Shown here: piece after piece, positions 1-64,000 of the stretch | Numbering within the stretch: position 1 is the first letter of the stretch | Layout: each line of letters begins with the position of its first letter | NCBI RefSeq assembly: GCF_003991155.1 | Contig: NZ_CP031294.1 | Reading direction: 5' to 3' (one strand) | Length of the DNA: 64,000 bases | DNA from: Escherichia coli | GTDB taxonomy: Bacteria; Pseudomonadota; Gammaproteobacteria; Enterobacterales; Enterobacteriaceae | The notes under the pieces: generated by a model | Database searches by the model: none | Seen by the model: the letters and a program-made list of their open reading frames with translations, nothing else | Told to the model about the DNA's origin: nothing | Program-made: the position numbers and the translations under genes

Positions 1-1056
1 ATGAGCGAAAACGGCAATAAAAACATAGCGATCGTTGAAGCATTTTCAGAAACAGATAAAAAGACAGGCGAAGTTGTTACGTTGGTTCCTAACACTAATA
101 ACACTGTTCAGCCTGTTGCTTTGATGCGTCTGGGCCTCTTCGTTCCGACGCTGAAATCGACATCCAGAGGAAGAAAGGGGCAAATGGTCTCTATGGATGC
201 CTCTGCTGAACTCAAACAGCTGTCTCTGGCAAAAGCCGAAGGGTACGAAGACATAAGGATCTCTGGCCTTCGGCTTGATATGGATAACGACTTTAAAACG
301 TGGGTGGGAATAATCCACGCGTTTGCCAAACACAAGGTTGTTGGCGATACTGTCACGTTGCCGTTCGTTGAGTTTGTAAGGCTGTGTGGCATTCCGACCG
401 CCAGGTCATCAGCGAAGTTACGCAAACGCCTGGACAGTTCGCTAAGCCGTATTGCCACAAATACCATCTCGTTCCGTAGCAAAGGCTCTGATGAGTTTTA
501 CGTAACGCATCTTGTGCAAACGGCAAAATATAGTGTCAAGCACGATACGGTCGAACTGAAAGCAGATCCCAAGATTTTCGAACTCTACCAGTTCGACAAA
601 AAGGTTCTTCTGCAACTCCGGGCTATAAACGAACTCTCAAGAAAAGAATCCGCTCAGGCGCTTTATACTTTTATTGAAAGTTTGCCGCCTGATCCGGCAC
701 CAATATCACTAGCCCGTTTACGCGCCAGACTTAATCTGACAAGTCGCACTATTACTCAGAATGCGACGGTAAGAAAGGCTATGGAACAGCTGCGAGAGAT
801 AGGATATCTCGATTACACGGAAGTTAAGCGCGGAAACTCGGTCTACTTCGTCATCCACTATAGGCGGCCAAAGTTACGCCAGGCACAAATATCAACAAAA
901 ATCGATAATGATGAGACGGAATATAGCCTCCCAGATGAGAATCAAGATGACATTATCGACGTTGTGCCTGACGAAAAAGAAGGCAAAATGGTCATGTTGA
1001 GTAAAGAAGAACTGGCGCTTCTCGAAGAGTTGCGCAAGGCAAAGACTCGCAAATAG
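1..1056 (+). CDS. Putative plasmid-type replication initiator (RepA-like, iteron-binding)
   Basis: 351-aa ORF starting at window position 1, immediately followed by a dense array of direct and inverted short repeats (iterons). Family assignment is by context only, not by recognised motif. Confidence 0.5.
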
Positions 1057-1059
1057 CCC

Positions 1060-1540
1060 AACCACTGTAGTTAGTAGTAAGGCTCACTATCCACTGTAGT
1101 GAGCCTCACTTATATCTGTAATTCGCTATCCACTATAGTGAGTATCGTTATCTGTTGATAACCACTGTAGGCAGTAGAATGCAAATACTGAATTAAATGT
1201 TAGTGATCACTAACACTGATGAAACAAGGGCTGCGAGGTTAGTGGTCACTGGGTATCTTGGAAAATTTACTGTCTATAGTGGTTGTTGTCGCCCTCATCT
1301 TTGAGCGTATCCACTGTGGCGAGTGGATATCCACTGAAAACAGCAAAGGCTTACTCACCATAGTGGATACCCGCTGGACATCTCACTCCAATACTCACCA
1401 TAGTGGTTGTTTGATGCGAATGAAAGGTTGTCTACTCGCTACAGTGGTTAGCAGATATGTAGGAAGGGTTTGTTACTGACTACAGTGGATAATGAGCTGG
1501 ATACGAATGCGGTGAGCAGACTACTCACCGCAGTGGTTGG
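1060..1540. repeat. Iteron array: about 11 copies of a ~14-19 bp motif (core CCACTGTAGTGAG / CTCACCATAGTGGAT) in both orientations
   Basis: Read directly: copies near 1061, 1087, 1127, 1161 in one orientation and 1270, 1308-1335 (dyad), 1351, 1392, 1431, 1476, 1520 in the other. Confidence 0.75.
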
Positions 1541-1545
1541 TGCTA

Positions 1546-1758
1546 TTAGTGTATTTTCTTCAACAGACCCCAAAGTGTTCCGGCTTTTGTAGTCAGTTTT
1601 CCTGTTTCTGGATCGTACATACGCCATTCACGCCGCTGGTGGACGATATACCCATCTTCACGTTCCAGACGCTCAAGAATGCCAGGCTGCTTGAAACCCT
1701 TAGCACGCCAGTAGCCGCTTGTTTTCTCGATTTCCAGACCTGCCAGTGTTAATGCCAT
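1546..1758 (-). CDS. Hypothetical protein
   Basis: 70-aa ORF abutting the downstream gene (shared coordinate 1758); no recognisable motif. Confidence 0.3.
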   Translation of the reverse strand: MALTLAGLEIEKTSGYWRAKGFKQPGILERLEREDGYIVHQRREWRMYDPETGKLTTKAGTLWGLLKKIH

Positions 1759-2093
1759 TATCCAACCTCCTTGCAGTCATCGAAAAGGTAGCTTTGCTGA
1801 GAAGCGTGAACGCCATAGAAGCCCTTGTATTTGTTGTATACGAAGTGGTCTTCTCCGACGCCGGTTAATTTGCCATTACGATTTGTGAGATATGGGGATG
1901 ACAACACTCGATCGTCACGCACAACATAGAACTGGTCGCCGCTGTCTACGACCATCGCTCCATATGGTGCTTTTATGACGTCGGTAAGAGCGCCATTCTT
2001 AACGTCGGCTACAGACATTTCACACTGATAAACAGTGGTGTCGGCTACAACGATCGAAGAAAGGAACAACAGCGCGAATGGGATGGCCTTCAT
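1758..2093 (-). CDS. Hypothetical secreted protein
   Basis: N-terminal signal-peptide-like stretch MKAIPFALLFLSSIVVA. Confidence 0.45.
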   Translation of the reverse strand: MKAIPFALLFLSSIVVADTTVYQCEMSVADVKNGALTDVIKAPYGAMVVDSGDQFYVVRDDRVLSSPYLTNRNGKLTGVGEDHFVYNKYKGFYGVHASQQSYLFDDCKEVG

Positions 2094-2308
2094 GCTGCCA
2101 CCTCTTTGATTACATCAAATGCTGAATTAAATACGAGCACGATAGCCAAAGCGTTTATGACTACGTCGTGCACCGGGGAAAAGACTTTACGAATGACACC
2201 AGTGAAAATGCAGTCGATGACAAAAGCTATTGAAACGATGAGTAACAAGTATTCAATAAAAATCTTCATGATAGGTAGATACTAACTTATATAAATTTTA
2301 CTGTAAAC

Positions 2309-2584
2309 TCACTCAAAAGTGCTGATGCTTAAAATACGCTCAAGATGTTCGGCATCTTCATCACTGATTTGTTGAGTCTCTTCTACGTACCAACAGTTGC
2401 CGTTATGCCAACAAACACCATCATCATCAACCATCACTGAATCAGCGTCATGACCTGTATATTCAACGAGAATACGCTGGATCAGCGCGTCAGTTTCTTC
2501 GTCGTTAAGGCCATCGGCTTTGACCATAAAAAGCGGAAACACGTCATAGACAGTGCTGGTAACGATTCGAACTAAAACTCTCAT
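2309..2584 (-). CDS. Hypothetical protein
   Basis: 91-aa acidic ORF in the minus-strand gene run. Confidence 0.35.
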   Translation of the reverse strand: MRVLVRIVTSTVYDVFPLFMVKADGLNDEETDALIQRILVEYTGHDADSVMVDDDGVCWHNGNCWYVEETQQISDEDAEHLERILSISTFE

Positions 2585-2639
2585 GTGTTTTTCCTTTTGT
2601 GGTTAGTGTTTACTTATTTTGTTAGTTATGAATAGGCGA

Positions 2640-3065
2640 TCAATCTTCTTGTTTAGGGAAAAACTGTTCAATAACTCTGTCAACGGCTGTGTCTATATGG
2701 AGTAGATGCCACACAACCATATCTTTGCTTCCCATGCCTTGTGTGAATATCACGTCATACTTACGCCATGCGCAGTGGAACCAATATGCTGAGTCATCAA
2801 TTGGTAAATCCTCTCCCGCCTCTTTGAAGTATTTCAGCAGCATTGCCTGCTCTGCCGTTGGCGTTGGACCTATTTCCTGAGCGTACATACGGATGAATCG
2901 CTGCCAGTCTGTCTCGTCGGGGGTTGGATCTGGTGGGGTCATTTCTGCGATAGCGTTTCGTAGCTGATGCGCCCAATCAGGTTCAGGAAAGCCTTTTGCT
3001 ACTTCATCATCAATAACATCCAGAGCCACGTTTGCGGCATCGTAGAGTTTCTTAATAACTGTCAT
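2640..3065 (-). CDS. Hypothetical protein
   Basis: 141-aa ORF preceded by an AAGGA-type RBS and the conserved palindromic upstream motif at 3077-3100. Confidence 0.45.
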   Translation of the reverse strand: MTVIKKLYDAANVALDVIDDEVAKGFPEPDWAHQLRNAIAEMTPPDPTPDETDWQRFIRMYAQEIGPTPTAEQAMLLKYFKEAGEDLPIDDSAYWFHCAWRKYDVIFTQGMGSKDMVVWHLLHIDTAVDRVIEQFFPKQED

Positions 3066-3110
3066 GTTTTCTTATCCTTTTAAACAAATTGTTTTCTTAA
3101 TAAGATAATT

Positions 3111-3140
3111 GCGATAAAAAAGGCGTCCAACTGGACGCCT
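3111..3140 (-). terminator. Rho-independent terminator (minus strand)
   Basis: Hairpin AGGCGTCC-AACT-GGACGCCT followed on the minus strand by a T-run (plus-strand AAAAA at 3116-3120). Confidence 0.5.
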
Positions 3141-3156
3141 GAACTTTTTAGGGGAG

Positions 3157-3987
3157 TTATTTCACTGTAATGAAAGGAGTGTTAGCCCCTTGAGTCATGT
3201 ACTGCGGTAACTGGCCATTCCATTTATTGATGGCTTCCAGTTCCATAACGTTCGGGTTTTGACGCAGAGCTTCACCGCGCAGACGAATGGCGTCCGCTTC
3301 TGCTTGCGCACGAGCACGGATAGCATCAGCTTCACCATTAGCCTGTTCACGTAGCATATTCGCCTCAGCTTTACGTTGTTCAACTTCCTGCTGACGTTGC
3401 AGAGTACGCTGGTTAGCCGTTACTTTGGCGTTAATAGATTCAATGACAGTTTTTGGGTAATCAGGCTTTCCAACCCATGACAGGCTCAGTACCTCAATAC
3501 CAACCGGAGACATCTCTTTCTGAATATCTTTCAGTGCGTTGTCCAGCAATTGTGCCTTACCACCGTCGATAAATGAGTCAGTGGTCATACGGCTGGCCAA
3601 ACGGTTTAGAGAGTCGGCAATTTTCTGACGCAGATCTGATTCGGTGATATCGTCTACGCCTTTGCGATAGGTCTGGAACACCGTCGTTACCTTGTCACGA
3701 TTAACCAGATACGCAACGCCAATTTTGTGACCAATAGCAGTACCGTCACTCATCTGGAATGTGAACGGCTCGTCGTAGGTCTTCATTTGTTTGAAGGTCG
3801 GGAATACGTAAAGTTCGGTGTTAAGACCTGTCCATTGGCGACCAACGCCAACCACTTCACCAATCCCTTTGTCTTCACCTAATTTGTTTACTTTGATGCC
3901 AACGTATCCAGGCTCCACGCGATCGCAGCCAGTAAGACCCATTGTGCAAATAGCCGCCAGAGCAACTGCAAGTAAACCTTTCTTCAT
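3157..3987 (-). CDS. SPFH/band-7 (HflK/YqiK-like) lipoprotein
   Basis: Signal peptide with lipobox LTGC; C-terminal Ala/Glu/Arg/Gln-rich coiled region typical of the SPFH family. Confidence 0.55.
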   Translation of the reverse strand: MKKGLLAVALAAICTMGLTGCDRVEPGYVGIKVNKLGEDKGIGEVVGVGRQWTGLNTELYVFPTFKQMKTYDEPFTFQMSDGTAIGHKIGVAYLVNRDKVTTVFQTYRKGVDDITESDLRQKIADSLNRLASRMTTDSFIDGGKAQLLDNALKDIQKEMSPVGIEVLSLSWVGKPDYPKTVIESINAKVTANQRTLQRQQEVEQRKAEANMLREQANGEADAIRARAQAEADAIRLRGEALRQNPNVMELEAINKWNGQLPQYMTQGANTPFITVK

Positions 3988-3990
3988 TAC

Positions 3991-4191
3991 TTATTTCCCC
4001 TTTGCTTTGATTAATGAGTTGATAAACTTACGACCAGCAATAAGACCGATTACAGGAGCACCAAAACCAACGATAACTCCAAACATGACGGCTAAATCAC
4101 TCTTGGTAGAAATCAGCGACGGAACCAGTAAACCGTAGATGAGAGCCACTGAAAGGCCTGTGGCTACTGCCAATAGATAGATTTTGATCAT
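3991..4191 (-). CDS. Small integral membrane protein (possible NfeD-like partner of the SPFH protein)
   Basis: 66 aa with two hydrophobic helices; stop lies 4 nt before the SPFH start. Confidence 0.4.
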   Translation of the reverse strand: MIKIYLLAVATGLSVALIYGLLVPSLISTKSDLAVMFGVIVGFGAPVIGLIAGRKFINSLIKAKGK

Positions 4192-4251
4192 GTGTTTTCC
4201 TATGTGGTTGTTATGCGAAAATAATAAGTAAGTGCTTATATATTTTCAAGA

Positions 4252-4279
4252 GATAAAAAAGGCGTCCTGTGGACGCCTT
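4252..4279 (-). terminator. Rho-independent terminator (minus strand)
   Basis: Hairpin GGCGTCC-TGT-GGACGCC with a T-run on the minus strand (plus-strand AAAAAA at 4255-4260). Confidence 0.5.
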
Positions 4280-4283
4280 GTGT

Positions 4284-5357
4284 TTACTCTTCTACTGACT
4301 CGGTGGGGTTGTCTTTTGCTCTTCGGTCGTCGATTGCCTGCAAAGCCGCAATGATTTCAGCCAGTGGCTTCTCCCGATACATCTCGACGATCTGCGATTT
4401 GGTGTATTTCTTGTCACCAATTTCAACTCGCCCGCTGGCGTTCTTTGGCAGGTATCCTTCTTCCAGCATGTACTCGACGAGCGATTCGATAACGTCGAGG
4501 CCACGAGTAGGATCGAAGTAGAATTTCCAGGTGCATTTGCCATACGGTGGTGCAACTTTGTTTTTGATGCATTCTGCGCCTACGTCCTGGCCGATCTTCT
4601 CTTTACCATCCTTCATCACCGATGCACCAAGACGGATACGTACAGAAGCGTAGAACTTCGGTGAATCTCCACCTGGCGACGTAGTAGGGTCGCCAAACAT
4701 TACACCGATTTTTGTGCGAACCTGATTCAAGAAGATGATGCAGGCGTTGTATTTGCGTGCCCACAAAGCCAGAGTAGGGAAGTTCGCACTCGTCGCACGA
4801 GCCAGTGCCGTATTGTCGTTCATGTTTAGCTGATCTTTGTCTTTGGCAGTGCCTTCAGCCATCTTTTCGAACTTCTCGGCTTTGGAGTTCGGAACCATAG
4901 ACGCAAGAGAGTCAGCCACGATACAGATTGGTGCTGATTCGGGGATAAGCTCTTCATCACGAACCAATTTAAGTATTGTGCCGATCAACTCTACAGAGTC
5001 TTCGAAGGTATCTGGCTGCTTGTATACCCACTGACCGTCATCCTCATCTGCGTTCAGGCCATTGGCGACAGCCAGGCCAACGTCAAAACTGTTTTCATGA
5101 TCGAGGAATACCGCCAGACCATCTTGTTTTTGAGCGGAGATCATCGCTGCTGTTGCAAGGAACGTTTTCCCTGCACTTGGAGGACCGAATACTTCGACGA
5201 TACGACCACAAGGGAAGCCGCCATCGTAACGACCAGAAATAGCTTTGTTTAACGGTGGAAAGCCTGTATCAATCCAATGAGTTACTTTCTGAATTTCGTC
5301 GTTGCTACCGATTTTCTTTTTCAGAGCAAGTGCCAGTGCGGATTTTCCTTTTGCCAT
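4284..5357 (-). CDS. RecA-family recombinase (RecA/UvsX-like)
   Basis: Walker A GPPSAGKT, Walker B-like ICIVADS, RecA-like core of 357 aa. Confidence 0.65.
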   Translation of the reverse strand: MAKGKSALALALKKKIGSNDEIQKVTHWIDTGFPPLNKAISGRYDGGFPCGRIVEVFGPPSAGKTFLATAAMISAQKQDGLAVFLDHENSFDVGLAVANGLNADEDDGQWVYKQPDTFEDSVELIGTILKLVRDEELIPESAPICIVADSLASMVPNSKAEKFEKMAEGTAKDKDQLNMNDNTALARATSANFPTLALWARKYNACIIFLNQVRTKIGVMFGDPTTSPGGDSPKFYASVRIRLGASVMKDGKEKIGQDVGAECIKNKVAPPYGKCTWKFYFDPTRGLDVIESLVEYMLEEGYLPKNASGRVEIGDKKYTKSQIVEMYREKPLAEIIAALQAIDDRRAKDNPTESVEE

Positions 5358-5359
5358 GA

Positions 5360-5632
5360 TCAGGCTCCTTTTGTTTCGTTGATTCGTTTTAAAGCGGCGG
5401 ATTCATCGAATACAATCGCATCGTGGTTAAGGAGTCTGGATACACGAGCGAGGATTTTTACGACCTGCTCGCTGACTAATCCAAACTCGCGATCTGTCGC
5501 TTTCATTCCGGCAGCGCCTAGAATTGACGGCAGTGCGATGACAGCGTACTCACCGTGATAAAAGACAATCTCTTTTGCCAGTTGGGCAGGGGTGGTTGTA
5601 GCGCCATTGATAATCGATTTAAGCATTAGCAA
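5360..5632 (-). CDS. Hypothetical protein
   Basis: 90-aa ORF tightly packed between the recombinase and flap endonuclease genes. Confidence 0.35.
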   Translation of the reverse strand: MLMLKSIINGATTTPAQLAKEIVFYHGEYAVIALPSILGAAGMKATDREFGLVSEQVVKILARVSRLLNHDAIVFDESAALKRINETKGA

Positions 5633-6621
5633 TACCTTTCGAATGGAAGAACAAACACTTCAAGGTCTTCAAGGAACGAACGGAAATTCAGCTCGTAGCA
5701 CAGTTGCTCGAATGCTTTCACGTCACGATTGCCTTTGATTGTTTCGATTTCGGTAGGCGGAAACTTCGTCTCAATCAGGTTCATTAGCGTGATGTTTCTC
5801 TTGAACGCTTCGAGCATTCGACAGCCTGTTTTCTCGTTGAAGGCATTCTTCGCTAGTTTGTTGAAGGCGGTCTTATGACGCCCTTTATTAACCACGATTG
5901 AGCCGTCGTTGATGCCGCGTACCATCGTTGCGACACTTCCCCATTCATGCAGCAGCTCTTTCGCACCGCCAGCACCAATGCCACCAACACCGCTAATGTT
6001 GTCCGAGTTATCGCCTTGTAATGCTTTTGCTTCCAAAAATGCGCGAGGCGTGGCGAATCCTGTCAGCTCCGCAAATTGCTCAAAATTAACCTGCTTGTTT
6101 TTGGCGTCTTCACGCAGGCTTACCCAGCTTACGTTTTCACGAACTAACTGAAGCCAGTCGCTATCGCCTGTTAACAGATAGATGTGTTCAACGGTTGGCT
6201 GCGGTGCCATGCGGGATACCAGCAGCCCGGCCAGATCATCCGCTTCTGCATCTTTTGCAATGAGTTGGGTAACTCCAAGCGCGGTCATCATTTTGAGGAT
6301 GTATGGCTTCTGGATAGCAAAGCCTTCCTTCATCTTTTTCATATCAGGATCGTCGTCGCGATTTGCTTTGTAGTCCGGGTAAAAGTCGCGACGCTTGTCA
6401 CTAAATCCATCCCAAAGAATCATAGGTCGGGCATGGAGGATGGAGGCATAACGACGGACGTTCTTAACAAAGCCGAAAGCAGCCTGTACTTCCATTTCGC
6501 CGTTGTGCAATTTGTCAGATTGTTGGTGGTAATAACCCAGGCTATTGCCATCTACGAAGAGATAATTCACCGGTACATTCCTTCCAAAAAGTAAGGCGTC
6601 CGTAGACGCCTTACTGGTCAC
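5626..6621 (-). CDS. Flap endonuclease / 5'-3' exonuclease (RNase H-like, FEN family)
   Basis: Acidic catalytic clusters (AKDAEADD, TGDSDWLQL) and an H3TH-like glycine-rich segment (NISGVGGIGAGGAKELL). Confidence 0.7.
   Translation of the reverse strand: MTSKASTDALLFGRNVPVNYLFVDGNSLGYYHQQSDKLHNGEMEVQAAFGFVKNVRRYASILHARPMILWDGFSDKRRDFYPDYKANRDDDPDMKKMKEGFAIQKPYILKMMTALGVTQLIAKDAEADDLAGLLVSRMAPQPTVEHIYLLTGDSDWLQLVRENVSWVSLREDAKNKQVNFEQFAELTGFATPRAFLEAKALQGDNSDNISGVGGIGAGGAKELLHEWGSVATMVRGINDGSIVVNKGRHKTAFNKLAKNAFNEKTGCRMLEAFKRNITLMNLIETKFPPTEIETIKGNRDVKAFEQLCYELNFRSFLEDLEVFVLPFERYC
6584..6612 (-). terminator. Rho-independent terminator (minus strand)
   Basis: Hairpin AAGGCGTC-CGTA-GACGCCTT with a minus-strand T-run (plus-strand CCAAAAAG). 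Confidence 0.5.
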
Positions 6622-6630
6622 GTAATGGGA

Positions 6631-7659
6631 TTACAGAGAGTCCAGCTCTCTCAGTAGGTCATCCAGACCTTCATCTTCCGTCGCAGATGCGGTTGCTACA
6701 GATGTCGCTGCGACTGCTTCAGACTCTTTGACTGATACGGCAACGGCAGCGGAACTTGCCTCTGGTTTAAATTCAGTTTCAACGGCACGGAGGATTTCTT
6801 CATCAACCAGACTGGTTGGTTCAGAAGCCGGTGTGTGCGCGGTTGCTACAGCCGTCGCTCCTTCTGTATGACCAGTGACAGAGCCAAATCCAGGCAGTGC
6901 CGCGGTCGATGTTTTCGCGGTAGAGGAAATTGCTGGTGCAGATGCAGAGGCAGTTGGTGCTGCGATGCCAATCAGACGACCCATAGTGCGAACTGTCGAG
7001 AGAAGACGAGTTTCATCAGCCTGATTTGCGTATGCGATCAGGTCATGCTGGGTATTCCAGAATTTATCTTCGATATCGCCTTTGTAGACTTTACGCTTAG
7101 GCGAGACGTCATATTTGGTATCGCGACCAGAGCCAGTACGTTTAATCAGGAATGCGTAGCCTTCCTCTTTGCTCAGTGGATTGCCGATATCATCAGCGAT
7201 GTCTTCGGTGATTGCTTTGCAGATATCATCGAATACAGTAGACGGCAGCTCGATTAACTGGCATTTCTCAGCATCTGCGAAATCCTCACGAGCAGAAAGA
7301 ATGCCGTTGACCAGGTAGCGAGGCGTGGCACGCATTTGACCGATGCGTTCTTCCATTGCTTTGTTACCCTTGTGACGAGCGCGACCTTCCATCACCATTT
7401 CGCATAGCTGACAAGCGCGACCGTGAGTATGTTGCTCACAAATATAAGCGTTGGTTGCTTCTTTACCTTCCTCGTTCTGATACTTAACGTAGTGCATACC
7501 GAAAGTCTGGAAGAACTTACCGTTTGGGTCGTCTTTATTCGGGAAGATGCGGATATAGTTGACGCCGTCTTTTAAGCGAGTCAGATCAACGTTGTTACCA
7601 CGTTTGGCGGCAATGTCTTCACGAGTTTTGTTAAGCAAATCAAGTAATGTCTTAGACAT
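6631..7659 (-). CDS. Putative ssDNA-binding protein (gp32-like)
   Basis: Cys/His cluster CEQHTHGRACQLC resembling a zinc-binding subdomain, Ala/Ser/Thr-rich linker and acidic C-terminal tail (EDEGLDDLLRELDSL); sits between nuclease and polymerase genes. Confidence 0.4.
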   Translation of the reverse strand: MSKTLLDLLNKTREDIAAKRGNNVDLTRLKDGVNYIRIFPNKDDPNGKFFQTFGMHYVKYQNEEGKEATNAYICEQHTHGRACQLCEMVMEGRARHKGNKAMEERIGQMRATPRYLVNGILSAREDFADAEKCQLIELPSTVFDDICKAITEDIADDIGNPLSKEEGYAFLIKRTGSGRDTKYDVSPKRKVYKGDIEDKFWNTQHDLIAYANQADETRLLSTVRTMGRLIGIAAPTASASAPAISSTAKTSTAALPGFGSVTGHTEGATAVATAHTPASEPTSLVDEEILRAVETEFKPEASSAAVAVSVKESEAVAATSVATASATEDEGLDDLLRELDSL

Positions 7660-7776
7660 GTGTTTCTCCTTGTTGTGATTTGGCCGATGGCGCTATGCGC
7701 GTTGGGCTTTCGTTCATTCGTGGCTCTTTCGAGCTGTTAAATGATAGATCAGTACTTACTTATTATCTATCAAAAA

Positions 7777-8208
7777 TCAACGGGGAGTAATAAAGCGTTC
7801 AGAGCCTAATCGCTCTAATTCAACGATGGCCATCTTTGACGCCTGAACGATCATGTCTCGGCGATGCGAAAAGGCGGCGACAGCATGTTTGTATATGTCT
7901 GCGATGTGCCGTGCTTCATCCAACTTCTGCCGTTTAGACAGATACTGTGGGTTTGTTTTAACCTTAGCGTCCAGTACAGATTCGTTGAACTTAATGCCAT
8001 TCATACTCAAGTTCTTACGCTCTGTGTCGTATAGCTTTGCTTCAACAGCTTCAAGGTTAAGTTTTGCTTCTGCGACACTTCTTTCTGCATGGGCGAGTTT
8101 TGAGCCATATTCCATCAACAGGCGGGGTTGTCTACGCCAGACTTCTTCCAGATTGTCTCGGTCAAACTCGAGATCGGACATGATTTTTTCGTATATATTG
8201 GTGCTCAT
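7777..8208 (-). CDS. Hypothetical protein (predicted coiled coil)
   Basis: 143-aa ORF with no recognisable catalytic motif. Confidence 0.4.
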   Translation of the reverse strand: MSTNIYEKIMSDLEFDRDNLEEVWRRQPRLLMEYGSKLAHAERSVAEAKLNLEAVEAKLYDTERKNLSMNGIKFNESVLDAKVKTNPQYLSKRQKLDEARHIADIYKHAVAAFSHRRDMIVQASKMAIVELERLGSERFITPR

Positions 8209-8452
8209 TTTGATAGATTCTCACTTATCATGATGTATTGATTATAGAGCTTAAATTAACGCTAATCCAAGATAGACCGTTATGCTATCTGCTCGAACAA
8301 CCATTTCTTAGGGCTTGTTAATTGCAGGAGTTTCTCCTATTGTGTTCGTGGATTTAATCGAAAGAAATATGGGTTTTGAAAAGGATAGAATCTTCATGTT
8401 TCCGCACAGCATTTATCATTAATTATTCAAATTAAAAGGAAATATTATCCTC

Positions 8453-9043
8453 ATGTTTGATATTTATAATTTATTAAAGCAAATAGCAGAGAACACGAAA
8501 CCTGACCATTCTGCTATTTGGATTGCTGTAATATCTTCAATATCAGCTATTGCAGGCGCTGCTATTGGTGCATATTTGTTATATCGAGGCACAAACGAAC
8601 AAATTAATTCTGCTGCTGCTATTGAAGATAAAAAATTAAAAGCAACTATAATTACCGCAGAAAGACTTCGTTGGCTTCAAGAGCTAAGGTCAAGAAGTAG
8701 TGAGTTTTATGCGAATCTCGATATGAATTACAACTTATTAAAACGACCGATAAATCCGCAGGCAATCCCGACATATCAACAAGCTGGGGACGAACTGGCG
8801 AAAATTGTAATGATTCAATGCAATCAGATAATTGTATTGCTTAATCCTAAAAAAACTCATCAGCAAACTATTTTTAATAAATGTAATGATGCACTTAAAT
8901 TTTTCATGGAATGCGTCGAAGAAAAAAATAATGGTAATCTGAACTTTGATGATTCCAAGTATGCGGAAATAAAAAACGATTACTTTAATGCTTTAACTGA
9001 AATAGGTATTGAAACTTGGAAGCAGATAAAAGAGTTAAGTTGA
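8453..9043 (+). CDS. AT-rich accessory gene: membrane-anchored protein of unknown function
   Basis: Plus-strand ORF inside a minus-strand block; visibly lower GC than flanks; hydrophobic helix at residues ~20-45; own downstream terminator. Confidence 0.5.
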   Translation: MFDIYNLLKQIAENTKPDHSAIWIAVISSISAIAGAAIGAYLLYRGTNEQINSAAAIEDKKLKATIITAERLRWLQELRSRSSEFYANLDMNYNLLKRPINPQAIPTYQQAGDELAKIVMIQCNQIIVLLNPKKTHQQTIFNKCNDALKFFMECVEEKNNGNLNFDDSKYAEIKNDYFNALTEIGIETWKQIKELS

Positions 9044-9104
9044 TGTCTTATTGGCGGAAGATAATTAATAACTATCACTACACGGAATCTGCAATTAATA
9101 AATG

Positions 9105-9133
9105 AAACCCGCGATTGGCGGGTTTTTTATTTA
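9105..9133 (+). terminator. Rho-independent terminator (plus strand)
   Basis: AAACCCGC-GATTG-GCGGGTTT hairpin followed by TTTTATTTAT. Confidence 0.6.
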
Positions 9134-9261
9134 TGCGACTTTCTTACCCAAGATGTTGGATAGAGTGACTCTGGTCTGGCGTTTCAGCCTGTACTATCTC
9201 ACATCGCCAATCTTGTTTACTTTCATAAACTCTTTGGCCTCCTTTATGGTGTTTTCTTTAT

Positions 9262-12200
9262 TCATTTGCTAATAGTCTCCGCTACCTCTGCCAGAATTGC
9301 TTCCAGCTTTTCGCCTTCCTCTGGGCGAAAGTACAAAATATTCGGGTTAAATCCGTAGAAAACAGTCACATCCAGCTCCGGCAGATACTCTTTGCGTCCA
9401 ACCAGGTCGGATGGTTTGATCTTGTTGTTGAAGAGCGACGTTGCCCGGCTGCCACACGTCAGCACATAGGTCGGACGCACCAGATTGATCTCTTCACGCA
9501 TAAAGTCGGTGAACTGGCCGATCTCGTCTTTGGTGTAGTCTTTTTCTTTGTCTTTAACCTTCTTGCAAACGCCTGTGACATAGAGATCGCCCATGCGTAA
9601 ATCTCCAGCCGTCAATAGCTTGGCCTTAAAATCGTCGTATCCGTTCTCCATAAAGTAACCGGTTCGAGCATCATTGCCGTTCGCATTGTCCAGAATGATC
9701 ATGATTTTCGGCTTAATACCAATGCTGGGGCGGATTAGTTCATCACCTAAGCCCATTTCAGCCGCCATCCGTGTCATGAGCACGTTAATCTCAGCCGAAC
9801 GTTTGGGGTTCATCTCAAACGGACGAGAGGCTTTAACTGCATCTATGACAAGGTTTCCCATCAATTCAGCCTGGTCGCGGAGGCGCTCTGGATCAGTTGC
9901 TGGCAGACTACCTGGCTCGATGGATGCAAACGCCCCTACTTTTTGCAGCGATTCGCGCACTCGACTATTACAGGCACGTTTCTCGACAGCTTCTTCGAAT
10001 TGCGCAAGTGACTCGAATTTGCCGCCAACCTTTTCTCGCGCTCTCATGATGGCCTGGCAGCCATTCTCAGAACACCCCTTCACAGCAGAGAAGGGCGCAT
10101 ACAGCACCTGGCTGCCATCTTCAAGCGTGCGGATCTCGATTCGGTTAGATGACACGTTAACGTCTGGTGGCAATACGCGAATACCATAGGTCAGCGCATC
10201 TTTAACCAGCCCCTGGTGTTTATCTTCGCCAAGAATAGTGAGAGCAGCAGCGAAAAACTCTGCGGGATAATGAGTTTTCAACCACATAGATTGATAACTG
10301 ATTAAGGAGTAAGCAACAGAGTGTGATTTGTTGAACTGGTAGGCACCATTCTTTTCGAATGCGGTCCAGATCTCCTTCGCTTTCATCTCTGATAGCCCTG
10401 GATGTGACGCTGTAACGCGTACTGCGTTTATAGGTAGTTTTGCACCGAACTCAAGTGCCTCTTCGACAGTTTTCAGAGTTCCGTCTTCGCATTTAAAATG
10501 TTCCGCACGGTGAATGCGCTGTGTAGTGCCATCTTCCAGCTCAACGTCGATCCAGCCAGCTTGAGCCTGAACGATGAACTTCTCACCCATGCTCTTCATT
10601 TTCTCCATGTCTTTTTTGCCGATCGCTTTACGAACGCCGTCAGCTTCAGCCATTGTGAAGCCGGCAAGCAATCGAGTCGCGTTCATCGTCTGTTCCTGAT
10701 AGAGAATCACGCCATTTGTTTCTGCGGTAAGTTCATCAAGAACGGGGTGTAATGATTCCGGCGTCATAAAGCCTTTGGCGACAGAAACATAATCATCCAA
10801 CATGCCTGACTGAATTGGCCCCGGCCGGAAGAGCGCAGTCGTAGCAACGACCGTTTTAAAGCTCATTGGCTCAATTCCACCACCTAAATCTTTAAGCAGC
10901 TTGCGCATTGGGCCTGATTCAAGCTGGAAAACACCTTGAGTGTACCCAGCAGCAAAACCATCCAGCACCTTGCGATCTTCAAGAGAAATGGCATCAAGAT
11001 TGATATCCTCACCTGTGTTCTCTTTAATGTAGCGTTTTGCACTATCGAGCAAATCGAGAGTCGCCAGGCCAAGTACGTCCAGCTTAATTAGGCCCATAGC
11101 CTCGCAGTAACGCTTGTCAAATGCGATACAACGCGCGTCACCACGTCGTTCAACCGGTGTTCGTTCTGTCAGAGGAACACCTGCTACGATCATCCCTGCC
11201 GCATGTCTACCATAGCCACGCATAAGGCTTTGTAACTTGCAGGCTGCATTGAATGCATCAGGATATTTTGTCGCGTATTTGTCGAGGCTTGCCAGTTGTT
11301 CGCGCAGCTCTTCCAATGGAAGGCTATCATCCTCGACGTTCTTCAGTTCTTTTGATACCGCCATATCTGCGGACTCCACACCATAAATACGAGCGGTGTC
11401 ACGTAGTGCAGAGGCCGCGCCCAGGTAGGTGAAGTTCGGAATGCCTGCAACGTAATCTTCGCCGTAGCGTTCATTCAGATACTCGATCACCTCATGGCGA
11501 CGTGCCTGGCTGAAGTCCAAGTCCGCATCTGGCAAGTCGAGACGCTCAGGGTTGATGAAACGTTCAAACAGAAGACCGTGACGGATAGGGTCGACGTTGG
11601 TTATGCCTATGCACCATGCCACCAAAGAGCCAGCGGAGGAACCACGACCAGGCCCGACAGGAATGCCAGTTTCACGGCTGTGATTCATCAGATCGCGTAC
11701 CATCAGGAAGTAACCACAAAATCCCAGGCGAGTAAGCGTGTCCATTTCGTACTTAAGTCGCTCAACATAAACCCTGTTCTCAGAAGCCGGTGGTGTGTAG
11801 CCAAACTCTTTTGTGGTAAGACGTTTACGCAGCCCAGCAACGGCCAGTTTCATCAGCGTTGCAGGCTCGTCGTCTGCCATCTTTGGCAGTGCTGGTGGCA
11901 ATTCATGCCAGCGCCATGTGCAGGCATCGATAATGGTATCCTGCGTTGTTGAGGCCATTGCGGCTGTTACCGGCACATCCATGCGAACGGAGAAGGCTTT
12001 CAGCGCCTCAAGGAGATGGCGGCGACCATTGACGGCGTTATCTCGCTGGTGGGGGATACGCAGACGATGCGGCTGGTCGATTTTGATGTTGTTCGTAACC
12101 ATGTGCGCAATGTCTTTAATGTCTGCATCGTCGATCGATTCGTAATAAGCGGGATAGAACGCTACTGGCTCTATTTTCAGTGCGCTGGCGACTTTCATCG

Positions 12201-12780
12201 CCCGGACGTTAATCTGGTCGTAGAATGGGGTAGGGTGCGGATAAACCACACTATAGAAGTTGTTTTTTCCACCCGCTGTAATCAGTGAGCTTATGATTTT
12301 TGCAAAATCGTTGCGTTGGTACACGCTACCGATGTCGGCAGTGAGCAGGATGATGTTGCCTTTGGCATATGTAGAAACCAACTGTTCGAGCGAGAGACGC
12401 GGTACAAAGTAGAACTGTTCTCGTGTGTTGGCCGCCGTCATTAGTTCGCAGATGTCTCGATATCCCTGCTCATTTTTAATTAGAGCGGTAAAGGAGTAGT
12501 TCCGCCCACGCTCTAATGATTCCATACATCCCATAGACTCTTTAGCAAGTTTAGCCCGGTGCTCGTATGTGGGATCATCAACAATGTTTAGTTTCACACC
12601 ACAAATAACCGCCATGTCGTCACCAGCGGCACGTTGTAGTGGAATAACACTCGCAATATTCATGCTATCTGCCGAAATTACAGCGGTGTAGCCAGCTTCT
12701 CTGGCAATCTTCACCGCGTTTTCTGCTTTTAGAGCCGACTCCCCAAGAGAGAAGTCAGTTCGAACCATCAGAGCCTTCAT
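9262..12780 (-). CDS. dnaE: DNA polymerase III alpha-type replicative polymerase (DnaE family) with N-terminal PHP domain
   Basis: 1172 aa; PHP-like N-terminus and the conserved DnaE core segment GFCGYFLMVRDLMNHSRETGIPVGPGRGSSAGSLVAWCIGITNVDPIRHGLLFERFINPERLDLPDADLDF. Confidence 0.85.
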   Translation of the reverse strand: MKALMVRTDFSLGESALKAENAVKIAREAGYTAVISADSMNIASVIPLQRAAGDDMAVICGVKLNIVDDPTYEHRAKLAKESMGCMESLERGRNYSFTALIKNEQGYRDICELMTAANTREQFYFVPRLSLEQLVSTYAKGNIILLTADIGSVYQRNDFAKIISSLITAGGKNNFYSVVYPHPTPFYDQINVRAMKVASALKIEPVAFYPAYYESIDDADIKDIAHMVTNNIKIDQPHRLRIPHQRDNAVNGRRHLLEALKAFSVRMDVPVTAAMASTTQDTIIDACTWRWHELPPALPKMADDEPATLMKLAVAGLRKRLTTKEFGYTPPASENRVYVERLKYEMDTLTRLGFCGYFLMVRDLMNHSRETGIPVGPGRGSSAGSLVAWCIGITNVDPIRHGLLFERFINPERLDLPDADLDFSQARRHEVIEYLNERYGEDYVAGIPNFTYLGAASALRDTARIYGVESADMAVSKELKNVEDDSLPLEELREQLASLDKYATKYPDAFNAACKLQSLMRGYGRHAAGMIVAGVPLTERTPVERRGDARCIAFDKRYCEAMGLIKLDVLGLATLDLLDSAKRYIKENTGEDINLDAISLEDRKVLDGFAAGYTQGVFQLESGPMRKLLKDLGGGIEPMSFKTVVATTALFRPGPIQSGMLDDYVSVAKGFMTPESLHPVLDELTAETNGVILYQEQTMNATRLLAGFTMAEADGVRKAIGKKDMEKMKSMGEKFIVQAQAGWIDVELEDGTTQRIHRAEHFKCEDGTLKTVEEALEFGAKLPINAVRVTASHPGLSEMKAKEIWTAFEKNGAYQFNKSHSVAYSLISYQSMWLKTHYPAEFFAAALTILGEDKHQGLVKDALTYGIRVLPPDVNVSSNRIEIRTLEDGSQVLYAPFSAVKGCSENGCQAIMRAREKVGGKFESLAQFEEAVEKRACNSRVRESLQKVGAFASIEPGSLPATDPERLRDQAELMGNLVIDAVKASRPFEMNPKRSAEINVLMTRMAAEMGLGDELIRPSIGIKPKIMIILDNANGNDARTGYFMENGYDDFKAKLLTAGDLRMGDLYVTGVCKKVKDKEKDYTKDEIGQFTDFMREEINLVRPTYVLTCGSRATSLFNNKIKPSDLVGRKEYLPELDVTVFYGFNPNILYFRPEEGEKLEAILAEVAETISK

Positions 12781-12958
12781 GTGTTTTTACCTTTCTGGTT
12801 TTTTTGATTTTGTCATTGGGGAAGCCTACGAACTTCCCATACATCGAAATCGCAACTTCTTTTGCTGATTGGTGACAATCGGGCTTGTCTGGACACACCA
12901 GACAAGCCTTGCCAGTTTCAGAAGCAGCGATAAGAGAGCCGAAACATCCTTTACGCAC
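12755..12958 (-). CDS. Small Cys-rich hypothetical protein
   Basis: 67-aa ORF overlapping the dnaE start by ~26 nt; contains CLVCPDKPDC; may not be expressed. Confidence 0.25.
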   Translation of the reverse strand: MRKGCFGSLIAASETGKACLVCPDKPDCHQSAKEVAISMYGKFVGFPNDKIKKTRKVKTHEGSDGSN

Positions 12959-12960
12959 GA

Positions 12961-14196
12961 TTAACCAAATATTTTTTGAACAACTTCACGTGCCGCTTGC
13001 GCAGAAGCTGAAGGGAGTTTGTTAATGAAAGAACGCTCAATACCTGTCACAAAGTCGCCTCGCATCATTCCAATCTTGGCCGACAACAAAAGTTCACGAG
13101 GGCCAATCGGCTGACTGATCAGGTGTTCTTCGTATCCATCGCGAACGATACCGGCAAACTTAACCATCTTTTCAGCGTATTCATCCACGATGCCAGCATT
13201 TATCAACATGTTGATCTCTGCCTCTTTGCTCATGTATTTCACATTCGAAACGATGCCAAAACGCGAAAAGTTAGCGGCGTTCTGGATGTTTGTACCCTGG
13301 TACAAGCCGGTTTCATCACCAGATCCGTTCGTGTTGCCAGTGCCAATGAAAGCAAACCGTTCATGCGGAGTAATGCGACGCCATTCTTGAGTCGCCTCTT
13401 TGATGACCAACGCTTCACCTTCCAGCACTGGCTGATACACGCCAAGAATCTGTGGAAACGCAAAGTCGTATTCATCCGCGAGGTAAACCCAGCCATGCTT
13501 CATTGCGAGCGCAAGCAAGCCAGGCTCGAAATACGTAGAGCCATCACGCGCCAGAATTTGTCCCGTAACATGAGCCTCTTCCATTGATGCTGTATGTTGG
13601 GCACGGATTAACGGACGATTGAGCAAAGCACATAGTTGTGTAGGCAATGAAGATTTGCCTGTTCCTGCATGACCCCACAAATAGCCTGGTATGCCAAGTT
13701 CAAGCATCATGAAAATGTCTTTGATCAGTTCGAAGTCGCCATATACGTATCCCTTCTTCACTTCTGGAACGAACTCTGGAAACGGCGTATTGACGTTGAC
13801 GCTAACCATGAGCGGCGTCCCACGTTTTGTTCCGAGTTCTTTCACCGTTACATTTAGCAGTTCGTGAGCTGCGACCAGATCTGTCTTGTACTCAACTGTG
13901 CCTGTATAGCCTGGGCTATTGGTCACGCCAGATGATTTGGCCATTTCGCTTATTTGCTCGGCACGTTTAGCTTGAATTGCATCAAGTGCCTTTTTCGATA
14001 GCGTTGGCTCATCTGGAAACTGCGTTGTGTACATTTTCAGTACGGTGTCAGGATCGGCATCTTTTACTGACTCAGGAATGCCCTCGCAATTACCATTGGC
14101 TACATGGGACTTAAAATAGTGAAATGATTTTCCGCACCACTTGCAAACAAGGTAATCAGAAGGATTTTTTTCATTTTGCAGTGCAGTAGTAGTCAT
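12961..14196 (-). CDS. AAA+ ATPase, CobS/MoxR-like
   Basis: Walker A GHAGTGKSS, Walker B VYLADEYD, N-terminal Cys/His cluster (CKWCGKSFHYFKSH). Confidence 0.65.
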   Translation of the reverse strand: MTTTALQNEKNPSDYLVCKWCGKSFHYFKSHVANGNCEGIPESVKDADPDTVLKMYTTQFPDEPTLSKKALDAIQAKRAEQISEMAKSSGVTNSPGYTGTVEYKTDLVAAHELLNVTVKELGTKRGTPLMVSVNVNTPFPEFVPEVKKGYVYGDFELIKDIFMMLELGIPGYLWGHAGTGKSSLPTQLCALLNRPLIRAQHTASMEEAHVTGQILARDGSTYFEPGLLALAMKHGWVYLADEYDFAFPQILGVYQPVLEGEALVIKEATQEWRRITPHERFAFIGTGNTNGSGDETGLYQGTNIQNAANFSRFGIVSNVKYMSKEAEINMLINAGIVDEYAEKMVKFAGIVRDGYEEHLISQPIGPRELLLSAKIGMMRGDFVTGIERSFINKLPSASAQAAREVVQKIFG

Positions 14197-14291
14197 GCGT
14201 TTTTCCTTTGTTTTCTAATGAGCTTTCAACTTCTTATATAAATATACCATCAAATATCGTAAGTGATTACTTATCATTAAGGCTGTTCTAA

Positions 14292-16400
14292 TCACTTCAA
14301 AATGATACGAGATAGTTCAGTAACTACAGATGAACCAAGACTATCAACGCTCGTTACCAGGGCATGGTTTGCGTAAAATCTCTCCGGTGCGTCAGTCATG
14401 ATGCCAATTGCCATCAAATCAATGTCAGTCTGCGTTTCAATTTGCTTCGCAACCGAACGCAAATGAGCGTCAAAACCTCTCCCAACAGCCCACGGCGCGC
14501 CATCGCTTAGAACAAGCATGATCTTCTTGTCCTCCATGCGACCAGAAAATAACGATGCAAGGCTGGCTATGCTTTCACCATCCACGTTATTAAGAAGTGG
14601 GAATGTGTAGCCTACGCACCCCATACGTGAGCGAACTTCGCGAGAATTGGCCTTTTCATTCCAATTTTTGATGATAGGTAGCATTAAAGATTCAAAGCGA
14701 GAGAACTCATACTTGATTGCCTTAAGCTCTCCTGCTGCCATATGACTACCAAATGTAGTGAAGCCGGTGATAATGTTGGGAACATTTATTCGATCAAGGG
14801 CATCGGCGATGGTATATGCACTTGCAAGAGCCAATTGTATCGTTATACCACTCATTGAACCTGATAAATCAATCACTTGTTGAACACAGGCGTTAACGGC
14901 TTTAGATTCTTCTTTTTTACGAAACACGCGATCATCATTCATTGCTAATCTGTAGATACTAGAACCATGAATGCGCCCCCGACGCTGGCCCGGTATAAAC
15001 TGAACTCTGTTTCTGCTTGCTATTGCTCGCTCCAGGTCTTTTGCCAGCGTCGACGAAACACCTGACGAAAGATGCTTTTCAATATATTTGTCGAAGAGCT
15101 GGTTGCCTTCAGGAACGATGCGATAGCGGCTGATTGGATATCCTCCTAAATCAATATCGGAGAATGTTTTAATAAGCCGTTTGATATGGGCTTCTGCCTG
15201 ATCAATCGAGCCGATGAAGTCGTATGAGCGATTGTATGGCCTGTATTCGCTTTTCGAGCTTTCTGTTAACTCGCTTTTAATCGTTTCGGATAGAGCATCT
15301 TCTGTCATACCTCCGACTTCATCTTCTATGCTATCCAGCTCCTCTAAAGCCTCTTCCAGACTCATTTTTGACGGAGTTGGAATATCTGAAGAGCCGTCTT
15401 CTGTCGTTTTTCTTTTTTCGTGGTCAGCGGTTAATGATTCTGACGCCGCGTTATCAGAAGCATCAGAATCTGATACCTCTTTATCATTTTCTGTATCATC
15501 GAATATTGTTTCTGATGATTCAGAATTATCTGAATCATCACTGTCGTTATTATCATGTTTGTGCTTACTGTGTGGTTCTGATTTGATAGATTTGTGATTA
15601 TCTAACATTGAGGGTGTCTCATGATCTTCGTTATCTTCATTGTTTTCTCTAGAGGCATCCGTCTGGTCAGCGTCTGAAGGATCGGAAGTTTTTCCCGGAG
15701 CTGACTCCTTACCTTTGCTTTCACTTTCAGTGTCTTTGAGGATCTTAGCTATGGTCGCAGCCACCTTTACACAATCATCGGTGCAAGACATGTTACGCAC
15801 GGCCACATCGATACCATGTTCTTTTAATAATGAAATTGGTTTCTCAATGACAGGCCAATATTCATCCATGAAATCTACGAACGGTGCTTGGCCATCCCAG
15901 GCTCTTACAACCGGACAGAGAAAGAAGTTTAGAAAAAGCGCACGCTGATCTTTGCCACAATAAGCAATAGCCTCTGAAGCCTTTGGTTTAAAGACTTTTT
16001 CGATTATAAGGCGCTGAGTTGCCATCAGATTACGTCTTGTTCCGTTAAAGACCTGACCCATTTTTCGCTCGATGAACACGTCTTCTAAGGCATTCCATAG
16101 CGACCAGGAAGGAACGCGTCCTTTTTCTCTCATTTTGTTGGACACACGAATATCGGTAAACAAAATGTGAGCAACCTCATGATCGAGAAATCCGCGCACA
16201 GCATTCATCAATGCCGGTGTTGCGTTATCCGGGATTGATGGGATGTTTACGAGAATTGGCTCTCCATCATCGTTATAGCGTACATAAGCGTCGTCCCCTC
16301 GTTCTGCAACAGGGATGTTTTTACCTGAAAGGAGAGCGACTACTCGTTTTACACTGTCACGGAAGTCCTGAACCTCTTTGATGGAACGTTTTTTAGACAT
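14292..16400 (-). CDS. CobT-like protein with C-terminal von Willebrand factor A domain and long acidic low-complexity insert
   Basis: 702 aa; ~150-aa Asp/Glu/Ser-rich central segment; C-terminal VWA-like region (DLSGSMSG resembling a MIDAS DxSxS motif); adjacent to the AAA+ partner. Confidence 0.6.
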   Translation of the reverse strand: MSKKRSIKEVQDFRDSVKRVVALLSGKNIPVAERGDDAYVRYNDDGEPILVNIPSIPDNATPALMNAVRGFLDHEVAHILFTDIRVSNKMREKGRVPSWSLWNALEDVFIERKMGQVFNGTRRNLMATQRLIIEKVFKPKASEAIAYCGKDQRALFLNFFLCPVVRAWDGQAPFVDFMDEYWPVIEKPISLLKEHGIDVAVRNMSCTDDCVKVAATIAKILKDTESESKGKESAPGKTSDPSDADQTDASRENNEDNEDHETPSMLDNHKSIKSEPHSKHKHDNNDSDDSDNSESSETIFDDTENDKEVSDSDASDNAASESLTADHEKRKTTEDGSSDIPTPSKMSLEEALEELDSIEDEVGGMTEDALSETIKSELTESSKSEYRPYNRSYDFIGSIDQAEAHIKRLIKTFSDIDLGGYPISRYRIVPEGNQLFDKYIEKHLSSGVSSTLAKDLERAIASRNRVQFIPGQRRGRIHGSSIYRLAMNDDRVFRKKEESKAVNACVQQVIDLSGSMSGITIQLALASAYTIADALDRINVPNIITGFTTFGSHMAAGELKAIKYEFSRFESLMLPIIKNWNEKANSREVRSRMGCVGYTFPLLNNVDGESIASLASLFSGRMEDKKIMLVLSDGAPWAVGRGFDAHLRSVAKQIETQTDIDLMAIGIMTDAPERFYANHALVTSVDSLGSSVVTELSRIILK

Positions 16401-16498
16401 GGCTAATCCTTTGTTATGAAAACAAATTATTTACTAGTGTGTTTAATGTAGCACTGCGCGAACAGGGAACTAAGCCATTCGCGCAGGGAGAAGAGGGG

Positions 16499-16711
16499 TT
16501 AACAGATTCTGACGGCTAAAGACCCGGAGCCGGTATTGAGAAGCGTGAAGCGTTTGTTGTTAAGTTCGAATATAAAGCCAGTTGTGTCATTCACACCAAC
16601 CTGAATCTGCTCATTCGGTAGATCGGTGAGGATGTCAGCTACACACTCAACAGCTAATTTTTGTACGTGTCCGATCTCAAGAGCGATTAGGCTGGAAATA
16701 GTGGTGTTCAT
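16499..16711 (-). CDS. Hypothetical protein
   Basis: 70-aa ORF; weak support. Confidence 0.3.
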   Translation of the reverse strand: MNTTISSLIALEIGHVQKLAVECVADILTDLPNEQIQVGVNDTTGFIFELNNKRFTLLNTGSGSLAVRIC

Positions 16712-16888
16712 TCAATCAATCCATTCTAACTTATACTATGGTAAGGAATACTACTAAAATTTGTATCAATACTGAATACATTCATATCATATGCAAGTTA
16801 CTTTTCTTACCTATTTTGGGCTAATTTTTCTCCGTGCAATGGCCTTTAACCGGTCTTTTAAGTGCCTATCGAAAAAAATGATAATAGC

Positions 16889-16916
16889 TTTACAACCCTA
16901 ACCTTTGATGTAATAT
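16889..16916 (+). promoter_or_regulatory. Candidate sigma70-type promoter for the HTH regulator gene
   Basis: TTTACA, 16-nt spacer, TAATAT, about 45 nt upstream of the ATG at 16963. Confidence 0.4.
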
Positions 16917-16962
16917 CGGTAAGCACTTACCAGAGAGAATTGAACGCGCAAAGGTTGTAACC

Positions 16963-17349
16963 ATGTCTGATAACAAGATTGAATTTATAGAAAGTCGCTA
17001 CGCTGCTTTTATCGCAGGGTTGATTGAATCCTCACCTATGAGCCAGGCCCAGATAGCCAAAACAATTGGGTATAAAAACGCCAACAACCTTTCTTTAATT
17101 AAAAGCGGCAAAATTCCTTTGCCTATCGATAAGGTTCGTCCGCTGGCGCTGGCACTGGGCATTGAGCCAAGTCGTCTTATGATGATGGTGCTGGAAGAAC
17201 GCCAACCCGAACTCGCAGCATTTTTATACAAAGAAGGCACTGCTCCTCTTAACGAGGACGAAAAACAGGTTCTTGCTGCATATAACGAGCGATTCGGTAA
17301 AGAGAAAGGCGCATCACAAAAGGTTGTTGAGGCCATAAAGTCTCTATGA
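16963..17349 (+). CDS. HTH transcriptional regulator (XRE/Cro-like)
   Basis: Helix-turn-helix signature SQAQIAKTIGYKNANNLSLIKSGK; 128 aa; convergent with the recombinase gene. Confidence 0.6.
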   Translation: MSDNKIEFIESRYAAFIAGLIESSPMSQAQIAKTIGYKNANNLSLIKSGKIPLPIDKVRPLALALGIEPSRLMMMVLEERQPELAAFLYKEGTAPLNEDEKQVLAAYNERFGKEKGASQKVVEAIKSL

Positions 17350-18447
17350 AAAATTTACACGAATAAGCTCTGTTGATAGACGATCTCCCTTAAATTTGTG
17401 GTCAATTTCGTCTAAATCCGGTTGCTCTACGATTGATGCGATGTACGTCGAGAAACTTTCTAAGGCGTCTCGCATCTCGTCCATATAATCGTGCCGGTCG
17501 TAGACCCGATCTATCCCCTCAAGACTGTGGTTCATGATTTTACGTGATACCTCCTGGCTTATGCCTAATGCTGGGAAGTAACTACGCGCAGTACGGCGCA
17601 AATCTCGGGGTGTAAATGGCTCAAGCTCCATCAGTTCTGGTCGTTCCAGAATACGACGTAATGCCTGGGCTATTGCCACTTTAGACATAGGAAGGTCTTT
17701 CCCGATTTTTTTATTCGAAGGCACGAGCCACTGGCTGTCTTTACCATATTCGAACAACTCTTCAATACAAGTGCGCATTAATGAGCTTAAAGGCAGAGAA
17801 TGCTCACGGGCAGATTTGTTCCTCTTGCCTTGATTCCAAACCCCACGCTTAAGATTGAACTCACTTTTTTTAGCCCGCAGTACTTCGTCAGGTCGTCTTG
17901 CGGATACAAGACATAGCCTGGCCGCCCATTTTGTACCAGCGCACACATTGAAGTAGTCCCATATATTCCAGAACACCCATACCTCTGCGTCGGTCAGCTT
18001 CCGCTCGCGAGGTGTGGGCTTTGCGCCACCGGCAACTTTGTTAAGTGACATATCGTTTAACGGTGACACGTCTATCATCCCCTGGAAGGCGCACCAGCTA
18101 AGGAACTGCTTCATCAGAGAGAAAACGCGGCGGCCCATAACAATTTTGCCATCCAGTATTAGTGGGTTGACCAGTTGGTTCACCATGAACCTATTAATGT
18201 CACTTACTTTTACATCGGCAATGTGCGGCAAAACATGTATCAAAATACAATGAACAGCGATCTCTGGCCGACGTCTGGTTATCAGCAGAGATAAGCGAGT
18301 GAATAACATGAATGCGTCCGAGAATCTCATGTCATTGCTGACCTGGGAGATCATAACGGCCTGCATTTGAGATGCTCTTTCGAGATACTCTATCGCCTCT
18401 TTTGAGGTGTTCTCCGCAGCGCGTGCTCTGTCAAAGCTATTTTTCAT
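17344..18447 (-). CDS. Tyrosine site-specific recombinase (integrase/resolvase family)
   Basis: Catalytic-domain boxes: ARLCLVSARRPDEV (box I Arg), HSLPL, FTPRDLRRTARS, and HSLEGIDRVYDRHDY with the terminal Tyr. Confidence 0.7.
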   Translation of the reverse strand: MKNSFDRARAAENTSKEAIEYLERASQMQAVMISQVSNDMRFSDAFMLFTRLSLLITRRRPEIAVHCILIHVLPHIADVKVSDINRFMVNQLVNPLILDGKIVMGRRVFSLMKQFLSWCAFQGMIDVSPLNDMSLNKVAGGAKPTPRERKLTDAEVWVFWNIWDYFNVCAGTKWAARLCLVSARRPDEVLRAKKSEFNLKRGVWNQGKRNKSAREHSLPLSSLMRTCIEELFEYGKDSQWLVPSNKKIGKDLPMSKVAIAQALRRILERPELMELEPFTPRDLRRTARSYFPALGISQEVSRKIMNHSLEGIDRVYDRHDYMDEMRDALESFSTYIASIVEQPDLDEIDHKFKGDRLSTELIRVNFS

Positions 18448-18620
18448 ATGACAATCACCGAGTTACGCCGATGCACTGTATAAGTAAACAGTATATTAGG
18501 CATAGATTCTTATAGGATCAAGAGTAAAAGTAACTCATTTTCAGCAATGATTCCATACATAGTAGGTATGGAATCATTTAAGGGAGGAATTTAAATTCTG
18601 AGGCGTTATTAATATGATTG

Positions 18621-19031
18621 TTAAGGGTTAGTGAGAGCTTGAAATGCGGCCGCGTAGGTAGCGATATCGACCATAATTTTTGGATCTTTCGCGTACTGAT
18701 GTGCGTTGTTAGGGAAGATTGCCAATAGGCTATACACATCTTGGAAATGTGCATGTTGACTGTAAACGAGTGCACGGTCGCTTGTGCAATTGAATCTGCT
18801 GCGGCTGCTGGTTCGTTCTTGCTTCGTGAACAAGAGATGAACGTGATAAACGCGGGAGGACACGATAGCACCAGGAGCCGTATACGGGCCATCTTTGCCG
18901 AATATGGCTGGGTACATGCCTTGTTTAAACGACTTGAAATCGTTGAGTAACGTAATCTCTAAGTCAGGCTTTATATCGAAGGTCGGCTTTAAAAATTGGG
19001 CGTAACTATCACTGTTCCATGTGATCTTCAT
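18621..19031 (-). CDS. YafO-like toxin domain protein (putative type II toxin)
   Basis: 136 aa; segments FGKDGPY, VYHVHL and LLAIFPNNAHQYAKDPKI resemble my recollection of E. coli YafO; unverified. Confidence 0.4.
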   Translation of the reverse strand: MKITWNSDSYAQFLKPTFDIKPDLEITLLNDFKSFKQGMYPAIFGKDGPYTAPGAIVSSRVYHVHLLFTKQERTSSRSRFNCTSDRALVYSQHAHFQDVYSLLAIFPNNAHQYAKDPKIMVDIATYAAAFQALTNP

Positions 19032-19040
19032 CGTTCAACC

Positions 19041-27946: not shown

Positions 27947-29191
27947 TGCTGCAATGCCTTTCACCTTGCTTAAGAGTTCAAGCTGTCGTGAGTAAGGTTT
28001 TGCGCAATAGTAGGCTTTGATAATCTGCCCCGGGGTCGCATCGCCGGGGTCGAGTCCTTCCTCGCCCAAACATGCAATTTTCACATTAAGACCAATACTG
28101 CTCAGTCGCCTGGCTGCGGCCATAGTGTTGCGTATAGCTTGCTTTTCACTATCCCACATCATGATCACATTACGTAACCCACGCGCCTTGAGCGTCAGGA
28201 ACGCGCCTAACTGATCTTCTGCATCCTGAGTGGTGTTACCAGATAGATGCATCCCGAACGTTCCTATTGGTTCCACGTAATCACGTAATGTTTCTTCGTC
28301 AAAAATAGCTCGTTTAACCCCCATAACATCGAACGCCCCCTCACAGACAACTACAGTCTGTTTGCCGACTGCATTATGGCCGTTGTAGAGAAACTTACCT
28401 GAAGCTGGAAGCTGCATAGGAAAGAGGTAGCGGCGTTCTGCTGTACCGGTAATGTCTCGTCCCTGAAATGTCTTCATTACCCCATCCAGATCGTAAACCG
28501 GTATCAGTATTCGCATATCGAATATCTGCCCTTTTACCTGATCTGTATACGGATCTACATAAGCGTGCTTGCCTTCGACGCAGTATCGTAGGTCAAAATA
28601 CTTTGCCATTTCAGGTGATATGTTTCGTTCAACCAGATAGTCTGGAAGACGGCCATCTATAGGAAGCTCGTAATGACGAGGGAGTGCAACTGGCCCCTCT
28701 AACTCGACTGTGCTTGCAAGCACTAGCTCTTCTTTCTTTGGTGCCCACCCCTGGGAAAGAAGGGCGTTCTGCACATATTCCTCGAACTGTCGTCGTGATT
28801 TGCCGCTGTAGTGCTTGAGGAAGACCAGCTTATTGAACTGAATCTCTTCGGGATGATCACCAGCGAAGCATTTACCGACGCCACTGGTCAGATTGAAATA
28901 TACCTTCCAGTTGGAGCTGCCGCATACCGGACACTCTTTGATATTCACTTCACGACCGCGAGCACTCACACCTCCACGTCGATAAACGATACCTTCAGTA
29001 TCCAACCATTGTTCAAAATCTAATTCGGCAATTAGCTCTTTCAGCTCGCTCACGATAATTCCACTTTTAACAGGCAATATTGTGACCAACCTAAATGTTG
29101 ATATAACATAAAGGCTCATGTGTTTTTCTTTTGTGGTTTGGCAAAAGAAAAGTTGTTTCACCAATGAATCAAGCGTGGAGGTGTTCTCCAC
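27938..29191 (-). CDS. DNA primase (zinc-ribbon + TOPRIM, T7 gp4-primase-like)
   Basis: Zn-ribbon CPVCGSS...GKCF, TOPRIM-like VVVCEGAFD and acidic MWDSEK. Confidence 0.7.
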   Translation of the reverse strand: MENTSTLDSLVKQLFFCQTTKEKHMSLYVISTFRLVTILPVKSGIIVSELKELIAELDFEQWLDTEGIVYRRGGVSARGREVNIKECPVCGSSNWKVYFNLTSGVGKCFAGDHPEEIQFNKLVFLKHYSGKSRRQFEEYVQNALLSQGWAPKKEELVLASTVELEGPVALPRHYELPIDGRLPDYLVERNISPEMAKYFDLRYCVEGKHAYVDPYTDQVKGQIFDMRILIPVYDLDGVMKTFQGRDITGTAERRYLFPMQLPASGKFLYNGHNAVGKQTVVVCEGAFDVMGVKRAIFDEETLRDYVEPIGTFGMHLSGNTTQDAEDQLGAFLTLKARGLRNVIMMWDSEKQAIRNTMAAARRLSSIGLNVKIACLGEEGLDPGDATPGQIIKAYYCAKPYSRQLELLSKVKGIAALV

Positions 29192-29200
29192 GCTTATTTT

Positions 29201-30541
29201 TTAGGTAACGTCTAAGATTCGCTCAATGAAGCGCATTTGTTCGAGGTTTTGTTTAACGCGAATGCTGATCCCTCCCTGCTGGTTACGCGAACCAGCAAAG
29301 TAGAGACGAGCCTCTCCTTTCGCTTCTTCTTCTTCGGTTTTGTTGATCGTTATTACCAGGTCAGCAATACGTACTTTTTCGATGTTGTCGGCAGCGTGCA
29401 TCATTGTGGCAACTTCTGACGCGCCACCTTCACGGTTTGTTTGCGATGCTGTGATACCAGCAACGTTGTGTTTGTCATAAAGAGCACGTAAATCGGTGTA
29501 GATACTACGAATGTTGGCGCGATCATCACGAAGGTCATAACTGGCACGCATCAAATCTGCGTAGTCGACAACAAGCATGTCAGGCACCATGCCATTGGCT
29601 TTCATGCTGTTAAGCATACGGTCCAGATCTGCCGGTGACATACTTCCTGACGGACGCTCAACAACCCACAAACTACCAATCCCCTTAGTGGCTCCCAACT
29701 CTGCCAACTTACGATGAACTTCATCGCGCCGTTCCACCAGCTTGGACATTTCCGTCTCCGACAATCTTGCATCAAAGCGGTCGGACAAAATGTTGGTGTG
29801 AACCTCCAGCGAGAGATACAGAACATTGTAGCCAGCAAGCGTTGCGTTTATGGAAAACTCACCCATTGCGGTCGATTTACCGGATTTAGCGAACCCCATG
29901 AAAAGCACCATTTCGCGCTTTGCCCAGCCTTTTTGGTACAGCAACCTATCGAGAAGAGGGAGTCCTGTTGTAATACTGTTTGGTACATACTCCTCTGAAG
30001 CCTCATATTCACGCGCTTTCAATCGCTCACTTGCGGAGGTGTAGTAGTCATAGATTCCGGTCGCTTCGTTCGATCCAATCTGCTGAACCTTGGCCATGAT
30101 TGCCATCGCCCCCTGAAAGTCGCCTTTCTCTTTCAGTTCAGCAGCCTTAATCAGAGCATCATCAAACGCTACGCTTTTTGCGAAGGTTGATACCTGGTCA
30201 ACCATGTACGAGGTATCGGACAATTTTTCTGCAAGGATGCGCTTAAACGCAGCAACAACATCGGCGAATAGTTCCTCACGGATAGTCTTATCGCGTTTCG
30301 CACGCTTAAGCATATCCAGAATTGCAGATGAAGAGGGCGCGCTCTTGTACATACGGTAATAGCCCGAAACCATATTAACCAATATGGCATTGGCCGCATT
30401 GGCAAATTGGCTAGGCACAACCAGATCTCCCGCACGAGTAAGAAACTCGTGATCACGACAAAAATATGCCGTCAGTCTGTTCTGGAAATCTTCATCAAAC
30501 TCTTCGGACAGCCCGCGTCCTGTATGGCAAAGTTCGGTCAT
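29201..30541 (-). CDS. Replicative DNA helicase (DnaB-like)
   Basis: Walker A GFAKSGKST, Walker B LVVDYADLM, RecA-like C-terminal domain. Confidence 0.75.
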   Translation of the reverse strand: MTELCHTGRGLSEEFDEDFQNRLTAYFCRDHEFLTRAGDLVVPSQFANAANAILVNMVSGYYRMYKSAPSSSAILDMLKRAKRDKTIREELFADVVAAFKRILAEKLSDTSYMVDQVSTFAKSVAFDDALIKAAELKEKGDFQGAMAIMAKVQQIGSNEATGIYDYYTSASERLKAREYEASEEYVPNSITTGLPLLDRLLYQKGWAKREMVLFMGFAKSGKSTAMGEFSINATLAGYNVLYLSLEVHTNILSDRFDARLSETEMSKLVERRDEVHRKLAELGATKGIGSLWVVERPSGSMSPADLDRMLNSMKANGMVPDMLVVDYADLMRASYDLRDDRANIRSIYTDLRALYDKHNVAGITASQTNREGGASEVATMMHAADNIEKVRIADLVITINKTEEEEAKGEARLYFAGSRNQQGGISIRVKQNLEQMRFIERILDVT

Positions 30542-30584
30542 GTGCTTTCCTTTGTTTTTTAAACAAATTGTTTTCTAGTATTAG

Positions 30585-31334
30585 TTAATTAGATAGGGGA
30601 TCAATAAACCGCCGTGCTTCTTCCAGTTCTTCTGGAAAGTGGGCGGAAATAAGGCGCTCTGGAACGATTTCCATTAGCCAGATAGCGGAGAAAATTGCGC
30701 GTATGCGCTTGCTGCGGGGGATGGTGCGTAAACGCTCCAGAATCCACTCAAAATAGCTTTCCTGGATCGGGTTGAACTGCATGTCTCCTATATGCTTAAA
30801 GCTAACCAGAGAGTCATCCAGACGGGTTGTTGCGCGTCTGGCTAATTTCTCTTCAAATATCTCAATCAGTTCTGGCTGCCACAAATGCTGTGGGCGAGGC
30901 AGCTTGTCCCACAGACGTCGTGCAGCTGCGGAAAGAACGGTGGAGATAAAGTAGTCGTATGAGCAGCAATAGCGGTCAGCAAACTGGCGTGCTTTCCATA
31001 GCGACGTTTTATTGGCAGTCGACAACTCCTGATAAGGCAGGCGTTTTAACCCGGTGGTGAACGGAGCTGTTTCAAAGTGTTCGCGACCGTGCGTCAGCAT
31101 GATATTTGAGTACTGACGTTTGTATGCCTCCGTAAACAGACAGGTGGCCATAAGAGGATGCATGTCGCGGTAATCAAACCACTTCGTATCGAAGAGTTCA
31201 GCCTCGTCTTTGCAGCGCGACAAACCAATGTTTTCAGCAACCCACTTATCCATAACAGCGGTATTCCACTCTGTCATGAAGTCGTACTGGTCGTTGTCGA
31301 TGGTGTCGAAAAAGATTTGGCTCATGTGGCTCAC
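30585..31334 (-). CDS. Hypothetical protein
   Basis: 249-aa ORF; upstream region carries both conserved intergenic motifs. Confidence 0.45.
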   Translation of the reverse strand: MSHMSQIFFDTIDNDQYDFMTEWNTAVMDKWVAENIGLSRCKDEAELFDTKWFDYRDMHPLMATCLFTEAYKRQYSNIMLTHGREHFETAPFTTGLKRLPYQELSTANKTSLWKARQFADRYCCSYDYFISTVLSAAARRLWDKLPRPQHLWQPELIEIFEEKLARRATTRLDDSLVSFKHIGDMQFNPIQESYFEWILERLRTIPRSKRIRAIFSAIWLMEIVPERLISAHFPEELEEARRFIDPLSN

Positions 31335-31503
31335 CTGGTAGGTAGTTACTTACTTATCACAATGAGCTGATGATAGCGATTGGTGGCAGTTTTTGGAAGT
31401 GGAAACGGAAGGGAGTTGTTCTGGTGGGTATCTTTTGAAAGACCTGCTTCCGTATATTTAATAAGTTACTTATTATTTATATACAGAAACAGGTCATGAA
31501 TAC

Positions 31504-33207
31504 TTAATTATTAAGCAATCTGCTCACACGTAGTTTGTTAAGACTTGATCTAGAGGCCAGTTTCGTTAATGCACCTATTGCTTTATTCGTGATTTTTTGC
31601 TGTTCTTCTGTTAGTTCTTGCATACTTTTGAATCTGAGCAACCCCTTTCTCACTAAATCCAAAGCATCCTGATTGCGGGATAATATCCACTTTAAATAAT
31701 CATCTTCAGAGAAACTGTTAAGATATGCTATGTCACTATGATTAAATTTGCCTTCAATTATTTTGTATAAAACATTCTCTAAATTAGTCTCTTCAGGCTT
31801 CTTATCCATCAATTTTTTTTGAATTAGCAGACCTAACGTTTCGTTACCAAATATCTCTACATACAAATTCCGAAAAGCAGTATAAGCATCATCTTGGCTA
31901 ACAAAGGCATCTGCATATGCCTCTATATAACTATCACAATCAATCTCCAATCTATTTAAGATATCAATCAAGCCTATGAAGTGAGCAACAGGTATGTGTG
32001 AAAGATTGTCGTTAATTACACATTTTATCTTAGAAATAAACTCAGATTCATTGTCCTTGAATGAGTCACTAAAAATATCCCAAACATTGTTAACCTCACA
32101 TAAAGCCTTGTGTTCTTTATATTGTTTATTTTTTTCTTCTATTATACCTCGAATATTGCTTTCAGTAGAAAGATAACCATTCTTGAGATAAAAATCTATG
32201 TCATCATCGAAAGCAATTTCCGCTCGTTCATAAATAATATCAAGACTATTAATAAATGAATATACAGAATCATCCTTTTTATCATCTAACATGTAATCAA
32301 ATACATGTATGTTTTTAATTGATTCTTTAAACAAGGCATAATCAACACCTGGAACACCAGAATAGTAAACCACTGAAAACAGAACCAATCTATTGATAAA
32401 ACTTTCTCTAACCTTATCCTCTGCCAAGCTTAGCTCATTCCTAAGATTAACCAGAGATGTTTTTATTTTATTTAATATACGGATATTTTTAATGCCTAAG
32501 TCATTTGCTAAGACTTTTAACAAAAGAAAATCAGAATCAGTTTCATAAAAAACTTTACGTAAGTTCTTCTCAGGCGTAGGATCGTATTTTATTTCGACAT
32601 CAATTACTTTTTCTCTGTACTCTAAAAACTGTTTTTTTGCAGTTTCATCATGTAAATTATCTTCATTTAAAATTAGAACAACTTTGCAACCTTTTCTTCT
32701 TGCTAATTCATCAATTACCCCCATAATTTCTTTAACTTCTAGCGAATTACCTTTTCTTTCAACATCATCAATACAAACCAAATAATTATTAACAAATTTA
32801 TACTCAAGAGATGACAGCAGGTTATCTGTTTTGAACCCAAAAAAATCGTTCTTTCCGAAATGTATTAAAAATTTTGACAAGGAGTTGTATTTCAACCATC
32901 CCCAAAACCCATTTCTATAACGAATCATAGTTCGATCCGTTTCAGATAAAATTAGTTCTTTATATTTCTTTTCATTAATTGGTGTGGCACAATGATAAAG
33001 AGTTTTTTTAATATCACCAATAGAGTTAACCCCAAACAAAGAAACATACGAATATGCATTAAAATCTAATCCTTCAGAATGCTTAGTATAAAAACTATTC
33101 CAATAATGAGTTTTACCAACGCCCCAATCTCCTTTTATGACGGCAACCCGATGATCTGAAACTAGAAAATTTTTTAGAAATGATTCTATCGATTCCATTA
33201 GTATCAA
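31504..33207 (-). CDS. AT-rich accessory gene: P-loop NTPase, KAP-family-like
   Basis: Walker A GDWGVGKTH near the N-terminus, Walker B LVCIDDVER; 567 aa; markedly lower GC than neighbours. Confidence 0.5.
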   Translation of the reverse strand: MILMESIESFLKNFLVSDHRVAVIKGDWGVGKTHYWNSFYTKHSEGLDFNAYSYVSLFGVNSIGDIKKTLYHCATPINEKKYKELILSETDRTMIRYRNGFWGWLKYNSLSKFLIHFGKNDFFGFKTDNLLSSLEYKFVNNYLVCIDDVERKGNSLEVKEIMGVIDELARRKGCKVVLILNEDNLHDETAKKQFLEYREKVIDVEIKYDPTPEKNLRKVFYETDSDFLLLKVLANDLGIKNIRILNKIKTSLVNLRNELSLAEDKVRESFINRLVLFSVVYYSGVPGVDYALFKESIKNIHVFDYMLDDKKDDSVYSFINSLDIIYERAEIAFDDDIDFYLKNGYLSTESNIRGIIEEKNKQYKEHKALCEVNNVWDIFSDSFKDNESEFISKIKCVINDNLSHIPVAHFIGLIDILNRLEIDCDSYIEAYADAFVSQDDAYTAFRNLYVEIFGNETLGLLIQKKLMDKKPEETNLENVLYKIIEGKFNHSDIAYLNSFSEDDYLKWILSRNQDALDLVRKGLLRFKSMQELTEEQQKITNKAIGALTKLASRSSLNKLRVSRLLNN

Positions 33208-33249
33208 TCCTTTAATTCATATATTGGGCGTAACAAACGCCCAATATAA

Positions 33250-33609
33250 TCAACCTTTCTTCATCAACTCTCGTTTAATTTCATCGGTACGCATCGTAAC
33301 GTCGGCAGCTGTGATCGCCTCGTTAAGCTTCACGATGTCCTCGATTTCCTGCGGTGACTTCTCTGCCAGATGGAAAATGGCTGCTCGAATCACGTCAGAA
33401 CGAGTGAACTTCTCGAAGCGAGGGATGAACTTCATCATCTCCAGCAGTTCGAAGTATTCGTCTTCCAGTGACATTGTGCGGCTTTTAATTTTCTCTTTGC
33501 CACGAGTCGGGCGTCCCTGTGGTCTGACTGGTTGGCGCAAAGGAGTTGTGTTCTTAGCCGGTGCATCAGGCTCTTTGCGCTTTGCTAGGTCACCCATTTT
33601 CATGGACAT
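33250..33609 (-). CDS. Small basic protein downstream of parA (possible ParG/RHH-like partition adaptor)
   Basis: 119 aa, translationally coupled to parA (shared coordinate 33609); role inferred from position only. Confidence 0.35.
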   Translation of the reverse strand: MSMKMGDLAKRKEPDAPAKNTTPLRQPVRPQGRPTRGKEKIKSRTMSLEDEYFELLEMMKFIPRFEKFTRSDVIRAAIFHLAEKSPQEIEDIVKLNEAITAADVTMRTDEIKRELMKKG

Positions 33610-34277
33610 TATTCTTCTTCCTCCAGACTCAACAGATAATCTACAAATTCTTCAAACTCGGCTTCCGCCTTTTTGTCGCGCTCGTTACCGGTCATTTCAA
33701 AGATAGAACGACCAGACTCTTCCGCATCATCATAGACGTTGCGGTTATATAGATTGACTGGCGCAGACTCGATGCCAAACGTCTCAACAATCTCTTTAGC
33801 CGCCAGAATGCGAGACACTTGTGATGGCAAAGCCGGGCACTGGTTCATGACCGCGCGGACCTTCACTTTATCGTTTACATTACGAACATTGTCGATAATA
33901 GGATCAATGTCACGTAAAGATTTCAAATCACGACGCTTAGGACGCAGCGGGATAATGATAACGTCAGCCATCAGCATCGCTTGTCGCTGAATTTCGGAGT
34001 CGAAGCCACCAGCATCTACCACTACAAACTCAGCTCTACCCTGAAGCGATTTTAGGTGCTTAATGATGTCATCCTGAACGTATGCAAAAGGAATCAGCTC
34101 AAGGTCTTCGTTCTGTCGACGGTCTTCACACCAGCTCGTTGTCGTGCGCTGAATATCTATATCGGTAATATAAACCTTCTTCTTCTTTTTGACTTTCAGG
34201 CAAACGGCAATTTGCTGGGCAACGGTGGATTTGCCAGGCCCGCCCTTTGTGCCGCCAACCACAAAGATCTTGGTCAT
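33609..34277 (-). CDS. parA: ParA/Soj-family partition ATPase
   Basis: Deviant Walker A GGTKGGPGKST at the N-terminus, ParA-like Walker A' and B segments (VVVDAGG). Confidence 0.65.
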   Translation of the reverse strand: MTKIFVVGGTKGGPGKSTVAQQIAVCLKVKKKKKVYITDIDIQRTTTSWCEDRRQNEDLELIPFAYVQDDIIKHLKSLQGRAEFVVVDAGGFDSEIQRQAMLMADVIIIPLRPKRRDLKSLRDIDPIIDNVRNVNDKVKVRAVMNQCPALPSQVSRILAAKEIVETFGIESAPVNLYNRNVYDDAEESGRSIFEMTGNERDKKAEAEFEEFVDYLLSLEEEE

Positions 34278-34453
34278 TGGAGAGTTCCCTTTGCGTATAT
34301 AATTATCGTCTGAAACAACTTGTTTTCTTATATGTGATATAGCCTAAATGCCTACGGCTGTGGTGTAAAGGTTAAATGGTAGGTGCTGCCTTAGAATTTT
34401 TAGGCGAGAATTAATGGCTGTTAACAAAAAAGGCGACCAAAGTCGCCTGATTT

Positions 34454-35206
34454 TTAATCTTTTAGGTATAAACCTACTGGAGTTCTTGTTTTGCGGGAGA
34501 TGATAAGTACGATAAATTTCTGAACGTTAACTTGCACTTTGTTTGGGAGCCAAGAGCTTAACTCTGCATCAAGCAACAATCCTCTGTTCCACGGCAAAAA
34601 TCCGGTTTCTTTCCCCATCCCGTACTCACCTAACACATCTTCGAACGTTTCTGTTTTGGCATTGTATATACGCACATCGCCGGTTCGCATGAGAGGCCCT
34701 GCCCAGATCTTAGCACCAGGAATGGTTTGTGTATCGTCGCAGACTAAATGCTCATACCAATGAAGAAGAAAGAGATAGGTACGGTGACACAATCCTCGCT
34801 GACGACGCTCTCTGACAGTTTCGACACCAGCTACCTGGTAACATTCGATCTCATTACCGTCTTCAACAAAACTATATTCACGCAGAGCTATCCTACCAGC
34901 GATCGTATTTTTGTTTTCGTCCAGAAGCCCGGACTGGAGCACCTCTTTGATAATCTCTTCTTCAGGGGCATCTTCATCCGCTCGATCTAAGATGAATTCG
35001 CTCAGGTCGCCTTGGTCGCGCGCACCTACACGTTCCATAGAGACATACAGGCAAATGTCATCTTCTGGTTCAATGATTTCAATTTCTGAGATTTTATAGA
35101 GGTAGGCTTCATTGATAAGAAAGCCAAAACGAACAACACGAGTCTCCCCTTTATGAGGAAACTCGCTTAGATCTTTTGAATATGCGCTATCTAGTGTAGG
35201 AGCCAT
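34454..35206 (-). CDS. Hypothetical protein
   Basis: 250-aa ORF. Confidence 0.45.
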   Translation of the reverse strand: MAPTLDSAYSKDLSEFPHKGETRVVRFGFLINEAYLYKISEIEIIEPEDDICLYVSMERVGARDQGDLSEFILDRADEDAPEEEIIKEVLQSGLLDENKNTIAGRIALREYSFVEDGNEIECYQVAGVETVRERRQRGLCHRTYLFLLHWYEHLVCDDTQTIPGAKIWAGPLMRTGDVRIYNAKTETFEDVLGEYGMGKETGFLPWNRGLLLDAELSSWLPNKVQVNVQKFIVLIISRKTRTPVGLYLKD

Positions 35207-35574
35207 TTTGTAGCAGAATCATCAGCCTTAACCGTGCTGACAATGCTACCATGATTGCGTAAGAAGCGGCGAATAGAATGTTCAATAACCTCCGAAAAAG
35301 CCTCGATAAAACGAGACAGCTCAGGGTACTGTTTAGCTGGCTTGACTACAAAACGAACACGACCATTCAGGTAAATTGCTTCAGCTAATGGCTTCACGCT
35401 TGCACCAGCGCGCTCAACATCGTCTTTGAAGGTAACGATGAAGCGTGAGTCTTCCGGTTCAATAGCGTCATTATTGAGCTTACGTACTTCAAGCTTGTGC
35501 TGATTCAGCACATGAGTCTCGATAATACTCGTGCAATCGCGAATAGTTTGTATAGAACGTTTCTCGTTCAGCAT
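35191..35574 (-). CDS. Hypothetical protein
   Basis: 127-aa ORF overlapping the downstream gene. Confidence 0.4.
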   Translation of the reverse strand: MLNEKRSIQTIRDCTSIIETHVLNQHKLEVRKLNNDAIEPEDSRFIVTFKDDVERAGASVKPLAEAIYLNGRVRFVVKPAKQYPELSRFIEAFSEVIEHSIRRFLRNHGSIVSTVKADDSATKWLLH

Positions 35575-35798
35575 GTGTCCACCTTAGCCGTTAACACAAG
35601 TGTCATTGCGGCACCCCTCTCGGGGTTGAAGGCTACGAGGATGCGTAGCCTGTATGTGCCCACTTACGTGGATGCCTAATAAATCTACATCAAATTACTA
35701 AATGATTCAACATGAGCTTGAGTGAACAGGCGTGTATATGAGTGAAGATGCCATCTTTAGGATAAAAGGTAAACTGAGACCACTCATCAATCATCGCC

Positions 35799-36026
35799 TC
35801 AGTTCAGGTGCCCCCACTCACACAGCCTTTCACCTATCGTATTGTGGATAAGCAACTGTCGCTCCGTTTCCTCAGTCATAAAATCCTCTCTACTCACATA
35901 GATAGGATTTGCAGCATCGCAGAATAGCACGCCTGGAGCCTGCGTCTTAATCACGCACCCATTTATCAAGCAGCTCGCGATGAACACCAGAGGCATCTTT
36001 TTGCCGCACTTCATTAACCGTTTCAT
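35799..36026 (-). CDS. Putative o-spanin (Rz1-like outer-membrane lipoprotein)
   Basis: Inside the 35799-36131 ORF, internal start MKRLMKCGKKMPLVFIASC gives a signal peptide with lipobox; overlaps the 3' end of the i-spanin gene in another frame. Confidence 0.4.
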   Translation of the reverse strand: MKRLMKCGKKMPLVFIASCLINGCVIKTQAPGVLFCDAANPIYVSREDFMTEETERQLLIHNTIGERLCEWGHLN

Positions 36027-36198
36027 TTTTGACATCCACTGTGCTTTGAAGTCGTTTTCTGTCTTCCTGTTTTGCCTTCTCTTCCATTGCTCGTCGCGCC
36101 GCATTTCCGCCCATCGTGTAAGCGCCGACAAGAACGAAAAGAACGGCAGCCAGCGTAATCAAAGCAACTTTTAGCTTTGTCATCAGGCTGCCTAGCAT
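35947..36198 (-). CDS. Putative i-spanin (Rz-like)
   Basis: N-terminal TM helix then charged periplasmic domain; directly downstream of the putative endolysin. Confidence 0.4.
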   Translation of the reverse strand: MLGSLMTKLKVALITLAAVLFVLVGAYTMGGNAARRAMEEKAKQEDRKRLQSTVDVKNETVNEVRQKDASGVHRELLDKWVRD

Positions 36199-36199
36199 A

Positions 36200-36919
36200 T
36201 TAGACCATCCCTTTCTGGTGTCTTCTTACCTGCGACCAGGCGATAAATCCAGCCACAACAATAGTGGCAATACCGAAGATGATGCGTACTGTATCCCCGC
36301 TAGAGATATGACCTTGTGCTTTATCCATAGCAGCGGAAACCTGCGGCATAACATCGGCCAGCTGCGCCAGACCAATACCTGCTGTAACAGTTGCGCCAGC
36401 GGTTTCTTTAGTTACAGGAACAGCCTTCACGGTTTTCACCGGCTTAACGACGCCAGCTCGACGCAGACCTTCCTCAATAACTTCTGCCGCATACCAGGTG
36501 TTCAGCGTTTTTAGTGGACCTCGACCATTCTCGTGGCGAATGATTGCCTCAACCAAAGGTCGAAGGATGTCGTAATCATGCAGATCGATGATCATGTCTG
36601 CGGTTACACCAACGGCTTTAGACACCTCATTAATGTAGGCGTCAGTGTTGTTTTCATTCGGCGGTGCCCAACGTTCAATAACTTCACGAATGGTATCGAT
36701 ACTTGAGCCGTCTTTTGCGCGACGTTTGTCGTGGTAGGTAATTAGAGTCACCGCCAGCGCACGAATCCCCCAAACAGGGTCTTTAAACGTGCAAAAGCGC
36801 GGTTCGTCTGGATTCGCAACCAGACCTTGCCACGGTGATCCTTTATCAAGATTACCGGGGTTATTATTACGAATGCCTCTCGGAGTCTTCATCCTTGATC
36901 TCCTGTTATTGCAGTCCAC
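36200..36919 (-). CDS. Putative endolysin / peptidoglycan hydrolase with C-terminal membrane anchor
   Basis: Position between holin-like and spanin genes; conserved-looking N-terminal segment GIRNNNPGNL; C-terminal hydrophobic helix (IIFGIATIVVAGFIAW). Enzymatic class not resolved. Confidence 0.4.
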   Translation of the reverse strand: MDCNNRRSRMKTPRGIRNNNPGNLDKGSPWQGLVANPDEPRFCTFKDPVWGIRALAVTLITYHDKRRAKDGSSIDTIREVIERWAPPNENNTDAYINEVSKAVGVTADMIIDLHDYDILRPLVEAIIRHENGRGPLKTLNTWYAAEVIEEGLRRAGVVKPVKTVKAVPVTKETAGATVTAGIGLAQLADVMPQVSAAMDKAQGHISSGDTVRIIFGIATIVVAGFIAWSQVRRHQKGMV

Positions 36920-37241
36920 TTTTTACGCCATACGCGGCTAACCCCAAAAGCAGTGCGGTAATAATGAACGACGTTATTTTAGAAACAATGCCGCCAAAGA
37001 ACCCACTTGAGATGGAATCTAACCGGTTAAGGAGTTTGTCCAGATTGGAGTGTTGAATACTATGTTGCGCCGGGGTCATATCACCAAAGTAGGTTTTCAG
37101 CTGATCATTGACCTCCTGGCCAATTTCTTCACGTAGCTCTTTACCTAATTTGCCAACAACCTCCCGAGCAACGATCGCGGCAATACGCTCAACTTGCTCT
37201 GTTGTAACGCCCGCCATCTCGTTCGACATGTTTTCCTCCAT
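36906..37241 (-). CDS. Lysis-associated membrane protein (holin-like)
   Basis: 111 aa with a single C-terminal TM helix; first gene of the lysis cluster. Confidence 0.3.
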   Translation of the reverse strand: MEENMSNEMAGVTTEQVERIAAIVAREVVGKLGKELREEIGQEVNDQLKTYFGDMTPAQHSIQHSNLDKLLNRLDSISSGFFGGIVSKITSFIITALLLGLAAYGVKSGLQ

Positions 37242-37431
37242 GAAAAGTCAAATCGGGATGGCGGATTTATATCACACTTCTCCTTTCAATTATAGGTATA
37301 TACTTACCTACCTATGCATATACCGTTTAACGGCTGTTCAAATTCGTATCTAGTAACTCACTAATATATCCCTATGATTGCGGCTGTGAGATCGCATTTT
37401 AAACCTCACAGCCATATAAATAATGTCTAAA

Positions 37432-40400
37432 TCAGTTACTTGTTGCCCCAACAGTACCTGCAAATTTCAGCCATTGACCTGACGGACTTCTATTACTACG
37501 GTAATGATAAACGAGGATTGCGTTTGTAACTCCACCGTAGTCAGCTTTATGTGACGTTGTTAAACGAATTGTATAATCACCGTTAGGTAGATTAAAAACT
37601 TCGATTATAGATTCTGCTAATTCTACAGCACCAAATCCCGTTATATTGTTGATACTGCCAGCATTGAATCCCATAGCATCGCCAAAGCCAATCCAATAAC
37701 TTTTGCTAAACGCCCCATTTGATTTTAGGTGGCTAATGAATGTGGACAAACTCATGCCCATATCCCCACCTGAAACAGAGGAAGTTCGCACAGTCATACT
37801 TGGAAGAGCACTGCTCTTCACATAGGAACTTAGAAGGTTTGTTACCTCTGTTTTCGTATAGGCATTAAGGTTAGCCGCAGTCAAAGTAATATCGGCAGAG
37901 CCATCAAACGCCACACCAGCAATTTTCCTTGCTGTCTGCAATTTTGTGGCAGTGGCAGCATTACCAGTAGTGTTCTGATTACCGGTTGTATTCACACCAG
38001 GTATTGAATCCTTAGCGGTATATACCTGCGCCCACGCAGACCATGCCGCATCAGTGGTATCTCTTCGGGAGCGAATGAAAACCGGCGCATGTGCACCGCT
38101 CGTACCACTCCAGCCAATAAGCAACTCGCCCTCACCAGCAGCACTCGCACCTTTCATGTGCAATACGTTGCCATACGTGGTCGGGTAGCTATTGCTGTAC
38201 GCCTCGTACATTTGAATGCCAGCAGTACCTTGAGCAGAACCGCTTAACGCCGTAACTCGGCCACGAGATACCAATGTATTAATGTTGATATCGCCTGAGC
38301 CATCAAACTTAACACCATTGATGTTTCTCGCTGTTTGCAACTTCGTAGCTGTTGAAGCATTACCGTTCAAACTACCATTTACGCCACCAGTCACATTTAG
38401 TCCATTACCAATTGATACAGCACCGCTGGTATTATTAATTGTAATAGGTCGCAAACCGTTCCATGAACCTAATGTGTCTCCTGATGCTGTTAGCATGAAA
38501 TATGTGTTCGATCCATCATTACGGATAAAGAACCCAAAGCTACCGTAAGCAATGCGGAAACCATTTGCATATTTTGAAATGATCTCGCCAGAAGATGTCA
38601 AACCTCCAGATAATGTACCACCGGTAAGAGGTAATGCACCGACATCAGAGGCTGTTGGTTTGTTTTTCGTGTTATATACTCTTCGCCATCCTGGAGAATA
38701 ATCTGTGCCATTAAATACATAGATAAACTCCGCATTAGTGAGAGCACCAGAGACACTCGTCGTTGTGGCCGTTGTTATACGGATCGTATAATTGTTTGAG
38801 CTACTACCGTTATTAAATACCTCTATAACAGCTCCTGCCAATGGAATAACGCCACAACCAGTTTCACTATTTGGTATGGTTGCACTATTGGCATAGGCCC
38901 ACGCACATCGAGCAATCCATGACTTTGTGTTAAATGCTCCATTATTTTGCAATAACGTCACTAACTGTGCTGTTGTTATTGCTCCGCCATTACTTCCTGT
39001 AGTTAACCAACCAGTAGGAGATGCCGGGCAACCTATATTTGCTGGCGACAAGGAAATATTTGCCGAGCCGTCAAACGACACCCCATTAATAGTACGCGCA
39101 GTCTGCAACTTCGTAGCAGTAGCCGCGTTGCCCGTTGTATTCTGATTACCAGTCGTATTAACACCTGGCAAATTAATATTCGCAGTACCATCAAAGCTCA
39201 CGCCGCCGATAGTTCTTGCCGTCTGAAGTTTTGTAGCAGTTGCAGCATTACCAGTGGTGTTCTGATTACCCGTAGTATTTACACCTGGAAGGTTGATATT
39301 TGCAGAACCGTCGAAACCAACTCCACCGATAGATCTTGCCGTCTGCAATTTCGTGGCTGTACTTGCATTACCATTCAATGAACCAGTTAATCCACCTGTA
39401 ACAGACAACGGACCTGAAACTGTTCCTCCGGTTGTTGGCAGTGCTCCAATATCTGATGGTGTAGGTTTCTGATGTGAGCTATACATCGTATAAACAACAC
39501 CATCGGTAACGCTGGAAGGCTTACTCGCTGAATATGTTGGCGAGGTATAAATAGAAACTGTCGCATTTGCAGTACAATCCCAATGGATATTTACACGAGT
39601 CGCATAATTGCCAATCTCAACGTAAATATCATATGTATCGCCGGATGTGTTGATCCAGGCGAAATTCGTTAATCCGACAGCTGTACGCTTCCACAAAGCA
39701 CCTGTAATCCCTTTGGGGTTTCCATTGCCTGCTCGTAGAACCAGTTCTGAAATGCCTGCCTGATGTGGGGAGCCGACGTTGTAACCAGCGCCACCAATCA
39801 ATGCGATGTAAACGATGGAACTCGCTTGTGGCATGGTAACCGTAGCCAGTTTGAACCACCCTGCCCCGCCAGAGAAAGACATCGTTACTGAATTTAAAGT
39901 ACCAATATCTTTCGGCGTTAATGTGATATCCGCAGTCAGTGCTTTACCGTTAACTTTTCGGTTAGATGGCACCCTGCTATTCGCATTGTCATTGGCTGCT
40001 TTAACTGCTTTTGGCGTTGCGGCCAGCGATTCACTGGTGCTGTCGACAGCACTGCTAAGTTTCACAACACCTTTAGTTGTAAGGCTTGCGTCTTCCATCG
40101 CAACTGCACCGGCAATCTCTTCAGCACGATCAGCAGCAGCTTCCGCACGGGTCGCAGCGGATTCAGCAGCAGTTTTGCTCTGAGATGCTGCCGTCGCACT
40201 GCCTGCCGCCTCTGTTGCTTTCGTGGATGCCGTCGTGGCACTGCCCTTCGCTGCTGACGCCTGTCTGGTCGCCTCATCTTTTGAAGCAGACGCAGATGAT
40301 GCCGATGACGCCGCCGAACTGGCGGACGATGCGGCAGCCGTTTTTGAGGATTCTGCGCTGGTTTCCGACGCTTTCGCGTTCGTTTCGGATGTCTTCGCTG

Positions 40401-41460
40401 CGGAAGCAGACCTCGCTGCTGCGCTGGCCTGTTCAGTGGCTTCGCCAGCCTTCGTTGTGGCTGTTGAAGCAGACGATGCGGCACTTTCTGCCGATTTTCC
40501 GGCGGCGGTGGCACTGGCTGAGGCCTGCCCGGCACTTGTTGACGCGGCACTGGCAGACGACGCAGCCGCTGTTTTTGAGCCTGCCGCAGCTGAGGCACTC
40601 TGTGCTGCTGCCGTCTCAGAAGACTTAGCGTTCGTCTCGGACGTTTTTGCCGCCTTCGCGGAATTGCCTGCCGCTGTTGCCGAGGAGGCTGCACTACTGG
40701 CGCTCAAGGATGCGTTCGTTTCTGATGATTTCGCTGCCTCTTTTGAGGCCGCCGCATCCCGGACTGAGGTGGCAGCTTCTGACGCTTTCGTGGTCGCGGT
40801 GGATGCAGAAGTGGCTGCTGATTGTTGTGACGCTGCGGCATTCGTTTCAGATTTTTTCGCAGCAGTTGCACTCGCACTTGCGGCACTTTGTGAGGATGCC
40901 GCAGCGGATGCACTTTGAGACGCTTGAGAGGCTTTTTCTCCAGCGGTATTGGCGCTTTCTGCTGCTGCGGCAGCACTGGCCGCCGCCTCACGAGCTTTGT
41001 CGCCAGCAGCATCAATCGCGTCAGTGTTATTTTTATACCACTCAACGTTTTCGTTGTGCTCGTTGACGATCTGCATTAGCGGCTTAACGGTTACTTCTGT
41101 ACCGTCTTCACGCTCGATTGTCACCTCATCCAGAGCAGTCAACCAACTGCGCATAGACTTGGAATCAGCCGACATACGCGACATTAGTGCTGTAAAGCGC
41201 GCGCTAAACTGTGTTAAGTCGCCTTCATAGGTCGTAATGATTCGGCACGGAACCTCAGACTGAGTTTCGCCGGTATAAGGTTCTGAGAGAACAATATTCG
41301 TATCGCTTATTACGCGCTTGATCTCATACAGCTTATTGTCGGGGCCAATGACGATCATCCCCGGCAACACACCATTAGCTGTTACGTTCCAGGCTGTCCC
41401 TGCCCCAACCAGAGTATTGCTACCCTGTGTAAATGTGATAGTACCTTCCCTGTACCACAT
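37432..41460 (-). CDS. Side tail fiber protein
   Basis: 1342 aa; long Ala/Ser/Thr-rich coiled segment; five copies of the fibre repeat ATKLQTAR.I.GV.FDG.A.I; C-terminal receptor-binding-like domain. Confidence 0.7.
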   Translation of the reverse strand: MWYREGTITFTQGSNTLVGAGTAWNVTANGVLPGMIVIGPDNKLYEIKRVISDTNIVLSEPYTGETQSEVPCRIITTYEGDLTQFSARFTALMSRMSADSKSMRSWLTALDEVTIEREDGTEVTVKPLMQIVNEHNENVEWYKNNTDAIDAAGDKAREAAASAAAAAESANTAGEKASQASQSASAAASSQSAASASATAAKKSETNAAASQQSAATSASTATTKASEAATSVRDAAASKEAAKSSETNASLSASSAASSATAAGNSAKAAKTSETNAKSSETAAAQSASAAAGSKTAAASSASAASTSAGQASASATAAGKSAESAASSASTATTKAGEATEQASAAARSASAAKTSETNAKASETSAESSKTAAASSASSAASSASSASASKDEATRQASAAKGSATTASTKATEAAGSATAASQSKTAAESAATRAEAAADRAEEIAGAVAMEDASLTTKGVVKLSSAVDSTSESLAATPKAVKAANDNANSRVPSNRKVNGKALTADITLTPKDIGTLNSVTMSFSGGAGWFKLATVTMPQASSIVYIALIGGAGYNVGSPHQAGISELVLRAGNGNPKGITGALWKRTAVGLTNFAWINTSGDTYDIYVEIGNYATRVNIHWDCTANATVSIYTSPTYSASKPSSVTDGVVYTMYSSHQKPTPSDIGALPTTGGTVSGPLSVTGGLTGSLNGNASTATKLQTARSIGGVGFDGSANINLPGVNTTGNQNTTGNAATATKLQTARTIGGVSFDGTANINLPGVNTTGNQNTTGNAATATKLQTARTINGVSFDGSANISLSPANIGCPASPTGWLTTGSNGGAITTAQLVTLLQNNGAFNTKSWIARCAWAYANSATIPNSETGCGVIPLAGAVIEVFNNGSSSNNYTIRITTATTTSVSGALTNAEFIYVFNGTDYSPGWRRVYNTKNKPTASDVGALPLTGGTLSGGLTSSGEIISKYANGFRIAYGSFGFFIRNDGSNTYFMLTASGDTLGSWNGLRPITINNTSGAVSIGNGLNVTGGVNGSLNGNASTATKLQTARNINGVKFDGSGDININTLVSRGRVTALSGSAQGTAGIQMYEAYSNSYPTTYGNVLHMKGASAAGEGELLIGWSGTSGAHAPVFIRSRRDTTDAAWSAWAQVYTAKDSIPGVNTTGNQNTTGNAATATKLQTARKIAGVAFDGSADITLTAANLNAYTKTEVTNLLSSYVKSSALPSMTVRTSSVSGGDMGMSLSTFISHLKSNGAFSKSYWIGFGDAMGFNAGSINNITGFGAVELAESIIEVFNLPNGDYTIRLTTSHKADYGGVTNAILVYHYRSNRSPSGQWLKFAGTVGATSN

Positions 41461-41553
41461 GTTGAATATGCTCCTTGATTTGGCGGGTTATCCTTGCCCG
41501 CCATTAAGTAAATACTTACCTATTTTTACCGATATAAAATTTTTTTTCCACCA

Positions 41554-44500
41554 TCACAGACGGCCAATTCTTACTCGTAGGACGTTGTTATCGTCATAAA
41601 CGTCAATCCGCTGACCATTTATAACCAATCTCCCATTGCCGCCGCTATTACCGTTGATCTCAAGCGTTCCATTTTTGCCGAACCGCCATCCAGATCTACC
41701 GCTAACAAAATTGGTAGATTGCAGATCGCCTACTTTTGCATTGGTGATTGTGCCATCCTTGATATACGCTCCATTCATATAGGCGATACTGTTTTCGATA
41801 ACAAATGGCGTTGTGATCTTCCCGTTAACAGAGTTGACCAAACCAAACCTGTCCGCCTGAACCAAAAACTGAGATAGCCCAGTGGTGTCAATACCAAGCG
41901 CAATACCGGCAACATACTTCTGCCCTCCGCTCGTTGAAGTCTCCATTTTCAACGTCCACGCGGTTGATACTTTTTTGTTGGTATCAGCAATAGCTGTTGC
42001 CTGCTGTTGAATTGTCGCGGTATTTCCATCCACCTCTGCTTTCAGAGTATCGATTCGCCCACTCAGAGCATTATCTGCCTGCGTTCTCGCTGTCGTTTCA
42101 GTTGTGACCGCCGCAGAAATGTTGGCTGCTGTTTGAGACTCTAAGTTTGTGATTTGAGTCGCCAATGCAGCATCTTGCTCTGTACGCGTTTTCGTTTCGG
42201 TTGCTACAGCCGCTTTAATATCCTCTTTGTATTGAGAGGTCAGCTTGGTGATCTGAGACGACAACGCCGAGTCAGCATCAGTTCGAGCCTGCGTTTCAAC
42301 TGCAACGGCCGCACTAATATCTTTCGCTGTCTGTGCTTTTAAACTTGAAACCTCTTTTGTTAAAGCGGTATCACCATCTGCACGAGCCGTTGTTTCTCTG
42401 GCAAGAGACGCCTCGAGATCATTAGCTTTTGCTGTAAGAGACGTAATCTGGGTAGACAATGCACTATCGGCATCAGTCCTTGCTTTTGTCTCTACAGCAA
42501 CCGCTGCGGCAATATCAGTTCCGGTTTGTGCTCGCAGGCTGTTAATTTCTCGTGAGAGCGCCTGGTCAGCACTTGCTCTGGCCTCCTGCTCCTGAGTGAT
42601 GGCCGCGGATATATCACCGTCAACCTTTGACTGAAGCTGGTTTATTTGTTTGGCTAACGCAGAGTCCCCGCTTGCTCGGGCCTCCTGCTCACTACGTATT
42701 GCAGCAGAAATATCATCATCAACCTTTGCCTGAAGTTGGGTGATCTGGCTTGCCAGAGCCGAATCTTCCGTTGCTCGGGCTTCTTGCTCTTCCTTAATAG
42801 CTGCGACGATATCGTTGCTTACTTTCGACTCAAGCTGAGTGATCTGTGTCGTCAGAGCTTCATCGGCAGATGTACGAGCCTCCTGCTCTGTACTAATCGC
42901 CGCGCTGATATCTCCTTCAAACTTAGATTGCAGCTGAGTGACACGCTTTGCCAACGCTTCATCGCCATCGGCACGAGCGGTGGACTCTTCCAGAATACTG
43001 GCCTTAATGTCTTCGCCAATTTCTACGCGAATTTCCTCAACCTTCGTGGCCATTGCAGACATATCATCAGCAAAGGTTTTCTGTGTTGTTGCGATCTTCG
43101 CGTTATTGACCATCTGCTTGTGCTGGTCTTCATCTTGACGAAGAGCCAGGTCAATATTTGTTTTGGCTAACGCCTCAATGTTCGTAGTCAGTTCTGCACT
43201 GGCACGATCGACCTCTGCAACCGTCTTTTTCATTTCTTCAACGGCAGCGGAGCTTTCCTCTACCGTTGACTGCAACACTTCCAGTTGTTTAGCGTTTGCA
43301 GCATCGCCTTCAACACGAGCCTCGCTTTCCTTAGCAATAAGAGCCGCCGCTTCATCTCTTGCAGCCTTTATTGCCTCGACTGTATTAGCGAGAGCTTTAT
43401 CGTGTTCAGATACGGTGTTTTCGATTTCAACAATTGCAGCATCAGTAGCATCAATTTTTTCAAACGCTTCATTGACCTTGTCGATCGTTGCCGAAACCTC
43501 ACCTTTAAGCTCGGTTTGTGCGTTCTCCAAAGCATCGCTACGCTCGTTGAATTTTATTTCAAAATCCGCGAGGTTATCGCTGAACTGCTTATCTAATTCA
43601 GCTATATCTTCCTTAACGTCGTTTACCGCCCCCTCCAAAGATTCGACGCTCTGGTTGATATGCTCATTTAACTCGTCAACTGCTTCTTGAGAGGCTTTGC
43701 TGTTGATGTCCTCAAGCAGAGCCTGACCAAGCTCGGAAGATGTAATTTTGCCAGTCAGGAACGACAGTACATCGCGAGTTGTCGCCTCTGTACCCAAGTT
43801 TGAGTTCGGAGGACTTAACATACCTCGCTTGTTCGATGCTCGAACCCAGTAATACCACGTTTCGCTATCCCCAAGACCAGCATGTGTAAAGGTGGTGCTT
43901 GCAGACTCTGCGATCAGTTTCGCCGTATCCAGATTGTTGGTCTGGGATGCGTAAACATTAATGTGATCAAGGTCTACCGAATCTGGATTAACCCAATTCA
44001 GTATCACATTACGATAGTCTCCAACGGCCGTTAATGACGTTGGGGCATCCGGCGGTGTCATTGTGCCCAACACCTGATAAACGGTACTGATAATCTCTGT
44101 TTTTTTACCGTTGAATGAAACCGCATACAGCTGGAAGTCGTAGCGTCCATTCTCCGCGACATTAACGATTTCGTATTGCTCTTCGGTTACACGCGCCGAT
44201 TGCCAGTTCGATACATTGTTTTCATCAGAACGTCGCCAACTGATCCAATACTCTGGAGATTTCCCTTCCCATGTTGCAGTCAGTTTTACTGACAGGTTGC
44301 CCGGGCTTGAGAGATAAGTCCCTTCAGTGATTTGCAGATTAGATGGCTTGGAGTAAGTTGGGTCCAATACCGTCGTATTCTGCGGGATCAGCGTTGCACC
44401 ATTGTCGATTGCCTCATATTTAGACGGATTGTTCTCAACAGCGGTGATGTCAAAGCTACCCGGCGTTTCCCCTTGCGCGATGTTAACGATGCGAACGCGC

Positions 44501-46287
44501 ATAGGTTCGAGGTCTGGTTCTGTAATAGTCCAGACGCCGTTCAAAACAGGCGTTTCAGCCGAAGACAGGGCTTTTGAAAACGTAACTTTTGTTATATTTT
44601 CGCCAGTTTCAAGAACATCGCGTTCAACGATTTTGCCTTCCTGATTCAGTATTCGAATAAAGCAGCCGCCTTTGGCTAACGACACAGGCGCATCGAGTGT
44701 GACGCTGTTTTTGGTAAACGCCACAATTCGACCTGAGTTACGTTTGCCTGCGCGATATTTGTTCTGAATCAGAACGGTTTCACCAGGCATCAGAAATGAC
44801 GCGTCTAAGCCGGCAGTAAATGTAATTACATCCGACTCCATTCTGGCGGTATATAAAAGCCACAAACCAACTCGGTGAGCCTGCCCTCGGCTTGTACAGC
44901 CAAATGCTACGACTTCTGTTTTACGCTCACCATAACGGCGCATTGCGTCCTGATCTTCGACGTACTCGATGTTTTGCTTATAACCGTCCTCCTTGTTGTT
45001 GTAGGTTACGAGCGCAACGGATGGGCGATCTTTACGCGCAGAACCTTTATAGGTAAACAATCCATCTTTGACGTTAGAGTTGGTAAACATCATTACCGGA
45101 TCTGATGGGCTATCCTGCATGATGTTAACCATCCCACCAGCCCAAAACACCATGCCGCGGAATGCTCCGGCAATATCCTGAATTAGCCGGTATGCGTCCT
45201 GTCGACTGGTGATCTGCGTATTGATTGCAAAGCGTTTCTCTTTGCCACCAAAGCCATCATCGACCTCTTCGTCACAATATCGACCAATCTGGTACAACTG
45301 GCCAAGGTCAATCATAGATTCCGACACATACTGACCAAGGCCATATCGAGCATTGGTCAGCAAATCAAAGAGAATCCACGCGGGGTTCGAAGAAGACAAC
45401 AGCTTAAAAGTGCCATCCCATACCCCAGCGTAAGTGTTACTGGACTCGTTATAGTTTGAAGGTACTCGAATTTTTAGGCCACGCACCAGATAAGAGCGAG
45501 ATGGCATGGTGCTGCCGAATTGCTCAGAGTTTACCTTCAATCCAACCAAAACAGAGTTTGGATAGTTCATCGGTGTATCGACAATTTCCCCGATTGAATC
45601 CACCCATGTATCGTTATAGAGATACTGGCTACTGTTATCATCGGTAATACGGACCACACGAACCTTGTATGCTCGTCCAGGCTTAGGCAGCTTCAGCTCA
45701 TAGCTACGGTAATAAACGCCGGTCTTCTTTGCTGTTAGCTTAATGCCAACGCTTTTTTCACCTTCAGCGACCACATCTACAAATGTTGAGTCGCCATTTG
45801 CTATCTGGAACTTGTACTCAACAGTCGTACCGTTCGTGTCACCAGTTTTTTTATCTATGCTTCGCAAAGAAGGAAACTTCATGATGACACGAACCCGATC
45901 AGCTTCATCGTTATCGATTGAAACCGTTACATAATGTGTTTTTTTTAACTGGATATTGACGGATTTAGGCGTTTCAACGAAATCAAAGCCAGACATTGGA
46001 GTCTGGTCTTGTGAACCGTCGCGAAAATCCCATGTGATTCCGCTGAAGTTGGAGGAACCGTCTTCATTTACAATCGGCAGATCGTCGATAAAAATAGATC
46101 TTGCGCCATTTACTAAGCCGCCAATTACCCCTTCCCCAAGAAGATCGAGGATAGCGGCCATTGCACGAGAATTTACGGTATCGTCGGCTTCAACCGGTGT
46201 ACGGCTGGAGCTTTTGCTGCTTTTTTTACCACCCGCACCGGCAATAAACAGCGGTAGCTTTTTCTTCTTGAACTGTTCCATGTTCAA
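41554..46287 (-). CDS. Central tail fiber / host specificity protein (lambda gpJ-like)
   Basis: Segments matching my recollection of lambda J, e.g. AFGCTSRGQAHRVGLWLL and C-terminal YVAGIALG...SQFLVQADR; 1577 aa with an inserted tandem-repeat coiled-coil region. Confidence 0.85.
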   Translation of the reverse strand: MNMEQFKKKKLPLFIAGAGGKKSSKSSSRTPVEADDTVNSRAMAAILDLLGEGVIGGLVNGARSIFIDDLPIVNEDGSSNFSGITWDFRDGSQDQTPMSGFDFVETPKSVNIQLKKTHYVTVSIDNDEADRVRVIMKFPSLRSIDKKTGDTNGTTVEYKFQIANGDSTFVDVVAEGEKSVGIKLTAKKTGVYYRSYELKLPKPGRAYKVRVVRITDDNSSQYLYNDTWVDSIGEIVDTPMNYPNSVLVGLKVNSEQFGSTMPSRSYLVRGLKIRVPSNYNESSNTYAGVWDGTFKLLSSSNPAWILFDLLTNARYGLGQYVSESMIDLGQLYQIGRYCDEEVDDGFGGKEKRFAINTQITSRQDAYRLIQDIAGAFRGMVFWAGGMVNIMQDSPSDPVMMFTNSNVKDGLFTYKGSARKDRPSVALVTYNNKEDGYKQNIEYVEDQDAMRRYGERKTEVVAFGCTSRGQAHRVGLWLLYTARMESDVITFTAGLDASFLMPGETVLIQNKYRAGKRNSGRIVAFTKNSVTLDAPVSLAKGGCFIRILNQEGKIVERDVLETGENITKVTFSKALSSAETPVLNGVWTITEPDLEPMRVRIVNIAQGETPGSFDITAVENNPSKYEAIDNGATLIPQNTTVLDPTYSKPSNLQITEGTYLSSPGNLSVKLTATWEGKSPEYWISWRRSDENNVSNWQSARVTEEQYEIVNVAENGRYDFQLYAVSFNGKKTEIISTVYQVLGTMTPPDAPTSLTAVGDYRNVILNWVNPDSVDLDHINVYASQTNNLDTAKLIAESASTTFTHAGLGDSETWYYWVRASNKRGMLSPPNSNLGTEATTRDVLSFLTGKITSSELGQALLEDINSKASQEAVDELNEHINQSVESLEGAVNDVKEDIAELDKQFSDNLADFEIKFNERSDALENAQTELKGEVSATIDKVNEAFEKIDATDAAIVEIENTVSEHDKALANTVEAIKAARDEAAALIAKESEARVEGDAANAKQLEVLQSTVEESSAAVEEMKKTVAEVDRASAELTTNIEALAKTNIDLALRQDEDQHKQMVNNAKIATTQKTFADDMSAMATKVEEIRVEIGEDIKASILEESTARADGDEALAKRVTQLQSKFEGDISAAISTEQEARTSADEALTTQITQLESKVSNDIVAAIKEEQEARATEDSALASQITQLQAKVDDDISAAIRSEQEARASGDSALAKQINQLQSKVDGDISAAITQEQEARASADQALSREINSLRAQTGTDIAAAVAVETKARTDADSALSTQITSLTAKANDLEASLARETTARADGDTALTKEVSSLKAQTAKDISAAVAVETQARTDADSALSSQITKLTSQYKEDIKAAVATETKTRTEQDAALATQITNLESQTAANISAAVTTETTARTQADNALSGRIDTLKAEVDGNTATIQQQATAIADTNKKVSTAWTLKMETSTSGGQKYVAGIALGIDTTGLSQFLVQADRFGLVNSVNGKITTPFVIENSIAYMNGAYIKDGTITNAKVGDLQSTNFVSGRSGWRFGKNGTLEINGNSGGNGRLVINGQRIDVYDDNNVLRVRIGRL

Positions 46288-46298
46288 AAAATCCTTGT

Positions 46299-46892
46299 TT
46301 ACATTAGCTGGTCAATCGTGATTGAAGAACTCACAACCTGTGAGCCAACCAGAATTTCCTCGCCATAGATAAGTTGTACTGGGTTGCCCTGGTTTTCTGT
46401 ATTTTGAGGGCCGTCGAAATAATAAGAGTTCGAGTTATCTGCCTGTCTCACACTTTCGTTAGTGGCTTGCGGCGATATGATTTGTGATATGCCGCCCATC
46501 ATCAGTGACAAACCGAGAGGTGCTAAAGCAGGCATCACTACCGCCGATACAACCAACAAAGCGGCCCCTACTACCGTCTGAAACCACCCAAAAGCAGATC
46601 CACCGCTTCCTCGCGGAACAGGTGTAATGCGGATTTTGGCAATGTTGTCAGACTGCCCCATCATCTGATATTCACTTTCGTCAACAGACCACTTGTGGCC
46701 CTGTTTATTGGTGATCTGGATGTGGTAACGGTCATAGGTTTTGATATTGCGCTTCATCCATGCTTTAAACCCAGGCTTGTTGGCCTCAATTAAATCCAGA
46801 GCCTGTTTTGTATTGCGCACCTTTAGATGCCAGTGGCGGCCAAAATGTTTGGCCATAGGGCCGCCAAGCTGCACATGAACTAACTCAGACAC
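46299..46892 (-). CDS. Tail assembly protein (lambda gpI-like)
   Basis: Position between K-like and J-like genes; C-terminal hydrophobic Gly-rich stretch; 197 aa. Confidence 0.55.
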   Translation of the reverse strand: MSELVHVQLGGPMAKHFGRHWHLKVRNTKQALDLIEANKPGFKAWMKRNIKTYDRYHIQITNKQGHKWSVDESEYQMMGQSDNIAKIRITPVPRGSGGSAFGWFQTVVGAALLVVSAVVMPALAPLGLSLMMGGISQIISPQATNESVRQADNSNSYYFDGPQNTENQGNPVQLIYGEEILVGSQVVSSSITIDQLM

Positions 46893-47704
46893 GTCTCATC
46901 TCCCTTGAGCAAGTCTCTGTGACGCAAGTGATGCGTCGTATGTTTCTGATACATTCCGCCGTAATAAGCACGACAACTAAGACGGTCGATCTGGTGATGA
47001 AGAATCATTCCATCGCCGATATAAACCGCGCAGTGATCTGGCATTTTCCCGTATTGAATAAAGAAGACGTCCCCACGTTGAGGCTCTGTTCCAGGTGCAA
47101 GCCGTACCAATCCCTCGTTTCGGTAGTTCTGGTCGAGAATGTCGTTATCGCCGGTGTACCACGATGGAATATGCAGGTGTGCGTTCGGGTTAAGCTCGAC
47201 GTTAAACTCACGCTTCAAATAGTCCCGACACAACATCCAGCAATCGAATACGCCAAATACATACGGTCTACCCAGGTATGGCATTTCGAAACCATCAGGT
47301 GTGATCACATTCATCTCGCTAAAATGGAAAGGGGCATCTCCCTCAACATTCTTGCGAATAGCCAGAATCATCCACGGAACTTCCGTCGCTTCACAGCCTG
47401 CACGATCGGCATCAGATGCTTCTGCTGATTCATCAGTATGTGAATGCCAGATTGCGATTACGTCACCTGCATCCTCTGCCGCCATAATGTCGTCAACGTG
47501 CATTACAAAAGTGTTCTGCGGGTTCTCCGAAACATTTCGCGCTTCCATAAAGCGATATTTGTCGCCATTAGTTCTCACCAGAAAGCCACACGCTTCATTA
47601 GGGTAGCGATTTATGGCGCAGAGATAGATTTGCTGCATAACATCAGAGCCAAGCTCAGGGATTGCTTTATTACCCATATCGCGTAGCTCCAATAAACCCG
47701 CCAA
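46880..47704 (-). CDS. Tail assembly protein (lambda gpK-like, MPN/JAMM + NlpC/P60 domains)
   Basis: MPN-type metal motif AIWHSHTDESAEASDADRAG; Cys/His peptidase-like C-terminal half; conserved gene order. Confidence 0.75.
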   Translation of the reverse strand: MAGLLELRDMGNKAIPELGSDVMQQIYLCAINRYPNEACGFLVRTNGDKYRFMEARNVSENPQNTFVMHVDDIMAAEDAGDVIAIWHSHTDESAEASDADRAGCEATEVPWMILAIRKNVEGDAPFHFSEMNVITPDGFEMPYLGRPYVFGVFDCWMLCRDYLKREFNVELNPNAHLHIPSWYTGDNDILDQNYRNEGLVRLAPGTEPQRGDVFFIQYGKMPDHCAVYIGDGMILHHQIDRLSCRAYYGGMYQKHTTHHLRHRDLLKGDETCLS

Positions 47705-48401
47705 AATGGATCACTCCGTTGGCAAAATAATTCCGACGCGCATTACAGGCGTCATAACGTTTTGTGCAGTAATCAGCACCAGACATAGACGTCTGCTGGT
47801 TATTTTTGTCGAAATATGGACCGGTATAGCCGCATTCTGGCCCTCGGTATTTCCACGGGCAGGTGTTTTTAATGATCTGACGATACGGCAGTTGCACCCC
47901 CATCAAATCGAACACACTGGACAATTCAAACTCGACAACCTGATGAGTTTCGAGAGTTTTCTGTTCGATAAACCACATTTCATCCGGGAAATGTTGGTTT
48001 GGATCTGCTGTTGGGTTGCCGTCTTTAAAATTAACGGCATCGAGGAAGCGAGCCAGCGTCATCTTGCGAATAATGCGGCAGCCAACAAGATCGTCGTTCG
48101 CCTGAACTTCCGCAGAGACGGTTCCGGCAAAGTTCGATACCTGAATTTTTGGACGTGGCAACGTTCCCTGGCCAGTTTTGTCAAAGCCTGATGCTTTGAT
48201 TGGCCACGGCTCGTATGTCACTCCTTGCCAGACGACCGGTTGCATCAGTTCGTTTGTTCCGGCGTGGAAGAATAACTTCCCCCCTGAAGTTGTGTTCGAC
48301 ATATCCAGTACGAACAACTCAATGAGTGCAGAGGGAGATAAGCTCTGAATATCAGCTTTAATTCCCATTGTTTCATCCTTGAAATAAGTAGGCGCTAACA
48401 T
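47670..48401 (-). CDS. Minor tail protein (lambda gpL-like)
   Basis: Matches my recollection of lambda L (RFLDAVNF, CPWKYRGPECGYTGP with conserved Cys cluster); true start may be the internal Met at ~48368. Confidence 0.8.
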   Translation of the reverse strand: MLAPTYFKDETMGIKADIQSLSPSALIELFVLDMSNTTSGGKLFFHAGTNELMQPVVWQGVTYEPWPIKASGFDKTGQGTLPRPKIQVSNFAGTVSAEVQANDDLVGCRIIRKMTLARFLDAVNFKDGNPTADPNQHFPDEMWFIEQKTLETHQVVEFELSSVFDLMGVQLPYRQIIKNTCPWKYRGPECGYTGPYFDKNNQQTSMSGADYCTKRYDACNARRNYFANGVIHFGGFIGATRYG

Positions 48402-48450
48402 CCTGTCAGCGCCACAATGATAGTAAATTAGTACTTACTTATCCAGATAC

Positions 48451-48786
48451 TTAAGCCTCAAATACTTGTCTGAATGTAGCAGTTAAGACACAGTACCCCT
48501 GATATCGCTTGACCGTATGACTGTCACATACAACTACAATCCGTTTTCCTCTTGGATTAACCCAATAGAACGACTCAACGCCTGCTCGCTCAGTCAGGAA
48601 GTCATCGATTGCATTAATTTCGTTGTATGATCTGGTAAAGGTTAACGACCATTCTTCTTTAATACGATTAAGACCTTGAGCCTGTCGCTGCTCGTAGTCA
48701 TCACCAAAATTAAGTACCGTTACATTCGGTTTTACGCTTTTTTCAGATTCGTAATCTGGATACCAATTAAACGTTTGTCTTTCCAT
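48451..48786 (-). CDS. Minor tail protein (lambda gpM-like)
   Basis: 111 aa, located between the tape measure and L-like genes. Confidence 0.6.
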   Translation of the reverse strand: MERQTFNWYPDYESEKSVKPNVTVLNFGDDYEQRQAQGLNRIKEEWSLTFTRSYNEINAIDDFLTERAGVESFYWVNPRGKRIVVVCDSHTVKRYQGYCVLTATFRQVFEA

Positions 48787-48828
48787 CTCACATCCTTGTG
48801 AGACTGCCCCGGTCGGGGCAGTCGATAG

Positions 48829-51800
48829 TTAGTTACGTTGAGTGTTTGGGTTGAGTGATCCGCCAGGGCGTTTCTCTTGAGCGATAGTCTCAAGCGCGAT
48901 TGCTTTCATCCGTTGAGCGGCATTGTTCCATATGCTTTCTGTATCGCCGGATTCAGTTGTGCTACCGTCACTATGGACGTTGATCTCAATTGATACAGGA
49001 GAAAGAACATTTCCTCCTCCACTCATACCATCGGTACTGAGCGTTACAGGGATTGTTCGACCATCAGGCAATGGAACATACGCCTCATTCATATCGCCTT
49101 CCCCAAACAACGCCAATTGAGGTGAGTTGGCGATACCGCCTTTCTGGTATGCCCGGAGCGGGATCACGCCGTCTTTTCCGAATATGCCACCATTTGCAAA
49201 CTTCGGAATTGCAGGAATACCATTCGTGCCATCGGCAGCAGAACTGGTCAGATTGTTGAACCCGGAAGTTGAGCCAGAAGAACCGGACATCAATCCATCG
49301 AATCCACCACCAGCCCATACTGAAACCAAACCAGATGCAACTGTCGCGCCGAAATTCAACCACTTATTACCAGAGCCGGAAGCATTAGCTCCAAGCATTG
49401 CAAACGCGGCAGACAGAGCGCCGGTAACAGAGCTGAGGTTCTGCATCGAGAAGATGGAGTCCTTCACTGCTTTTGTCTCAGCATCTTTGGCTTCGGTGCT
49501 ATTAAATAGCCCTGATACCCAGCTACCAATCGCATTTGTTGCTGTGCCAATTGCGCTGGTGGTCTGCTGTGTCGTTTGCCCCAATCCAGTTACCGAACTG
49601 GACGTCTCCTTCGTGGCTTCTCCTACCGACTTGTCGCCATTAACAGTGTTGCTTATGCGCACACCTTGATTGGCAACTGCGGAAGCAACCCCGGTGAGCA
49701 AATTACCACTCTGTGAACTACCAGCTGCGGTGGTTCCCATCCCCAACATGTTCATTAGAGGCAGCGTGATCTGCGACTTCACGACCATATTGGTGATATC
49801 TTTCAAAATGGACTGAGATAGGCTGGAGAAGCTCATCTTCCCGTTAATAACGAAATCAGTCAGGACATCAGTTAAGCCACTAAACAAATCAGTCCAGGTG
49901 CTTTCGATCTGCTCTGCCAGATTTTCGTATTCCAGTGCCAACTTCTGCGTCGCAGTCCCCGTCTCTTTAATAAGCGCGGTATTGCCAGCAGCAATCAGTT
50001 GATTGATTTTCTTTGTATAAAGCGCCACAACTTTAGGATCAGACGCCTTATCACGAAGTTCTATCAACGCTTTGAGATTGCGGTTGTAGGTGTCTTCGAA
50101 ATCAGCAACTTTCTCTTCGCGAGACGGCGTATAGCCAGCACTAATAATGGAATCCGCCTCCGGTGCCCAAGTGGAGATCATCTGCTCAACATTGCGGCGA
50201 TTAAACATCTCACGATATTCAGGTGTCGCATTTTTGAGGTCTTCAAGACGTTTTTTCGCCTTGTCGATCATCTCTTGAGTGATGAACTCGTTAGGAACCG
50301 CATTAGCCAAATCTGTCAGCGATTTCGTTGTATCGCGAAGAGACTGATCAAACGATACCGTAGCCTTAGAGCTTTCACCCATTTGCCCCATAAGCTGATC
50401 GGCTTTGTCCAGAGCCTTCTGGTATCCGGCTGCCAGTTTCTGTTGCGCTGCCTGTTCCTTCTTGGCCGCACGCTGCGAGGCGTTAGCTGATCGTTGGGCT
50501 GCTTTCTCGGCAGCTGCTGCATCCTGTTCACGAGCTTTAGTAAGTGCGGCAATGGCTGCGGCACGCTCTTCATCGCTCATTTTCTCCAGAGAGCTGGCAC
50601 TGGATGCTTTCTGCAAATTAAGCTGCGTCTTGAGTTGTTTAGGCCCAATAATCGGCTTACCTTCGAAGTCCATCATCGGAGTGCCGTCAGGCAAAGTACG
50701 CTGATAAGTCGCAGAATCCATCTGGTTTCGCATATATTGCGCCAACGCCTTCTGAGCAGCTTTATCAGTTGTACCTAACCCAAGAACAGTCCCCTGGTTT
50801 GACATTACGCCCTTACCAGTTTTGGCCGCGTTATCTCTCTCGAACTCTGCCTGAGTAAGTTCCTGAGCAACGGCTTCCAAATGCTCCTGATAACCACGAA
50901 TACTGCCTTGCAGTTTCTGGATTTGCTCGGTATTGCCATCCTTTTTGGCTTTTTCAAGCTGATCATTAAGAGTCGCGATTTGCTTCTCGGTCGCATTCTT
51001 ACGAGAAGAAAGTGAATCAACCAGTTTTTGCGCAGGCTCCAGATAGCTTTTGTTTACCGTTTCACGTAACGGTGCCAATAGCTTGTTCTTTTCGTCATCT
51101 GAAAGTGAACCGTCATCATTGATTTTCTGGATCTTATCCAGAGCCTCCTGCCGGGCTTTCACGAATGTTGCCGCGAAAATCTGGTTTTCCGCTCGAATTT
51201 TCTCAATCTGAGATTCGGCAGCCTCTTTAGCCAAACGCTTTGCTACAGCGCCGTCACCAAGAGCTATCGTGCCGGTTATCTTTTGATACTCTTCCTGATT
51301 TTTTTTCAGGCGTGCTTCGATGTCAGCCTTCGACTCTTTGTGAGTAATAACACCGGCAGAGTTAGATACGTAATTAACACCCTCACCAGTTTTTAATGCT
51401 CGTTGATCAGCAAGAATCTGCTTTTCGAGCTTTTCTGCGCGGTCGGCCATTTGTGCACGTTTGGCCGCCGTCATCGCCTCTGGTATTTTCCTAATCTCGT
51501 CAACGACCTTTGAAGTTTCGCTGCGGAGCATGGTCATGTACGTGATTAGGCCAGCAACAGCTACAGTGGCAACTGTAAATGCTGCCCCTATAGGGTTTGC
51601 TGCAATGAACGCCGTTAATCCAGCAAAAGCGCCTTTAAGCCCCGTAATCGCCCCACGGATGGCGAAAATAAGAGAGGGGATCGGAGCCAGCCCCATACGT
51701 GCCGCACGATTGAATCGGGTTACTGCTGTAGCGCCGAGGTTAAATGGAGTCTGTATGGCGGTCGCCATCGTGGCAAAGGTGCTAACCATCTGGCTGCCTG

Positions 51801-53421
51801 CGCCAACTACCCCCATGATCCCTGCTCGCATCAGTTTGAACGCAACCATCGCGGCCACGACCTTACCGAGATTAATTACCAGCTCTTGGTTCTTTGCTAA
51901 CCATTGAGCAAGCTGACGCAACCCATCGATTGCCGTCGTTAACCCCGAGCCTAAAGAATTGGCAAACGAAATCCCTTCGGCGCTATTCATGATTGAAGCC
52001 AGTTCTTTCATCCCCTTCGATAGAGAATCCAGATATCCGGCCTGACCAACCCGATCAGCAAATAACGTGAATGACGTCTGAAGTTGCGCCAGCGCACCTG
52101 TGTAGGTTTGCATCATGTCTTTCGCTGCGTTCTCATTCTCCGCACGCAGACCAACAAACATCAGAGACAACGCCTGTTTTGCCTCAACCGTACCGCTGGC
52201 AACGGCTTTAGTCAGTTCCCCCATAGTGATGCCTGCGGCGTCTGCCATTGCCTGCATCGCGTTAGGAACGGCTTCACCTAATTGCTGACGTAGCTCTTCC
52301 ATTGACACAACGCCCTTACCGGACATCTGCTGAACGGCCACAGCCGCACGTTTCAACAGCTCACTATCACCACCAAAACGAGCAACGGAGTCCACCAGCG
52401 CCTTCAGAGAACCATCGGTTGGATCTAAGCCAGCAGAACGAAACTTCACGAAGGAATCTGTTAACGCCTGCATCGCGAACGGCGCATTTTGCGCCATGTC
52501 TACGATGTACTTCATATCATCAGCGGCAGCCTGGCCCGGGTTGGACTTCTCCTTATTCAACCCTCGAAGCATCACCCGCATACGTTCCATTTCGGCCGCA
52601 GCTTCAACAATAGGCTTCTGCCACCCAAACATGATGTCAGTAACCGTTCTGGCTGCATCTCCGATCTCGCCAAGCAGGAAAATGTTGCCACGAAGGCCAG
52701 AGAACATACCTCCTTCGTTACTTTTACCGCTATGGCCAGAAGCGCCGCTACGCCGCCCGCTACCACCATCGCCACTTCCAGATGTACGAACGCGTACCGG
52801 CTTGCTAATCAGTTGCTGACGTCCGATAACTTCGTCCATCTGCTCACGAACCTTTTTCAGTCCCTCGGCAGCCTGACTCGTTGTGACACCCCAATTACTG
52901 AGTCGCTTCGTCGTGGTATTAAGGCGCGTATTCATGCCACTCACGGACGCAGAGGCTTCTTTGGCCTCCGTACCAAAGCGGCTTGCGCTTTTGCTTGCAT
53001 AGGTCGCCCAATCAGAGAAATCATTTAGCTCTGATTGCACTTTACGTAATGACGCGGTGAGTTTATCTACTGAAGAAGTTGTCGTATCGACGCGCTCAAT
53101 CAGGGCTTTAAGACCAGAATTGAGGCTGGTGATGTTGCCACGCATTTTACGCGTAGCATCTGAAGCAAGCTCAAAACCGGCAGCTACATCCTGTAGTTTA
53201 TCTGCCGTAGAATCGAGCTTGCTTTCCAGAACGCCAATGATACGGGCGACCGAACCCAAAGAGCGTTCAAAGGTTTGGATTTTTTGAGCAGGCTTTGTTA
53301 CCTGCTCACCAAATCGAGTAAGCAGTTTCCCCGCACGATCGATTGACGCTGTAAACTGTTTGTCTTCCAGCGACAGGATAAACTCTACGTTTTGTGACAT
53401 TCCCTTGTCATCCTCTGCCAA
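48829..53421 (-). CDS. Tail tape measure protein
   Basis: 1530 aa, extended predicted coiled coil, hydrophobic Gly/Ala-rich internal segment, position after the G/T chaperone genes. Confidence 0.8.
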   Translation of the reverse strand: MAEDDKGMSQNVEFILSLEDKQFTASIDRAGKLLTRFGEQVTKPAQKIQTFERSLGSVARIIGVLESKLDSTADKLQDVAAGFELASDATRKMRGNITSLNSGLKALIERVDTTTSSVDKLTASLRKVQSELNDFSDWATYASKSASRFGTEAKEASASVSGMNTRLNTTTKRLSNWGVTTSQAAEGLKKVREQMDEVIGRQQLISKPVRVRTSGSGDGGSGRRSGASGHSGKSNEGGMFSGLRGNIFLLGEIGDAARTVTDIMFGWQKPIVEAAAEMERMRVMLRGLNKEKSNPGQAAADDMKYIVDMAQNAPFAMQALTDSFVKFRSAGLDPTDGSLKALVDSVARFGGDSELLKRAAVAVQQMSGKGVVSMEELRQQLGEAVPNAMQAMADAAGITMGELTKAVASGTVEAKQALSLMFVGLRAENENAAKDMMQTYTGALAQLQTSFTLFADRVGQAGYLDSLSKGMKELASIMNSAEGISFANSLGSGLTTAIDGLRQLAQWLAKNQELVINLGKVVAAMVAFKLMRAGIMGVVGAGSQMVSTFATMATAIQTPFNLGATAVTRFNRAARMGLAPIPSLIFAIRGAITGLKGAFAGLTAFIAANPIGAAFTVATVAVAGLITYMTMLRSETSKVVDEIRKIPEAMTAAKRAQMADRAEKLEKQILADQRALKTGEGVNYVSNSAGVITHKESKADIEARLKKNQEEYQKITGTIALGDGAVAKRLAKEAAESQIEKIRAENQIFAATFVKARQEALDKIQKINDDGSLSDDEKNKLLAPLRETVNKSYLEPAQKLVDSLSSRKNATEKQIATLNDQLEKAKKDGNTEQIQKLQGSIRGYQEHLEAVAQELTQAEFERDNAAKTGKGVMSNQGTVLGLGTTDKAAQKALAQYMRNQMDSATYQRTLPDGTPMMDFEGKPIIGPKQLKTQLNLQKASSASSLEKMSDEERAAAIAALTKAREQDAAAAEKAAQRSANASQRAAKKEQAAQQKLAAGYQKALDKADQLMGQMGESSKATVSFDQSLRDTTKSLTDLANAVPNEFITQEMIDKAKKRLEDLKNATPEYREMFNRRNVEQMISTWAPEADSIISAGYTPSREEKVADFEDTYNRNLKALIELRDKASDPKVVALYTKKINQLIAAGNTALIKETGTATQKLALEYENLAEQIESTWTDLFSGLTDVLTDFVINGKMSFSSLSQSILKDITNMVVKSQITLPLMNMLGMGTTAAGSSQSGNLLTGVASAVANQGVRISNTVNGDKSVGEATKETSSSVTGLGQTTQQTTSAIGTATNAIGSWVSGLFNSTEAKDAETKAVKDSIFSMQNLSSVTGALSAAFAMLGANASGSGNKWLNFGATVASGLVSVWAGGGFDGLMSGSSGSTSGFNNLTSSAADGTNGIPAIPKFANGGIFGKDGVIPLRAYQKGGIANSPQLALFGEGDMNEAYVPLPDGRTIPVTLSTDGMSGGGNVLSPVSIEINVHSDGSTTESGDTESIWNNAAQRMKAIALETIAQEKRPGGSLNPNTQRN

Positions 53422-53677
53422 ATATTTGCATCAGTTGCTCTTTGGCGTCAGGGTCTGCCTTATCCTGGCTTGGATCGTAGACTTTATCTGTTACGACTGG
53501 TCTTCCAATCCTGAGTTGCAAACCCTCCATGAACGCCTTCACAGCCTCGCCATCCGCCTGGGACGCACGAGCGACTTGTAAGTTGCGGACATCCTCTTCC
53601 GCACGCAGACGGTCTATATTGCGACTGAGCATCCAGAACATCGTGAGAGGAACGTTCAGTAGCTCTAATGGCGACAC
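53408..53677 (-). CDS. Tail assembly chaperone, T-like frame (probable -1 frameshift extension of G)
   Basis: Reading frame is -1 relative to the upstream G-like ORF and stays open back into its 3' end; overlaps the tape measure start. Confidence 0.4.
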   Translation of the reverse strand: MSPLELLNVPLTMFWMLSRNIDRLRAEEDVRNLQVARASQADGEAVKAFMEGLQLRIGRPVVTDKVYDPSQDKADPDAKEQLMQIFGRG

Positions 53678-53757
53678 GGCGTAGTGAGCAACTACACGAC
53701 TGAAATAGAATCCGAGATCTATTGAGACGGTCCTTGTCCCGGATTCATCGCGGGAAA

Positions 53758-54075
53758 TTACTTTGCCCCTTCGCCAGCCGCTTTTTCGTTTTCTTCATCA
53801 ATCACTTCCATAGCGAAGGTGAAGATCTGCTGGAGTTGCGGAACAGTCAGTTTTTCAAGAACTTCGTCAGGTACTGAAGGGATAACCTTACGAACCAGAT
53901 CTGCATAAGCTGTCACTTGCTCAACAGGAGACATGTTCATGAGATCTTTGCCTTCCATCTGCTTGATGGAAACGAACAGACCTACCGTCATTTCAACGAT
54001 GGGATATTCCTGACCGCCAAATTTGATGCTTTTCTTCGGAGGCAGAATGGAATCGAGATCGAGTAATTTGGTCAT
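53758..54075 (-). CDS. Tail assembly chaperone (lambda gpG-like)
   Basis: 105-aa acidic protein immediately downstream of the major tail gene and upstream of the T-like frame. Confidence 0.5.
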   Translation of the reverse strand: MTKLLDLDSILPPKKSIKFGGQEYPIVEMTVGLFVSIKQMEGKDLMNMSPVEQVTAYADLVRKVIPSVPDEVLEKLTVPQLQQIFTFAMEVIDEENEKAAGEGAK

Positions 54076-54130
54076 TGGTTAAAATCCTTTTAAAAGAGAG
54101 GCCCATCCTGAGCCTCTGCTTAATTACTGA

Positions 54131-54913
54131 TTAATCTGCGGGGTTAATCGTTACTGACTTAGTTGCCTTCTTACCACCGCTATTGCTGGTGAAGGAGATA
54201 TTTGTAGAACCCTGCGCCACACCACGTACCAGACCCGTTTGATCTACCGTGGCCTTTTCCTGGTCTTCGGATTCCCAAACACCGGTTTTGTCTGCGGCAT
54301 CAGCTGGAGTGATTTCGGCTGTCAGTTGCACAGTTTCTCCAGCTTTTACGGTTGGAGATTCCGGTGAGATCGACACAGTTTTTACCGGTTTAGGACCGCT
54401 CATTTTGCCCAGAACGCCTTCATCATCCGGGTATGCGCTGAACTGAACAGAGAACACACGAACATCATCAGACTGGTAGGTCATAGTGAAGTTGCCCGCG
54501 GTTGCCGCTTTCGGGATGGTCAACACATAGTCGGTGGTGTCCTGCGGAGTCAGAACCAGCTCCTTCGCCACATCAATCAGGTTAACGCCCTGTGCAGATG
54601 TGATCGTGACAGAGTTGTCATCTTCGCTCAGAGTAGAACCAGGCATCAGGTCAACCATGTTTTGGAGTACAGACTCAGCCAGAGGCGCGGTGATGGTAAT
54701 GTTGCGCCCCTGAACTAATTCGGAAATTACGGTCTGCCCCAACTGATCGACGGTGACTTTCAGCGTTTCAGTGGCTACTTCAACCTGAACACCACCTTTG
54801 GTGTAACCCAAATCCACACCACCAAACGACACCTTACAGGCACCAAGTTTGATGTTTTTTACATGGGTATTAGACATTGATGGAAAACTCCTTTTTCCGT
54901 TAATTCTACGCAT
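54131..54913 (-). CDS. Major tail tube protein with C-terminal Ig-like (Big_2-type) domain
   Basis: Position upstream of G/T; C-terminal segment VSISPESPTVKAGETVQLTAEITPADAADKTGVWESED resembles a bacterial Ig-like domain, as in lambda gpV. Confidence 0.65.
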   Translation of the reverse strand: MRRINGKRSFPSMSNTHVKNIKLGACKVSFGGVDLGYTKGGVQVEVATETLKVTVDQLGQTVISELVQGRNITITAPLAESVLQNMVDLMPGSTLSEDDNSVTITSAQGVNLIDVAKELVLTPQDTTDYVLTIPKAATAGNFTMTYQSDDVRVFSVQFSAYPDDEGVLGKMSGPKPVKTVSISPESPTVKAGETVQLTAEITPADAADKTGVWESEDQEKATVDQTGLVRGVAQGSTNISFTSNSGGKKATKSVTINPAD

Positions 54914-54951
54914 TCATTGCGCTAATAGTAAGTATATACTTACTAATTGAG

Positions 54952-55458
54952 TTAATTCAATAAATAGCCAGCAAATTCAACAGGAATGCCTGCTTCTATT
55001 AATGCCCCATCATTTTTGGGATAAATGATTGGCATCGCCATCGGTCGTACAAGTCGAAAATAAACACCACCAGATTCCGTTTCCTCTACTGGAAACATCT
55101 CAATGATTTTATGGGCTTTCTCAACCGTCGTAGTAATTGACGAACCACGCACAATGATTGTGAATGATTCGTGATAAAAGCCCTGTAGCTCATGATCGAT
55201 GCTGATGCCGGTATTTGGGTTAATAAGCAGGACGCCAGATTTCACATTGGCAGGCAAGTAGTGACAGAAAATGTCAGTCCCGACCGTGCCAATCTTTGCC
55301 TTCTGCATCAAACTTGCAAACGCTTCAATAAACACATTAACCTCTCGTAAATCCGGCTTTTCTGGCAGCCTCAAGAATCGCTTCTGAGAACTGCTTCTCG
55401 CTAATTTCCACCGCTCTTTCCAGAAAGTGTGGCCCAACACGGGGTTTAACACCGGCAA
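54952..55458 (-). CDS. Head-tail joining / tail terminator candidate
   Basis: Position only; real start is probably the internal Met (~55308), since the long ORF overlaps the upstream gene by ~120 nt. Confidence 0.35.
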   Translation of the reverse strand: MPVLNPVLGHTFWKERWKLARSSSQKRFLRLPEKPDLREVNVFIEAFASLMQKAKIGTVGTDIFCHYLPANVKSGVLLINPNTGISIDHELQGFYHESFTIIVRGSSITTTVEKAHKIIEMFPVEETESGGVYFRLVRPMAMPIIYPKNDGALIEAGIPVEFAGYLLN

Positions 55459-55810
55459 TTGGTGGGTTTGTCACGTTCTTCATTCGAGAAAGATAACCGA
55501 GTCGGTATTTACCCAGCTCCATGTACTTAGCATAGTCACCTACTTCTACGCCCGGATGCCCCTGACGTGGTTTTGCTCCAGACACAGAAAGCTCAATACG
55601 CAGCCCTGAATAACCTTCTTTAATCACCCTGGCAAAGATGGCTGTCTCCAGAGATCCGGTTTCCAGCGGGGCCATTGCACGGCTGAGACGCTCAACCAAA
55701 CGCGCCAGCTTTTCCATGTCCCGGATAAGATATCGCTTAAATGCTTTCTGGCTGTTGTTGAGTCGATTCCCCGCACGTTTGAACTGATGCGCATCGTATT
55801 TCAGACCCAT
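55337..55810 (-). CDS. Head-tail connector candidate
   Basis: 157-aa ORF within the head-tail joining block; position only. Confidence 0.35.
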   Translation of the reverse strand: MGLKYDAHQFKRAGNRLNNSQKAFKRYLIRDMEKLARLVERLSRAMAPLETGSLETAIFARVIKEGYSGLRIELSVSGAKPRQGHPGVEVGDYAKYMELGKYRLGYLSRMKNVTNPPIAGVKPRVGPHFLERAVEISEKQFSEAILEAARKAGFTRG

Positions 55811-56241
55811 ATATTCGCCCCTACTTCAAGATGCCCAGGTCTTCCTCGTAGCCCCCAGCGGCGATGAACACTGGACACCTTTAATTTTTGACCTTCAAGG
55901 ATCAGCACATCATCAAGTTGTACAGCCGCTTCTAAAGGGACAACTAACACAGCATCAAACAGCTCCAGACTCGCCTTACCACGACTACCAGAGCTATCAG
56001 CACGAACTGACGATTTCTCATTACTCTGTTCGAACTTAACCACGCCGACATTCGTCTTCCTGACGAATTGTAATTGCGCCTCGCCGTAAACGTTCTTTGC
56101 GCCAAAGCGGTAGATCGCAATTTCTGTTTGCCACGAAATATTCATGCTCTCTCTCTGTTGTTGTCGGTCGCTCTCATTACTGGCCAAAAACCCTTTCGAC
56201 CAAAAGTAAATAATGCGACTGGCGTTACGCACGGCGAACAA
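55801..56241 (-). CDS. Head completion / head-tail adaptor candidate
   Basis: 146-aa ORF, overlapping neighbours by a few nt; position only. Confidence 0.4.
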   Translation of the reverse strand: MFAVRNASRIIYFWSKGFLASNESDRQQQRESMNISWQTEIAIYRFGAKNVYGEAQLQFVRKTNVGVVKFEQSNEKSSVRADSSGSRGKASLELFDAVLVVPLEAAVQLDDVLILEGQKLKVSSVHRRWGLRGRPGHLEVGANIWV

Positions 56242-57058
56242 TCATACGGTTGTTGATGTAACTGACCAGCAAGCGCCAGGTACTGCGAGCCACATGAACG
56301 TTTGCAGCTTTACCGGTACGGTACATGTTGGTTGTTTCACCGATTGACTCTGACAAAATGCCATCCTCTCGTGCTGCGGCAACATCATTGCCATTTGCGA
56401 TCTCACACGCTTCGTTGACAACGGCAAGCATCAACGCTTCTTTGAAGTAGTCAGGGAACTCTTCAAACTTCTCCTGCGTCATCTTTTCCCAATCGACTAA
56501 ATCATGCCGGTACGCTCCATCTGCTCCCCACGGAATGTCATACACATTCAGCATATTTTGAGGGCGATCGTATCGGTCAAAGTCGATACGTAGAATTTTG
56601 CGGATTGAGAACGGTAAAGTTTTAATTCGTCTGGTAGCCTCAATGAGACGCTTGCGCATTAAGCCTTCACCATCCGACAGCAAAGTGTCCCCATTCAGCA
56701 TATCGATCGCCTGCATTTGAGCATCAGCGACAGTTGCAAACGACTGTTCTGGTATCGACAGTTCAAAACTATTCAGCAGAACATACATTTGCCGCTCTTC
56801 ATGCGTCAGACCCGATGCAACAGCCTTCACAATGACGTACCGCAGATCGCGTTCTTTCTCAGAGAGCTGGTTATATTCAGCCGACACGACAACCGGAATC
56901 GACATTTGACCGCTGGTAATTTCTAGCGGCTCGCCATCAACGAGAATAGCCCCGGTGCTGTCCTTTACTGTGTAGGTAGCAGATTCGATATCCAGCACGT
57001 TGAAGGCAAATGAAAGGGAAACAGCTTCACCGCTACGATACGAGTCGATCTGCGCCAT
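56225..57058 (-). CDS. Hypothetical structural protein
   Basis: 277-aa ORF in the head module. Confidence 0.4.
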   Translation of the reverse strand: MAQIDSYRSGEAVSLSFAFNVLDIESATYTVKDSTGAILVDGEPLEITSGQMSIPVVVSAEYNQLSEKERDLRYVIVKAVASGLTHEERQMYVLLNSFELSIPEQSFATVADAQMQAIDMLNGDTLLSDGEGLMRKRLIEATRRIKTLPFSIRKILRIDFDRYDRPQNMLNVYDIPWGADGAYRHDLVDWEKMTQEKFEEFPDYFKEALMLAVVNEACEIANGNDVAAAREDGILSESIGETTNMYRTGKAANVHVARSTWRLLVSYINNRMIVRRA

Positions 57059-57492
57059 TACTCACCGCCTTGTGCTTTCAGGATGCCTTCAATCATCTCG
57101 ACAATTCCTTTCGCTTTGACACCAACCTGATTACCAATCACACGTAGACCGGCAATGCCTTCATTGTCTGCAATTGACTCCAACTCTTCTCGTGTGAAAG
57201 TCTGGATCTGTTTGGCCGGTTCATCTGGTGTCCCACGTTTCATTGGCACAATGTCAGGTGCTGCTGGCTCGGTAATCAGGTCTGCGGTCAACTCGCCACG
57301 ATCACTGTATGCGGCAGACGGAGAAACATTTTTGCCCTCGACTGTTGATGCTCGCATTGAGGCACAAATCCTTTGCTGATCGATAAAAGGCAACTCCGCT
57401 ACGGACACCCCGTTCTCGAACTGAACGCCGCACAACATTCCCGAATAACCGGAAAATTGCGGTTCTAATAAAACAATTTTTGCTGGTTTCAT
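57058..57492 (-). CDS. Hypothetical structural protein
   Basis: 144-aa ORF sharing coordinate 57058 with the downstream gene. Confidence 0.4.
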   Translation of the reverse strand: MKPAKIVLLEPQFSGYSGMLCGVQFENGVSVAELPFIDQQRICASMRASTVEGKNVSPSAAYSDRGELTADLITEPAAPDIVPMKRGTPDEPAKQIQTFTREELESIADNEGIAGLRVIGNQVGVKAKGIVEMIEGILKAQGGE

Positions 57493-57536
57493 AACGCATT
57501 CTCTCTACATGGGCGGCTTTCGCCGCCCAATATTGA

Positions 57537-58457
57537 TTATTCCTGTGCAGCAGTGACTTCTACGGTCGCTGTCGCTTTGTGGCTACCATCTTGGGTAGTA
57601 ACCTCGATTGTGGCAGTACCAGCCGCAACGCCAGTTACAACACCGGTTTCGCTATCCACCGTTGCAAACTCGGTATTTTTGGATTCCCAAGTAACGGTTT
57701 TATTTGTTGCTCCTGCCGGCTCGACATTTGCGGTCAGCTGAACAGTTTTGTTTGCCTCAACGGTTGTGCTATTTGGGTCGATTTCGACGCCGGTAACAGC
57801 CACAACAGGCGCAGTTACTTCCACCGTTGCAGTTCCCTTTTTGCTGCCATCTTGGGAAACGATCTCAATCGTCGCAGTGCCAACTTCTACACCAGTAACG
57901 TTCCCGCTCTGGTCTACCGTTGCCTTGTCTTCATTTTTGGAAGACCAAGTAACTGCCTTATTCGTCGCATTTGACGGCTGAACATTCGCTTTCAGACTGA
58001 CTGATTTCCCTTTCTCAACAGAGGTTGAGTCTGGCGTTACCGTTACGGATTGAACGGCTACCGGATTTACGGTGACTTCCACTGACGCGGAAAGCTGGGT
58101 TTCCTGATCAGTTGCGGTAATTTTCACTTTGCCTGGTGCTACGCCAGTTACTAATCCAGTGCCGTTGACGGTTGCAATTTGATCATTGGCTGACTTCCAG
58201 GTGAATGAACTGGCACTCTTACCCATAGTAATACCTGCACTAAGTTGAACAGTTTTCCCAACCAAAACTGACGGTGAAGCCGGGGTTATGTTTACGGATT
58301 GGGAGAAGGGAACCGCCTGCAAACAAGCAGATAGCTGACTTTGTTGTCGCTCGGTTAAAGGTTCATCGGAGATAGAATTGGTAAATCCGGCACGGCACAT
58401 ATGCCCCGTAAAATCCGAAAATGCCTCTTCCGTAATCTTCATCTTTTGTTCTGGCAT
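57537..58457 (-). CDS. Ig-like domain protein (three Big_2-type repeats); probable capsid decoration or head fibre
   Basis: Three ~85-aa repeats of the pattern VT...V..GK...L.A.V.P..ATNK.VTW.S.N...ATVD..G.VTGV..G.ATI; directly downstream of the capsid gene. Confidence 0.55.
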   Translation of the reverse strand: MPEQKMKITEEAFSDFTGHMCRAGFTNSISDEPLTERQQSQLSACLQAVPFSQSVNITPASPSVLVGKTVQLSAGITMGKSASSFTWKSANDQIATVNGTGLVTGVAPGKVKITATDQETQLSASVEVTVNPVAVQSVTVTPDSTSVEKGKSVSLKANVQPSNATNKAVTWSSKNEDKATVDQSGNVTGVEVGTATIEIVSQDGSKKGTATVEVTAPVVAVTGVEIDPNSTTVEANKTVQLTANVEPAGATNKTVTWESKNTEFATVDSETGVVTGVAAGTATIEVTTQDGSHKATATVEVTAAQE

Positions 58458-58500
58458 TTCTCGCTCCTACAAAAAGGGTGGGCGTATAGCCCACCCTTTA
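58458..58500 (-). terminator. Rho-independent terminator downstream of the capsid gene (minus strand)
   Basis: AAGGGTGGGC-GTAT-AGCCCACCCTT hairpin followed on the minus strand by TTTTTGT. Confidence 0.5.
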
Positions 58501-58530
58501 ACATAGATAATTACTTATCTACTTCACTGA

Positions 58531-59406
58531 TTAAATTTTTACATTGGTCAGTGCAGCGATAGCCTTATCGTGCTTATTCGCCAGAGAGCAGTACCACTTC
58601 ACACGGGTACGTACTGCGTCTTTGTTCTGTACAGTACCAATGTTTTCAACAACGATACCTGCGTTGTCGCCGCCATACAGACCAGTAACGCCGTTCTCTT
58701 CTGACAGATGCAGGCAGTAGATGCTTGCTTTGCCAGAATCGGTCGGGATGAAGTCGTTGATGATGAACGGAACGCCGTTATGACACAGCATCGGACGACC
58801 GAAGTTCTCCATCATGATTTCAGACGGACCTACGTTTACTGTACGCAGCAGCGCACGGTAAGCACGCAGGTGCTCTGAACGCATCATGATGCAGTCAGCA
58901 CCAAGATCTTTCACCGCATCGACCAGTTCGTCGAACATAGAGAAAGTCATAGATGCACCGGCGATATCGATCTTCTGATCTGCGTGCATCAGGCGTGGAA
59001 TGCCGTCAAACGCCTTGTTGTTGGAGCTGGAGTCACCCAAAATCAGGTTGCGACGGAACGCACGAGCCAGACCTTTAACTTTCTGACGAACCTGAATAGC
59101 CAACTGGTTGTTGGTGTCGGCCATAGTGGTCGCCAGGAATTTATCAACGTCTACGTCACCAGCCAGAATACGCAGTTTCGCAACGCATTCTTCGAAGGTT
59201 GCTGCACCTTCAGGGATGGTGTCGTTAACGTCGATGAAGGTAGCTTCACTCAGCGTTTTTTCACGGTTGTACAGATATGCCTTTGAATTAATTTTCATAA
59301 AAGGCAGGATGGCAAACAGGTCATCGCGATCGATGATAGTTTCGATCACACCCTGTTCAAGTTCGTTGTTAGACAGCTTTTCAGCTTCTTCACGCAGTAA
59401 TGGCAT
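58531..59406 (-). CDS. Major capsid protein
   Basis: 291 aa; position after the scaffold gene, strong terminator immediately downstream; no motif check possible. Confidence 0.55.
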   Translation of the reverse strand: MPLLREEAEKLSNNELEQGVIETIIDRDDLFAILPFMKINSKAYLYNREKTLSEATFIDVNDTIPEGAATFEECVAKLRILAGDVDVDKFLATTMADTNNQLAIQVRQKVKGLARAFRRNLILGDSSSNNKAFDGIPRLMHADQKIDIAGASMTFSMFDELVDAVKDLGADCIMMRSEHLRAYRALLRTVNVGPSEIMMENFGRPMLCHNGVPFIINDFIPTDSGKASIYCLHLSEENGVTGLYGGDNAGIVVENIGTVQNKDAVRTRVKWYCSLANKHDKAIAALTNVKI

Positions 59407-59431
59407 CTATCAATTCCCTTTGATTTAGATG

Positions 59432-60319
59432 TTACTTAAGTCCAATTTTCCCCAGACCGGAGGCCAACTTATCCATAGTCGACTTGTTCTTCGGTTGGGA
59501 TATTGTGTAGGTCGATTTGGAATGTGAGCCTACACCCTGCTTGGCTTCGCTACGCATCAATGCGTCAGCTTCCGGATCTGCCCGCACAATGCGTTCAATC
59601 GCGGATTCAAACGGCAACGGCTTACCTTCACCGTCAACCAGAACAGCTCGTTCTTTGTGACCTGCCGGTTTGTCATAACCCACTACGCTACCGTCTTCAC
59701 CCACTTCAAAATGAGAACCGTAGATCACGCGGGCTTTTGCCGGGGTCATCAGAACTTTGTCACGTAGGAAGAGAGAGTTACTGAAGGAAGCGCCCACGGT
59801 CATCTCGACTAATTGAGATTTCAGTGATGCGTTTTCACTTTCCAGTGCTGCATAACGTTCGTCACGCTGTGCCAGCTCTGCCTGGTGTGCTTCGATCATC
59901 TGTTTTTTAACAGCATCGAACTCACCACGACGCTCCAGTTCAGCTTGCTCCGCCTCACGACGTGCGTTTTCTGCGGCCTGTTCAGCTTCTAAAAGCTGGC
60001 GAGCACGAGCCGGATCGATATCACCGTACTGAGCAAGCTGATCGGCCAATGTGCGCTCTTTCTCTTTGCGCTTCATGTTCTCCTTCAGCAGTTCAGCACC
60101 AGCTTTCTTGGTTTTACGAAGTTCGGCCAGTAACTCTTCCTGAGTCATGCCAGCGTATTCGTCATCGCCCTTCGGCTGCTCTTTTTGTTCACCCTGTTTG
60201 TCAGGATCTTGTGTACTCTGCTCATTATCAGCAGCTACACCGCCAGCGCCTCCACGCTCATGCGCTTCAGCGACATCCATCAGACCACGACGGGCCAAAA
60301 GCATTTGCCACAGATTCAT
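59432..60319 (-). CDS. Scaffolding protein
   Basis: Highly charged Glu/Ala/Arg/Gln-rich predicted coiled coil, between portal and capsid genes. Confidence 0.5.
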   Translation of the reverse strand: MNLWQMLLARRGLMDVAEAHERGGAGGVAADNEQSTQDPDKQGEQKEQPKGDDEYAGMTQEELLAELRKTKKAGAELLKENMKRKEKERTLADQLAQYGDIDPARARQLLEAEQAAENARREAEQAELERRGEFDAVKKQMIEAHQAELAQRDERYAALESENASLKSQLVEMTVGASFSNSLFLRDKVLMTPAKARVIYGSHFEVGEDGSVVGYDKPAGHKERAVLVDGEGKPLPFESAIERIVRADPEADALMRSEAKQGVGSHSKSTYTISQPKNKSTMDKLASGLGKIGLK

Positions 60320-60340
60320 AAAAATTCCTTTTGTTACTTA

Positions 60341-61915
60341 TCACTCGTTCTCTTGAGTAGATGAGTCCCCATTCCCTCGGGGTTGATCTTGCCCGCTTTC
60401 TTGGGCTGCACCACGATCATAAGTAAGTACTGACTTATTTTCAAGGGTATTTAGATCATTTTTTGGAGGAAAATTCAAGAGATCTTTATCAAATTCCTTT
60501 TTCATCGCCTCAGTAATGTTCGGGAAAATCTTCTCAATAAGCATTTCCATCTGGTGACGACGTACAGAGTCCGGTGCCTGAAGTAATGACAGTTTCTCGG
60601 CAACAGAAAATTCATCAGTAAGGCCACGAATATCGAAACTTTCTGGATATGCAATTAAAGAGTGGTCTTCGTCCAGATCTACCCCCATCCATTTCGCAAC
60701 CAGTAGCATGATTTGGCGTTCAGCCCTTTCCAGACGCTCTGCTTTTGTGACAAGCAAGCTATTTACACGCTGGAAGTCATACATTTTTGCGGCACCAGAT
60801 GAATTATCGATTCCCTGTGCGTTGTCCTGCTTCGTTCGCTCACCAGCTACACCAACTGAATGGTAGATTTCGTTAATCACCGTCTTAATCGTAGTGATGA
60901 TCATCTGAGCTTGTTTCGGGTCTGGTGACAGATAAAACGGCTGGTTTCCACCTTCAGAATCGTAGGTGAAGACTCGCTTTGTGCCCATTTCAAGCACTTT
61001 AGTGTGGTTTTCATCACCAGGTAAAAGCGACTGTACCGGTATAGCCAACTGGCTAAATGTCTGATCCTGAATAATGGCATCAAGGTTTGACAGATAGTTT
61101 GCAACCGCACGATCAAGATAAGCGATATCATCGATCAACGATGGGCTGAAATACGGTGATTCACTTTCTCCAATACAATCAACAGGAAACACAGGAACTA
61201 CGCCGAGATTATGCTCACCGCTATCCTCTAAAATAACTTTTGCCTGACGGCGACCTGCTCCACCAGCGCCCTTCTTCACTTCCTCACGGAACAGATACCA
61301 CTCGTTTTGTGTCCACAGACGATAACGTTGGTATTCCTGACCTGTAGAAGTAAAAGGATCTGCGTCATCACGAGCGACTTCCACAATTAACGCCCACAAC
61401 ATATTCCCGTCGTCGTCCCATGCCACATCCAGCATTTGCTGAGGTGAAATCCAGTAGGCGTAGGCGCGAGCATCTTTCTTTTTCTCGTCAGCTACTGACT
61501 CAACATCACCACTCATCGTGCTATCGACAACAACCCATATGCGACCGTAAATAGACGACTGCAAATCAATAGCGGCCATAAATGAGTCAATAGAGGCATT
61601 CTGGCGAGTCGCACGTTTCCAGAAATTGCGGATCTGCTCTGGTGCCTCTTCGATATTTCTATGAATGTCTTCTTTAAAGAGATATTTGTTGATGAGGTTT
61701 ACCACCTCACGAGTGTGGTTGAAGCGATAAGCACGTTCAACTCGCTCCTTAAACTCCTGATCTCCCTCTTTAAAGTAACGAAAGATATTGTCTGTAAACC
61801 AACCACGCCCGCCAGCGTAAGTGCTGGCGAGGAAGTCCCAATGTTCTTTTTTCTTTTCGTATTCCGGGTGGCGTCGCGCCACCAGATCCTTAATTTGTTT
61901 GTCGTTCAATTCCAT
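60341..61915 (-). CDS. Portal protein
   Basis: 524 aa, immediately downstream of the terminase large subunit; position and size only. Confidence 0.6.
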   Translation of the reverse strand: MELNDKQIKDLVARRHPEYEKKKEHWDFLASTYAGGRGWFTDNIFRYFKEGDQEFKERVERAYRFNHTREVVNLINKYLFKEDIHRNIEEAPEQIRNFWKRATRQNASIDSFMAAIDLQSSIYGRIWVVVDSTMSGDVESVADEKKKDARAYAYWISPQQMLDVAWDDDGNMLWALIVEVARDDADPFTSTGQEYQRYRLWTQNEWYLFREEVKKGAGGAGRRQAKVILEDSGEHNLGVVPVFPVDCIGESESPYFSPSLIDDIAYLDRAVANYLSNLDAIIQDQTFSQLAIPVQSLLPGDENHTKVLEMGTKRVFTYDSEGGNQPFYLSPDPKQAQMIITTIKTVINEIYHSVGVAGERTKQDNAQGIDNSSGAAKMYDFQRVNSLLVTKAERLERAERQIMLLVAKWMGVDLDEDHSLIAYPESFDIRGLTDEFSVAEKLSLLQAPDSVRRHQMEMLIEKIFPNITEAMKKEFDKDLLNFPPKNDLNTLENKSVLTYDRGAAQESGQDQPRGNGDSSTQENE

Positions 61916-61941
61916 TTGAATAACCTTAGATAATTACTTAC

Positions 61942-63198
61942 CTATCGAGAACCACCAAGAATAACACGGTTTTTGACTGGATACCTACGATGTACTGGAT
62001 AGCCCAATGCGTCTGCACTATGCTCAATGCCACCTGTCTTATCCATATCTCGTGTTCCAGGCTTGTAGATGACTTTTTCCAGTGAATCAATCAAATGCTT
62101 GCACTTCGGATCGATATACAGCCGGATATCTCCAGATGCGGTCATCAGCATTCGGTTAACAGCATTAACACGATCCGCAATTGGCGGGTGCTTTTTCGAA
62201 TAATCGACACGTAAGAATCCCTTCTCTTTGAATATGTCGACGTCAGACTCCCCGCGAGCATGTTGGCGATAAGCACCTGCCGGATCTGGAAATACCGTTA
62301 TCTGTGATTTCCAGCGCCAGAAGCGTCTCTCAAGCTCATCACAAACCTCTGCCGTGTTAGAGGAAAAGAGCACCAATTCATCAATTGCCCATAGCTCACC
62401 ATTTGGCTGAGGTTGCAAAATTACTGAAGACATCGGGTCAATGTTGAAGTCCTGCCCTACCCATATAGGCAACCGAGGGTTGAACTGAAGCGGTTTTACA
62501 TGCACGTTACGATCGAACGGGTAGTAAACGCGCCCGGACATGTTCTCAAAGCTCGCCAGGTACTCCTGAGCGAACGATTTCGGGTCCATATCGTTCTTAG
62601 CAGCTTCAATTTCCGCCGTAGGTACAAACGGAGAATCGGCAGTTACAAACTGCCAGCTCTTCCACTGTCCCTTTCTTTGCAGCTCTACGTTCTGGCCTAT
62701 AGTCCACAGTTTGTGAAATTCCGAGAAGCCTTTTGGCGTACCAATGATCAGTGCACCGCCGCGTGTCGATGAAAGAGTAGGTCGTAACACCTTGTACCAG
62801 GTGTCAGCCTTCATATCCTGAAATTCATCAAGCACTACAAAATGCAACGCTACGCCGCGCAGAGTGTCAGGCTTATCAGCACCTTTGAGGGCGATCTCCG
62901 AACCGTTCTTCAACACGATTGTCATCGTGGTGTCGTTCTTTTTCCTAACCCACTTACGAGGCAGAACTTCCTGTAGATCGTCCCACAAAATCTGGCGAGC
63001 CATCTGGTAAGTAGGAGCGACATACCAGACTCTTTGCTTTTTTTCCTTTGCCGCCGCACGAATAATAGTGGAGATCGACAACCGGGATTTTCCCCAGCGT
63101 CGACCAGCACAAACAACTTTAAATCGATGCGGAGACTGGAAGACTTTCATCTGTCCAGAATGCAGTTGCACAAGACTGAGCGAGGACGGGATTGCCAT
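61942..63198 (-). CDS. Terminase large subunit
   Basis: Walker A CAGRRWGKS, Walker B VVLDEFQD, C-terminal nuclease-like region with acidic residues; 418 aa. Confidence 0.8.
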   Translation of the reverse strand: MAIPSSLSLVQLHSGQMKVFQSPHRFKVVCAGRRWGKSRLSISTIIRAAAKEKKQRVWYVAPTYQMARQILWDDLQEVLPRKWVRKKNDTTMTIVLKNGSEIALKGADKPDTLRGVALHFVVLDEFQDMKADTWYKVLRPTLSSTRGGALIIGTPKGFSEFHKLWTIGQNVELQRKGQWKSWQFVTADSPFVPTAEIEAAKNDMDPKSFAQEYLASFENMSGRVYYPFDRNVHVKPLQFNPRLPIWVGQDFNIDPMSSVILQPQPNGELWAIDELVLFSSNTAEVCDELERRFWRWKSQITVFPDPAGAYRQHARGESDVDIFKEKGFLRVDYSKKHPPIADRVNAVNRMLMTASGDIRLYIDPKCKHLIDSLEKVIYKPGTRDMDKTGGIEHSADALGYPVHRRYPVKNRVILGGSR

Positions 63199-63830
63199 TA
63201 TTCGTCCTCCCCTTCACTTCCATCATCTGTCGCATCAAATTCGCTTAGAGCTTCTTCTTCCAACGTCTCAAGCAATTCGTCATCGATGATTTCAGGCTCG
63301 TCGTCTTCCTGACGTAATTTCGCCACCTGGGAAGGCGTAAGCTCACCAAATACCAGGTTCGGAATTTCTTCCTCGTCATTTTCCGCATGATCCATGCCCA
63401 ATGCTTTGGACGAAACTTCAAAGCATTTTGCAAGGGTATTACTGGCTCTCTGTAAGCTCTTGAGAGAATCCTCAATCGCCCCTAAAGGCTTACCCTCACG
63501 TTTGGCCGTAGTGACTTCGACCATCACCATCTGCCCCAACGCATACGCCCAGCCGTCATAACGTGTACGACGTTCTTCTATCTTTTCCGCACGGGCTTTA
63601 GCGCGAAGCTCTGCGTCAGATTTAAGAGACTCACGAACCATCTTCCCAACAGAGTCCGCGCCTTTCTCTAATCCTCGCTTTTTGAAATGTCTGGAGAGTG
63701 TTTCACGACGAATGCCGTACTCTTCCTCCAGCTTTGAGAGTGTATATTCGCCTGACGTCCATTTGGCTTCAGCTTCGGCCCACTCCGCTGGTGTCAGGCG
63801 AGTTTTTACCTCGTCTTTTTCGACCGTCAT
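63198..63830 (-). CDS. Terminase small subunit
   Basis: 210 aa with acidic C-terminal tail and an N-terminal HTH-like segment; stop overlaps the large subunit start. Confidence 0.5.
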   Translation of the reverse strand: MTVEKDEVKTRLTPAEWAEAEAKWTSGEYTLSKLEEEYGIRRETLSRHFKKRGLEKGADSVGKMVRESLKSDAELRAKARAEKIEERRTRYDGWAYALGQMVMVEVTTAKREGKPLGAIEDSLKSLQRASNTLAKCFEVSSKALGMDHAENDEEEIPNLVFGELTPSQVAKLRQEDDEPEIIDDELLETLEEEALSEFDATDDGSEGEDE

Positions 63831-64000
63831 AGATCCCTCTAAAACACACAGAGCGCGTCCATGCGCTCTAAAACAACTTGTTTACTGCATCTGCTAACCA
63901 ACTTGTTTTCTGGGGTGTTTAATTAGGTCTGGCATGTCTTACGAAGCCTGCTTCCGTATATATTTAATAAGTTACTTATTATTTATATATACAGATGCAG

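Follow-up and report, generated by a model that had tools for sequence, protein, structure and literature searches.

A phage-plasmid cassette encoding a predicted periplasm-facing SPFH lipoprotein and a small two-helix membrane partner

Introduction

SPFH proteins are universal, and their functions in bacteria are poorly defined. The HflK/HflC complex of the inner membrane cages the protease FtsH and influences the stability of the CII protein of phage lambda; hfl stands for high frequency of lysogenisation. Canonical pairs of an SPFH protein and an NfeD protein, such as QmcA-YbbJ, face the cytoplasm. Phages encode membrane proteins for superinfection exclusion (T4 Imm and Sp, P22 SieA, P1 Sim, HK97 gp15), and phage-plasmids of the SSU5 type are common in clinical Enterobacteriaceae. 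A gene for a small membrane protein ahead of the SPFH gene is the usual gene order of nfeD-SPFH loci (Hinderhofer 2009, PMC2636767). Nine SPFH genes of P. aeruginosa were not essential for any phenotype tested in a 2026 study (PMC13086221).

The locus described here encodes an SPFH lipoprotein and a small membrane protein (the partner) on a phage-plasmid. The presence of an SPFH lipoprotein on such an element is already in public annotation, and this core observation is not a discovery. The annotations of the two protein families (PHROG 200 and 1130) do not state their linkage, fusion or topology, and a literature search found no functional study of any phage SPFH lipoprotein.

Carrier and cassette

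The window, i.e. the whole stretch of 64,000 nucleotides of Escherichia coli DNA that was analysed, shows 100% identity to E. coli plasmid NZ_OW849379 and, across the locus, 81% identity to Salmonella phage SSU5; the carrier is an SSU5/pHCM2-like phage-plasmid. The partner gene and the SPFH gene form an accessory cassette (a 'moron' in the sense of Hendrix and colleagues) of about 1.14 kb on this element, with genes for a RecA-like protein, a 5'-3' exonuclease, a gp32-like SSB and a DUF7238 protein as neighbours (Table 1). A preliminary description of the locus had given the SPFH protein a small membrane protein as partner, carried on a mobile element and followed by a strong terminator; all of this was borne out, both reading frames lying on the minus strand at the given coordinates, the partner gene lying immediately upstream and encoding two hydrophobic segments, and the terminator scan yielding a hairpin at 3140..3121(-) of eight pairs, six of them G-C, followed by the T-run TTTTTTAT.

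Table 1. Coordinates of the features of the cassette and its borders, numbered from the first nucleotide of the window.
Feature	Position	Strand	Details and basis
Upstream boundary hairpin	4259..4279	-	AAGGCGTCC-ACA-GGACGCCTT + TTTTAT; terminator of the recA-like gene, left border; terminator scan
Promoter-like site	4221..4249	-	TTGAAA-17 nt-TATTAT; 10/12 of the sigma-70 consensus; between upstream terminator and partner gene
Shine-Dalgarno-like AGGA	4198..4201	-	6 nt upstream of the partner ATG; read from the sequence
Partner gene	3991..4191	-	66 aa, predicted inner-membrane helical hairpin; hydropathy, PHROG 1130
Shine-Dalgarno-like GGGGA of the SPFH gene	3996..4000	-	within the 3' end of the partner gene; read from the sequence
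SPFH/Band 7 lipoprotein gene	3157..3987	-	276 aa; Band_7, PHROG 200, AlphaFold2, Foldseek
Predicted lipoprotein signal peptide and lipidated Cys21	3925..3987	-	residues 1-20; Cys codon 3925..3927; followed by Asp22 at +2
SPFH alpha/beta domain	3361..3921	-	Pfam, residues 23-209; AlphaFold2 model, strands and helices at 21-176
Single long Ala/Glu-rich helix	3259..3453	-	residues 179-243; AlphaFold2 secondary structure
C-terminal motif K-W-N-G-x-L-P	3205..3225	-	residues 255-261; alignment A1
Downstream boundary hairpin	3121..3140	-	AGGCGTCC-AGTT-GGACGCCT + TTTTTTAT; cassette terminator, right border

The pattern GGCGTCC-N3-4-GGACGCC was found only twice in the 64 kb, with no occurrence expected. 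Where the pair is present, it is flanked by two hairpins, one on each side. The collinear locus of Klebsiella phage ST13-OXA48phi12.3 is an empty site: the pair is missing, the left and right junctions match, and the single hairpin present aligns to the upstream copy. The pair is thus a discrete insertion/deletion unit between duplicated terminator hairpins. The GC content of the cassette (0.44-0.49) is the same as that of its flanks and gives no compositional sign of recent foreign origin, and an Rfam search returned no match within positions 1-9000 of the window. The promoter-like block is kept in SSU5 (TTGAAA...TATCAT), and it is by its position and conservation that the site suggests promoter function; the promoter scan as a whole returned no more sites than were found in shuffles.

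The SPFH protein

The SPFH/band-7 identity given in the preliminary description was confirmed by Pfam search: the 276-aa protein matched Band_7 (PF01145) with E=2.6e-30 and 106.2 bits (cut-off 23.6), over residues 23-209 and profile positions 2-176 of 176. No other Pfam family exceeded its cut-off (Flot, 19.9 bits vs 27). The protein also matched PHROG 200 ('lipoprotein', 3e-108), aligning at positions 80-359 of the 379 of this profile, which would fit a frequent occurrence of the fused form (see below) in phages.

In the AlphaFold2 model (pLDDT 92.8, pTM 0.73), the SPFH domain is followed by a helix some 65 residues long and then by a short helix and the conserved C-terminal motif. On this model, the long helix is the likely counterpart of the coiled-coil 'wall' helix in SPFH cages. 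In an alignment of 109 diverse family members (A1), the C-terminal motif has an invariant W256, with conservation of 90% or more at G258 and P261, and the motif is a candidate cap or oligomerisation element. Foldseek returned HflK/C, prohibitin, erlin, stomatin and flotillin, all with probability 1.00; the best matches, over full-length protomers, were HflC (7vhq_G, 2.5e-14), PHB2 (8rrh_B), HflK (7vhq_E) and erlin (9vvj), with stomatin, flotillin and QmcA (8z5g, 9e-8) ranking below them. As modelled, the product has the complete architecture of a cage-type SPFH protomer, and from this protomer architecture an assembly into a ring or cage is predicted.

Lipoprotein signal and anchoring

The N-terminus, MKKGLLAVALAAICTMGLTG-C21, has a positive n-region (MKK), a hydrophobic core and the lipobox L18-T-G-C21, in agreement with the lipoprotein assignment made earlier; it reads as a canonical lipoprotein signal, for which acylation and cleavage are predicted. 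With [LVI][ASTVI][GAS]-C at the end of the signal peptide as the criterion, a strict lipobox is present in at least 97 of 150 diverse representatives of the SPFH family, and in some family members a plain N-terminal transmembrane anchor replaces it. The lipobox Cys is invariant in the 26 rows of alignment A3. The signal peptide is 57% identical vs 96% for the mature part, and the lipobox Cys is followed by Asp and Arg (C-D-R) in 98 of the 103 enterobacterial homologs with a recognisable lipobox.

An Asp at +2 is the classical signal for avoidance of the Lol system, and it predicts that the lipoprotein is retained at the inner membrane and is not exposed at the cell surface. Counted against this reading are the Arg that follows at +3, which may affect retention, and the Glu, Tyr or Asn found at +2 in some homologs of enterobacterial phages, which the same rule would route to the outer membrane.

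The partner gene and its linkage to the SPFH gene

By hydropathy, the 66-aa partner consists of two transmembrane segments (TM1, residues ~3-27; TM2, ~33-53) joined by the turn S-T-K-S-D and followed by a basic C-terminal tail, and it carries a conserved turn motif, P24-S-L-I-S28 (P-x-L/M-I/V-S in the family). Both ends are presumably cytoplasmic, with the conserved five-residue turn as the sole part exposed to the periplasm. The protein matched PHROG 1130 ('membrane protein', 2e-25) and belongs to this unnamed hairpin family; there was no match in Pfam at E<=0.1 and none in NCBIfam or PADLOC.

Partner homologs were found directly upstream of the SPFH gene in 79 of 79 related viral loci, the distance between the two genes being -20 to +3 nt; the relatives returned by this locus scan (alignment A2) were all close (77% identity or more), and more distant contexts were taken from tblastn searches of deposited phages. 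The partner gene is under purifying selection (omega 0.13-0.29), and this, together with its constant position in the 79 loci, marks it as a real gene. Positive selection was sought gene-wide, and the same omega values give no arms-race signature. The partners of near-identical SPFH genes can be extremely diverged, which is attributed to recombinational replacement and not to fast point evolution. The reference annotations of phages RCS47 and phiP27 omit the partner gene.

Since only 3 nt separate the stop codon of the partner gene from the ATG of the SPFH gene, translational coupling is likely. Partner homologs directly ahead of the SPFH gene also occur in the N4-like phage S6 (3e-19), in KpS8 (4e-16) and in the jumbo phage PHA46 (8e-10), so that the arrangement is found in several phage lineages that are not related. 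The partner is not obligatory: in Bruynoghevirus U47, phiEa104, a crAss-like phage and CcrSwift the SPFH gene is not preceded by one.

In-frame fusions of partner and SPFH protein, assigned by manual reading, make up about 18 of 150 family representatives (clustered at 50%; ~12%), and these are real single genes on phage-like contigs. The order within them is hairpin, basic linker, lipobox helix and SPFH domain, modelled as three N-terminal helices followed by the SPFH domain; since this order works only if the SPFH domain is in the periplasm, a periplasmic location is assigned to it. All fusions retain the lipobox Cys, and for this reason they may be polyproteins that are cleaved by Lgt/LspA at the internal lipobox into the same two subunits. 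The lipobox is not significantly enriched in the fusions (18 of 18, vs ~88% of unfused members; p ~0.09).

Distribution

The SPFH family was found in 377 phage genomes of temperate and strictly virulent groups and in at least 557 IMG/VR contigs, and it comprised 195 clusters at E<1e-30. The hosts of these phages include the environmental bacteria Caulobacter, Rhizobium and Erwinia. The same pair occupies accessory positions in P1-like RCS47, in lambdoid phiP27/Stx phages and in P2-like P88. About 5% of complete E. coli genomes have the SPFH gene, in most cases on phage-plasmids of the SSU5 type.

In phage PhiSH19, an SPFH gene adjoins a gene annotated as 'superinfection exclusion protein'. This lead was rejected: the SPFH lipoprotein of PhiSH19, with E=1e-11 against the family HMM, is no more than distantly related, and the neighbouring protein is soluble, has no transmembrane segment, does not match the HMM of the partner and is unrelated to it.

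Proposed function and alternative explanations

We propose, with a probability of about 0.55 for the explanation as a whole, that the cassette is an accessory unit for a periplasm-facing SPFH assembly of the inner membrane, built around the hairpin partner. Once the signal peptide is removed, the lipidated Cys21 would hold the SPFH protein at the inner membrane, on its periplasmic side. Copies of the protein would assemble there into a homo-oligomeric cage or ring; HflK/C, prohibitin and erlin form such assemblies on the side of their membranes that faces away from the cytoplasm. The hairpin partner, a dedicated membrane subunit or a client, would lie beneath or within the assembly, and in infected or lysogenic cells the complex would fence off a patch of the inner membrane. 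That the SPFH protein oligomerises, where it is located and that it contacts the partner are each predictions drawn from the sequences and the model.

A modulation of envelope functions or of superinfection by the pair, as suggested earlier, is plausible. The likeliest single role, which we put at less than even odds, is to keep out the DNA of superinfecting phages or to protect the inner membrane; a modulation of FtsH-type membrane quality control appears distinctly less probable, and the remaining likelihood goes to some other function in membrane takeover. No defence-system model of PADLOC-DB v2 matched the SPFH protein or the partner at E<=0.1.

The main alternative is an analogue of HflK/C, in which the SPFH protein would modulate host FtsH from the periplasmic side, alter the turnover of a phage regulator (CII-like) or of membrane proteins, and so change the lysis-lysogeny decision or the efficiency of infection. 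The solved structures of HflC and HflK rank among the nearest and match over the full length, HflK is the best sequence match in the PDB (E=0.007) and HflC the best match in NCBIfam (2e-07), the predicted topology of the SPFH protein agrees with that of HflK/C, and many carriers are temperate (SSU5-like, P1-like, lambdoid and P2-like). However, the identity to HflK/C is just 16-18%, and the scores fall far below the equivalog cut-offs of NCBIfam (30.2 vs 134.4 bits for HflC, TIGR01932; 18.7 vs 159.4 bits for HflK, TIGR01933). The cassette and all 79 related loci hold one SPFH gene and no K/C pair, and the family is common in strictly virulent phages, which make no lysogeny decision. Prohibitin and erlin match equally well, so that the protein resembles the fold class rather than HflK/C in particular, and we regard this alternative, including its consequence for lysogeny or infection, as unlikely. 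A canonical NfeD-SPFH operon, with the small protein as the NfeD-type partner of a stomatin-like SPFH protein, is suggested by the gene order, in which the gene for a small membrane protein directly precedes the SPFH gene and is coupled to it, and the preliminary description had termed the small protein NfeD-like. This part of it was refuted: neither the 66-aa protein nor the fused N-termini matched NfeD (PF01957) or any other Pfam or NCBIfam profile (for the N-termini of six natural fusions, no Pfam match at E<=1), and the 13 residues that follow TM2 are too few for the OB-fold that defines NfeD. In addition, HflK/C, prohibitin and erlin are better structural matches than the NfeD-partnered QmcA (8z5g), and the lipoprotein signal would place the SPFH domain in the periplasm, on the opposite side of the membrane from the cytoplasm-facing stomatins that have NfeD partners; a canonical operon is therefore highly improbable.

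The SPFH protein might be a surface or virulence lipoprotein of lysogenic conversion, acting as TLR2 agonist in outer-membrane vesicles by analogy with PM0222 of Pasteurella multocida, a prophage-borne, HflK/C-like protein of 25-35 kDa that is found in such vesicles and signals through TLR1/2, and whose deletion attenuates virulence (PMC9872710). A promoter-like site and a terminator of its own, as the cassette has, are frequent in genes for lysogenic conversion; yet a role in a mammalian host cannot explain the virulent phages and the phages of Caulobacter, Rhizobium and Erwinia, and Asp at +2 predicts retention at the inner membrane, all of which makes this reading very unlikely. A lysis pair, spanin-like or holin-regulating, of an inner-membrane protein and a lipoprotein with a long helix that would disrupt the envelope or set the timing of lysis has a superficial likeness in its favour, since two-component spanins also consist of an inner-membrane protein and a lipoprotein with adjacent or overlapping genes, and one database record calls a homolog 'RIIB lysis inhibitor'. 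The neighbours, however, are replication and recombination genes, with no holin or endolysin among them; a 276-aa SPFH lipoprotein with Asp at +2 is not a short, proline-rich o-spanin of the outer membrane, and a partner of two transmembrane helices with a periplasmic turn of five residues is unlike i-spanins, which are type II inner-membrane proteins with a periplasmic coiled coil, so that very little credence can be given to a lysis function. A membrane-bound serine protease, finally, is the legacy label of several phage records, and the only evidence for it is the 'putative serine protease' label itself in P88, phiP27, RCS47, phi1026b and other records. It probably derives from the old naming 'membrane protease subunit, stomatin/prohibitin homolog'. 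Pfam found no protease domain and the SPFH fold accounts for the whole chain; the protease identity is refuted by domain and fold analysis, has practically no chance of being correct, and the label should go from phage records.

In a speculative generalisation that we hold to be rather doubtful, the pair would represent, as its prototype, a widespread phage module for membrane takeover, a minimal, homo-oligomeric, periplasm-facing SPFH nanocage with a dedicated, interchangeable two-helix subunit that seals or compartmentalises the inner membrane early, and virulent and temperate phages alike would deploy it. Such a module could block genome entry by competing phages, neutralise membrane-targeting effectors of abortive infection, or capture FtsH.

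A compact SPFH lipoprotein is kept in hundreds of phage genomes of very different lifestyles, often with a tiny partner that is coupled or fused to it, and a minimal SPFH system that is clearly under selection could offer a tractable way to study the effect of an SPFH cage on a membrane. If the module blocks superinfection or controls FtsH, it would represent a new class of proteins in phage-phage competition or host takeover, and the presence of the gene in ~5% of complete E. coli genomes would be accounted for as well.

Comparison with known systems

The pair differs from two-component spanins in that it does not lie in a lysis cassette. To T4 Imm/Sp, P22 SieA, P1 Sim and HK97 gp15 it has no relation in sequence or fold. 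With classical phage morons and exclusion proteins it nevertheless shares the cassette form, inserted with a terminator and a putative promoter of its own between genes that are adjacent in a relative, as well as products at the inner membrane or in the periplasm, as predicted for the pair, and carriers that are temperate and, as for T4 imm/sp, also virulent.

The SPFH-NfeD operons (QmcA-YbbJ, YqiK-YqiJ, FloA/FloT-NfeD; classes SPFH1/2/5 of Hinderhofer 2009) have the same order of a small membrane protein gene followed by the SPFH gene, with occasional fusions, and probably the same logic of a scaffold with an enclosed membrane partner, whereas the phage partner lacks the NfeD OB-fold and the phage SPFH domain is assigned to the other side of the membrane. 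Prohibitin (PHB1/2) and erlin (1/2) are equally good full-length structural matches (8rrh, 9o9z, 9vvj) and face a non-cytoplasmic compartment, the intermembrane space and the ER lumen, respectively, like the topology predicted for the phage protein; they are eukaryotic, hetero-oligomeric and anchored by transmembrane segments, and have no small hairpin partner.

HflK/HflC (PDB 7vhq, 7wi3, 9cz2) have the protomer architecture in common with the phage protein, namely an SPFH domain, a long wall helix and a C-terminal element, as well as a membrane anchor at the N-terminus and a location of the SPFH domain on the periplasmic side (predicted for the phage protein) and a historical link to phage. 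In contrast to HflK/HflC, which are anchored by a transmembrane helix and form a K/C pair, the phage protein would be anchored by lipid and is encoded by one gene, implying a homo-oligomer, and the phage system has a dedicated partner, a hairpin of two transmembrane helices, and is itself phage-encoded and mobile.

Identification of the SPFH lipoprotein and its membrane partner

Two minus-strand ORFs, separated by 3 nt, lie at 3157..4191 of the window; the features of this cassette and of the genes downstream of it are summarized in the table below. The preliminary description had proposed a Band-7 lipoprotein with an NfeD-like small membrane partner, carried on a mobile element and followed by a strong terminator, and had raised an effect on the host envelope or on superinfection as a possibility. 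The SPFH/Band 7 identity of the larger product was confirmed by profile search (PF01145, whole profile, residues 23-209; E=2.6e-30, 106 bits against a cutoff of 23.6), its PHROG match ('lipoprotein') was at 3e-108, and the protein begins with MKKGLLAVALAAICTMGLTG-C21-DR, a lipoprotein signal peptide of textbook form, as had been claimed. A small membrane partner is likewise present: the smaller product comprises two hydrophobic stretches (~3-27, ~33-53), a polar turn of five residues (STKSD) and a basic tail at the C-terminus, and matched its PHROG ('membrane protein') at 2e-25, with zero matches in Pfam, NCBIfam and PADLOC. NfeD identity was ruled out, since there is no profile match and the 13 residues after the second transmembrane stretch leave no room for the NfeD OB-fold; similarly, the hairpin region of six natural fusions matches neither NfeD nor any other Pfam family.

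Features of the cassette (in minus-strand transcription order) and of the genes downstream of it
Feature	Position	Strand	Remarks
Hairpin terminator after recA-like gene	4279..4259	-	upstream border copy
Sigma-70-like site TTGAAA-17-TATTAT	4249..4221	-	consensus match
Ribosome-binding site AGGA	before partner gene	-	sequence
Partner gene	3991..4191	-	66 aa; PHROG 1130
Ribosome-binding site GGGGA	inside 3' end of partner gene	-	serves SPFH gene
SPFH gene	3157..3987	-	276 aa; Pfam Band_7, PHROG 200
Second hairpin terminator + T-run	3140..3121	-	after SPFH gene
DUF7238 protein	2640..3065	-	Pfam 5e-38
91-aa ORF	within 1546..3065	-	ORF
59-aa two-TM-like protein	2090..2269	-	ORF
111-aa protein, signal-peptide-like N-terminus	1758..2093	-	ORF
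70-aa ORF	1546..1758	-	position of Cyrano gene annotated 'P1 Cra protein'

Structure and predicted topology

The AlphaFold2 model of the SPFH protein (109-sequence family alignment; pLDDT 92.8, pTM 0.73) comprises a signal/anchor helix (2-18), the SPFH alpha/beta domain (21-176), a single 65-residue helix (179-243) and a short helix (245-254). The C-terminal tail carries the most conserved motif of the family, K-W256-N-G258-x-L-P261, with W256 unchanged in all 109 sequences. In a Foldseek search of the PDB, the whole chain aligned at 14-18% identity to protomers of HflC (7vhq_G, E=2.5e-14), prohibitin-2 (8rrh_B, 3.5e-14), HflK (7vhq_E, 4.2e-14), erlin (9vvj, 3.5e-13), stomatin (e-11), flotillin (e-9) and QmcA (8z5g, 9e-8). 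The SPFH domains of the top four face the non-cytoplasmic side of the membrane, and the predicted lipoprotein signal peptide implies the same, periplasmic, facing for the phage protein.

Among the best 150 family representatives (50% clustering), about 18 are in-frame fusions of the two proteins, encoded by uninterrupted genes on phage-like contigs and laid out as hairpin, basic linker, lipobox-bearing helix and SPFH domain. The two-gene pairs are collinear with these fusions (26 aligned rows); conservation of the turn Ser is 90% or higher, and the lipobox Cys never varies (26/26). In the model of fusion P0136, the SPFH domain follows three N-terminal helices; the layout of the fusions would be workable only with a periplasmic SPFH domain (hairpin in-out-in, third helix in-out). 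A plain transmembrane anchor replaces the lipobox in some family members, and Asp at +2 after the Cys, the inner-membrane retention signal of the E. coli Lol pathway, is found in 98 of 103 enterobacterial homologs despite a variable lipobox; the three features together support a protein anchored in the inner membrane and facing the periplasm. Two caveats apply: the +3 residue is Arg, which may influence retention, and +2 is Glu, Tyr or Asn in a few phage homologs.

The lipobox Cys after the third hydrophobic helix is kept in 18/18 fusions (P0125, P0135, P0136, P0144, P0146, P0152 and others), so cleavage at an internal lipobox is a possibility; Cys retention in fusions and unfused members was not statistically different (p ~0.09). 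The P0152 fusion (710-1807) lies two genes downstream of an Acb2_Tad1_hairpin-domain gene (218-520; an anti-CBASS/anti-Thoeris sponge domain) on L097, a phage-like contig whose ORFs are small and on one strand; this proximity is a single case.

Cassette borders and neighbouring genes

Exactly two copies of the hairpin core GGCGTCC-N3-4-GGACGCC are present in the 64-kb window, against none expected by chance, and they flank the pair; two flanking copies were likewise found in every fetched SSU5-type locus that has the pair and extends across both borders. In Klebsiella phage ST13-OXA48phi12.3 the pair is absent and one copy directly follows the recA-like gene; the sequence before it corresponds to the recA-side junction of occupied sites, and that after it to the stretch after the second hairpin in SSU5. 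The pair is thus a discrete indel of ~1.14 kb with a direct repeat at its borders, its own terminator (the strong terminator anticipated earlier) and a conserved promoter-like site, and fits the definition of a phage moron. The promoter itself is putative, because a scan for sigma-70-like sites gave no excess over shuffled sequence. The GC content of the cassette does not differ from that of its flanks.

The adjoining recA-like (UvsX-like) gene, 4284..5357(-), is an intein-free allele; in phage Cyrano (L002, 4689-7025) and many E. coli plasmids, the same gene contains a 422-aa intein (Intein_splicing + LAGLIDADG_3) in the P-loop (GPPSAGK|C...|TFLAT). A series of small genes, all on the minus strand, follows the cassette (1546..3065), and the recA-to-cra stretch is variable among SSU5-like relatives. 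Elsewhere, a low-GC patch (8200..9000; 0.33-0.36 vs ~0.47 nearby) includes an opposite-strand ORF, 8453..9043(+), of 196 aa with an N-terminal hydrophobic segment and no significant Pfam or PADLOC match, and a four-tRNA cluster (Ser-TGA, Thr-TGT, Tyr-GTA, Asn-GTT) is located at 21251..21808(-).

Distribution and evolution

Across this locus the window shares 100% identity with E. coli plasmid NZ_OW849379 and 81% with Salmonella phage SSU5, which places it on an SSU5-type phage-plasmid and bears out the mobile-element claim. The pair is present in four unrelated temperate backgrounds: SSU5-like phage-plasmids, P1-like phage-plasmid RCS47 (accessory slot, upl to tRNA-Met/ban), lambdoid Stx-converting phage phiP27 (between repressor region and xis/int) and P2-like P88 (early operon). 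In complete E. coli genomes the cassette was found in 290 of 5,426, at 205 plasmid and 101 chromosomal places. The SPFH family comprises 2,816 clusters at E<=1e-3 and 195 at E<=1e-30 (50%-clustered library), with relatives on at least 557 IMG/VR contigs and in 377 deposited phage genomes; hosts include Pseudomonas, Klebsiella, Erwinia, Escherichia, Burkholderia, Caulobacter, Prevotella and Bacteroides. Besides temperate elements (P1-like, lambdoid, SSU5-like), strictly virulent phages are carriers (N4-like, Bruynoghevirus, Vequintavirinae, Ounavirinae, jumbo, phiCbK-like and crAss-like phages, and Lak megaphages), with the gene among early and nucleotide-metabolism genes.

A two-helix ORF, with P-x-(L/M)-(I/V)-S as its turn motif, lies directly upstream of the SPFH gene in 79/79 related viral loci (gaps -20 to +3 nt). 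By HMM search, partner homologs also precede the SPFH genes of N4-like S6 (E=3e-19), KpS8 (4e-16) and jumbo phage PHA46 (8e-10), and are absent upstream of those of U47, phiEa104, a crAss-like phage and CcrSwift; the partner is a frequent companion, not a universal one, and is probably a dedicated subunit of the module.

The SPFH lipoprotein gene is real and already known at annotation level ('SPFH domain-containing protein' or 'lipoprotein'); several phage records still label it 'putative serine protease'. Every database homolog of the partner is labelled 'hypothetical protein', and the gene is unannotated in the RefSeq records of RCS47 (L086, ~3770-4003) and phiP27 (L087, ~4075-4265). In Caulobacter phage CcrSwift, the gene for the SPFH lipoprotein and an RtcB-like gene are two genes apart (L093, 1531-2328 and 2657-3825), and the paFlo8 SPFH gene lies inside an rtc RNA-repair locus of P. 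aeruginosa (2026 study, PMC13086221); the two proximities may be coincidence.

The mature SPFH protein is under strong constraint (omega 0.02-0.05) and the partner under weaker purifying selection (0.13-0.29). Over eight phage pairs, pairwise identity averages 72% in mature SPFH and 28% in the partner; among P88, RCS47 and phiP27, the segment that starts near the Cys21 codon and ends near +780 of the SPFH gene is the only one with 80-100% DNA identity, the rest being at background; and between the window and Cyrano dS is 0.006 for SPFH (essentially identical genes) and 0.63 for the partner. It follows that the membrane-embedded part (partner and signal peptide) and the periplasmic part recombined separately, the former being swapped independently of the latter. 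The mosaic boundary coincides with the signal-peptide/mature junction (window 3925..4191 vs 3157..3924; fetched loci L001, L086, L087, L002).

Possible role

No experiments on a phage SPFH lipoprotein turned up in our literature search. The reason for the gene's presence 'remains unclear' in a 2026 phage-genome paper (PMC13239085), and lipoproteins and phages both go unmentioned in Hinderhofer's classification of prokaryotic SPFH proteins (PMC2636767). Of the candidate relatives, only PM0222 of P. multocida has been studied by experiment; it is a prophage-borne, HflK/C-like protein of 25-35 kDa found in OMVs, with TLR1/2 signalling (PMC9872710).

In our preferred model, the SPFH protein would form a homo-oligomeric, periplasm-facing ring or cage at the inner membrane that encloses the hairpin subunit, and would be produced from the resident phage-plasmid as well as in lytic growth. 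Superinfection exclusion or membrane protection is our favoured reading, at a probability of roughly one in three, because of the moron-type autonomy of the cassette, its accessory slots in four temperate lineages, its predicted inner-membrane/periplasm location and, in virulent phages, a place among the early genes similar to that of T4 imm/sp. The main rival, modulation of FtsH by the SPFH protein, is less probable, at roughly one in five: the family is abundant in virulent phages, there is no K/C pair, and identity to HflK/C is low. Roles as a virulence lipoprotein, in lysis or as a protease are unlikely.

The SPFH gene is common and already annotated, and the module is widespread and experimentally tractable. 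It is of a known kind, an SPFH scaffold with a small membrane partner, in non-canonical form: it is predicted to be lipid-anchored, periplasm-facing and homo-oligomeric, and it is phage-borne and modular, with an unnamed two-helix hairpin as partner.

Follow-up and report, generated by a model that had tools for sequence, protein, structure and literature searches.

A single-gene membrane-protein cargo in a variable locus of SSU5/pHCM2-type phage-plasmids, with a possible role in protection against other phages

Small inner-membrane exclusion proteins, such as HK97 gp15, P22 SieA and T4 Imm, are as a class the products of accessory genes of temperate phages and are expressed from the prophage. 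In the definition of the Hendrix laboratory, a moron is an independent accessory transcription unit in the genome of a temperate phage, which has its own promoter and terminator and is expressed from the repressed prophage. Membrane proteins are also found among integron defense cassettes: about one third of the experimentally validated cassettes encode TM helices, and for one that confers phage resistance, Deva, escape mutants point to genome injection, which is apparently blocked (10.1101/2024.07.02.601719). Phage-plasmids of the SSU5/pHCM2 type are common in clinical Enterobacteriaceae; pHCM2 is reported from about one in five isolates of S. Typhi and continues to be termed cryptic (10.1101/2025.09.12.675607).

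The window, by which we mean the whole 64,000-nt stretch of Escherichia coli DNA analyzed here, finds its matches in E. coli SSU5/pHCM2-like phage-plasmids (e.g. NZ_OW849379.1). It contains an intact ATG-initiated ORF encoding 196 aa (Table 1), which is entered in RefSeq as a hypothetical protein and whose product matched phrog_24982, a PHROG without assigned function, over its full length. An earlier note on this DNA had described a 196-aa protein with one N-terminal TM helix, encoded opposite to its neighbors and clearly lower in GC. This description was borne out in each respect: the ORF is exact and its product has a hydrophobic helix at residues 21-43, all annotated neighbors from 4284 to 16711 lie on the minus strand whereas this gene lies on the plus strand, and the GC content of the ORF is 33.0% versus 46.0% for the window. 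AT content this high occurs in 3.6% of windows of 591 nt, which are grouped as three islands.

Table 1. Features of the 196-aa gene and its surroundings (positions in the window)
Feature	Position	Strand	Basis
AT-rich divergent intergenic region, 5' of the 196-aa gene and upstream of the uvsY-like gene	8209..8452		32.4% GC
Perfect TATAAT, candidate -10 of the uvsY-like operon	8241..8246	-	TTGGAT-18-TATAAT, 9/12
Foreign cargo segment (leader, CDS and 3' UTR) in the uvsY-like/dnaE hotspot	8247..9097	+	Backbone homology breaks, 33.1% GC
Putative Shine-Dalgarno-like AAGGA, 12 nt 5' of the ATG	8436..8440	+	Sequence reading
CDS, 196-aa bitopic membrane protein	8453..9043	+	WP_000459728.1, phrog_24982, family conservation, dN/dS
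Short conserved N-terminal amphipathic helix LLxQIAENT, residues 2-15, putatively periplasmic	8456..8497	+	AF2 helix; conservation
Transmembrane helix, residues 21-43	8513..8581	+	Hydropathy, AF2
Four-helix bundle, residues ~62-195, putatively cytoplasmic	8636..9037	+	Helices 19-97, 106-129, 135-159, 167-195
Family signature ERLRWLQ(E/D)(L/I)R, residues 70-79	8660..8689	+	Family alignments
G+C-rich hairpin flanked by a T-run and, opposite, an A-run; intrinsic terminator where the transcripts converge, probably bidirectional	9104..9135		Stem 9104-9126
DUF7740 pseudogene remnant, between the hairpin and dnaE	9131..9265	-	pHCM2 alignment, translations, Pfam tag on the intact ortholog

We compared the gene with its pHCM2 ortholog and obtained a dN/dS of 0.20 overall and of 0.08 in the diverged 3' part (range 0.08-0.35), which indicates purifying selection on the gene (omega 0.2). 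A chance ORF was rejected as a candidate, given 45-94 homolog clusters of conserved length and this dN/dS of 0.20. It could be argued that the ORF is a decaying, non-functional hitch-hiker, since the adjoining DUF7740 gene is a deletion remnant and no promoter was found. However, PLSDB contains 45 plasmids with the gene, all of them phage-plasmid-like, and the frame is intact in every one; together with dN/dS values of 0.08-0.35, an invariant motif, a length conserved across distant bacteria and metagenomes, and a confident predicted fold, these selection and conservation data effectively refute decay, which we regard as barely credible.

The borders of the cargo emerged from a BLAST search with positions 7600-9700. 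Homology to PhiR41_1 stops at 8246 and restarts at 9270, and homology to SSU5 stops at 8208 and restarts at 9098. PhiR41_1 and CMS-2020a, phages that are collinear in other respects, lack the cargo segment, and the 196-aa gene is also missing from pSTEC409_1 and pMTY18530-3. The slot, which has a uvsY-like/gp32-like/exonuclease/RecA-like block on one side and dnaE on the other, is empty in PhiR41_1. In Cyrano, SSU5 and pRM9131-1 it is filled by a plus-strand HicA-like/HTH pair, sometimes accompanied by cspG, and in pAMPD1 likewise by a HicA-like and HTH (annotated HicB) pair. Among the 5,426 complete E. coli genomes in the data set there are 216 SSU5/pHCM2-type elements; 15 of these carry the gene, as does pHCM2, and the segment is plasmid-borne in all 15 genomes. 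Comparison of these elements indicates that the slot is a hotspot at which cargo is swapped in and out. The moron-type layout that had been proposed for the gene (AT-rich, reversed in orientation and self-contained) agrees with its absence or replacement in collinear relatives and its presence in 15/216 elements. Both the patchy presence expected of a moron and a deviant nucleotide composition (33% vs 46% GC, within the lowest 3.6% of 591-nt windows) were found, and these comparisons support the view that the gene is a self-contained, horizontally acquired, mobile cargo.

The position between a recombination block and dnaE might instead suggest that the gene serves the life cycle of the element itself, for example in membrane anchoring of replication or recombination, in lysis timing or as an i-spanin- or antiholin-like protein, and i-spanins are superficially similar in that a long helical domain comes after an N-terminal TM helix. 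Such a function is very improbable in our view: of the 216 related E. coli elements 201 do not have the gene, nor do the plaque-forming phages SSU5, Cyrano and PhiR41_1; the gene's orientation is reversed and its GC content foreign; its vicinity contains neither a lipoprotein partner nor lysis genes; and homologs also occur away from phages, in an integron-type cassette, an ICE and a chromosomal island. A spanin or lysis gene in particular was rejected, as the neighbors are recombination and replication genes and homologs are found outside phages.

The earlier note had also described an AT-rich leader of ~240 bp and a strong, dedicated hairpin terminator, and both statements had to be amended. 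The leader is indeed 244 bp long with 32.4% GC, but it is a divergent intergenic region that also holds the minus-strand TATAAT (8246-8241), which sits exactly where PhiR41_1 backbone homology ends (8246). This region is 92-97% identical to that of pHCM2. Its folding energy was not in excess (z = +0.95) and an Rfam scan of it returned no family; a Trp_leader match at 9035-9131 (27.8 bits versus a gathering score of 41) was discarded as merely the terminator hairpin. Small ORFs of 27-35 codons are present at 8238-8422, upstream of the gene. A relaxed scan for plus-strand sigma-70-like promoters of the 196-aa gene gave best sites of 8/12, none of them convincing; the HicA-like/HTH pair of Cyrano has a recognizable promoter (TTGACA...TAGAAT).

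The hairpin 3' of the gene is as strong as had been claimed, with nine pairs (five of them G-C) followed by a T-run and a folding energy of −16.6 kcal/mol (z = −4.4) that was equalled by none of 200 shuffles. It lies inside the SSU5-homologous stretch, near its start, and this junction bears a hairpin in SSU5 and pHCM2 as well; the pHCM2 stem differs in sequence but still pairs perfectly. Since the hairpin is common to SSU5 and pHCM2 and a minus-strand transcript converges on it, it is probably a terminator that works in both directions and belongs to the backbone, and 'dedicated' was an overstatement because the element is shared. With regard to the promoter and terminator that a moron should have of its own, a hairpin is present but is shared with the backbone, and the promoter-like sites reach only 8/12. 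The DUF7740 remnant beyond the hairpin is reduced to 23 codons by a 309-bp in-frame deletion and a premature stop, and the intact gene comes after dnaE in both pHCM2 and SSU5.

The occurrence of the HicA-like and HTH pair in the same hotspot (Cyrano, SSU5, pRM9131-1 and pAMPD1) raises the question of whether the 196-aa protein is a functional analog of this pair, that is, a toxin or addiction factor that would do harm upon over-production or upon loss of the element and would thereby stabilize the phage-plasmid. A weak or absent promoter would suit tight repression, and small membrane proteins are common as toxins, but type I toxins are far smaller than 196 aa. Moreover, no cognate antitoxin ORF was found (the other ORFs at 8209-9133 have only 20-56 codons and no further support), nor any structured or known antisense RNA, and the homologs are lone genes with unrelated neighbors. 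We therefore consider a toxin or addiction function improbable. A type II toxin-antitoxin module was rejected, as the cassette has no second conserved co-oriented ORF and the neighbors of the homologs vary.

We used AF2 to model the protein and obtained a confident prediction (pLDDT 93.4) of a TM-anchored four-helix bundle, in which the TM segment begins one long helix (residues 19-97). The hydrophobic helix has a mean Kyte-Doolittle value of 2.0 and is hydrophobic in all 67 family members. In the N-terminal helix L7, L8, I11, E13 and T15 are conserved. The ERLRWLQ motif is invariant across 20 aligned sequences; in a set of 67 sequences R71 never varies, and conservation reaches at least 90% at W74 and at R79. 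The bundle interior holds the conserved polar residues R71, R79, Q109, D113 and Q137. A model of a tandem fusion (two copies, 30-residue linker, paired alignment) had a pLDDT of 70.7, with TM segments below 50, and a pTM of 0.64, and it carries no contact information.

The topology is probably N-out/C-in with a cytoplasmic bundle, as judged from charge distribution and fusions across the family. The family mean of K+R is 1.07 in the N flank versus 2.88 in the C flank, with the C side richer in 56/67 members, and six longer homologs have signal-peptide-like N termini and Cys-containing extensions ahead of the TM helix that are in line with a C-in orientation. Three multi-TM fusions agree with this orientation, whereas fusion P0040 (DUF4062-TM-bundle) is at odds with it. 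In the 196-aa protein itself the charge bias around the TM helix is neutral (N flank +2/−2, C flank +1/−2).

Homologs are few but widely scattered: one search returned 45 clusters and another ~94 representatives among 1.84 billion proteins, and length and motif are kept across 67 diverse sequences, including distant bacteria and metagenomes. They are stand-alone genes whose neighbors change from context to context, and these contexts include an ICE, an island next to glmS, a prophage-like region, a satellite-like island (primase/AlpA) and, for homolog P0022, an integron-type cassette array with attC-like repeats. At one locus GmrSD_N and HEPN genes lie immediately upstream; elsewhere a type IIG restriction-modification fragment lies immediately upstream or a DpnII-MboI-like restriction endonuclease immediately downstream, a PDC-M62 (Septu-like) pair lies 4.5 kb away, ToxN lies within 8 kb, and HicAB is found nearby. 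Judged by eye, about six of nine independent homolog contexts have defense-type neighbors. A conserved partner gene was sought and rejected, as the genes of 206, 217 and 207 aa upstream of homologs at three loci are mutually unrelated and none gave a PADLOC match.

Conserved housekeeping homology, which the earlier note had named as grounds for abandoning its reading, was looked for in PHROGs, PADLOC, NCBIfam and Pfam, and there was none. The PADLOC-DB v2 (PADLOC-2023) defense HMMs gave no family at E ≤ 1, Pfam and NCBIfam gave only sub-threshold noise (YfbR-like, DUF5820, Gins23, Lepto_8Cys), and searches of PDB sequences with the protein and with the family profile gave no significant match. 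A profile search of a 5.8-billion-protein set gained no remote annotated relatives, and tblastn against 50,697 phage records did not find the protein. With respect to known superinfection-exclusion families, neither a Pfam match (SieB or other) nor a functional PHROG nor a viral structural match was obtained, the best E-value among BFVD viral structures being 0.17. In the published literature we found nothing on the protein, nor expression data.

A role of the 196-aa protein in lysogenic conversion, superinfection exclusion or defense is plausible by analogy, because the company of its homologs includes anti-phage genes. An exclusion function is consistent with the data because both the membrane location and that company (restriction, HEPN, Septu-like, ToxN and an integron-type cassette) fit it. 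More specifically, we tentatively propose, at somewhat short of an even chance, that the protein protects its carrier cell, and with it the phage-plasmid, at the inner membrane against other phages or incoming mobile DNA. This hypothesis includes expression of the gene in the carrier state. The product would be a bitopic inner-membrane protein with ~20 conserved residues outside, a TM helix and a ~150-residue cytoplasmic bundle, the first helix of which would be continuous with the TM helix. The bundle with its invariant ERLRWLQ surface might act as a sensing or oligomerization module, and the TM and N-terminal helices as an effector, either of abortive infection by permeabilizing the membrane or of superinfection exclusion by obstructing the entry of genomes. 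We slightly favor the abortive, sensor-based reading over a pure entry block. It is more doubtful that the protein founds a new family whose members, each encoded by a single gene and anchored in the inner membrane, would act against phages or MGEs, would be characterized by a TM helix and a cytoplasmic ERLRWLQ bundle, and would move autonomously among phage-plasmid hotspots, integron cassettes, ICEs and satellite-like islands. In a published survey no defense system was recognized in pHCM2-type elements (10.1101/2025.09.12.675607), which fits either a novel defense function or none.

Alternatively, the protein might be an accessory membrane protein outside defense. Its bundle would then bind a partner or serve in the manner of a sensor, so as to tether or regulate a component of the cytoplasm or periplasm, and host or plasmid would benefit in some niches without any action on phages; adaptation of the envelope or to stress and the sequestration of a regulator at the membrane are examples. 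A binding site could be formed by the polar residues of the bundle interior, and in other elements the hotspot carries a stress function in the form of a cold-shock protein gene. Nevertheless, the protein lacks both an output domain and a conserved partner gene, its identity to four-helix-bundle sensor domains is only 3-17% in a generic fold, and the neighborhoods are mobile or defense-type rather than metabolic or regulatory. In the known sensors of this fold (4HB_MCP, TorS, NarX-NarQ and QseE) the bundle is periplasmic, lies between two TM helices and feeds a cytoplasmic kinase or methyl-accepting output, whereas the 196-aa protein has one TM helix, ends after helix 4 and has a putatively cytoplasmic bundle. 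We consider this accessory function unlikely. A two-component-type sensor was itself rejected given the single TM helix, the missing output domain and the cytoplasmic bundle indicated by charge bias and N-terminal extensions.

The hotspot is a defined place in which to seek traits conferred by SSU5/pHCM2-type elements, and its known contents so far are nothing at all, a toxin-antitoxin-like pair, a cold-shock gene and the 196-aa membrane protein. If the protein is protective, a very small and portable single-gene module would join the defense repertoire, a family unannotated in databases, and possibly a DUF4760-like fold, would receive its first role, and the persistence of pHCM2-like elements would be in part explained. 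If it also founds a family of such proteins, pHCM2 of Salmonella Typhi would have a defense function. If it is inert, the gene is an ordinary hypothetical moron.

The best Foldseek matches in AFDB50 outside the family were models of DUF4760 proteins (PF15956), with E-values of 4.3e-6, 1.6e-4 and 1.3e-3 and TM-scores of 0.6-0.77. DUF4760 proteins share both architecture and size with the 196-aa protein (about 160-240 aa, with a helical bundle behind an N-terminal TM helix) and are, like this family, uncharacterized. However, identity in the structural alignments is 15-20%, and hmmscan with PF15956 matched none of the 67 family members at E ≤ 0.1, and the resemblance between the models may be one of analogy. 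The superinfection-exclusion proteins have, like the 196-aa gene, a moron-type layout with their own orientation and deviant GC content. They differ in that the 196-aa protein has no viral sequence or structure match and its mass is probably mostly cytoplasmic, and in that its family extends across very different bacteria and non-phage elements, whereas the exclusion families are narrow and phage-specific. The integron TM cassettes (e.g. Deva, BrcWGS21; 10.1101/2024.07.02.601719) resemble the gene, by description only, in being short, stand-alone and mobile. The HicA-like/HTH cargo is a counterpart by position: it occupies the identical slot on the same strand and is likewise accessory, and none of the elements examined has both it and the 196-aa gene. 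It is unrelated, being a toxin-antitoxin-type module of two genes (phrog_5923 and phrog_2620), in contrast to a single membrane-protein gene.

The 196-aa gene between the uvsY-like gene and dnaE (product WP_000459728.1) is mobile cargo under selection, a single gene whose product is a helical bundle with a TM anchor. The gene is real, as argued by a protein family of conserved length and by a dN/dS of 0.20 against the pHCM2 orthologue, with which its product shares 84% amino acid identity; that it is a dead ORF is almost inconceivable. Both the 196-codon ORF and the low GC content reported in the earlier note were borne out: the ORF is 33.0% GC and the 244 bp upstream of it 32.4%, as compared with 46.0% for the window, and among windows of that size only 3.6% have so low a GC content.

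Coordinates of the cargo gene, its surroundings and related loci (window positions unless a contig is named)
Feature	Position	Strand	Remark
RecA-like gene	4284-5357	minus	1,074 bp, as in pHCM2
Same gene, PhiR41_1 (L007)	319-2658		2,340 bp
Same gene, Cyrano (L008)	319-2658		2,340 bp
143-aa gene	7777-8208	minus	UvsY-like mediator per Cyrano annotation
TATAAT	8246-8241	minus	perfect match
196-aa gene	8453-9043	plus	cargo
Trp_leader (Rfam) match	9035-9131	plus	rejected
Hairpin	9104-9126		followed by T-run
DUF7740 pseudogene remnant	9131-9265	minus	intact gene follows dnaE in pHCM2 (147 aa) and SSU5 (141 aa)
dnaE	9262-12780	minus	then AAA ATPase and CobT-like genes (minus)
Site-specific integrase	17344-18447		
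YafO-family toxin gene	18621-19031		upstream 201-aa partner
302-aa hypothetical gene	20164-21072	plus	AT-rich island no. 3, ~30% GC
563-aa P-loop NTPase	31504-33198	minus	AT-rich island no. 2, ~29% GC
Alternative cargo, Cyrano (L008)	5700-5760		
Alternative cargo, L029	3687-5080		
Alternative cargo, L031	1752-3139		
Palindromes beside homologue P0022 (L025)	4003-4073, 4598-4668, 5330-5349		the first two ~70 nt

Over the stretch tested, NZ_OW849379.1 (E. coli isolate 162 plasmid P2, 110,667 bp) matches the window in both sequence and coordinates, and a few further plasmids are near-identical to it. The cassette flanks are matched by the SSU5-group phage-plasmids PhiR41_1, CMS-2020a, Cyrano, SSU5 and pHCM2 (S. 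Typhi CT18). The neighbourhood is a replication and recombination block, minus strand throughout, in which a RecA-like gene is followed by a 5'-3' exonuclease and a gp32-like SSB. Backbone homology to PhiR41_1 ends at 8246 and restarts at 9270; in that element about 125 bp separate the uvsY-like gene from dnaE, leaving an empty slot, and the slot is likewise empty in pSTEC409_1 and pMTY18530-3. Cyrano, SSU5, pRM9131-1 and pAMPD1 carry a plus-strand pair there, the first member (74-78 aa) belonging to phrog_5923 and called HicA in the Cyrano annotation, the second (187-192 aa, with an HTH) belonging to phrog_2620 and annotated HicB; pRM9131-1 and pAMPD1 have, after the pair and in the same slot, a cspG/cspE-like cold-shock gene. 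The pair (a 74-aa HicA-like gene and a 187-aa HTH gene) is preceded in Cyrano by a near-consensus promoter, TTGACA-N17-TAGAAT.

Plasmids of the pHCM2 type (from Salmonella, Klebsiella, Citrobacter and Enterobacter) have the 196-aa gene in the slot, and so does a clonal group of plasmids from E. coli; all 45 cassette-bearing PLSDB records are non-mobilizable. The uvsY-like gene is found in 216 of 5,426 complete E. coli genomes, plasmid-borne in every case, and the cassette in only 15 of those, never on a chromosome; the phage collection has no record with a gene for the 196-aa protein. Presence and absence, together with orientation and composition, thus support the proposed layout of a moron, an independent accessory gene in a temperate phage genome. 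That the gene serves the life cycle of the element itself is highly improbable.

At the uvsY side, the TATAAT precedes the uvsY-like start by about 30 nt and lies exactly at the edge of PhiR41_1 homology; cargo apparently enters immediately 5' of this −10 element and takes the place of the −35 region. The roughly 240 bp ahead of the gene are AT-rich as described, but they constitute a divergent intergenic region rather than a leader; their plus strand has no site above 8/12 against the sigma-70 consensus, and neither an RNA family nor excess structure was found in them. At the other end, the hairpin scores as a terminator (−16.6 kcal/mol, z = −4.4 versus shuffles). It is strong, as the earlier note said, but it is not the dedicated terminator claimed there: a hairpin is present at this convergent junction in SSU5 and pHCM2 too, pairing in the pHCM2 stem is still perfect despite a different sequence, and the hairpin is located where SSU5 homology resumes (9098). 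It is therefore a common backbone terminator that probably works in both directions. A sub-threshold Trp_leader match (27.8 bits versus a gathering score of 41, E 0.0055), covering the 3' UTR and this hairpin, was judged a chance resemblance of a hairpin plus U-run. The DUF7740 remnant has lost 309 bp in frame and gained a stop codon (CAG to TAG); what is left is a 23-codon ORF, its ATG overlapping the stop codon of dnaE.

The divergence between this locus and pHCM2 forms a mosaic (8240-8800 versus 8810-9130). Backbone genes have dS values of 0.9-2.1, whereas the leader and cargo codons 1-115 are 92-98% identical (dS 0.13) and codons 116-196 have a dS of 1.83 (dN/dS 0.08). The simplest reading of these sequences suggests that the 5' part of the cassette was recently exchanged by recombination between E. 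coli and Salmonella lineages; alternatively, nucleotide-level constraint might keep this part similar.

Other variation was seen in the element. The RecA-like gene also measures 2,340 bp in pMTY18530-3 (L030), and its long form carries the RefSeq name LAGLIDADG homing endonuclease; the length difference suggests polymorphic insertion of an intein or homing endonuclease. The 563-aa NTPase matches the PADLOC candidate defence family PDC-S49 (E 7e-22) and is probably further defence-type cargo. The 302-aa gene, which had no match in a PADLOC search, adjoins a glutaredoxin gene and the YafO-family toxin gene, with the integrase nearby.

The 196-aa protein has no match in Pfam, NCBIfam or PADLOC, and its sole PHROGs match is the function-less phrog_24982. 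The family is rare: HMMER, run exhaustively over 1.84 billion representatives, returned only 94 relatives at E <= 0.001. Its alignments show strictly conserved length (~195 aa), a conserved N-terminal LLxQIAENT, the signature E70-R-L-R-W-L-Q-(E/D)-(L/I)-R79 and further conserved residues (Y86, D90, M91, R98, Q109, D113, N131, Q137, F178, G185 and W189). AlphaFold2 with a 67-sequence alignment (pLDDT 93.4) predicts helices at 2-15, 19-97 (very long, including hydrophobic 21-43), 106-129, 135-159 and 167-195, the modelled fold being a membrane-anchored four-helix bundle. On helix 1, a run of seven invariant residues takes in every face, and this suggests a surface with a function rather than core packing only. 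Foldseek against AFDB50 recovered family members first and then DUF4760-annotated proteins (E 4e-6 to 1e-3). The Pfam profile of DUF4760 matched none of the family members, and no viral structure matched the model.

The topology inferred from sequence is N-out/C-in, because of charge bias, the N termini of longer homologues and multi-TM fusions. Among 67 members, the 15 residues before the TM helix average 1.07 K+R and 2.15 D+E and the 15 after it 2.88 K+R, the C side being more positive in 56; six longer homologues have a signal-peptide-like hydrophobic N terminus, then 50-60 residues with cysteines and a QCGxNxI motif, then the TM helix; and three multi-TM fusions agree with a cytoplasmic C-terminal bundle. 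Against this topology, the charge bias of the window protein itself is neutral, and the P0040 fusion places an N-terminal DUF4062 domain (PF13271) before the TM helix and bundle. P0040 (269 aa, from a 1,273-bp metagenome contig) may be either a real variant or an artefact of assembly or gene calling. Across the longer subfamily (P0049, P0057, P0058, P0068, P0071, P0084 and P0069; 233-264 aa), all have an extra 50-60-residue segment with a conserved (Q/D/L)CGxNxIxQ motif, most a signal-peptide-like N terminus and all but one a further upstream cysteine before the TM helix; the segment may be a periplasmic sensing add-on. That the 196-aa protein is a sensor or tether outside defence is rather unlikely.

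Across the homologue contexts listed, the gene stands alone and no partner gene is conserved. An addiction or toxin role is improbable. Judged by eye, these contexts look typical of variable defence or mobilome islands: a Vibrio fluvialis ICE (TrwC relaxase, coupling protein and ToxN within 8 kb); a Pseudidiomarina island, immediately 3' of glmS; a prophage-like region with a PDC-M62 pair (Septu-like ATPase and nuclease) and HipA_2/DUF3037; a primase/AlpA satellite-like island, immediately after a type IIG R-M fragment; and metagenome contigs in which the homologue immediately follows GmrSD_N and HEPN_RiboL-PSP ahead of SNF2/DUF1156, immediately precedes a DpnII-MboI-like nuclease, or has HicAB and a WYL regulator nearby. 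One homologue (P0022) is part of a co-oriented array of small cassettes; attC-like imperfect palindromes (starting ..TAACAAG, finishing ..GTTRG) lie between them, and an IS interrupts the array downstream. The array looks like a chromosomal integron cassette array; its contig has no integrase.

A function in lysogenic conversion or superinfection exclusion, as the earlier note read from the layout, is plausible. We tentatively propose that the protein might act at the inner membrane to guard its carrier from phages or incoming DNA, with the cytoplasmic bundle sensing or oligomerising and the TM and N-terminal helices as effector, through membrane permeabilisation or entry block. An abortive or sensing mechanism seems slightly likelier than entry block alone, because most of the protein would be cytoplasmic and because the family, in contrast to narrow phage-specific exclusion proteins, is conserved among widely differing hosts. 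A literature search by accession found no mention of the protein, and it is not treated in a survey reporting pHCM2-type elements without a recognised defence system (10.1101/2025.09.12.675607) or in work on integron cassettes showing that phage resistance can be conferred by small TM proteins (10.1101/2024.07.02.601719). The 196-aa gene belongs, as a new and uncharacterised member, to a familiar class, the accessory membrane-protein genes in hotspots of temperate elements.

What the first reader, a model, noticed from the sequence alone, without database searches (positions are those of the whole stretch)
12961..16400. CobS-like AAA+ ATPase and CobT-like VWA protein pair placed directly downstream of the DnaE polymerase gene
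An AAA+ ATPase and a VWA partner form the classic chelatase or MoxR-type two-component arrangement, here inside a replication block. The VWA protein has a ~150-aa Asp/Glu/Ser-rich disordered insert. The function of such pairs in phages is unknown as far as I am aware, and the tight linkage to the polymerase suggests a replication-associated remodelling role rather than cobalamin synthesis.
Basis: partly seen in the sequence, partly recalled or inferred. Interest (0 to 1): 0.55.

Follow-up and report, generated by a model that had tools for sequence, protein, structure and literature searches.

The report
Phage CobS/CobT-like ATPase–peptidase-VWA pair
An E. coli phage-plasmid carries, in one gene string with its DNA polymerase, a diverged copy of the two-protein motor of the vitamin-B12 cobalt chelatase whose adaptor still has an intact metalloprotease motif, so it is probably a protein-remodelling or protein-cutting machine rather than a vitamin-synthesis enzyme, though its target is unknown.

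Summary
The two genes are real and sit at exactly the stated coordinates, on the minus strand. They therefore lie upstream of dnaE, not downstream. The window is an SSU5-like E. coli phage-plasmid.

The 411-aa protein is a CobS-like AAA+ ATPase with every catalytic residue intact, plus a clade-specific N-terminal zinc-knuckle motif. The 702-aa protein is CobT-like: N-domain, 162-aa acidic linker, pore "shaft", then a VWA domain with a MIDAS site. The acidic stretch is the normal family linker, not an insert.

Both proteins score far below the curated cut-offs for true CobS and CobT. I found no CobN partner gene. The phage's own ribonucleotide reductase is annotated as the subunit alpha/beta type, which needs no B12.

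The sharpest difference is an HExxH…E zinc-protease motif in the N-domain. It is kept in 143 of 146 family representatives and in seven phage lineages. It is absent from 120 of 120 true CobT N-domains.

The pair lies inside replication modules that use different polymerases in four of six lineages examined. Most DnaE-encoding phages lack it.

The viral cobST cluster and a phage "MoxR plus peptidase-vWA" pair are both already published. No study I found has tested the function. Verdict: a real, ordinary-looking pair that is a new variant of a known kind. The replication link is suggestive, not shown.

The parts
16712..16962 (.). Divergent intergenic region between the HTH repressor-like gene (16963..17349, + strand) and the orf70-cobT-cobS-orf67-dnaE gene string (- strand). 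It is the presumed control region.
   Evidence: ORF map. Cyrano annotates the equivalent gene as 'putative repressor'. A sigma70-like site for the + strand gene lies at 16889-16916. Inverted repeat at 16854-16872 / 16916-16934. The promoter for the - strand is not identified, so this part is inferred.
16499..16711 (-). orf70, a small ORF of unknown function and the first gene of the string.
   Evidence: phrog_2627, E=1.9e-40. Present in 62 of 75 IMG/VR relatives. Distant relatives have a small ORF at the same position, but with no detectable sequence similarity.
14292..16400 (-). CobT-like adaptor protein, 702 aa: zincin-like N-domain, acidic linker, shaft, VWA domain.
   Evidence: Pfam CobT 5.1e-27 and CobT_C 4.8e-83. 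phrog_1576, E=1.1e-298. TIGR01651 scores 69 bits against a cut-off of 759. PDB CobT 9uka_G, 1.8e-16.
15717..16400 (-). N-domain of the CobT-like protein (residues 1-228): helix alpha1, a three-stranded sheet, then a helical bundle. The fold is minigluzincin/M48-like.
16167..16181 (-). HEVAH (residues 74-78), an HExxH zinc-peptidase motif on the predicted active-site helix.
   Evidence: H74, E75 and H78 are invariant in the 32-sequence alignment A2. The motif is present in 143 of 146 representatives. It is absent from 120 of 120 true CobT N-domains.
16068..16085 (-). EDVFIE (residues 106-111). These conserved acidic residues lie on the next helix and are candidates for the third zinc ligand.
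   Evidence: E106, D107 and E111 are invariant in A2. Predicted helix 98-117. Their role as zinc ligands is inferred.
15231..15716 (-). Acidic, Ser/Thr-rich disordered linker (residues 229-390; net charge -32).
   Evidence: Composition. It is not alignable across the family, and its length varies. True CobT has a disordered linker of about 90 residues, acidic in the stretch aligned.
14901..15029 (-). Segment equivalent to the CobT 'shaft' (Brucella Q373-R413), which inserts into the CobS ring pore.
   Evidence: It aligns to CobT residues ~360-414. It is strongly conserved in the family: R458, G471, G475, L482, D489, R491, F493. The shaft's role comes from the cryo-EM preprint. Insertion into the pore is inferred here.
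14295..14891 (-). VWA domain with MIDAS site (DLSGS at 14856-14870; N605, D633).
   Evidence: CobT_C, E=4.8e-83. D511, S513, S515, N605 and D633 are invariant. They correspond to Brucella MIDAS residues D422, S424, S426, N518 and D546.
12961..14196 (-). CobS-like AAA+ ATPase, 411 aa.
   Evidence: AAA_5, E=1.8e-15. phrog_249, E=2.1e-105. TIGR01650 scores 86 bits against a cut-off of 558. PDB CobS 9ujv_A, 1.2e-25. The Walker A Lys, Walker B Asp-Glu, sensor-1 Asn, Arg finger and sensor-2 Arg are all conserved (K181, D241/E242, N288, R312, R367).
14104..14145 (-). CKWCGKSFHYFKSH: a C-x2-C-x4-H-x4-H zinc-knuckle-like motif in the ~140-aa N-terminal extension of the CobS-like protein.
   Evidence: Present in 33 of 39 distinct CobS-like proteins of the SSU5-like superfamily. 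Absent from the cyanophage, ICP2 and Brucella CobS sequences aligned. Metal binding is inferred.
12755..12958 (-). orf67, a Cys-rich small ORF that starts 2 nt after the cobS stop codon and overlaps the dnaE start by 26 nt.
   Evidence: phrog_6337, E=4.4e-47, plus a weak match to the N-terminus of phrog_3616. Proteins of 146-202 aa matching phrog_3616 occupy this slot in distant relatives. Present in 71 of 75 IMG/VR loci.
9262..12780 (-). DnaE-type DNA polymerase III alpha subunit (1172 aa) with a C-terminal UDG-family-4-like domain. It is the last gene of the string.
   Evidence: phrog_405 and TIGR00594. The order CobT -> CobS -> DnaE is kept in 63 of 63 IMG/VR loci and in relatives at ~30% identity.
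9105..9125 (-). Terminator-like hairpin just after dnaE, the presumed end of the transcription unit.
   Evidence: Consensus scan: 8-bp stem with 5 G-C pairs. The number of such sites does not exceed chance expectation, so this part is inferred.

Best explanation
The two proteins form a CobS/CobT-type motor-adaptor machine that has been put to a use other than cobalt chelation.

Proposed mechanism:
1. The CobS-like protein assembles into an ATP-hydrolysing hexameric ring.
2. The CobT-like protein docks on that ring through its N-domain and threads its conserved shaft into the pore.
3. The adaptor holds a protein client between its N-domain and the MIDAS face of its VWA domain.
4. ATP hydrolysis then remodels the client.
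5. Because the N-domain keeps an intact HExxH...E zinc-peptidase signature, which genuine CobT has lost, the client may also be cut.

The genes are expressed as one string with the phage DNA polymerase, next to the repressor gene. The client is therefore most likely a phage or host protein that matters when phage DNA replication starts.

What is shown: homology, conserved catalytic and interface residues, the protease motif, and gene order. What is inferred: complex formation, proteolysis and timing of expression. The client is unknown.
For: Homology and intact machinery:
- CobS and CobT are the closest solved relatives.
- All ATPase residues are conserved.
- The MIDAS site and the shaft segment are conserved.
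- The CobT_N residues that contact CobS in the Brucella structure (R76, D80) are kept as R69 and D73. On the CobS side, E404, Q407 and K408 match E308, Q311 and R312.

Not an ordinary chelatase:
- The pair scores 86 and 69 bits against curated equivalog cut-offs of 558 and 759.
- The CobS_N Pfam domain, found on Brucella CobS, was not detected here.
- The only ORFs of 450 aa or more in the window are DnaE, the CobT-like gene and ORFs in the virion-gene region (identity of the latter inferred from size and the Cyrano map). No cob gene other than the pair, and an alpha/beta-type ribonucleotide reductase, appear in bases 1-100,000 of the close relative Cyrano.
- No match to any defence-system model.

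Protease signature:
- HExxH is present in 143 of 146 family representatives clustered at 50% identity.
- It is present in the window phage, Rhizobium phage RHph_N1_10, ICP2, P-SSM7, RsoM2USA, CRP-810, T5S1 and Kvothe.
- It is absent from 120 of 120 true CobT N-domains, which carry D-[SA]-[MI]-A-L-[RK] at that position.
- The N-domain model is confident (pLDDT 90.7). It places HExxH and the conserved acidic residues on consecutive helices.

Link to replication:
- Gaps in the string are 95 nt (cobT to cobS) and 2 nt (cobS to orf67), and orf67 overlaps dnaE by 26 nt. The only minus-strand terminator-like site between the genes is a weak 5-bp stem inside cobS; a stronger one follows dnaE.
- The order CobT -> CobS -> DnaE is kept in 63 of 63 IMG/VR loci and at ~30% identity in Pseudomonas, Rhizobium, Xanthomonas and metagenomic relatives.
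- The pair also sits beside the clamp and clamp loader in cyanophage P-SSM7.
- It sits beside primase, helicase and a PolA-type polymerase in ICP2 and T5S1.
- It sits between a polymerase/exonuclease and a primase in RsoM2USA.
- No T4-type late-promoter motif lies before the P-SSM7 genes (weak evidence).
Against: - There is no experimental evidence of any kind.
- Gene neighbourhood in phages is a weak guide, because early regions mix replication, nucleotide metabolism and host-takeover genes.
- The pair is not visibly near replication genes in CRP-810 or Kvothe.
- DnaE is found in 874 phage records, mostly actinophages, and these organisms do not appear among the CobS-like hits. The pair is therefore not a general partner of DnaE.
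- A few family members have lost HExxH: phiK7B1 and 3 of 146 representatives. Catalysis is therefore not indispensable everywhere.
- The fold match to peptidases is weak (Z no higher than 5.8). Foldseek against the PDB found nothing with E below 1.
- Neither the promoter nor the timing of expression was established.
- The absence of CobN from E. coli rests on textbook knowledge. It was not tested here.
Confidence: 0.45

Rival explanations
1. Auxiliary metabolic gene. The phage CobS/CobT pair joins the host's CobN to make an active aerobic cobaltochelatase and so raises vitamin B12 supply during infection. This is the usual reading in the literature.
For: The closest solved and curated relatives are CobS and CobT. 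The motor-adaptor features used in the chelatase are kept: shaft, MIDAS site and the docking residues for CobS. The hypothesis is stated in PMC8651126 and PMC3037004. It is more plausible where the host has CobN and enzymes that depend on B12.
Against: Scores are far below the curated equivalog cut-offs. No CobN gene was seen in the window or in 100 kb of the close relative, whose own reductase is annotated as the alpha/beta type that does not use B12. E. coli makes no corrin ring, and Salmonella and Klebsiella use the anaerobic CbiK route without CobN (textbook knowledge, not tested here). The conserved HExxH motif has no role in the chelatase and is absent from 120 of 120 true CobT N-domains. 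The pair's consistent place among replication genes is not explained.
Confidence: 0.1
2. Virion-assembly chaperone and maturation protease. The MoxR-type ATPase and the peptidase-vWA co-chaperone fold, assemble and process structural proteins. This was proposed for group 2.2 jumbo phages by analogy with tail development in the archaeal virus ATV.
For: Iyer et al. 2021 (PMC7824862) describe the same architecture, a MoxR ATPase plus a vWA protein with an N-terminal metallopeptidase, and propose this role. The intact HExxH motif fits a processing protease.
Against: In the window the pair is separated from the virion-gene region (large ORFs from ~31 kb onward) by the repressor, integrase and tRNA region, and it runs into dnaE. 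The jumbo phage RsoM2USA has the pair between a polymerase/exonuclease and a primase. P-SSM7 has it between gp46 and gp45/gp44, with no late-promoter motif before it. No lineage examined has the pair next to head or tail genes.
Confidence: 0.15
3. Metal-cofactor insertion chaperone for a metalloenzyme of nucleotide or DNA metabolism. Candidates are the metal centre of the phage ribonucleotide reductase small subunit or the PHP domain of DnaE. This would parallel NorQ/NorD (iron into nitric oxide reductase) and CoxD/CoxE.
For: Several MoxR-class AAA+/VWA pairs serve metal insertion or enzyme activation (discussion in the preprint). The pair co-occurs with nucleotide-metabolism and replication genes. 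NorQ and CbbQ are detectable relatives, and NorD is a weak relative of the VWA part.
Against: No specific metalloenzyme is a constant neighbour. The associated polymerases differ: DnaE in SSU5-like phages, a COG0749 (PolA-type) enzyme in ICP2, and others of undetermined family. The idea does not explain why an HExxH peptidase motif is conserved. Nothing in the sequence ties the pair to the reductase.
Confidence: 0.15
4. Host-takeover or counter-defence protease unrelated to replication. The machine recognises and destroys or disables a host protein, and its position among early genes only reflects early expression.
Against: No match to any known defence or counter-defence family. Such genes are usually variable, whereas this pair is a fixed core gene pair kept in order over deep divergence. 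Hosts range from enterobacteria to cyanobacteria and actinobacteria, so the target would have to be very widely conserved.
Confidence: 0.15

Closest known systems
Aerobic cobaltochelatase motor CobS/CobT (Brucella melitensis CobSTN; PDB 9ujv-9ukh; bioRxiv 10.64898/2026.07.21.739949)
   Same: This is the closest relative by sequence. It shares the two-gene arrangement and the AAA+ ring protein with the same catalytic residues. The adaptor has the same plan: an M48-like N-domain, an acidic disordered linker, a shaft, then a VWA domain with a MIDAS site. The RGxxD docking residues are conserved.
   Different: Scores are far below the curated CobS and CobT cut-offs. No CobN partner was seen. The phage adaptor keeps HExxH where true CobT has D-[SA]-[MI]-A-L-[RK]. 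The CobS residues that grip the shaft (S102, D110, R147) are not conserved. The phage CobS lacks a detectable CobS_N domain and has a ~140-aa extension with a zinc-knuckle motif. The genomic setting is DNA replication, not the cob operon.
Viral 'cobST' gene cluster described as an auxiliary metabolic gene pair (PMC8651126; ICP2 ORF41/42 in PMC3037004; cyanophage cobS)
   Same: It is the same protein family and the same two-gene cluster. The window's pair belongs to this viral group: phrog_249 and phrog_1576, with tblastn links to ICP2 and cyanophage genes.
   Different: Those papers read the pair as a B12 biosynthesis aid and treat the 'peptidase' annotation of cyanophage CobT as a mistake. 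Here the peptidase motif proves to be a conserved feature that separates the viral proteins from true CobT, and the host of this phage lacks the pathway.
MoxR AAA+ ATPase plus metallopeptidase-vWA pair of group 2.2 jumbo phages (Iyer, Anantharaman, Krishnan, Burroughs, Aravind 2021; PMC7824862)
   Same: The domain architecture is the same: a MoxR-class ATPase and a vWA protein with an N-terminal metallopeptidase domain. The jumbo phage RsoM2USA pair examined here shares HExxH, the MIDAS site and phrog_459 with the cyanophage 'peptidase'.
   Different: That paper, in the passages I read, does not mention CobS/CobT and proposes virion assembly. I did not retrieve the proteins it cites, so identity with the present family is inferred from architecture alone. 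The gene contexts found here point to replication modules, not structural modules.
Other MoxR-class motor-adaptor pairs: NorQ/NorD, CbbQ/CbbO, RavA/ViaA, and midasin (Rea1) with its MIDAS domain
   Same: These pair an AAA_5-type ring ATPase with a VWA/MIDAS adaptor to remodel one dedicated client. They are detectable sequence relatives.
   Different: They are much more distant than CobS/CobT. The descriptions I read mention no peptidase-type N-domain on their adaptors. Their clients are known: nitric oxide reductase, Rubisco, respiratory complexes and pre-ribosomes.

Membership tests
Aerobic cobaltochelatase subunit CobS (TIGR01650 equivalog) | Whole-protein score above the curated equivalog cut-off (558.55 bits) | tested here: not met
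   86.1 bits.
Aerobic cobaltochelatase subunit CobS | AAA+ module with Walker A, Walker B, sensor-1 Asn, Arg finger and sensor-2 Arg as in B. melitensis CobS | tested here: met
   K181, D241/E242, N288, R312 and R367 align with K77, D141/E142, N186, R210 and R271. PDB CobS 1.2e-25.
Aerobic cobaltochelatase subunit CobS | N-terminal CobS_N domain (Pfam PF12556), as found on Brucella CobS | tested here: not met
   The Pfam scan lists only AAA_5 and weak AAA hits. Brucella CobS carries PF12556. The phage protein instead has a ~140-aa extension with C-x2-C-x4-H-x4-H.
Aerobic cobaltochelatase subunit CobT (TIGR01651 equivalog) | Whole-protein score above the curated equivalog cut-off (759.05 bits) | tested here: not met
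   69 bits.
Aerobic cobaltochelatase subunit CobT | Domain plan: N-domain, disordered acidic linker, shaft, VWA with MIDAS site | tested here: met
   Pfam CobT plus CobT_C. Alignment to 9uka_G covers the shaft and VWA. MIDAS residues D511, S513, S515, N605 and D633 are invariant. Linker composition.
Aerobic cobaltochelatase subunit CobT | N-domain is a pseudo-peptidase: M48C-like fold without the HExxH catalytic motif | tested here: not met
   None of 120 true CobT N-domains has HExxH. The window protein has HEVAH, which is conserved in 143 of 146 relatives.
Aerobic cobaltochelatase CobNST holoenzyme | A CobN substrate-binding subunit available in the same genome or in the host | tested here: inconclusive
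   No CobN-sized ORF in the window other than DnaE and ORFs in the virion-gene region. None is annotated in bases 1-100,000 of Cyrano. Absence from E. coli rests on established knowledge that E. coli lacks corrin-ring synthesis. It was not searched here.
Aerobic cobaltochelatase CobNST holoenzyme | [quoted passage not shown] | not testable with these tools
   Needs a biochemical assay.
MoxR-class AAA+ ATPase with VWA partner | AAA_5-type ATPase encoded next to a VWA protein with an intact MIDAS motif | tested here: met
   AAA_5, E=1.8e-15. The VWA domain with DxSxS...N...D lies 95 nt upstream on the same strand. Relatives include midasin, CbbQ and NorQ and NorD.
Zincin (gluzincin, M48/M56/minigluzincin-like) metallopeptidase | HExxH on one helix and a Glu ligand on a following helix | tested here: met
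   HEVAH at residues 74-78 lies in predicted helix 62-81. Invariant E106, D107 and E111 lie in helix 98-117.
Zincin (gluzincin, M48/M56/minigluzincin-like) metallopeptidase | Significant fold match to solved zincin peptidases | tested here: inconclusive
Zincin (gluzincin, M48/M56/minigluzincin-like) metallopeptidase | Zinc binding and peptide-bond hydrolysis | not testable with these tools
   Needs metal analysis and a protease assay, with H74A and E75A controls.
Known anti-phage defence systems (PADLOC) | Match to a defence-system protein model | tested here: not met
   No family for CobS-like, orf67 or orf70. The only hit for CobT-like is a marginal DrmE match (E=0.0014, 15 bits).

The most novel reading that the evidence does not exclude
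The widespread viral 'cobS/cobT' genes, counted in ocean and gut viromes as vitamin-B12 auxiliary metabolic genes, are not chelatase subunits. They would instead form a distinct ATP-driven protease or remodelling machine, in which a CobS-type ring powers an adaptor that carries its own active zinc peptidase and a VWA client-binding domain. The machine would act on a protein needed for, or blocking, phage DNA replication. Genuine CobT would then be a derived form of this machine that has lost its peptidase activity.
Probability: 0.3. Interest if true: 0.75.

Novelty: new variant of a known kind. Interest (0 to 1): 0.5.

Why it matters
Viral cobS is routinely listed as an auxiliary metabolic gene for vitamin B12. 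It is near-universal in marine cyanomyoviruses and is even used as a marker gene for them (PMC9983427). If the viral proteins are a peptidase-bearing remodelling machine tied to replication, those metabolic inferences are wrong for a large share of viral genomes. A conserved core function of many phages, including the SSU5-type phage-plasmids of Enterobacteriaceae, would remain to be discovered.

The contrast between an intact HExxH in viral proteins and its loss in true CobT gives a simple sequence test to separate the two. It also gives clean point mutants for experiments. In addition, it bears on how the cobaltochelatase adaptor evolved, given that its N-domain has just been shown to have a peptidase fold.

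Tried and rejected
1. A CobS-DnaE fusion in Xanthomonas phage JGB6. The CobS-like match lay under a feature named 'DNA polymerase III subunit alpha'. tblastn showed that the record's product names are displaced along a frameshifted genome. The order there is CobT, CobS, DnaE as separate genes. Rejected.

2. Sequence search of the N-domain alone against the PDB. It gave only chance hits such as HLA and superoxide dismutase.

3. Foldseek of the N-domain model against the PDB. No hit had E below 1. The CobT structures are probably newer than that copy of the library.

4. A protein search seeded with the Brucella CobT VWA fragment. It returned only truncated proteins without the N-domain. The N-terminus had to be rebuilt from a frameshifted Brucella locus, and a second search was needed.

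5. Homology among the small ORFs that precede the CobT-like gene in distant relatives. None was detectable, so only the position is conserved.

6. Known defence systems. No match.

7. 'Cobaviruses' (Zobellviridae, Cobavirinae). The name refers to their cobalamin-dependent reductase, not to CobT, and the paper says nothing about the pair.

8. The LF82/Cyrano paper. It has no data on these genes.

9. The idea that the pair is a general accessory of phage DnaE. Rejected, because DnaE is found in 874 phage records, mostly actinophages that do not appear among the CobS-like hits.

10. A sigma70-type promoter for the minus-strand gene string. None was found by the consensus scan, and inspection of the intergenic sequence gave no convincing site.

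11. The second structure prediction (CobS N-extension) and the third fold search were not run. The available alignment has only 16 sequences, and the result would not have decided between the explanations.

Full report
**What the window is**

Bases 9200-17000 match Escherichia phages PhiR41_1, CMS-2020a and Cyrano at 94-97% nucleotide identity, and Salmonella phage SSU5 at 81%. The window therefore comes from an SSU5-like phage-plasmid of E. coli.

**The observation**

Two long ORFs occupy exactly the stated span, both on the minus strand:
- a 702-aa ORF at 16400..14292;
- a 411-aa ORF at 14196..12961.

Around them on the same strand lie orf70 (16711..16499), orf67 (12958..12755) and dnaE (12780..9262). 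The order of transcription is therefore orf70, CobT-like, CobS-like, orf67, dnaE.

The genes are closely spaced. The gap from cobT to cobS is 95 nt, and the gap from cobS to orf67 is 2 nt. From the coordinates, orf67 overlaps dnaE by 26 nt.

The consensus scan found a terminator-like hairpin just after dnaE (9125..9105). Between the genes it found only a weak 5-bp stem inside cobS. A repressor-like HTH gene is transcribed divergently from the start of the string. Co-transcription is an inference from this layout. I could not identify a promoter.

**The ATPase**

Pfam finds an AAA_5 domain (E=1.8e-15). The best solved relatives are:
- B. melitensis CobS (E=1.2e-25);
- midasin;
- CbbQ;
- NorQ.

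I aligned the protein with Brucella CobS and with CobS-like proteins of five other phage groups. The Walker A lysine, Walker B Asp-Glu, sensor-1 Asn, arginine finger and sensor-2 Arg are all conserved (K181, D241/E242, N288, R312, R367). The protein should therefore be an active ATPase.

It differs from true CobS in three ways:
- It scores 86 bits against a curated cut-off of 558.
- The CobS_N domain, which Brucella CobS carries, was not detected.
- It has an N-terminal extension of about 140 residues containing CKWCGKSFHYFKSH, a C-x2-C-x4-H-x4-H motif.

That motif is present in 33 of 39 distinct CobS-like proteins of the SSU5-like superfamily. It is absent from the cyanophage, ICP2 and Brucella proteins aligned.

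**The adaptor**

Pfam finds the CobT N-domain (E=5.1e-27) and the CobT_C VWA domain (E=4.8e-83). The best solved relative is Brucella CobT. The curated CobT model gives 69 bits against a cut-off of 759.

A very recent preprint on the Brucella CobSTN structures (bioRxiv 10.64898/2026.07.21.739949) supplies the anatomy against which to compare:
- CobS forms a hexameric ring.
- CobT has an N-domain with a peptidase M48C-like fold.
- A disordered linker of about 90 residues follows.
- A 'shaft' (Q373-R413) enters the ring pore.
- A VWA domain follows, with a MIDAS site formed by D422, S424, S426, N518 and D546.
- CobN sits between the two CobT domains.

The window protein has all of these parts:
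- The 162-residue acidic linker has net charge -32. It is the normal family linker, not an insert.
- The shaft-equivalent segment (residues ~458-500) is among the best conserved stretches of the family.
- The MIDAS residues are invariant.
- R69 and D73 correspond to R76 and D80, which contact the small domain of CobS in the crystal structure.
- On the CobS side, E404, Q407 and K408 match E308, Q311 and R312.

From this I infer that the phage proteins form the same kind of motor-adaptor complex.

**The main difference from CobT**

The N-domain carries HEVAH at residues 74-78, followed by EDVFIE at 106-111.

How well the motif is conserved in the phage family:
- In an alignment of 32 relatives at 29-52% identity, H74, E75, H78, E106, D107 and E111 are invariant.
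- Among the 146 full-length representatives returned by the search of 50%-identity clusters, 143 have HExxH in the first 160 residues.
- The scan of viral contigs chose [LIV]DHEV[AG]H[IVL] as one of the two most conserved peptides of the family.
- The motif is also present in Rhizobium phage RHph_N1_10, Vibrio phage ICP2, cyanophage P-SSM7 (gene annotated 'peptidase'), Ralstonia jumbo phage RsoM2USA, roseophage CRP-810, the Zobellviridae phage T5S1 and Gordonia phage Kvothe.
- Pseudomonas phage phiK7B1 and three representatives have lost it.

How true CobT compares:
- I rebuilt the Brucella CobT N-terminus from a frameshifted locus. Its residue numbering matches the preprint.
- It reads GDSMALR where the phage proteins read DHEVAHI.
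- In 120 further true CobT N-domains, none has HExxH anywhere. The equivalent positions are D-[SA]-[MI]-A-L-[RK].

Structural support is moderate:
- An AlphaFold2 model of the phage N-domain is confident (mean pLDDT 90.7).
- It shows helix alpha1, a three-stranded sheet and a helical bundle, the layout described for CobT_N.
- HExxH and the acidic residues fall on consecutive helices.
- Foldseek against the PDB found nothing.

The sequence evidence for a zincin signature is strong, the fold evidence is moderate, and activity is untested.

**Is it a cobaltochelatase here?**

I think not, for four reasons:
- Both proteins miss the curated equivalog cut-offs by a wide margin.
- The only ORFs of 450 aa or more in the window are DnaE, the CobT-like gene and five ORFs at 31-62 kb that I take to be virion genes from their sizes and the Cyrano map.
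- The close relative Cyrano shows no other cob gene in its first 100 kb. Its own reductase is annotated as ribonucleoside-diphosphate reductase subunits alpha and beta, the type that does not use B12.
- E. coli does not make the corrin ring, and Salmonella and Klebsiella use the anaerobic CbiK route without CobN.

The last point is textbook knowledge that I did not test.

Cyrano's product names, 'cobalamin synthetase' and 'dimethylbenzimidazole phosphoribosyltransferase', come from confusion with the unrelated Salmonella CobS and CobT.

**Gene context elsewhere**

Within the SSU5-like superfamily the order CobT, CobS, small ORF(s), DnaE is fixed:
- 63 of 63 IMG/VR loci with enough flank keep it.
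- It also holds at about 30-37% identity in Pseudomonas phage phiK7B1, Rhizobium phage RHph_N1_10, Xanthomonas phage JGB6 and four metagenomic contigs.
- In the metagenomic contigs that extend far enough, the wider module reads helicase, primase, CobT, CobS, x, DnaE(+UDG), x, gp32, exonuclease, RecA.

This could be shared ancestry alone. More telling are other lineages with different replication genes:

| Lineage | Arrangement |
|---|---|
| Cyanophage P-SSM7 (T4-like) | gp46 ... CobT-like, x, DNA-binding protein, cobS, x, gp45 clamp, gp44 |
| Vibrio phage ICP2 | CobT, CobS, two small ORFs, primase, helicase, polymerase annotated COG0749 (DNA polymerase I) |
| Phage T5S1 (same family as ICP2) | CobS, x, CobT, x, x, polymerase, x, primase/helicase |
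| Ralstonia phage RsoM2USA (all 'hypothetical' in the record) | polymerase, x, x, exonuclease, x, CobS-like, CobT-like, x, primase |

Three observations weigh against a replication link:
- CRP-810 has the pair near the genome end with endonuclease V and an integrase.
- Kvothe has it among unnamed genes.
- DnaE is found in 874 phage records, mostly actinophages, which do not appear among the CobS-like hits.

The pair is thus not an accessory of any one polymerase family. The replication link is an association, not a demonstration.

**What the literature says**

- The viral cobST cluster is known and is read as a way to use host CobN (PMC8651126). That paper calls the cyanophage 'peptidase' annotation a mistake.
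- ICP2's genes were noted in 2011 (PMC3037004).
- Papers from 2023-2024 state that the function in phages is unknown (PMC11288001, PMC9983427).
- Independently, Iyer et al. 2021 described a 'previously unrecognized' MoxR ATPase plus vWA protein with an N-terminal metallopeptidase in group 2.2 jumbo phages. They proposed virion assembly and processing (PMC7824862).

The present analysis connects the two descriptions. The viral proteins are CobT homologues and they do carry a peptidase motif. True CobT has the peptidase fold without the motif. I found no experimental study of the viral pair in the library searched.

**Most likely mechanism**

The following is inferred except where marked as shown above:
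1. A CobS-like hexamer binds the CobT-like adaptor through the N-domain contact and the shaft in the pore.
2. The adaptor holds a protein client between the zincin-like N-domain and the MIDAS face, where CobN sits in the chelatase.
3. ATP-driven movement remodels the client.
4. The retained zinc site may cleave it.

The client is unknown. The gene string, the neighbouring repressor gene and the contexts in other phages suggest a role at the onset of phage DNA replication. I put this at 0.45.

The rivals and my estimates are:
- virion assembly and processing, 0.15;
- a metal-insertion chaperone for a replication or nucleotide enzyme, 0.15;
- a host-takeover protease unrelated to replication, 0.15;
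- the literature's chelatase reading, 0.1 for this host.

**Verdict**

- The object itself is already described in the literature, so it is not categorically new.
- It is best called a new variant of a known kind: a viral CobST-like pair distinguished from the chelatase by an intact peptidase motif, a zinc-knuckle extension on the ATPase in this clade, the lack of a CobN partner, and a replication-module setting.

Noticed in passing
window 9271-9630 (- strand; DnaE residues ~1051-1170): The DnaE polymerase has a C-terminal domain matching family-4 uracil-DNA glycosylase (TIGR00758, E=1.7e-7). Pfam UDG is also recorded on the DnaE of distant metagenomic relatives, so the fusion is old. By my recollection of the family-4 motifs, the sequence looks degenerate at the usual catalytic positions (DNANG where GEAPG is expected, NPN where HPS is expected). 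It may bind rather than excise uracil.
   Followed up: partly
window 12755-12958 (- strand): orf67 is Cys-rich (CLVCPDKPDC) and overlaps the dnaE start by 26 nt. It matches only the N-terminal part of phrog_3616. Proteins of 146-202 aa matching that family occupy the same slot between CobS and DnaE in Pseudomonas and metagenomic relatives. Enterobacterial phages therefore keep a shortened version of a conserved protein coupled to DnaE, of unknown function.
   Followed up: partly
window 14104-14145 (- strand): The CobS-like ATPase starts with a C-x2-C-x4-H-x4-H zinc-knuckle-like motif, followed by a conserved Y..(F/Y)P..P.LS motif. Both are specific to the SSU5-like/Nickievirus/Rhizobium phage clade and absent from true CobS.
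   Followed up: partly
window 8209-9261, ORF 8453-9043 (+ strand): Just beyond the end of dnaE the similarity to related phages stops. A 196-aa ORF on the opposite strand (phrog_24982, unknown function, no defence-model match; the 8-10 kb interval has 41% G+C) sits where Cyrano carries a hicA/hicB toxin-antitoxin pair. This looks like a variable cargo slot.
   Followed up: partly
window 16454-16486 (- strand): A 9-bp G+C-rich hairpin (CTGCGCGAA ... TTCGCGCAG, 15-nt loop) lies between orf70 and the CobT-like gene, with no T-run after it. It could be a regulatory or processing element inside the gene string.
   Followed up: no
L001/L002 (Escherichia phage Cyrano, OV696614.1) and L004 (Xanthomonas phage JGB6, OQ436456.1): There are annotation errors in public records. 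Cyrano names the pair 'cobalamin synthetase' and 'dimethylbenzimidazole phosphoribosyltransferase', which are the unrelated Salmonella CobS and CobT. JGB6 is fragmented by frameshifts and its product names are displaced, so CobT/CobS fragments are called 'DNA polymerase III subunit alpha' and DnaE fragments are called 'AAA family ATPase'.
   Followed up: yes
L010 16986-19067 (metagenomic relative): The RecA-like gene of a distant relative of this replication module carries an intein (Pfam Intein_splicing between two RecA_N hits). Cyrano's 'RecA' is also unusually long (2340 nt), which suggests an intein or insertion there too.
   Followed up: no
L014 3316-5380 (Brucellaceae genome GCA_012103055.1): The chromosomal cobT gene of this assembly is split by a frameshift into two ORFs. 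In this genome cobS and cobT lie next to dnaJ- and bolA-like genes, and no other cob gene is visible in the 9.4-kb stretch.
   Followed up: no

Follow-up and report, generated by a model that had tools for sequence, protein, structure and literature searches.

Several described systems bear on the interpretation of a short palindrome that lies next to a recombinase gene. In P1, the Cre recombinase acts on loxP, a palindrome with 13-bp arms and an 8-bp spacer, and resolves multimers; to our knowledge, dispersed half-sites are not a feature of this system. Integrases of the lambda and P4 type typically have a 7-bp overlap, and the sfx sites of the Rci shufflon of R64 combine a 7-bp spacer with only one conserved arm, an arrangement that resembles the single copies described below. 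Short asymmetric sites scattered over a genome are also known from temperate phages, in which the stoperators of L5 gp71 and the operators of P1 C1 are single sites of 13-17 bp, some of them paired, in and between genes. Karaboja and colleagues are said to have reported in 2021 that XerD at the terminus of Bacillus subtilis combines a full site with dispersed, one-arm-like sites (XDS) in a task other than recombination. Finally, MrpR of the Bacillus prophage SPbeta is a protein with a recombinase fold that binds a 15-bp motif (SPBRE) at several places in the prophage (PMC10516654).

Phage-plasmids of the SSU5-like type are common, and published surveys indicate that phage-plasmids often carry resistance genes (PMC9600943). 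One of them, Cyrano, is an SSU5-like siphovirus that is kept as a plasmid in Escherichia coli LF82. Papers on SSU5 and on phage-plasmids describe no site of the kind reported here, the motif string was found in no paper, and no paper was found on maintenance or switch circuitry at this site.

The window analysed here, a stretch of 64,000 nucleotides from an E. coli contig (NZ_CP031294.1), is an SSU5-like phage-plasmid. Its region 16400-24000 is 100% identical, with unchanged coordinates, to the E. coli plasmid NZ_OW849379.1 (110,667 bp, IncFIB, non-mobilizable) and 98% identical to Cyrano. On the minus strand, dnaE (9262-12780) is followed by two CobT/AAA genes and a 70-aa gene, and then by the gene for an Xre-type HTH regulator (16963-17349, plus strand), which is convergent with a gene encoding a 367-aa tyrosine recombinase annotated as a 'site-specific integrase' (17344-18447, minus strand). 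Upstream of the latter lie a variable cassette (18579-19772, minus strand), which here encodes a YafO-like toxin and its partner, a glutaredoxin gene, four tRNA genes (21251-21808, minus strand) and, past these, several small genes and an ATP-dependent ligase gene. The subject of this work is a 33-bp palindrome between the recombinase gene and the cassette, which is probably the cognate core site of this recombinase, likely serving in multimer resolution; three single copies of its arm elsewhere in the phage-plasmid would, on the same reading, be half-sites for the same protein.

The palindrome and the recombinase gene

Five exact matches to the 13-mer GTATGGAATCATT were found in the window, at 12515-12527 and 18546-18558 on the minus strand and at 18566-18578, 22001-22013 and 23013-23025 on the plus strand. 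The complete 110,667-bp plasmid contains the same five copies and no others, and no copy with one mismatch. Allowing for up to two mismatches, the window presents seven matches, as compared to 2.03 +/- 1.33 in shuffled sequences. The notion that these copies are chance repeats, or the product of a recent duplication, and have no function can draw on their small number and on nothing else. It is practically negligible in view of the approximately 0.002 exact 13-mers that we calculate to be expected in 128 kb of sequence, of the fact that none of 100 shuffles reached the observed count of seven, and of the preservation of the motif at homologous places in genomes that have diverged by around 25%.

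Two of the five copies make up the palindrome, AATGATTCCATAC-ATAGTAG-GTATGGAATCATT, which spans 33 bp (18546-18578) in a 13-7-13 arrangement. Its left arm (18546-18558, minus strand) reads AATGATTCCATAC on the plus strand and is the predicted site for one recombinase protomer; the asymmetric 7-bp spacer (18559-18565) is the predicted region of strand exchange, and the outer edge of the right arm (18566-18578, plus strand) coincides with the sharp border of the variable cassette region. A reading of the window made beforehand from the sequence alone (hereafter, the sequence-only reading) had recognised this inverted repeat and placed it at 18547-18579, one base away from its true span. From the palindrome it is 98 bp downstream to the recombinase ATG at 18447 (minus strand); on its other side, the yafO-like gene ends 42 bp away, with a stop codon at 18621. 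The dinucleotide AT precedes four of the five copies, and GAT followed by the 13-mer is common to all three singles.

The region between the palindrome and the start codon contains a predicted recombinase promoter (18494-18522, minus strand), composed of a TTGATC -35 element (18522-18517), a 17-bp spacer and a TAATAT -10 element (18499-18494). This promoter is inferred by reading the sequence and falls below the threshold of a consensus scan; it is kept in Klebsiella-type relatives. A LexA (SOS) box, CTGTATAAGTAAACAG, adjoins the predicted -10 element just downstream (18476-18491), and a CTG-N10-CAG box is found between the palindrome and the ATG in every recombinase homologue with at least 82% identity and in none of those with 60% identity or less. 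The only other strong LexA box in the plasmid lies upstream of a gene for an S24 peptidase (82156-82171). Ciprofloxacin has been reported to induce Cyrano 39-fold. The LexA box suggests that expression of the recombinase is SOS-induced rather than constitutive. One would not expect a maintenance resolvase to be controlled in this manner, which speaks against a role that is housekeeping alone. A LexA-controlled presumed resolvase that is convergent with a repressor gene is, in itself, an oddity of this locus.

In the clade of the window the centre of the palindrome falls at around -75 from the predicted transcription start, outside the core promoter. In the clade with 57-60% recombinase identity the palindrome abuts a -10-like TATGCT hexamer and its centre lies near -42, with promoters again being predicted. 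Since the recombinase promoter lies downstream of the palindrome, an operator role in this promoter would be at best an autoregulatory side role, and autoregulation of this kind through the palindrome is plausible, if not obvious in the clade of the window.

Two Pfam domains were detected in the recombinase, the core-binding PF22022 and the catalytic PF00589, and Pfam identified no arm-binding domain in it; the P4-type arm-binding domain PF13356 is present in more distant homologues, with 26-34% identity. Residues R184/R185, K211, R281/R284 and Y316 are invariant among 23 homologues with identities down to 43%, and H307 is kept in at least 90% of them. In structural comparisons using an AlphaFold model (pLDDT 82), the nearest folds are the core-binding and catalytic domains of Tn1549 Int and lambda Int, with integron integrase structures ranking 25th, MrpR 28th and Cre 33rd (TM ~0.45, E = 0.025). 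A phmmer search of the PDB with the recombinase sequence returned no match at E <= 0.01, and NCBIfam scans of two homologues from Chimaeribacter matched a CP4-57-type integrase domain model only, and no integron-integrase model. The recombinase is hence a plasmid-borne offshoot of P4/lambda-type integrases that has lost the arm-binding domain. Judging from its sequence, this is an active-looking family with a simple site, borne by phage-plasmids and large plasmids, a design that would suit multimer resolution.

A degenerate copy of the motif, GTTTGGAATCAAG, is located inside the recombinase gene (17829-17841, minus strand), and is present as an exact 11-mer in Klebsiella and Yersinia-type relatives. 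Its first codon varies among GTA, GTT, ATA and TTA, so that this copy is not strictly conserved, and it is probably a by-product of W-N-Q codons.

Linkage of the palindrome to the recombinase lineage

A palindrome was found 43-99 bp upstream of the start codon at every N-terminally complete recombinase homologue (44-100% identity), in a survey of about 150 locus entries drawn from overlapping sets that include duplicates, and no N-terminally complete homologue without a palindrome was found among those examined. A search of viral contigs that demanded exact arms returned 73 loci with nine different 7-bp spacers and widely differing flanks, and in each of them a recombinase homologue (59-100% identity) lies immediately beside the palindrome. 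Across relatives, at least 13 different A/T-rich spacers were observed between unchanged arms, and spacer length is always 7 bp. The conservation in related elements that the sequence-only reading had proposed as a check is thus borne out, both for the palindrome and for the single copies discussed below.

This association extends beyond phage-plasmids. In a scan of one genome per bacterial species, exact arms were detected in three Chimaeribacter species, beside a recombinase with 57% identity and next to genes encoding TreZ, LacI-type, OYE and UvsE proteins. The Chimaeribacter loci present neither SSU5 backbone nor single copies, and tblastn did not identify a homologue of the HTH regulator in them. 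More distant homologues (44-50% identity), drawn from a collection of 5.8 billion proteins, are encoded on a 508-kb replicon of Pantoea vagans, a 723-kb replicon of Rahnella victoriana and an Erwinia contig, as well as on phage-plasmids of Xenorhabdus, Providencia and Photorhabdus. The called-gene lists for the Pantoea, Rahnella and Erwinia contexts contain no convergent neighbouring HTH gene. In none of the contexts did another candidate site turn up within 10 kb.

Arm sequence varies in step with the recombinase. It is AATGATTCCATAC/GTATGGAATCATT throughout the range of 57-100% recombinase identity, and a recombinase with 56% identity has the 12-bp TTGATTCCATAC as its arm. Below approximately 50% identity, GTATGGAATCA gives way to GTCTGGAGTCA, with both arms changed symmetrically: each of the 44-50% homologues has, at 56-104 bp from its start codon on the upstream side, a 13-7-13 palindrome with arms TGACTCCAGAC/GTCTGGAGTCA, in which positions 3 and 8 differ from those of the window and the differences are mirrored in both arms. 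The arms in Photorhabdus are of an intermediate form. Both arm types are present within the family Yersiniaceae, and host taxonomy therefore does not explain arm type; it is the lineage of the recombinase that predicts arm sequence. This defines two natural classes of specificity, set apart by two positions of the arm, and a compact pair of a 33-bp site and its recombinase that could become a tool for genome engineering.

Among 5,426 complete E. coli genomes, the recombinase-palindrome region was identified in 247, at 249 places, all of which are on plasmids; none of the 249 is chromosomal. Given this plasmid-only location, the palindrome is best read as the recombinase's own lox-like core site, and since the element exists solely as a plasmid, the recombinase would most likely be employed in the resolution of plasmid or prophage multimers. 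In this way a target site is assigned to an uncharacterised and widespread 'integrase' which, in E. coli, never integrates. Proximity to a packaging site, as in P1, is unsupported, the terminase gene being about 45 kb from the palindrome.

The outer edge of the right arm is also a border of sequence similarity. Followed from the recombinase side, similarity between loci breaks off at 18578-18580 in 107 of 125 comparisons, and it does so at this same arm edge in most of the E. coli plasmids listed. Most relatives have other genes in the cassette position, and in the Cyrano lysogen the neighbouring gene has been reported at 723-fold above the prophage background. The first 25 bp past the right arm are diverged yet related in all relatives, with a T-run followed by GAAWTCTG. 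The cassette is not bounded by another site, no further copy of the motif being present in the complete plasmid, and neither an additional site nor the end point of a rearrangement was observed from which recombination at the palindrome could be demonstrated. So sharp a border is consistent with a recombination hot spot, and equally with strong selection that acts on the arms and stops at their edge. Cassette capture in the manner of integrons is not supported, given the lack of a bounding motif copy in the plasmid and the relatedness of the diverged right flank in all relatives.

Single copies outside the palindrome

The sequence-only reading had also listed single copies at about 21999-22016 and 23009-23028, and ATGTATGGAATCATTT was indeed found at 21999-22014 and 23011-23026. 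The fifth copy, within the coding sequence of dnaE, was absent from its account. Its description of the singles as lying upstream of minus-strand genes is only roughly right. The copy at 22001-22013 (plus strand; site B) is intergenic and next to a conserved hairpin, with about 190 bp between it and the minus-strand tRNA cluster that lies downstream. The copy at 23013-23025 (plus strand; site A) coincides in part with the ATGA at which one small minus-strand gene stops and the next one starts. The two genes encode a 71-aa winged-helix-like protein (23021-23236) and an unannotated 50-aa membrane protein (22872-23024) with a full-length match to PHROG 6302 (E = 8e-37).

The dnaE copy (12515-12527, minus strand) covers codons 85-89 and its sense strand reads GTATGGAATCATT. 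In an alignment of the 5' part of dnaE from 37 distinct sequences, with identities to the consensus down to 72%, the longest invariant run is TGTATGGAATCATT. The motif lies in a loop that is variable at the protein level, with amino acids varying on both sides while all synonymous positions within it are fixed; this invariance of a half-site even at synonymous positions of dnaE is an oddity that merits attention. At site A, an 11-nt core is preserved in 27 of 28 distinct contexts despite diverged flanks. In the complete Klebsiella phage-plasmid pJN2-26, which is about 75% identical in the region, the core occurs at the same four loci and at the recombinase-internal copy and nowhere else, the chance expectation being 0.05 copies. 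The three singles are under selection at the nucleotide level.

The singles are restricted to one clade. They are absent from L134, from Xenorhabdus and Providencia, from non-phage contexts and throughout the clade with GTCTGGAGTCA arms; in DnaE of Xenorhabdus, Providencia and L134 both the motif and the CMESL peptide are missing and the loop reads differently. Being absent outside this clade, the singles must have evolved in place within it, which favours a function as binding sites over an origin as recombination scars. None of them has a second arm, the adjoining 7 bp differ from the palindrome spacer, and no rearrangement ending at a single was seen in relatives. Their orientation mirrors that of the palindrome, the single to its left agreeing with the left arm and the two to its right with the right arm; with only three sites, such a pattern would arise at random with a chance of one in four.

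Several other explanations for these copies were considered and set aside. That they are degenerate sfx-like sites or scars was discarded as the main reading, since they lack a second arm, their spacers differ, no inversions or deletions end at them, and L134 has the genes without site A. A mini-ORF encoding 'MIPYI', suggested by the fact that the reverse complement of the motif encodes MIPY, corresponds to a real gene start at site A only, and at site B the ORF is not conserved. An assignment of the motif to sigma-70 -35 or -10 elements was dismissed because, by eye, the spacing to -10-like hexamers is inconsistent across the five copies, and resemblances to Ter/Tus, Fur, IHF and XerD-arm sequences, judged by eye, are all weak.

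What ties the singles to the recombinase is their sequence identity with its arms, and they are probably extra half-sites for this protein, with the extended consensus of GAT plus 13-mer fitting a need for higher monomer affinity. In SSU5 itself the palindrome is missing together with the recombinase, the HTH gene, the 70-aa gene and the cassettes, and the dnaE copy is kept. At its site B we find the only core substitution seen (GTACGG), in a flank that is otherwise almost identical. No plasmid in PLSDB matches at least 80% of the SSU5 cobT-tRNA junction in one piece, and SSU5 hence looks like a lone deletion derivative. Its use as evidence that the singles are independent of the recombinase was withdrawn on these grounds. 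The change at site B is suggestive of relaxed or reversed selection following loss of the module, in a single case.

Taken together, these observations would fit the following scheme. Two recombinase protomers would bind the two 13-bp arms of the palindrome, strand exchange would proceed across the 7-bp spacer, and the reaction would resolve multimers of the plasmid or prophage, as Cre/loxP does for P1. Binding of the recombinase just upstream of its LexA-controlled promoter could, in addition, provide autoregulation. The single half-sites would have arisen in one clade of SSU5-like phage-plasmids, where selection would hold them at the DNA level, and monomers bound to them may be roadblocks, or marks of an architectural kind, at dnaE, the tRNA cluster and the cluster of small genes. 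The singles are unlikely to serve as recombination partners. As a more tentative extension, the catalytically intact, SOS-controlled recombinase might have a second job, in which monomers on half-sites within the phage's gene for DNA polymerase III alpha (dnaE), at a start-codon junction and in the leader of the tRNA cluster gate lytic functions or organise the replicon around the resolution site; if true, this would constitute a recombinase-based analogue of stoperators or XDS sites.

Alternative readings and known systems

The sequence-only reading had interpreted the motif as the binding site of a dedicated regulator and had pointed to the adjacent HTH protein (16963-17349) for a test of binding. 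The first part stands, in that the copies form a selected, protein-type family of sites linking the upstream region of the recombinase to a few loci; the HTH protein as the binder is not supported. Were the HTH regulator to bind as a dimer on the palindrome and as monomers on the singles, it would control the recombinase and a few lytic genes, and such an arrangement can invoke the presence of its gene beside the recombinase in all the SSU5-like phage-plasmids examined, the fact that SSU5, devoid of the module, carries the only core mutation at site B, and the precedents for dispersed asymmetric operators in P1 C1 and L5 gp71. The putative recognition helix, GYKNxNNLSLIKSGKIPLP, is also kept across variants with 50-100% identity, and divergence alone can therefore not exclude this protein as the binder. 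We nonetheless regard it as a very improbable one, since the palindrome and recombinase occur without an adjacent HTH homologue (a tblastn result for Chimaeribacter, and one from called-gene lists for Pantoea, Rahnella and Erwinia), arm sequence follows recombinase identity, and the regulator's own divergent promoter region (16712-16962) contains no motif copy with two or fewer mismatches. The geometry argues in the same direction: a centre-to-centre spacing of 20 bp is atypical for an Xre-type dimer, and a 13-7-13 arrangement is that of a tyrosine-recombinase core site, unlike the typical one-turn HTH operator. A purely regulatory palindrome bound by the recombinase itself, through which it would repress or activate its own gene without strand exchange while any true site lay elsewhere, is unlikely, if less so. 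It agrees with the invariable position of the palindrome just upstream of the recombinase promoter, with its placement against TATGCT, centred near -42, in the 57-60% clade, with the fact that no recombination product was observed at the palindrome, and with the precedent of recombinase-fold proteins that are pure regulators, such as MrpR (PMC10516654). It is at odds with the conservation of catalytic residues across the family, unlike in MrpR, with a geometry that is that of crossover sites, with the lack of any other candidate site within 10 kb in all contexts, and with a plasmid-only distribution that fits a function in resolution.

The copies might also operate as RNA, with the palindrome forming a hairpin in a transcript and the singles pairing with it or with one another to control translation or stability. 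A free energy of -18.1 kcal/mol (z = -4.6) is predicted for the 13-bp hairpin, and the symmetric arm changes keep its pairing; that such compensatory changes would equally preserve a hairpin in RNA or in DNA weighs against the reading as a recombinase core site. The dnaE mRNA copy is complementary to the transcript copies of sites A and B, and 20 bases are common, in inverted orientation, to the dnaE site and site A of most E. coli relatives, enough for a 20-nt duplex between the two transcripts. A start codon lies under site A, the change at site B of SSU5 still permits a G-U pair, and the region of site B is structured (z = -3.1). A role in RNA is, even so, very unlikely. All 13 positions are fixed within each clade, beyond what mere pairing would demand; in the clade of the window the palindrome lies upstream of the predicted transcription start of the recombinase, and hence would not be in the recombinase mRNA; an intramolecular 13-bp stem would out-compete pairing in trans; and the GAT beside the singles is not complementary to the context of the palindrome. 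Rfam searches yielded no match except for the tRNAs.

Read as a recombinase core site, the palindrome can be compared with the described systems one by one. As in simple core sites of the lox, FRT and dif type, perfect 13-bp inverted arms enclose an asymmetric spacer of fixed length and variable sequence, the adjacent recombinase has an intact active site, and the arms co-vary with the recombinase. The locus shares with Cre/loxP of P1, and with Flp/FRT, a palindrome that has 13-bp arms and lies next to the recombinase gene of a prophage maintained as a plasmid, and the lack of arm-type sites, and multimer resolution would be the expected role, as for Cre; it differs in having a 7-bp rather than an 8-bp spacer and a LexA-controlled promoter, and Cre has no sequence relationship to the recombinase of the window that is detectable by phmmer against the PDB. 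Integrases of the lambda and P4 type, with their C-O-C' core sites, provide the nearest folds, and their CP4-57-type models show weak similarity; unlike them, the protein described here has no N-terminal arm-binding domain, none of its 249 places in E. coli is chromosomal, and its site consists of long, perfect 13-bp repeats as opposed to weak core sites. Integron IntI/attI systems are alike in presenting a LexA box at the recombinase promoter and a variable cassette that starts exactly at the site, and unlike in that no attC-like site is found here at the far end of the cassette and the site is a perfect palindrome. With regard to Rci/sfx, the singles have spacers that are unlike one another and unlike that of the palindrome, and no inversions were seen among about 40 relatives.

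The dispersed half-sites, in turn, fail a defining feature of each of the precedents provided by MrpR/SPBRE, XerD and L5/P1 C1. MrpR lacks most catalytic residues and is a master repressor (PMC10516654), whereas here the catalytic residues are invariant, there are only three singles and the gene is LexA-repressed. The XerD/XDS system is chromosomal and linked to SMC unloading, and nothing at this locus points to SMC. The sites of L5 and P1 C1 are bound by HTH repressors, number 10-30 and, in L5, have a single orientation relative to transcription; here, the three singles occur in both orientations, the dnaE copy being opposite to sites A and B, and their binder is probably the recombinase. The dispersed half-sites are clearly selected, and they constitute an unusual set. 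In function, the palindrome appears to resemble most closely loxP, FRT and dif-type sites, and the recombinase and its site are a new pair, with dispersed half-sites.

Predicted regulatory sites at the recombinase promoter

A strong LexA box (18476-18491) adjoins the predicted -10 element (TAATAT) of the tyrosine recombinase promoter, and was detected upstream of all recombinase homologues with at least 82% identity to the protein in the window and of none with 60% identity or less. Only one other strong LexA box was identified in the complete plasmid NZ_OW849379.1 (82156-82171, corresponding to 18156-18171 of locus L003), where it precedes a gene encoding an S24 peptidase. Because the plasmid contains only these two strong boxes, the recombinase ("integrase") appears, on the basis of predicted LexA sites, to belong to a pair of SOS-controlled genes that the element carries. 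The predicted -35 element of the same promoter (TTGATC) encompasses a GATC Dam site (18517-18520), which is also kept in Klebsiella-type relatives.

The recombinase gene and the repressor-like HTH gene converge, sharing 6 bp (17344-17349). A consensus scan detected no terminator between the 3' end of the recombinase gene and the start of the HTH gene, and identified a terminator-like site within the latter (17123-17107, minus strand). With this arrangement, SOS-induced transcription of the recombinase would enter the repressor gene in antisense, a possible mechanism of induction.

Palindrome spacer and flanking cassette

Among relatives, the 7-bp spacer of the palindrome (18546-18578 in the window) is ctattaa in Erwinia and the majority of Klebsiella-type loci; the related locus L127 and Rahnella carry ttaatag. 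Relative to the recombinase gene, a single spacer is hence found pointing either way, and it turns up again in very distant lineages. Taken together, these sequence comparisons argue that the spacer flips and is under some constraint, with a consensus of approximately TTAATAG.

A variable cassette (18579-19772) starts where the right arm ends, on its outer side. In the window it encodes a YafO-like toxin and a 202-aa partner, and the same position in the phage-plasmid Cyrano is occupied by a different gene, CYRAN_43, recorded at 723-fold above background in the lysogen. The sequence just past the right arm (18579-18605 and its equivalent in relatives) contains a diverged but related element, consisting of a T-run followed by GAAWTCTG 8-12 nt from the arm. 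Its minus strand resembles a -10 element (CAGAAT, TAAAAT or TAGATT). This -10-like element could belong to a second promoter, whose transcripts would run through the palindrome.

Surroundings of the single half-sites

The start codon (ATG) of an unannotated ORF for a 50-aa membrane protein (22872-23024, minus strand) falls within site A, one of the single half-sites (23013-23025). The ORF matches PHROG 6302 over its full length, and both Cyrano and SSU5 carry it as an annotated gene. Nearby lie comparable small genes, with products of 59 and 96 aa; upstream is the coding sequence of a 71-aa winged-helix-like protein.

Site B (22001-22013) is flanked by a conserved 14-bp stem (22015-22028 with 22065-22078), and the minus strand of the surrounding region (21930-22100) folds better than its own shuffles (z = -3.1). 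Nearby (22409-22511, minus strand), Rfam gave a weak tmRNA-like match (E = 0.05). These features could together correspond to a structured, uncharacterised RNA element lying upstream of the tRNA cluster.

Occurrence in E. coli and absence from SSU5

Of 5,426 complete E. coli genomes, 247 (4.6%) carry the recombinase-palindrome region, in every case on a plasmid. The carrier plasmids are mostly of 105-120 kb, and the few of 188-240 kb may be co-integrates.

The whole block is absent from the phage relative SSU5, in which positions 15527-15692 stand against 16400-21734 of the window. Missing from SSU5 are the recombinase, together with the palindrome and the cassettes, the HTH and 70-aa genes, the glutaredoxin gene and three tRNAs. 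A search of PLSDB with the SSU5 junction (15527-15692) returned no plasmid matching at least 80% in one piece. SSU5 may be a deletion derivative without its former repressor and recombinase.
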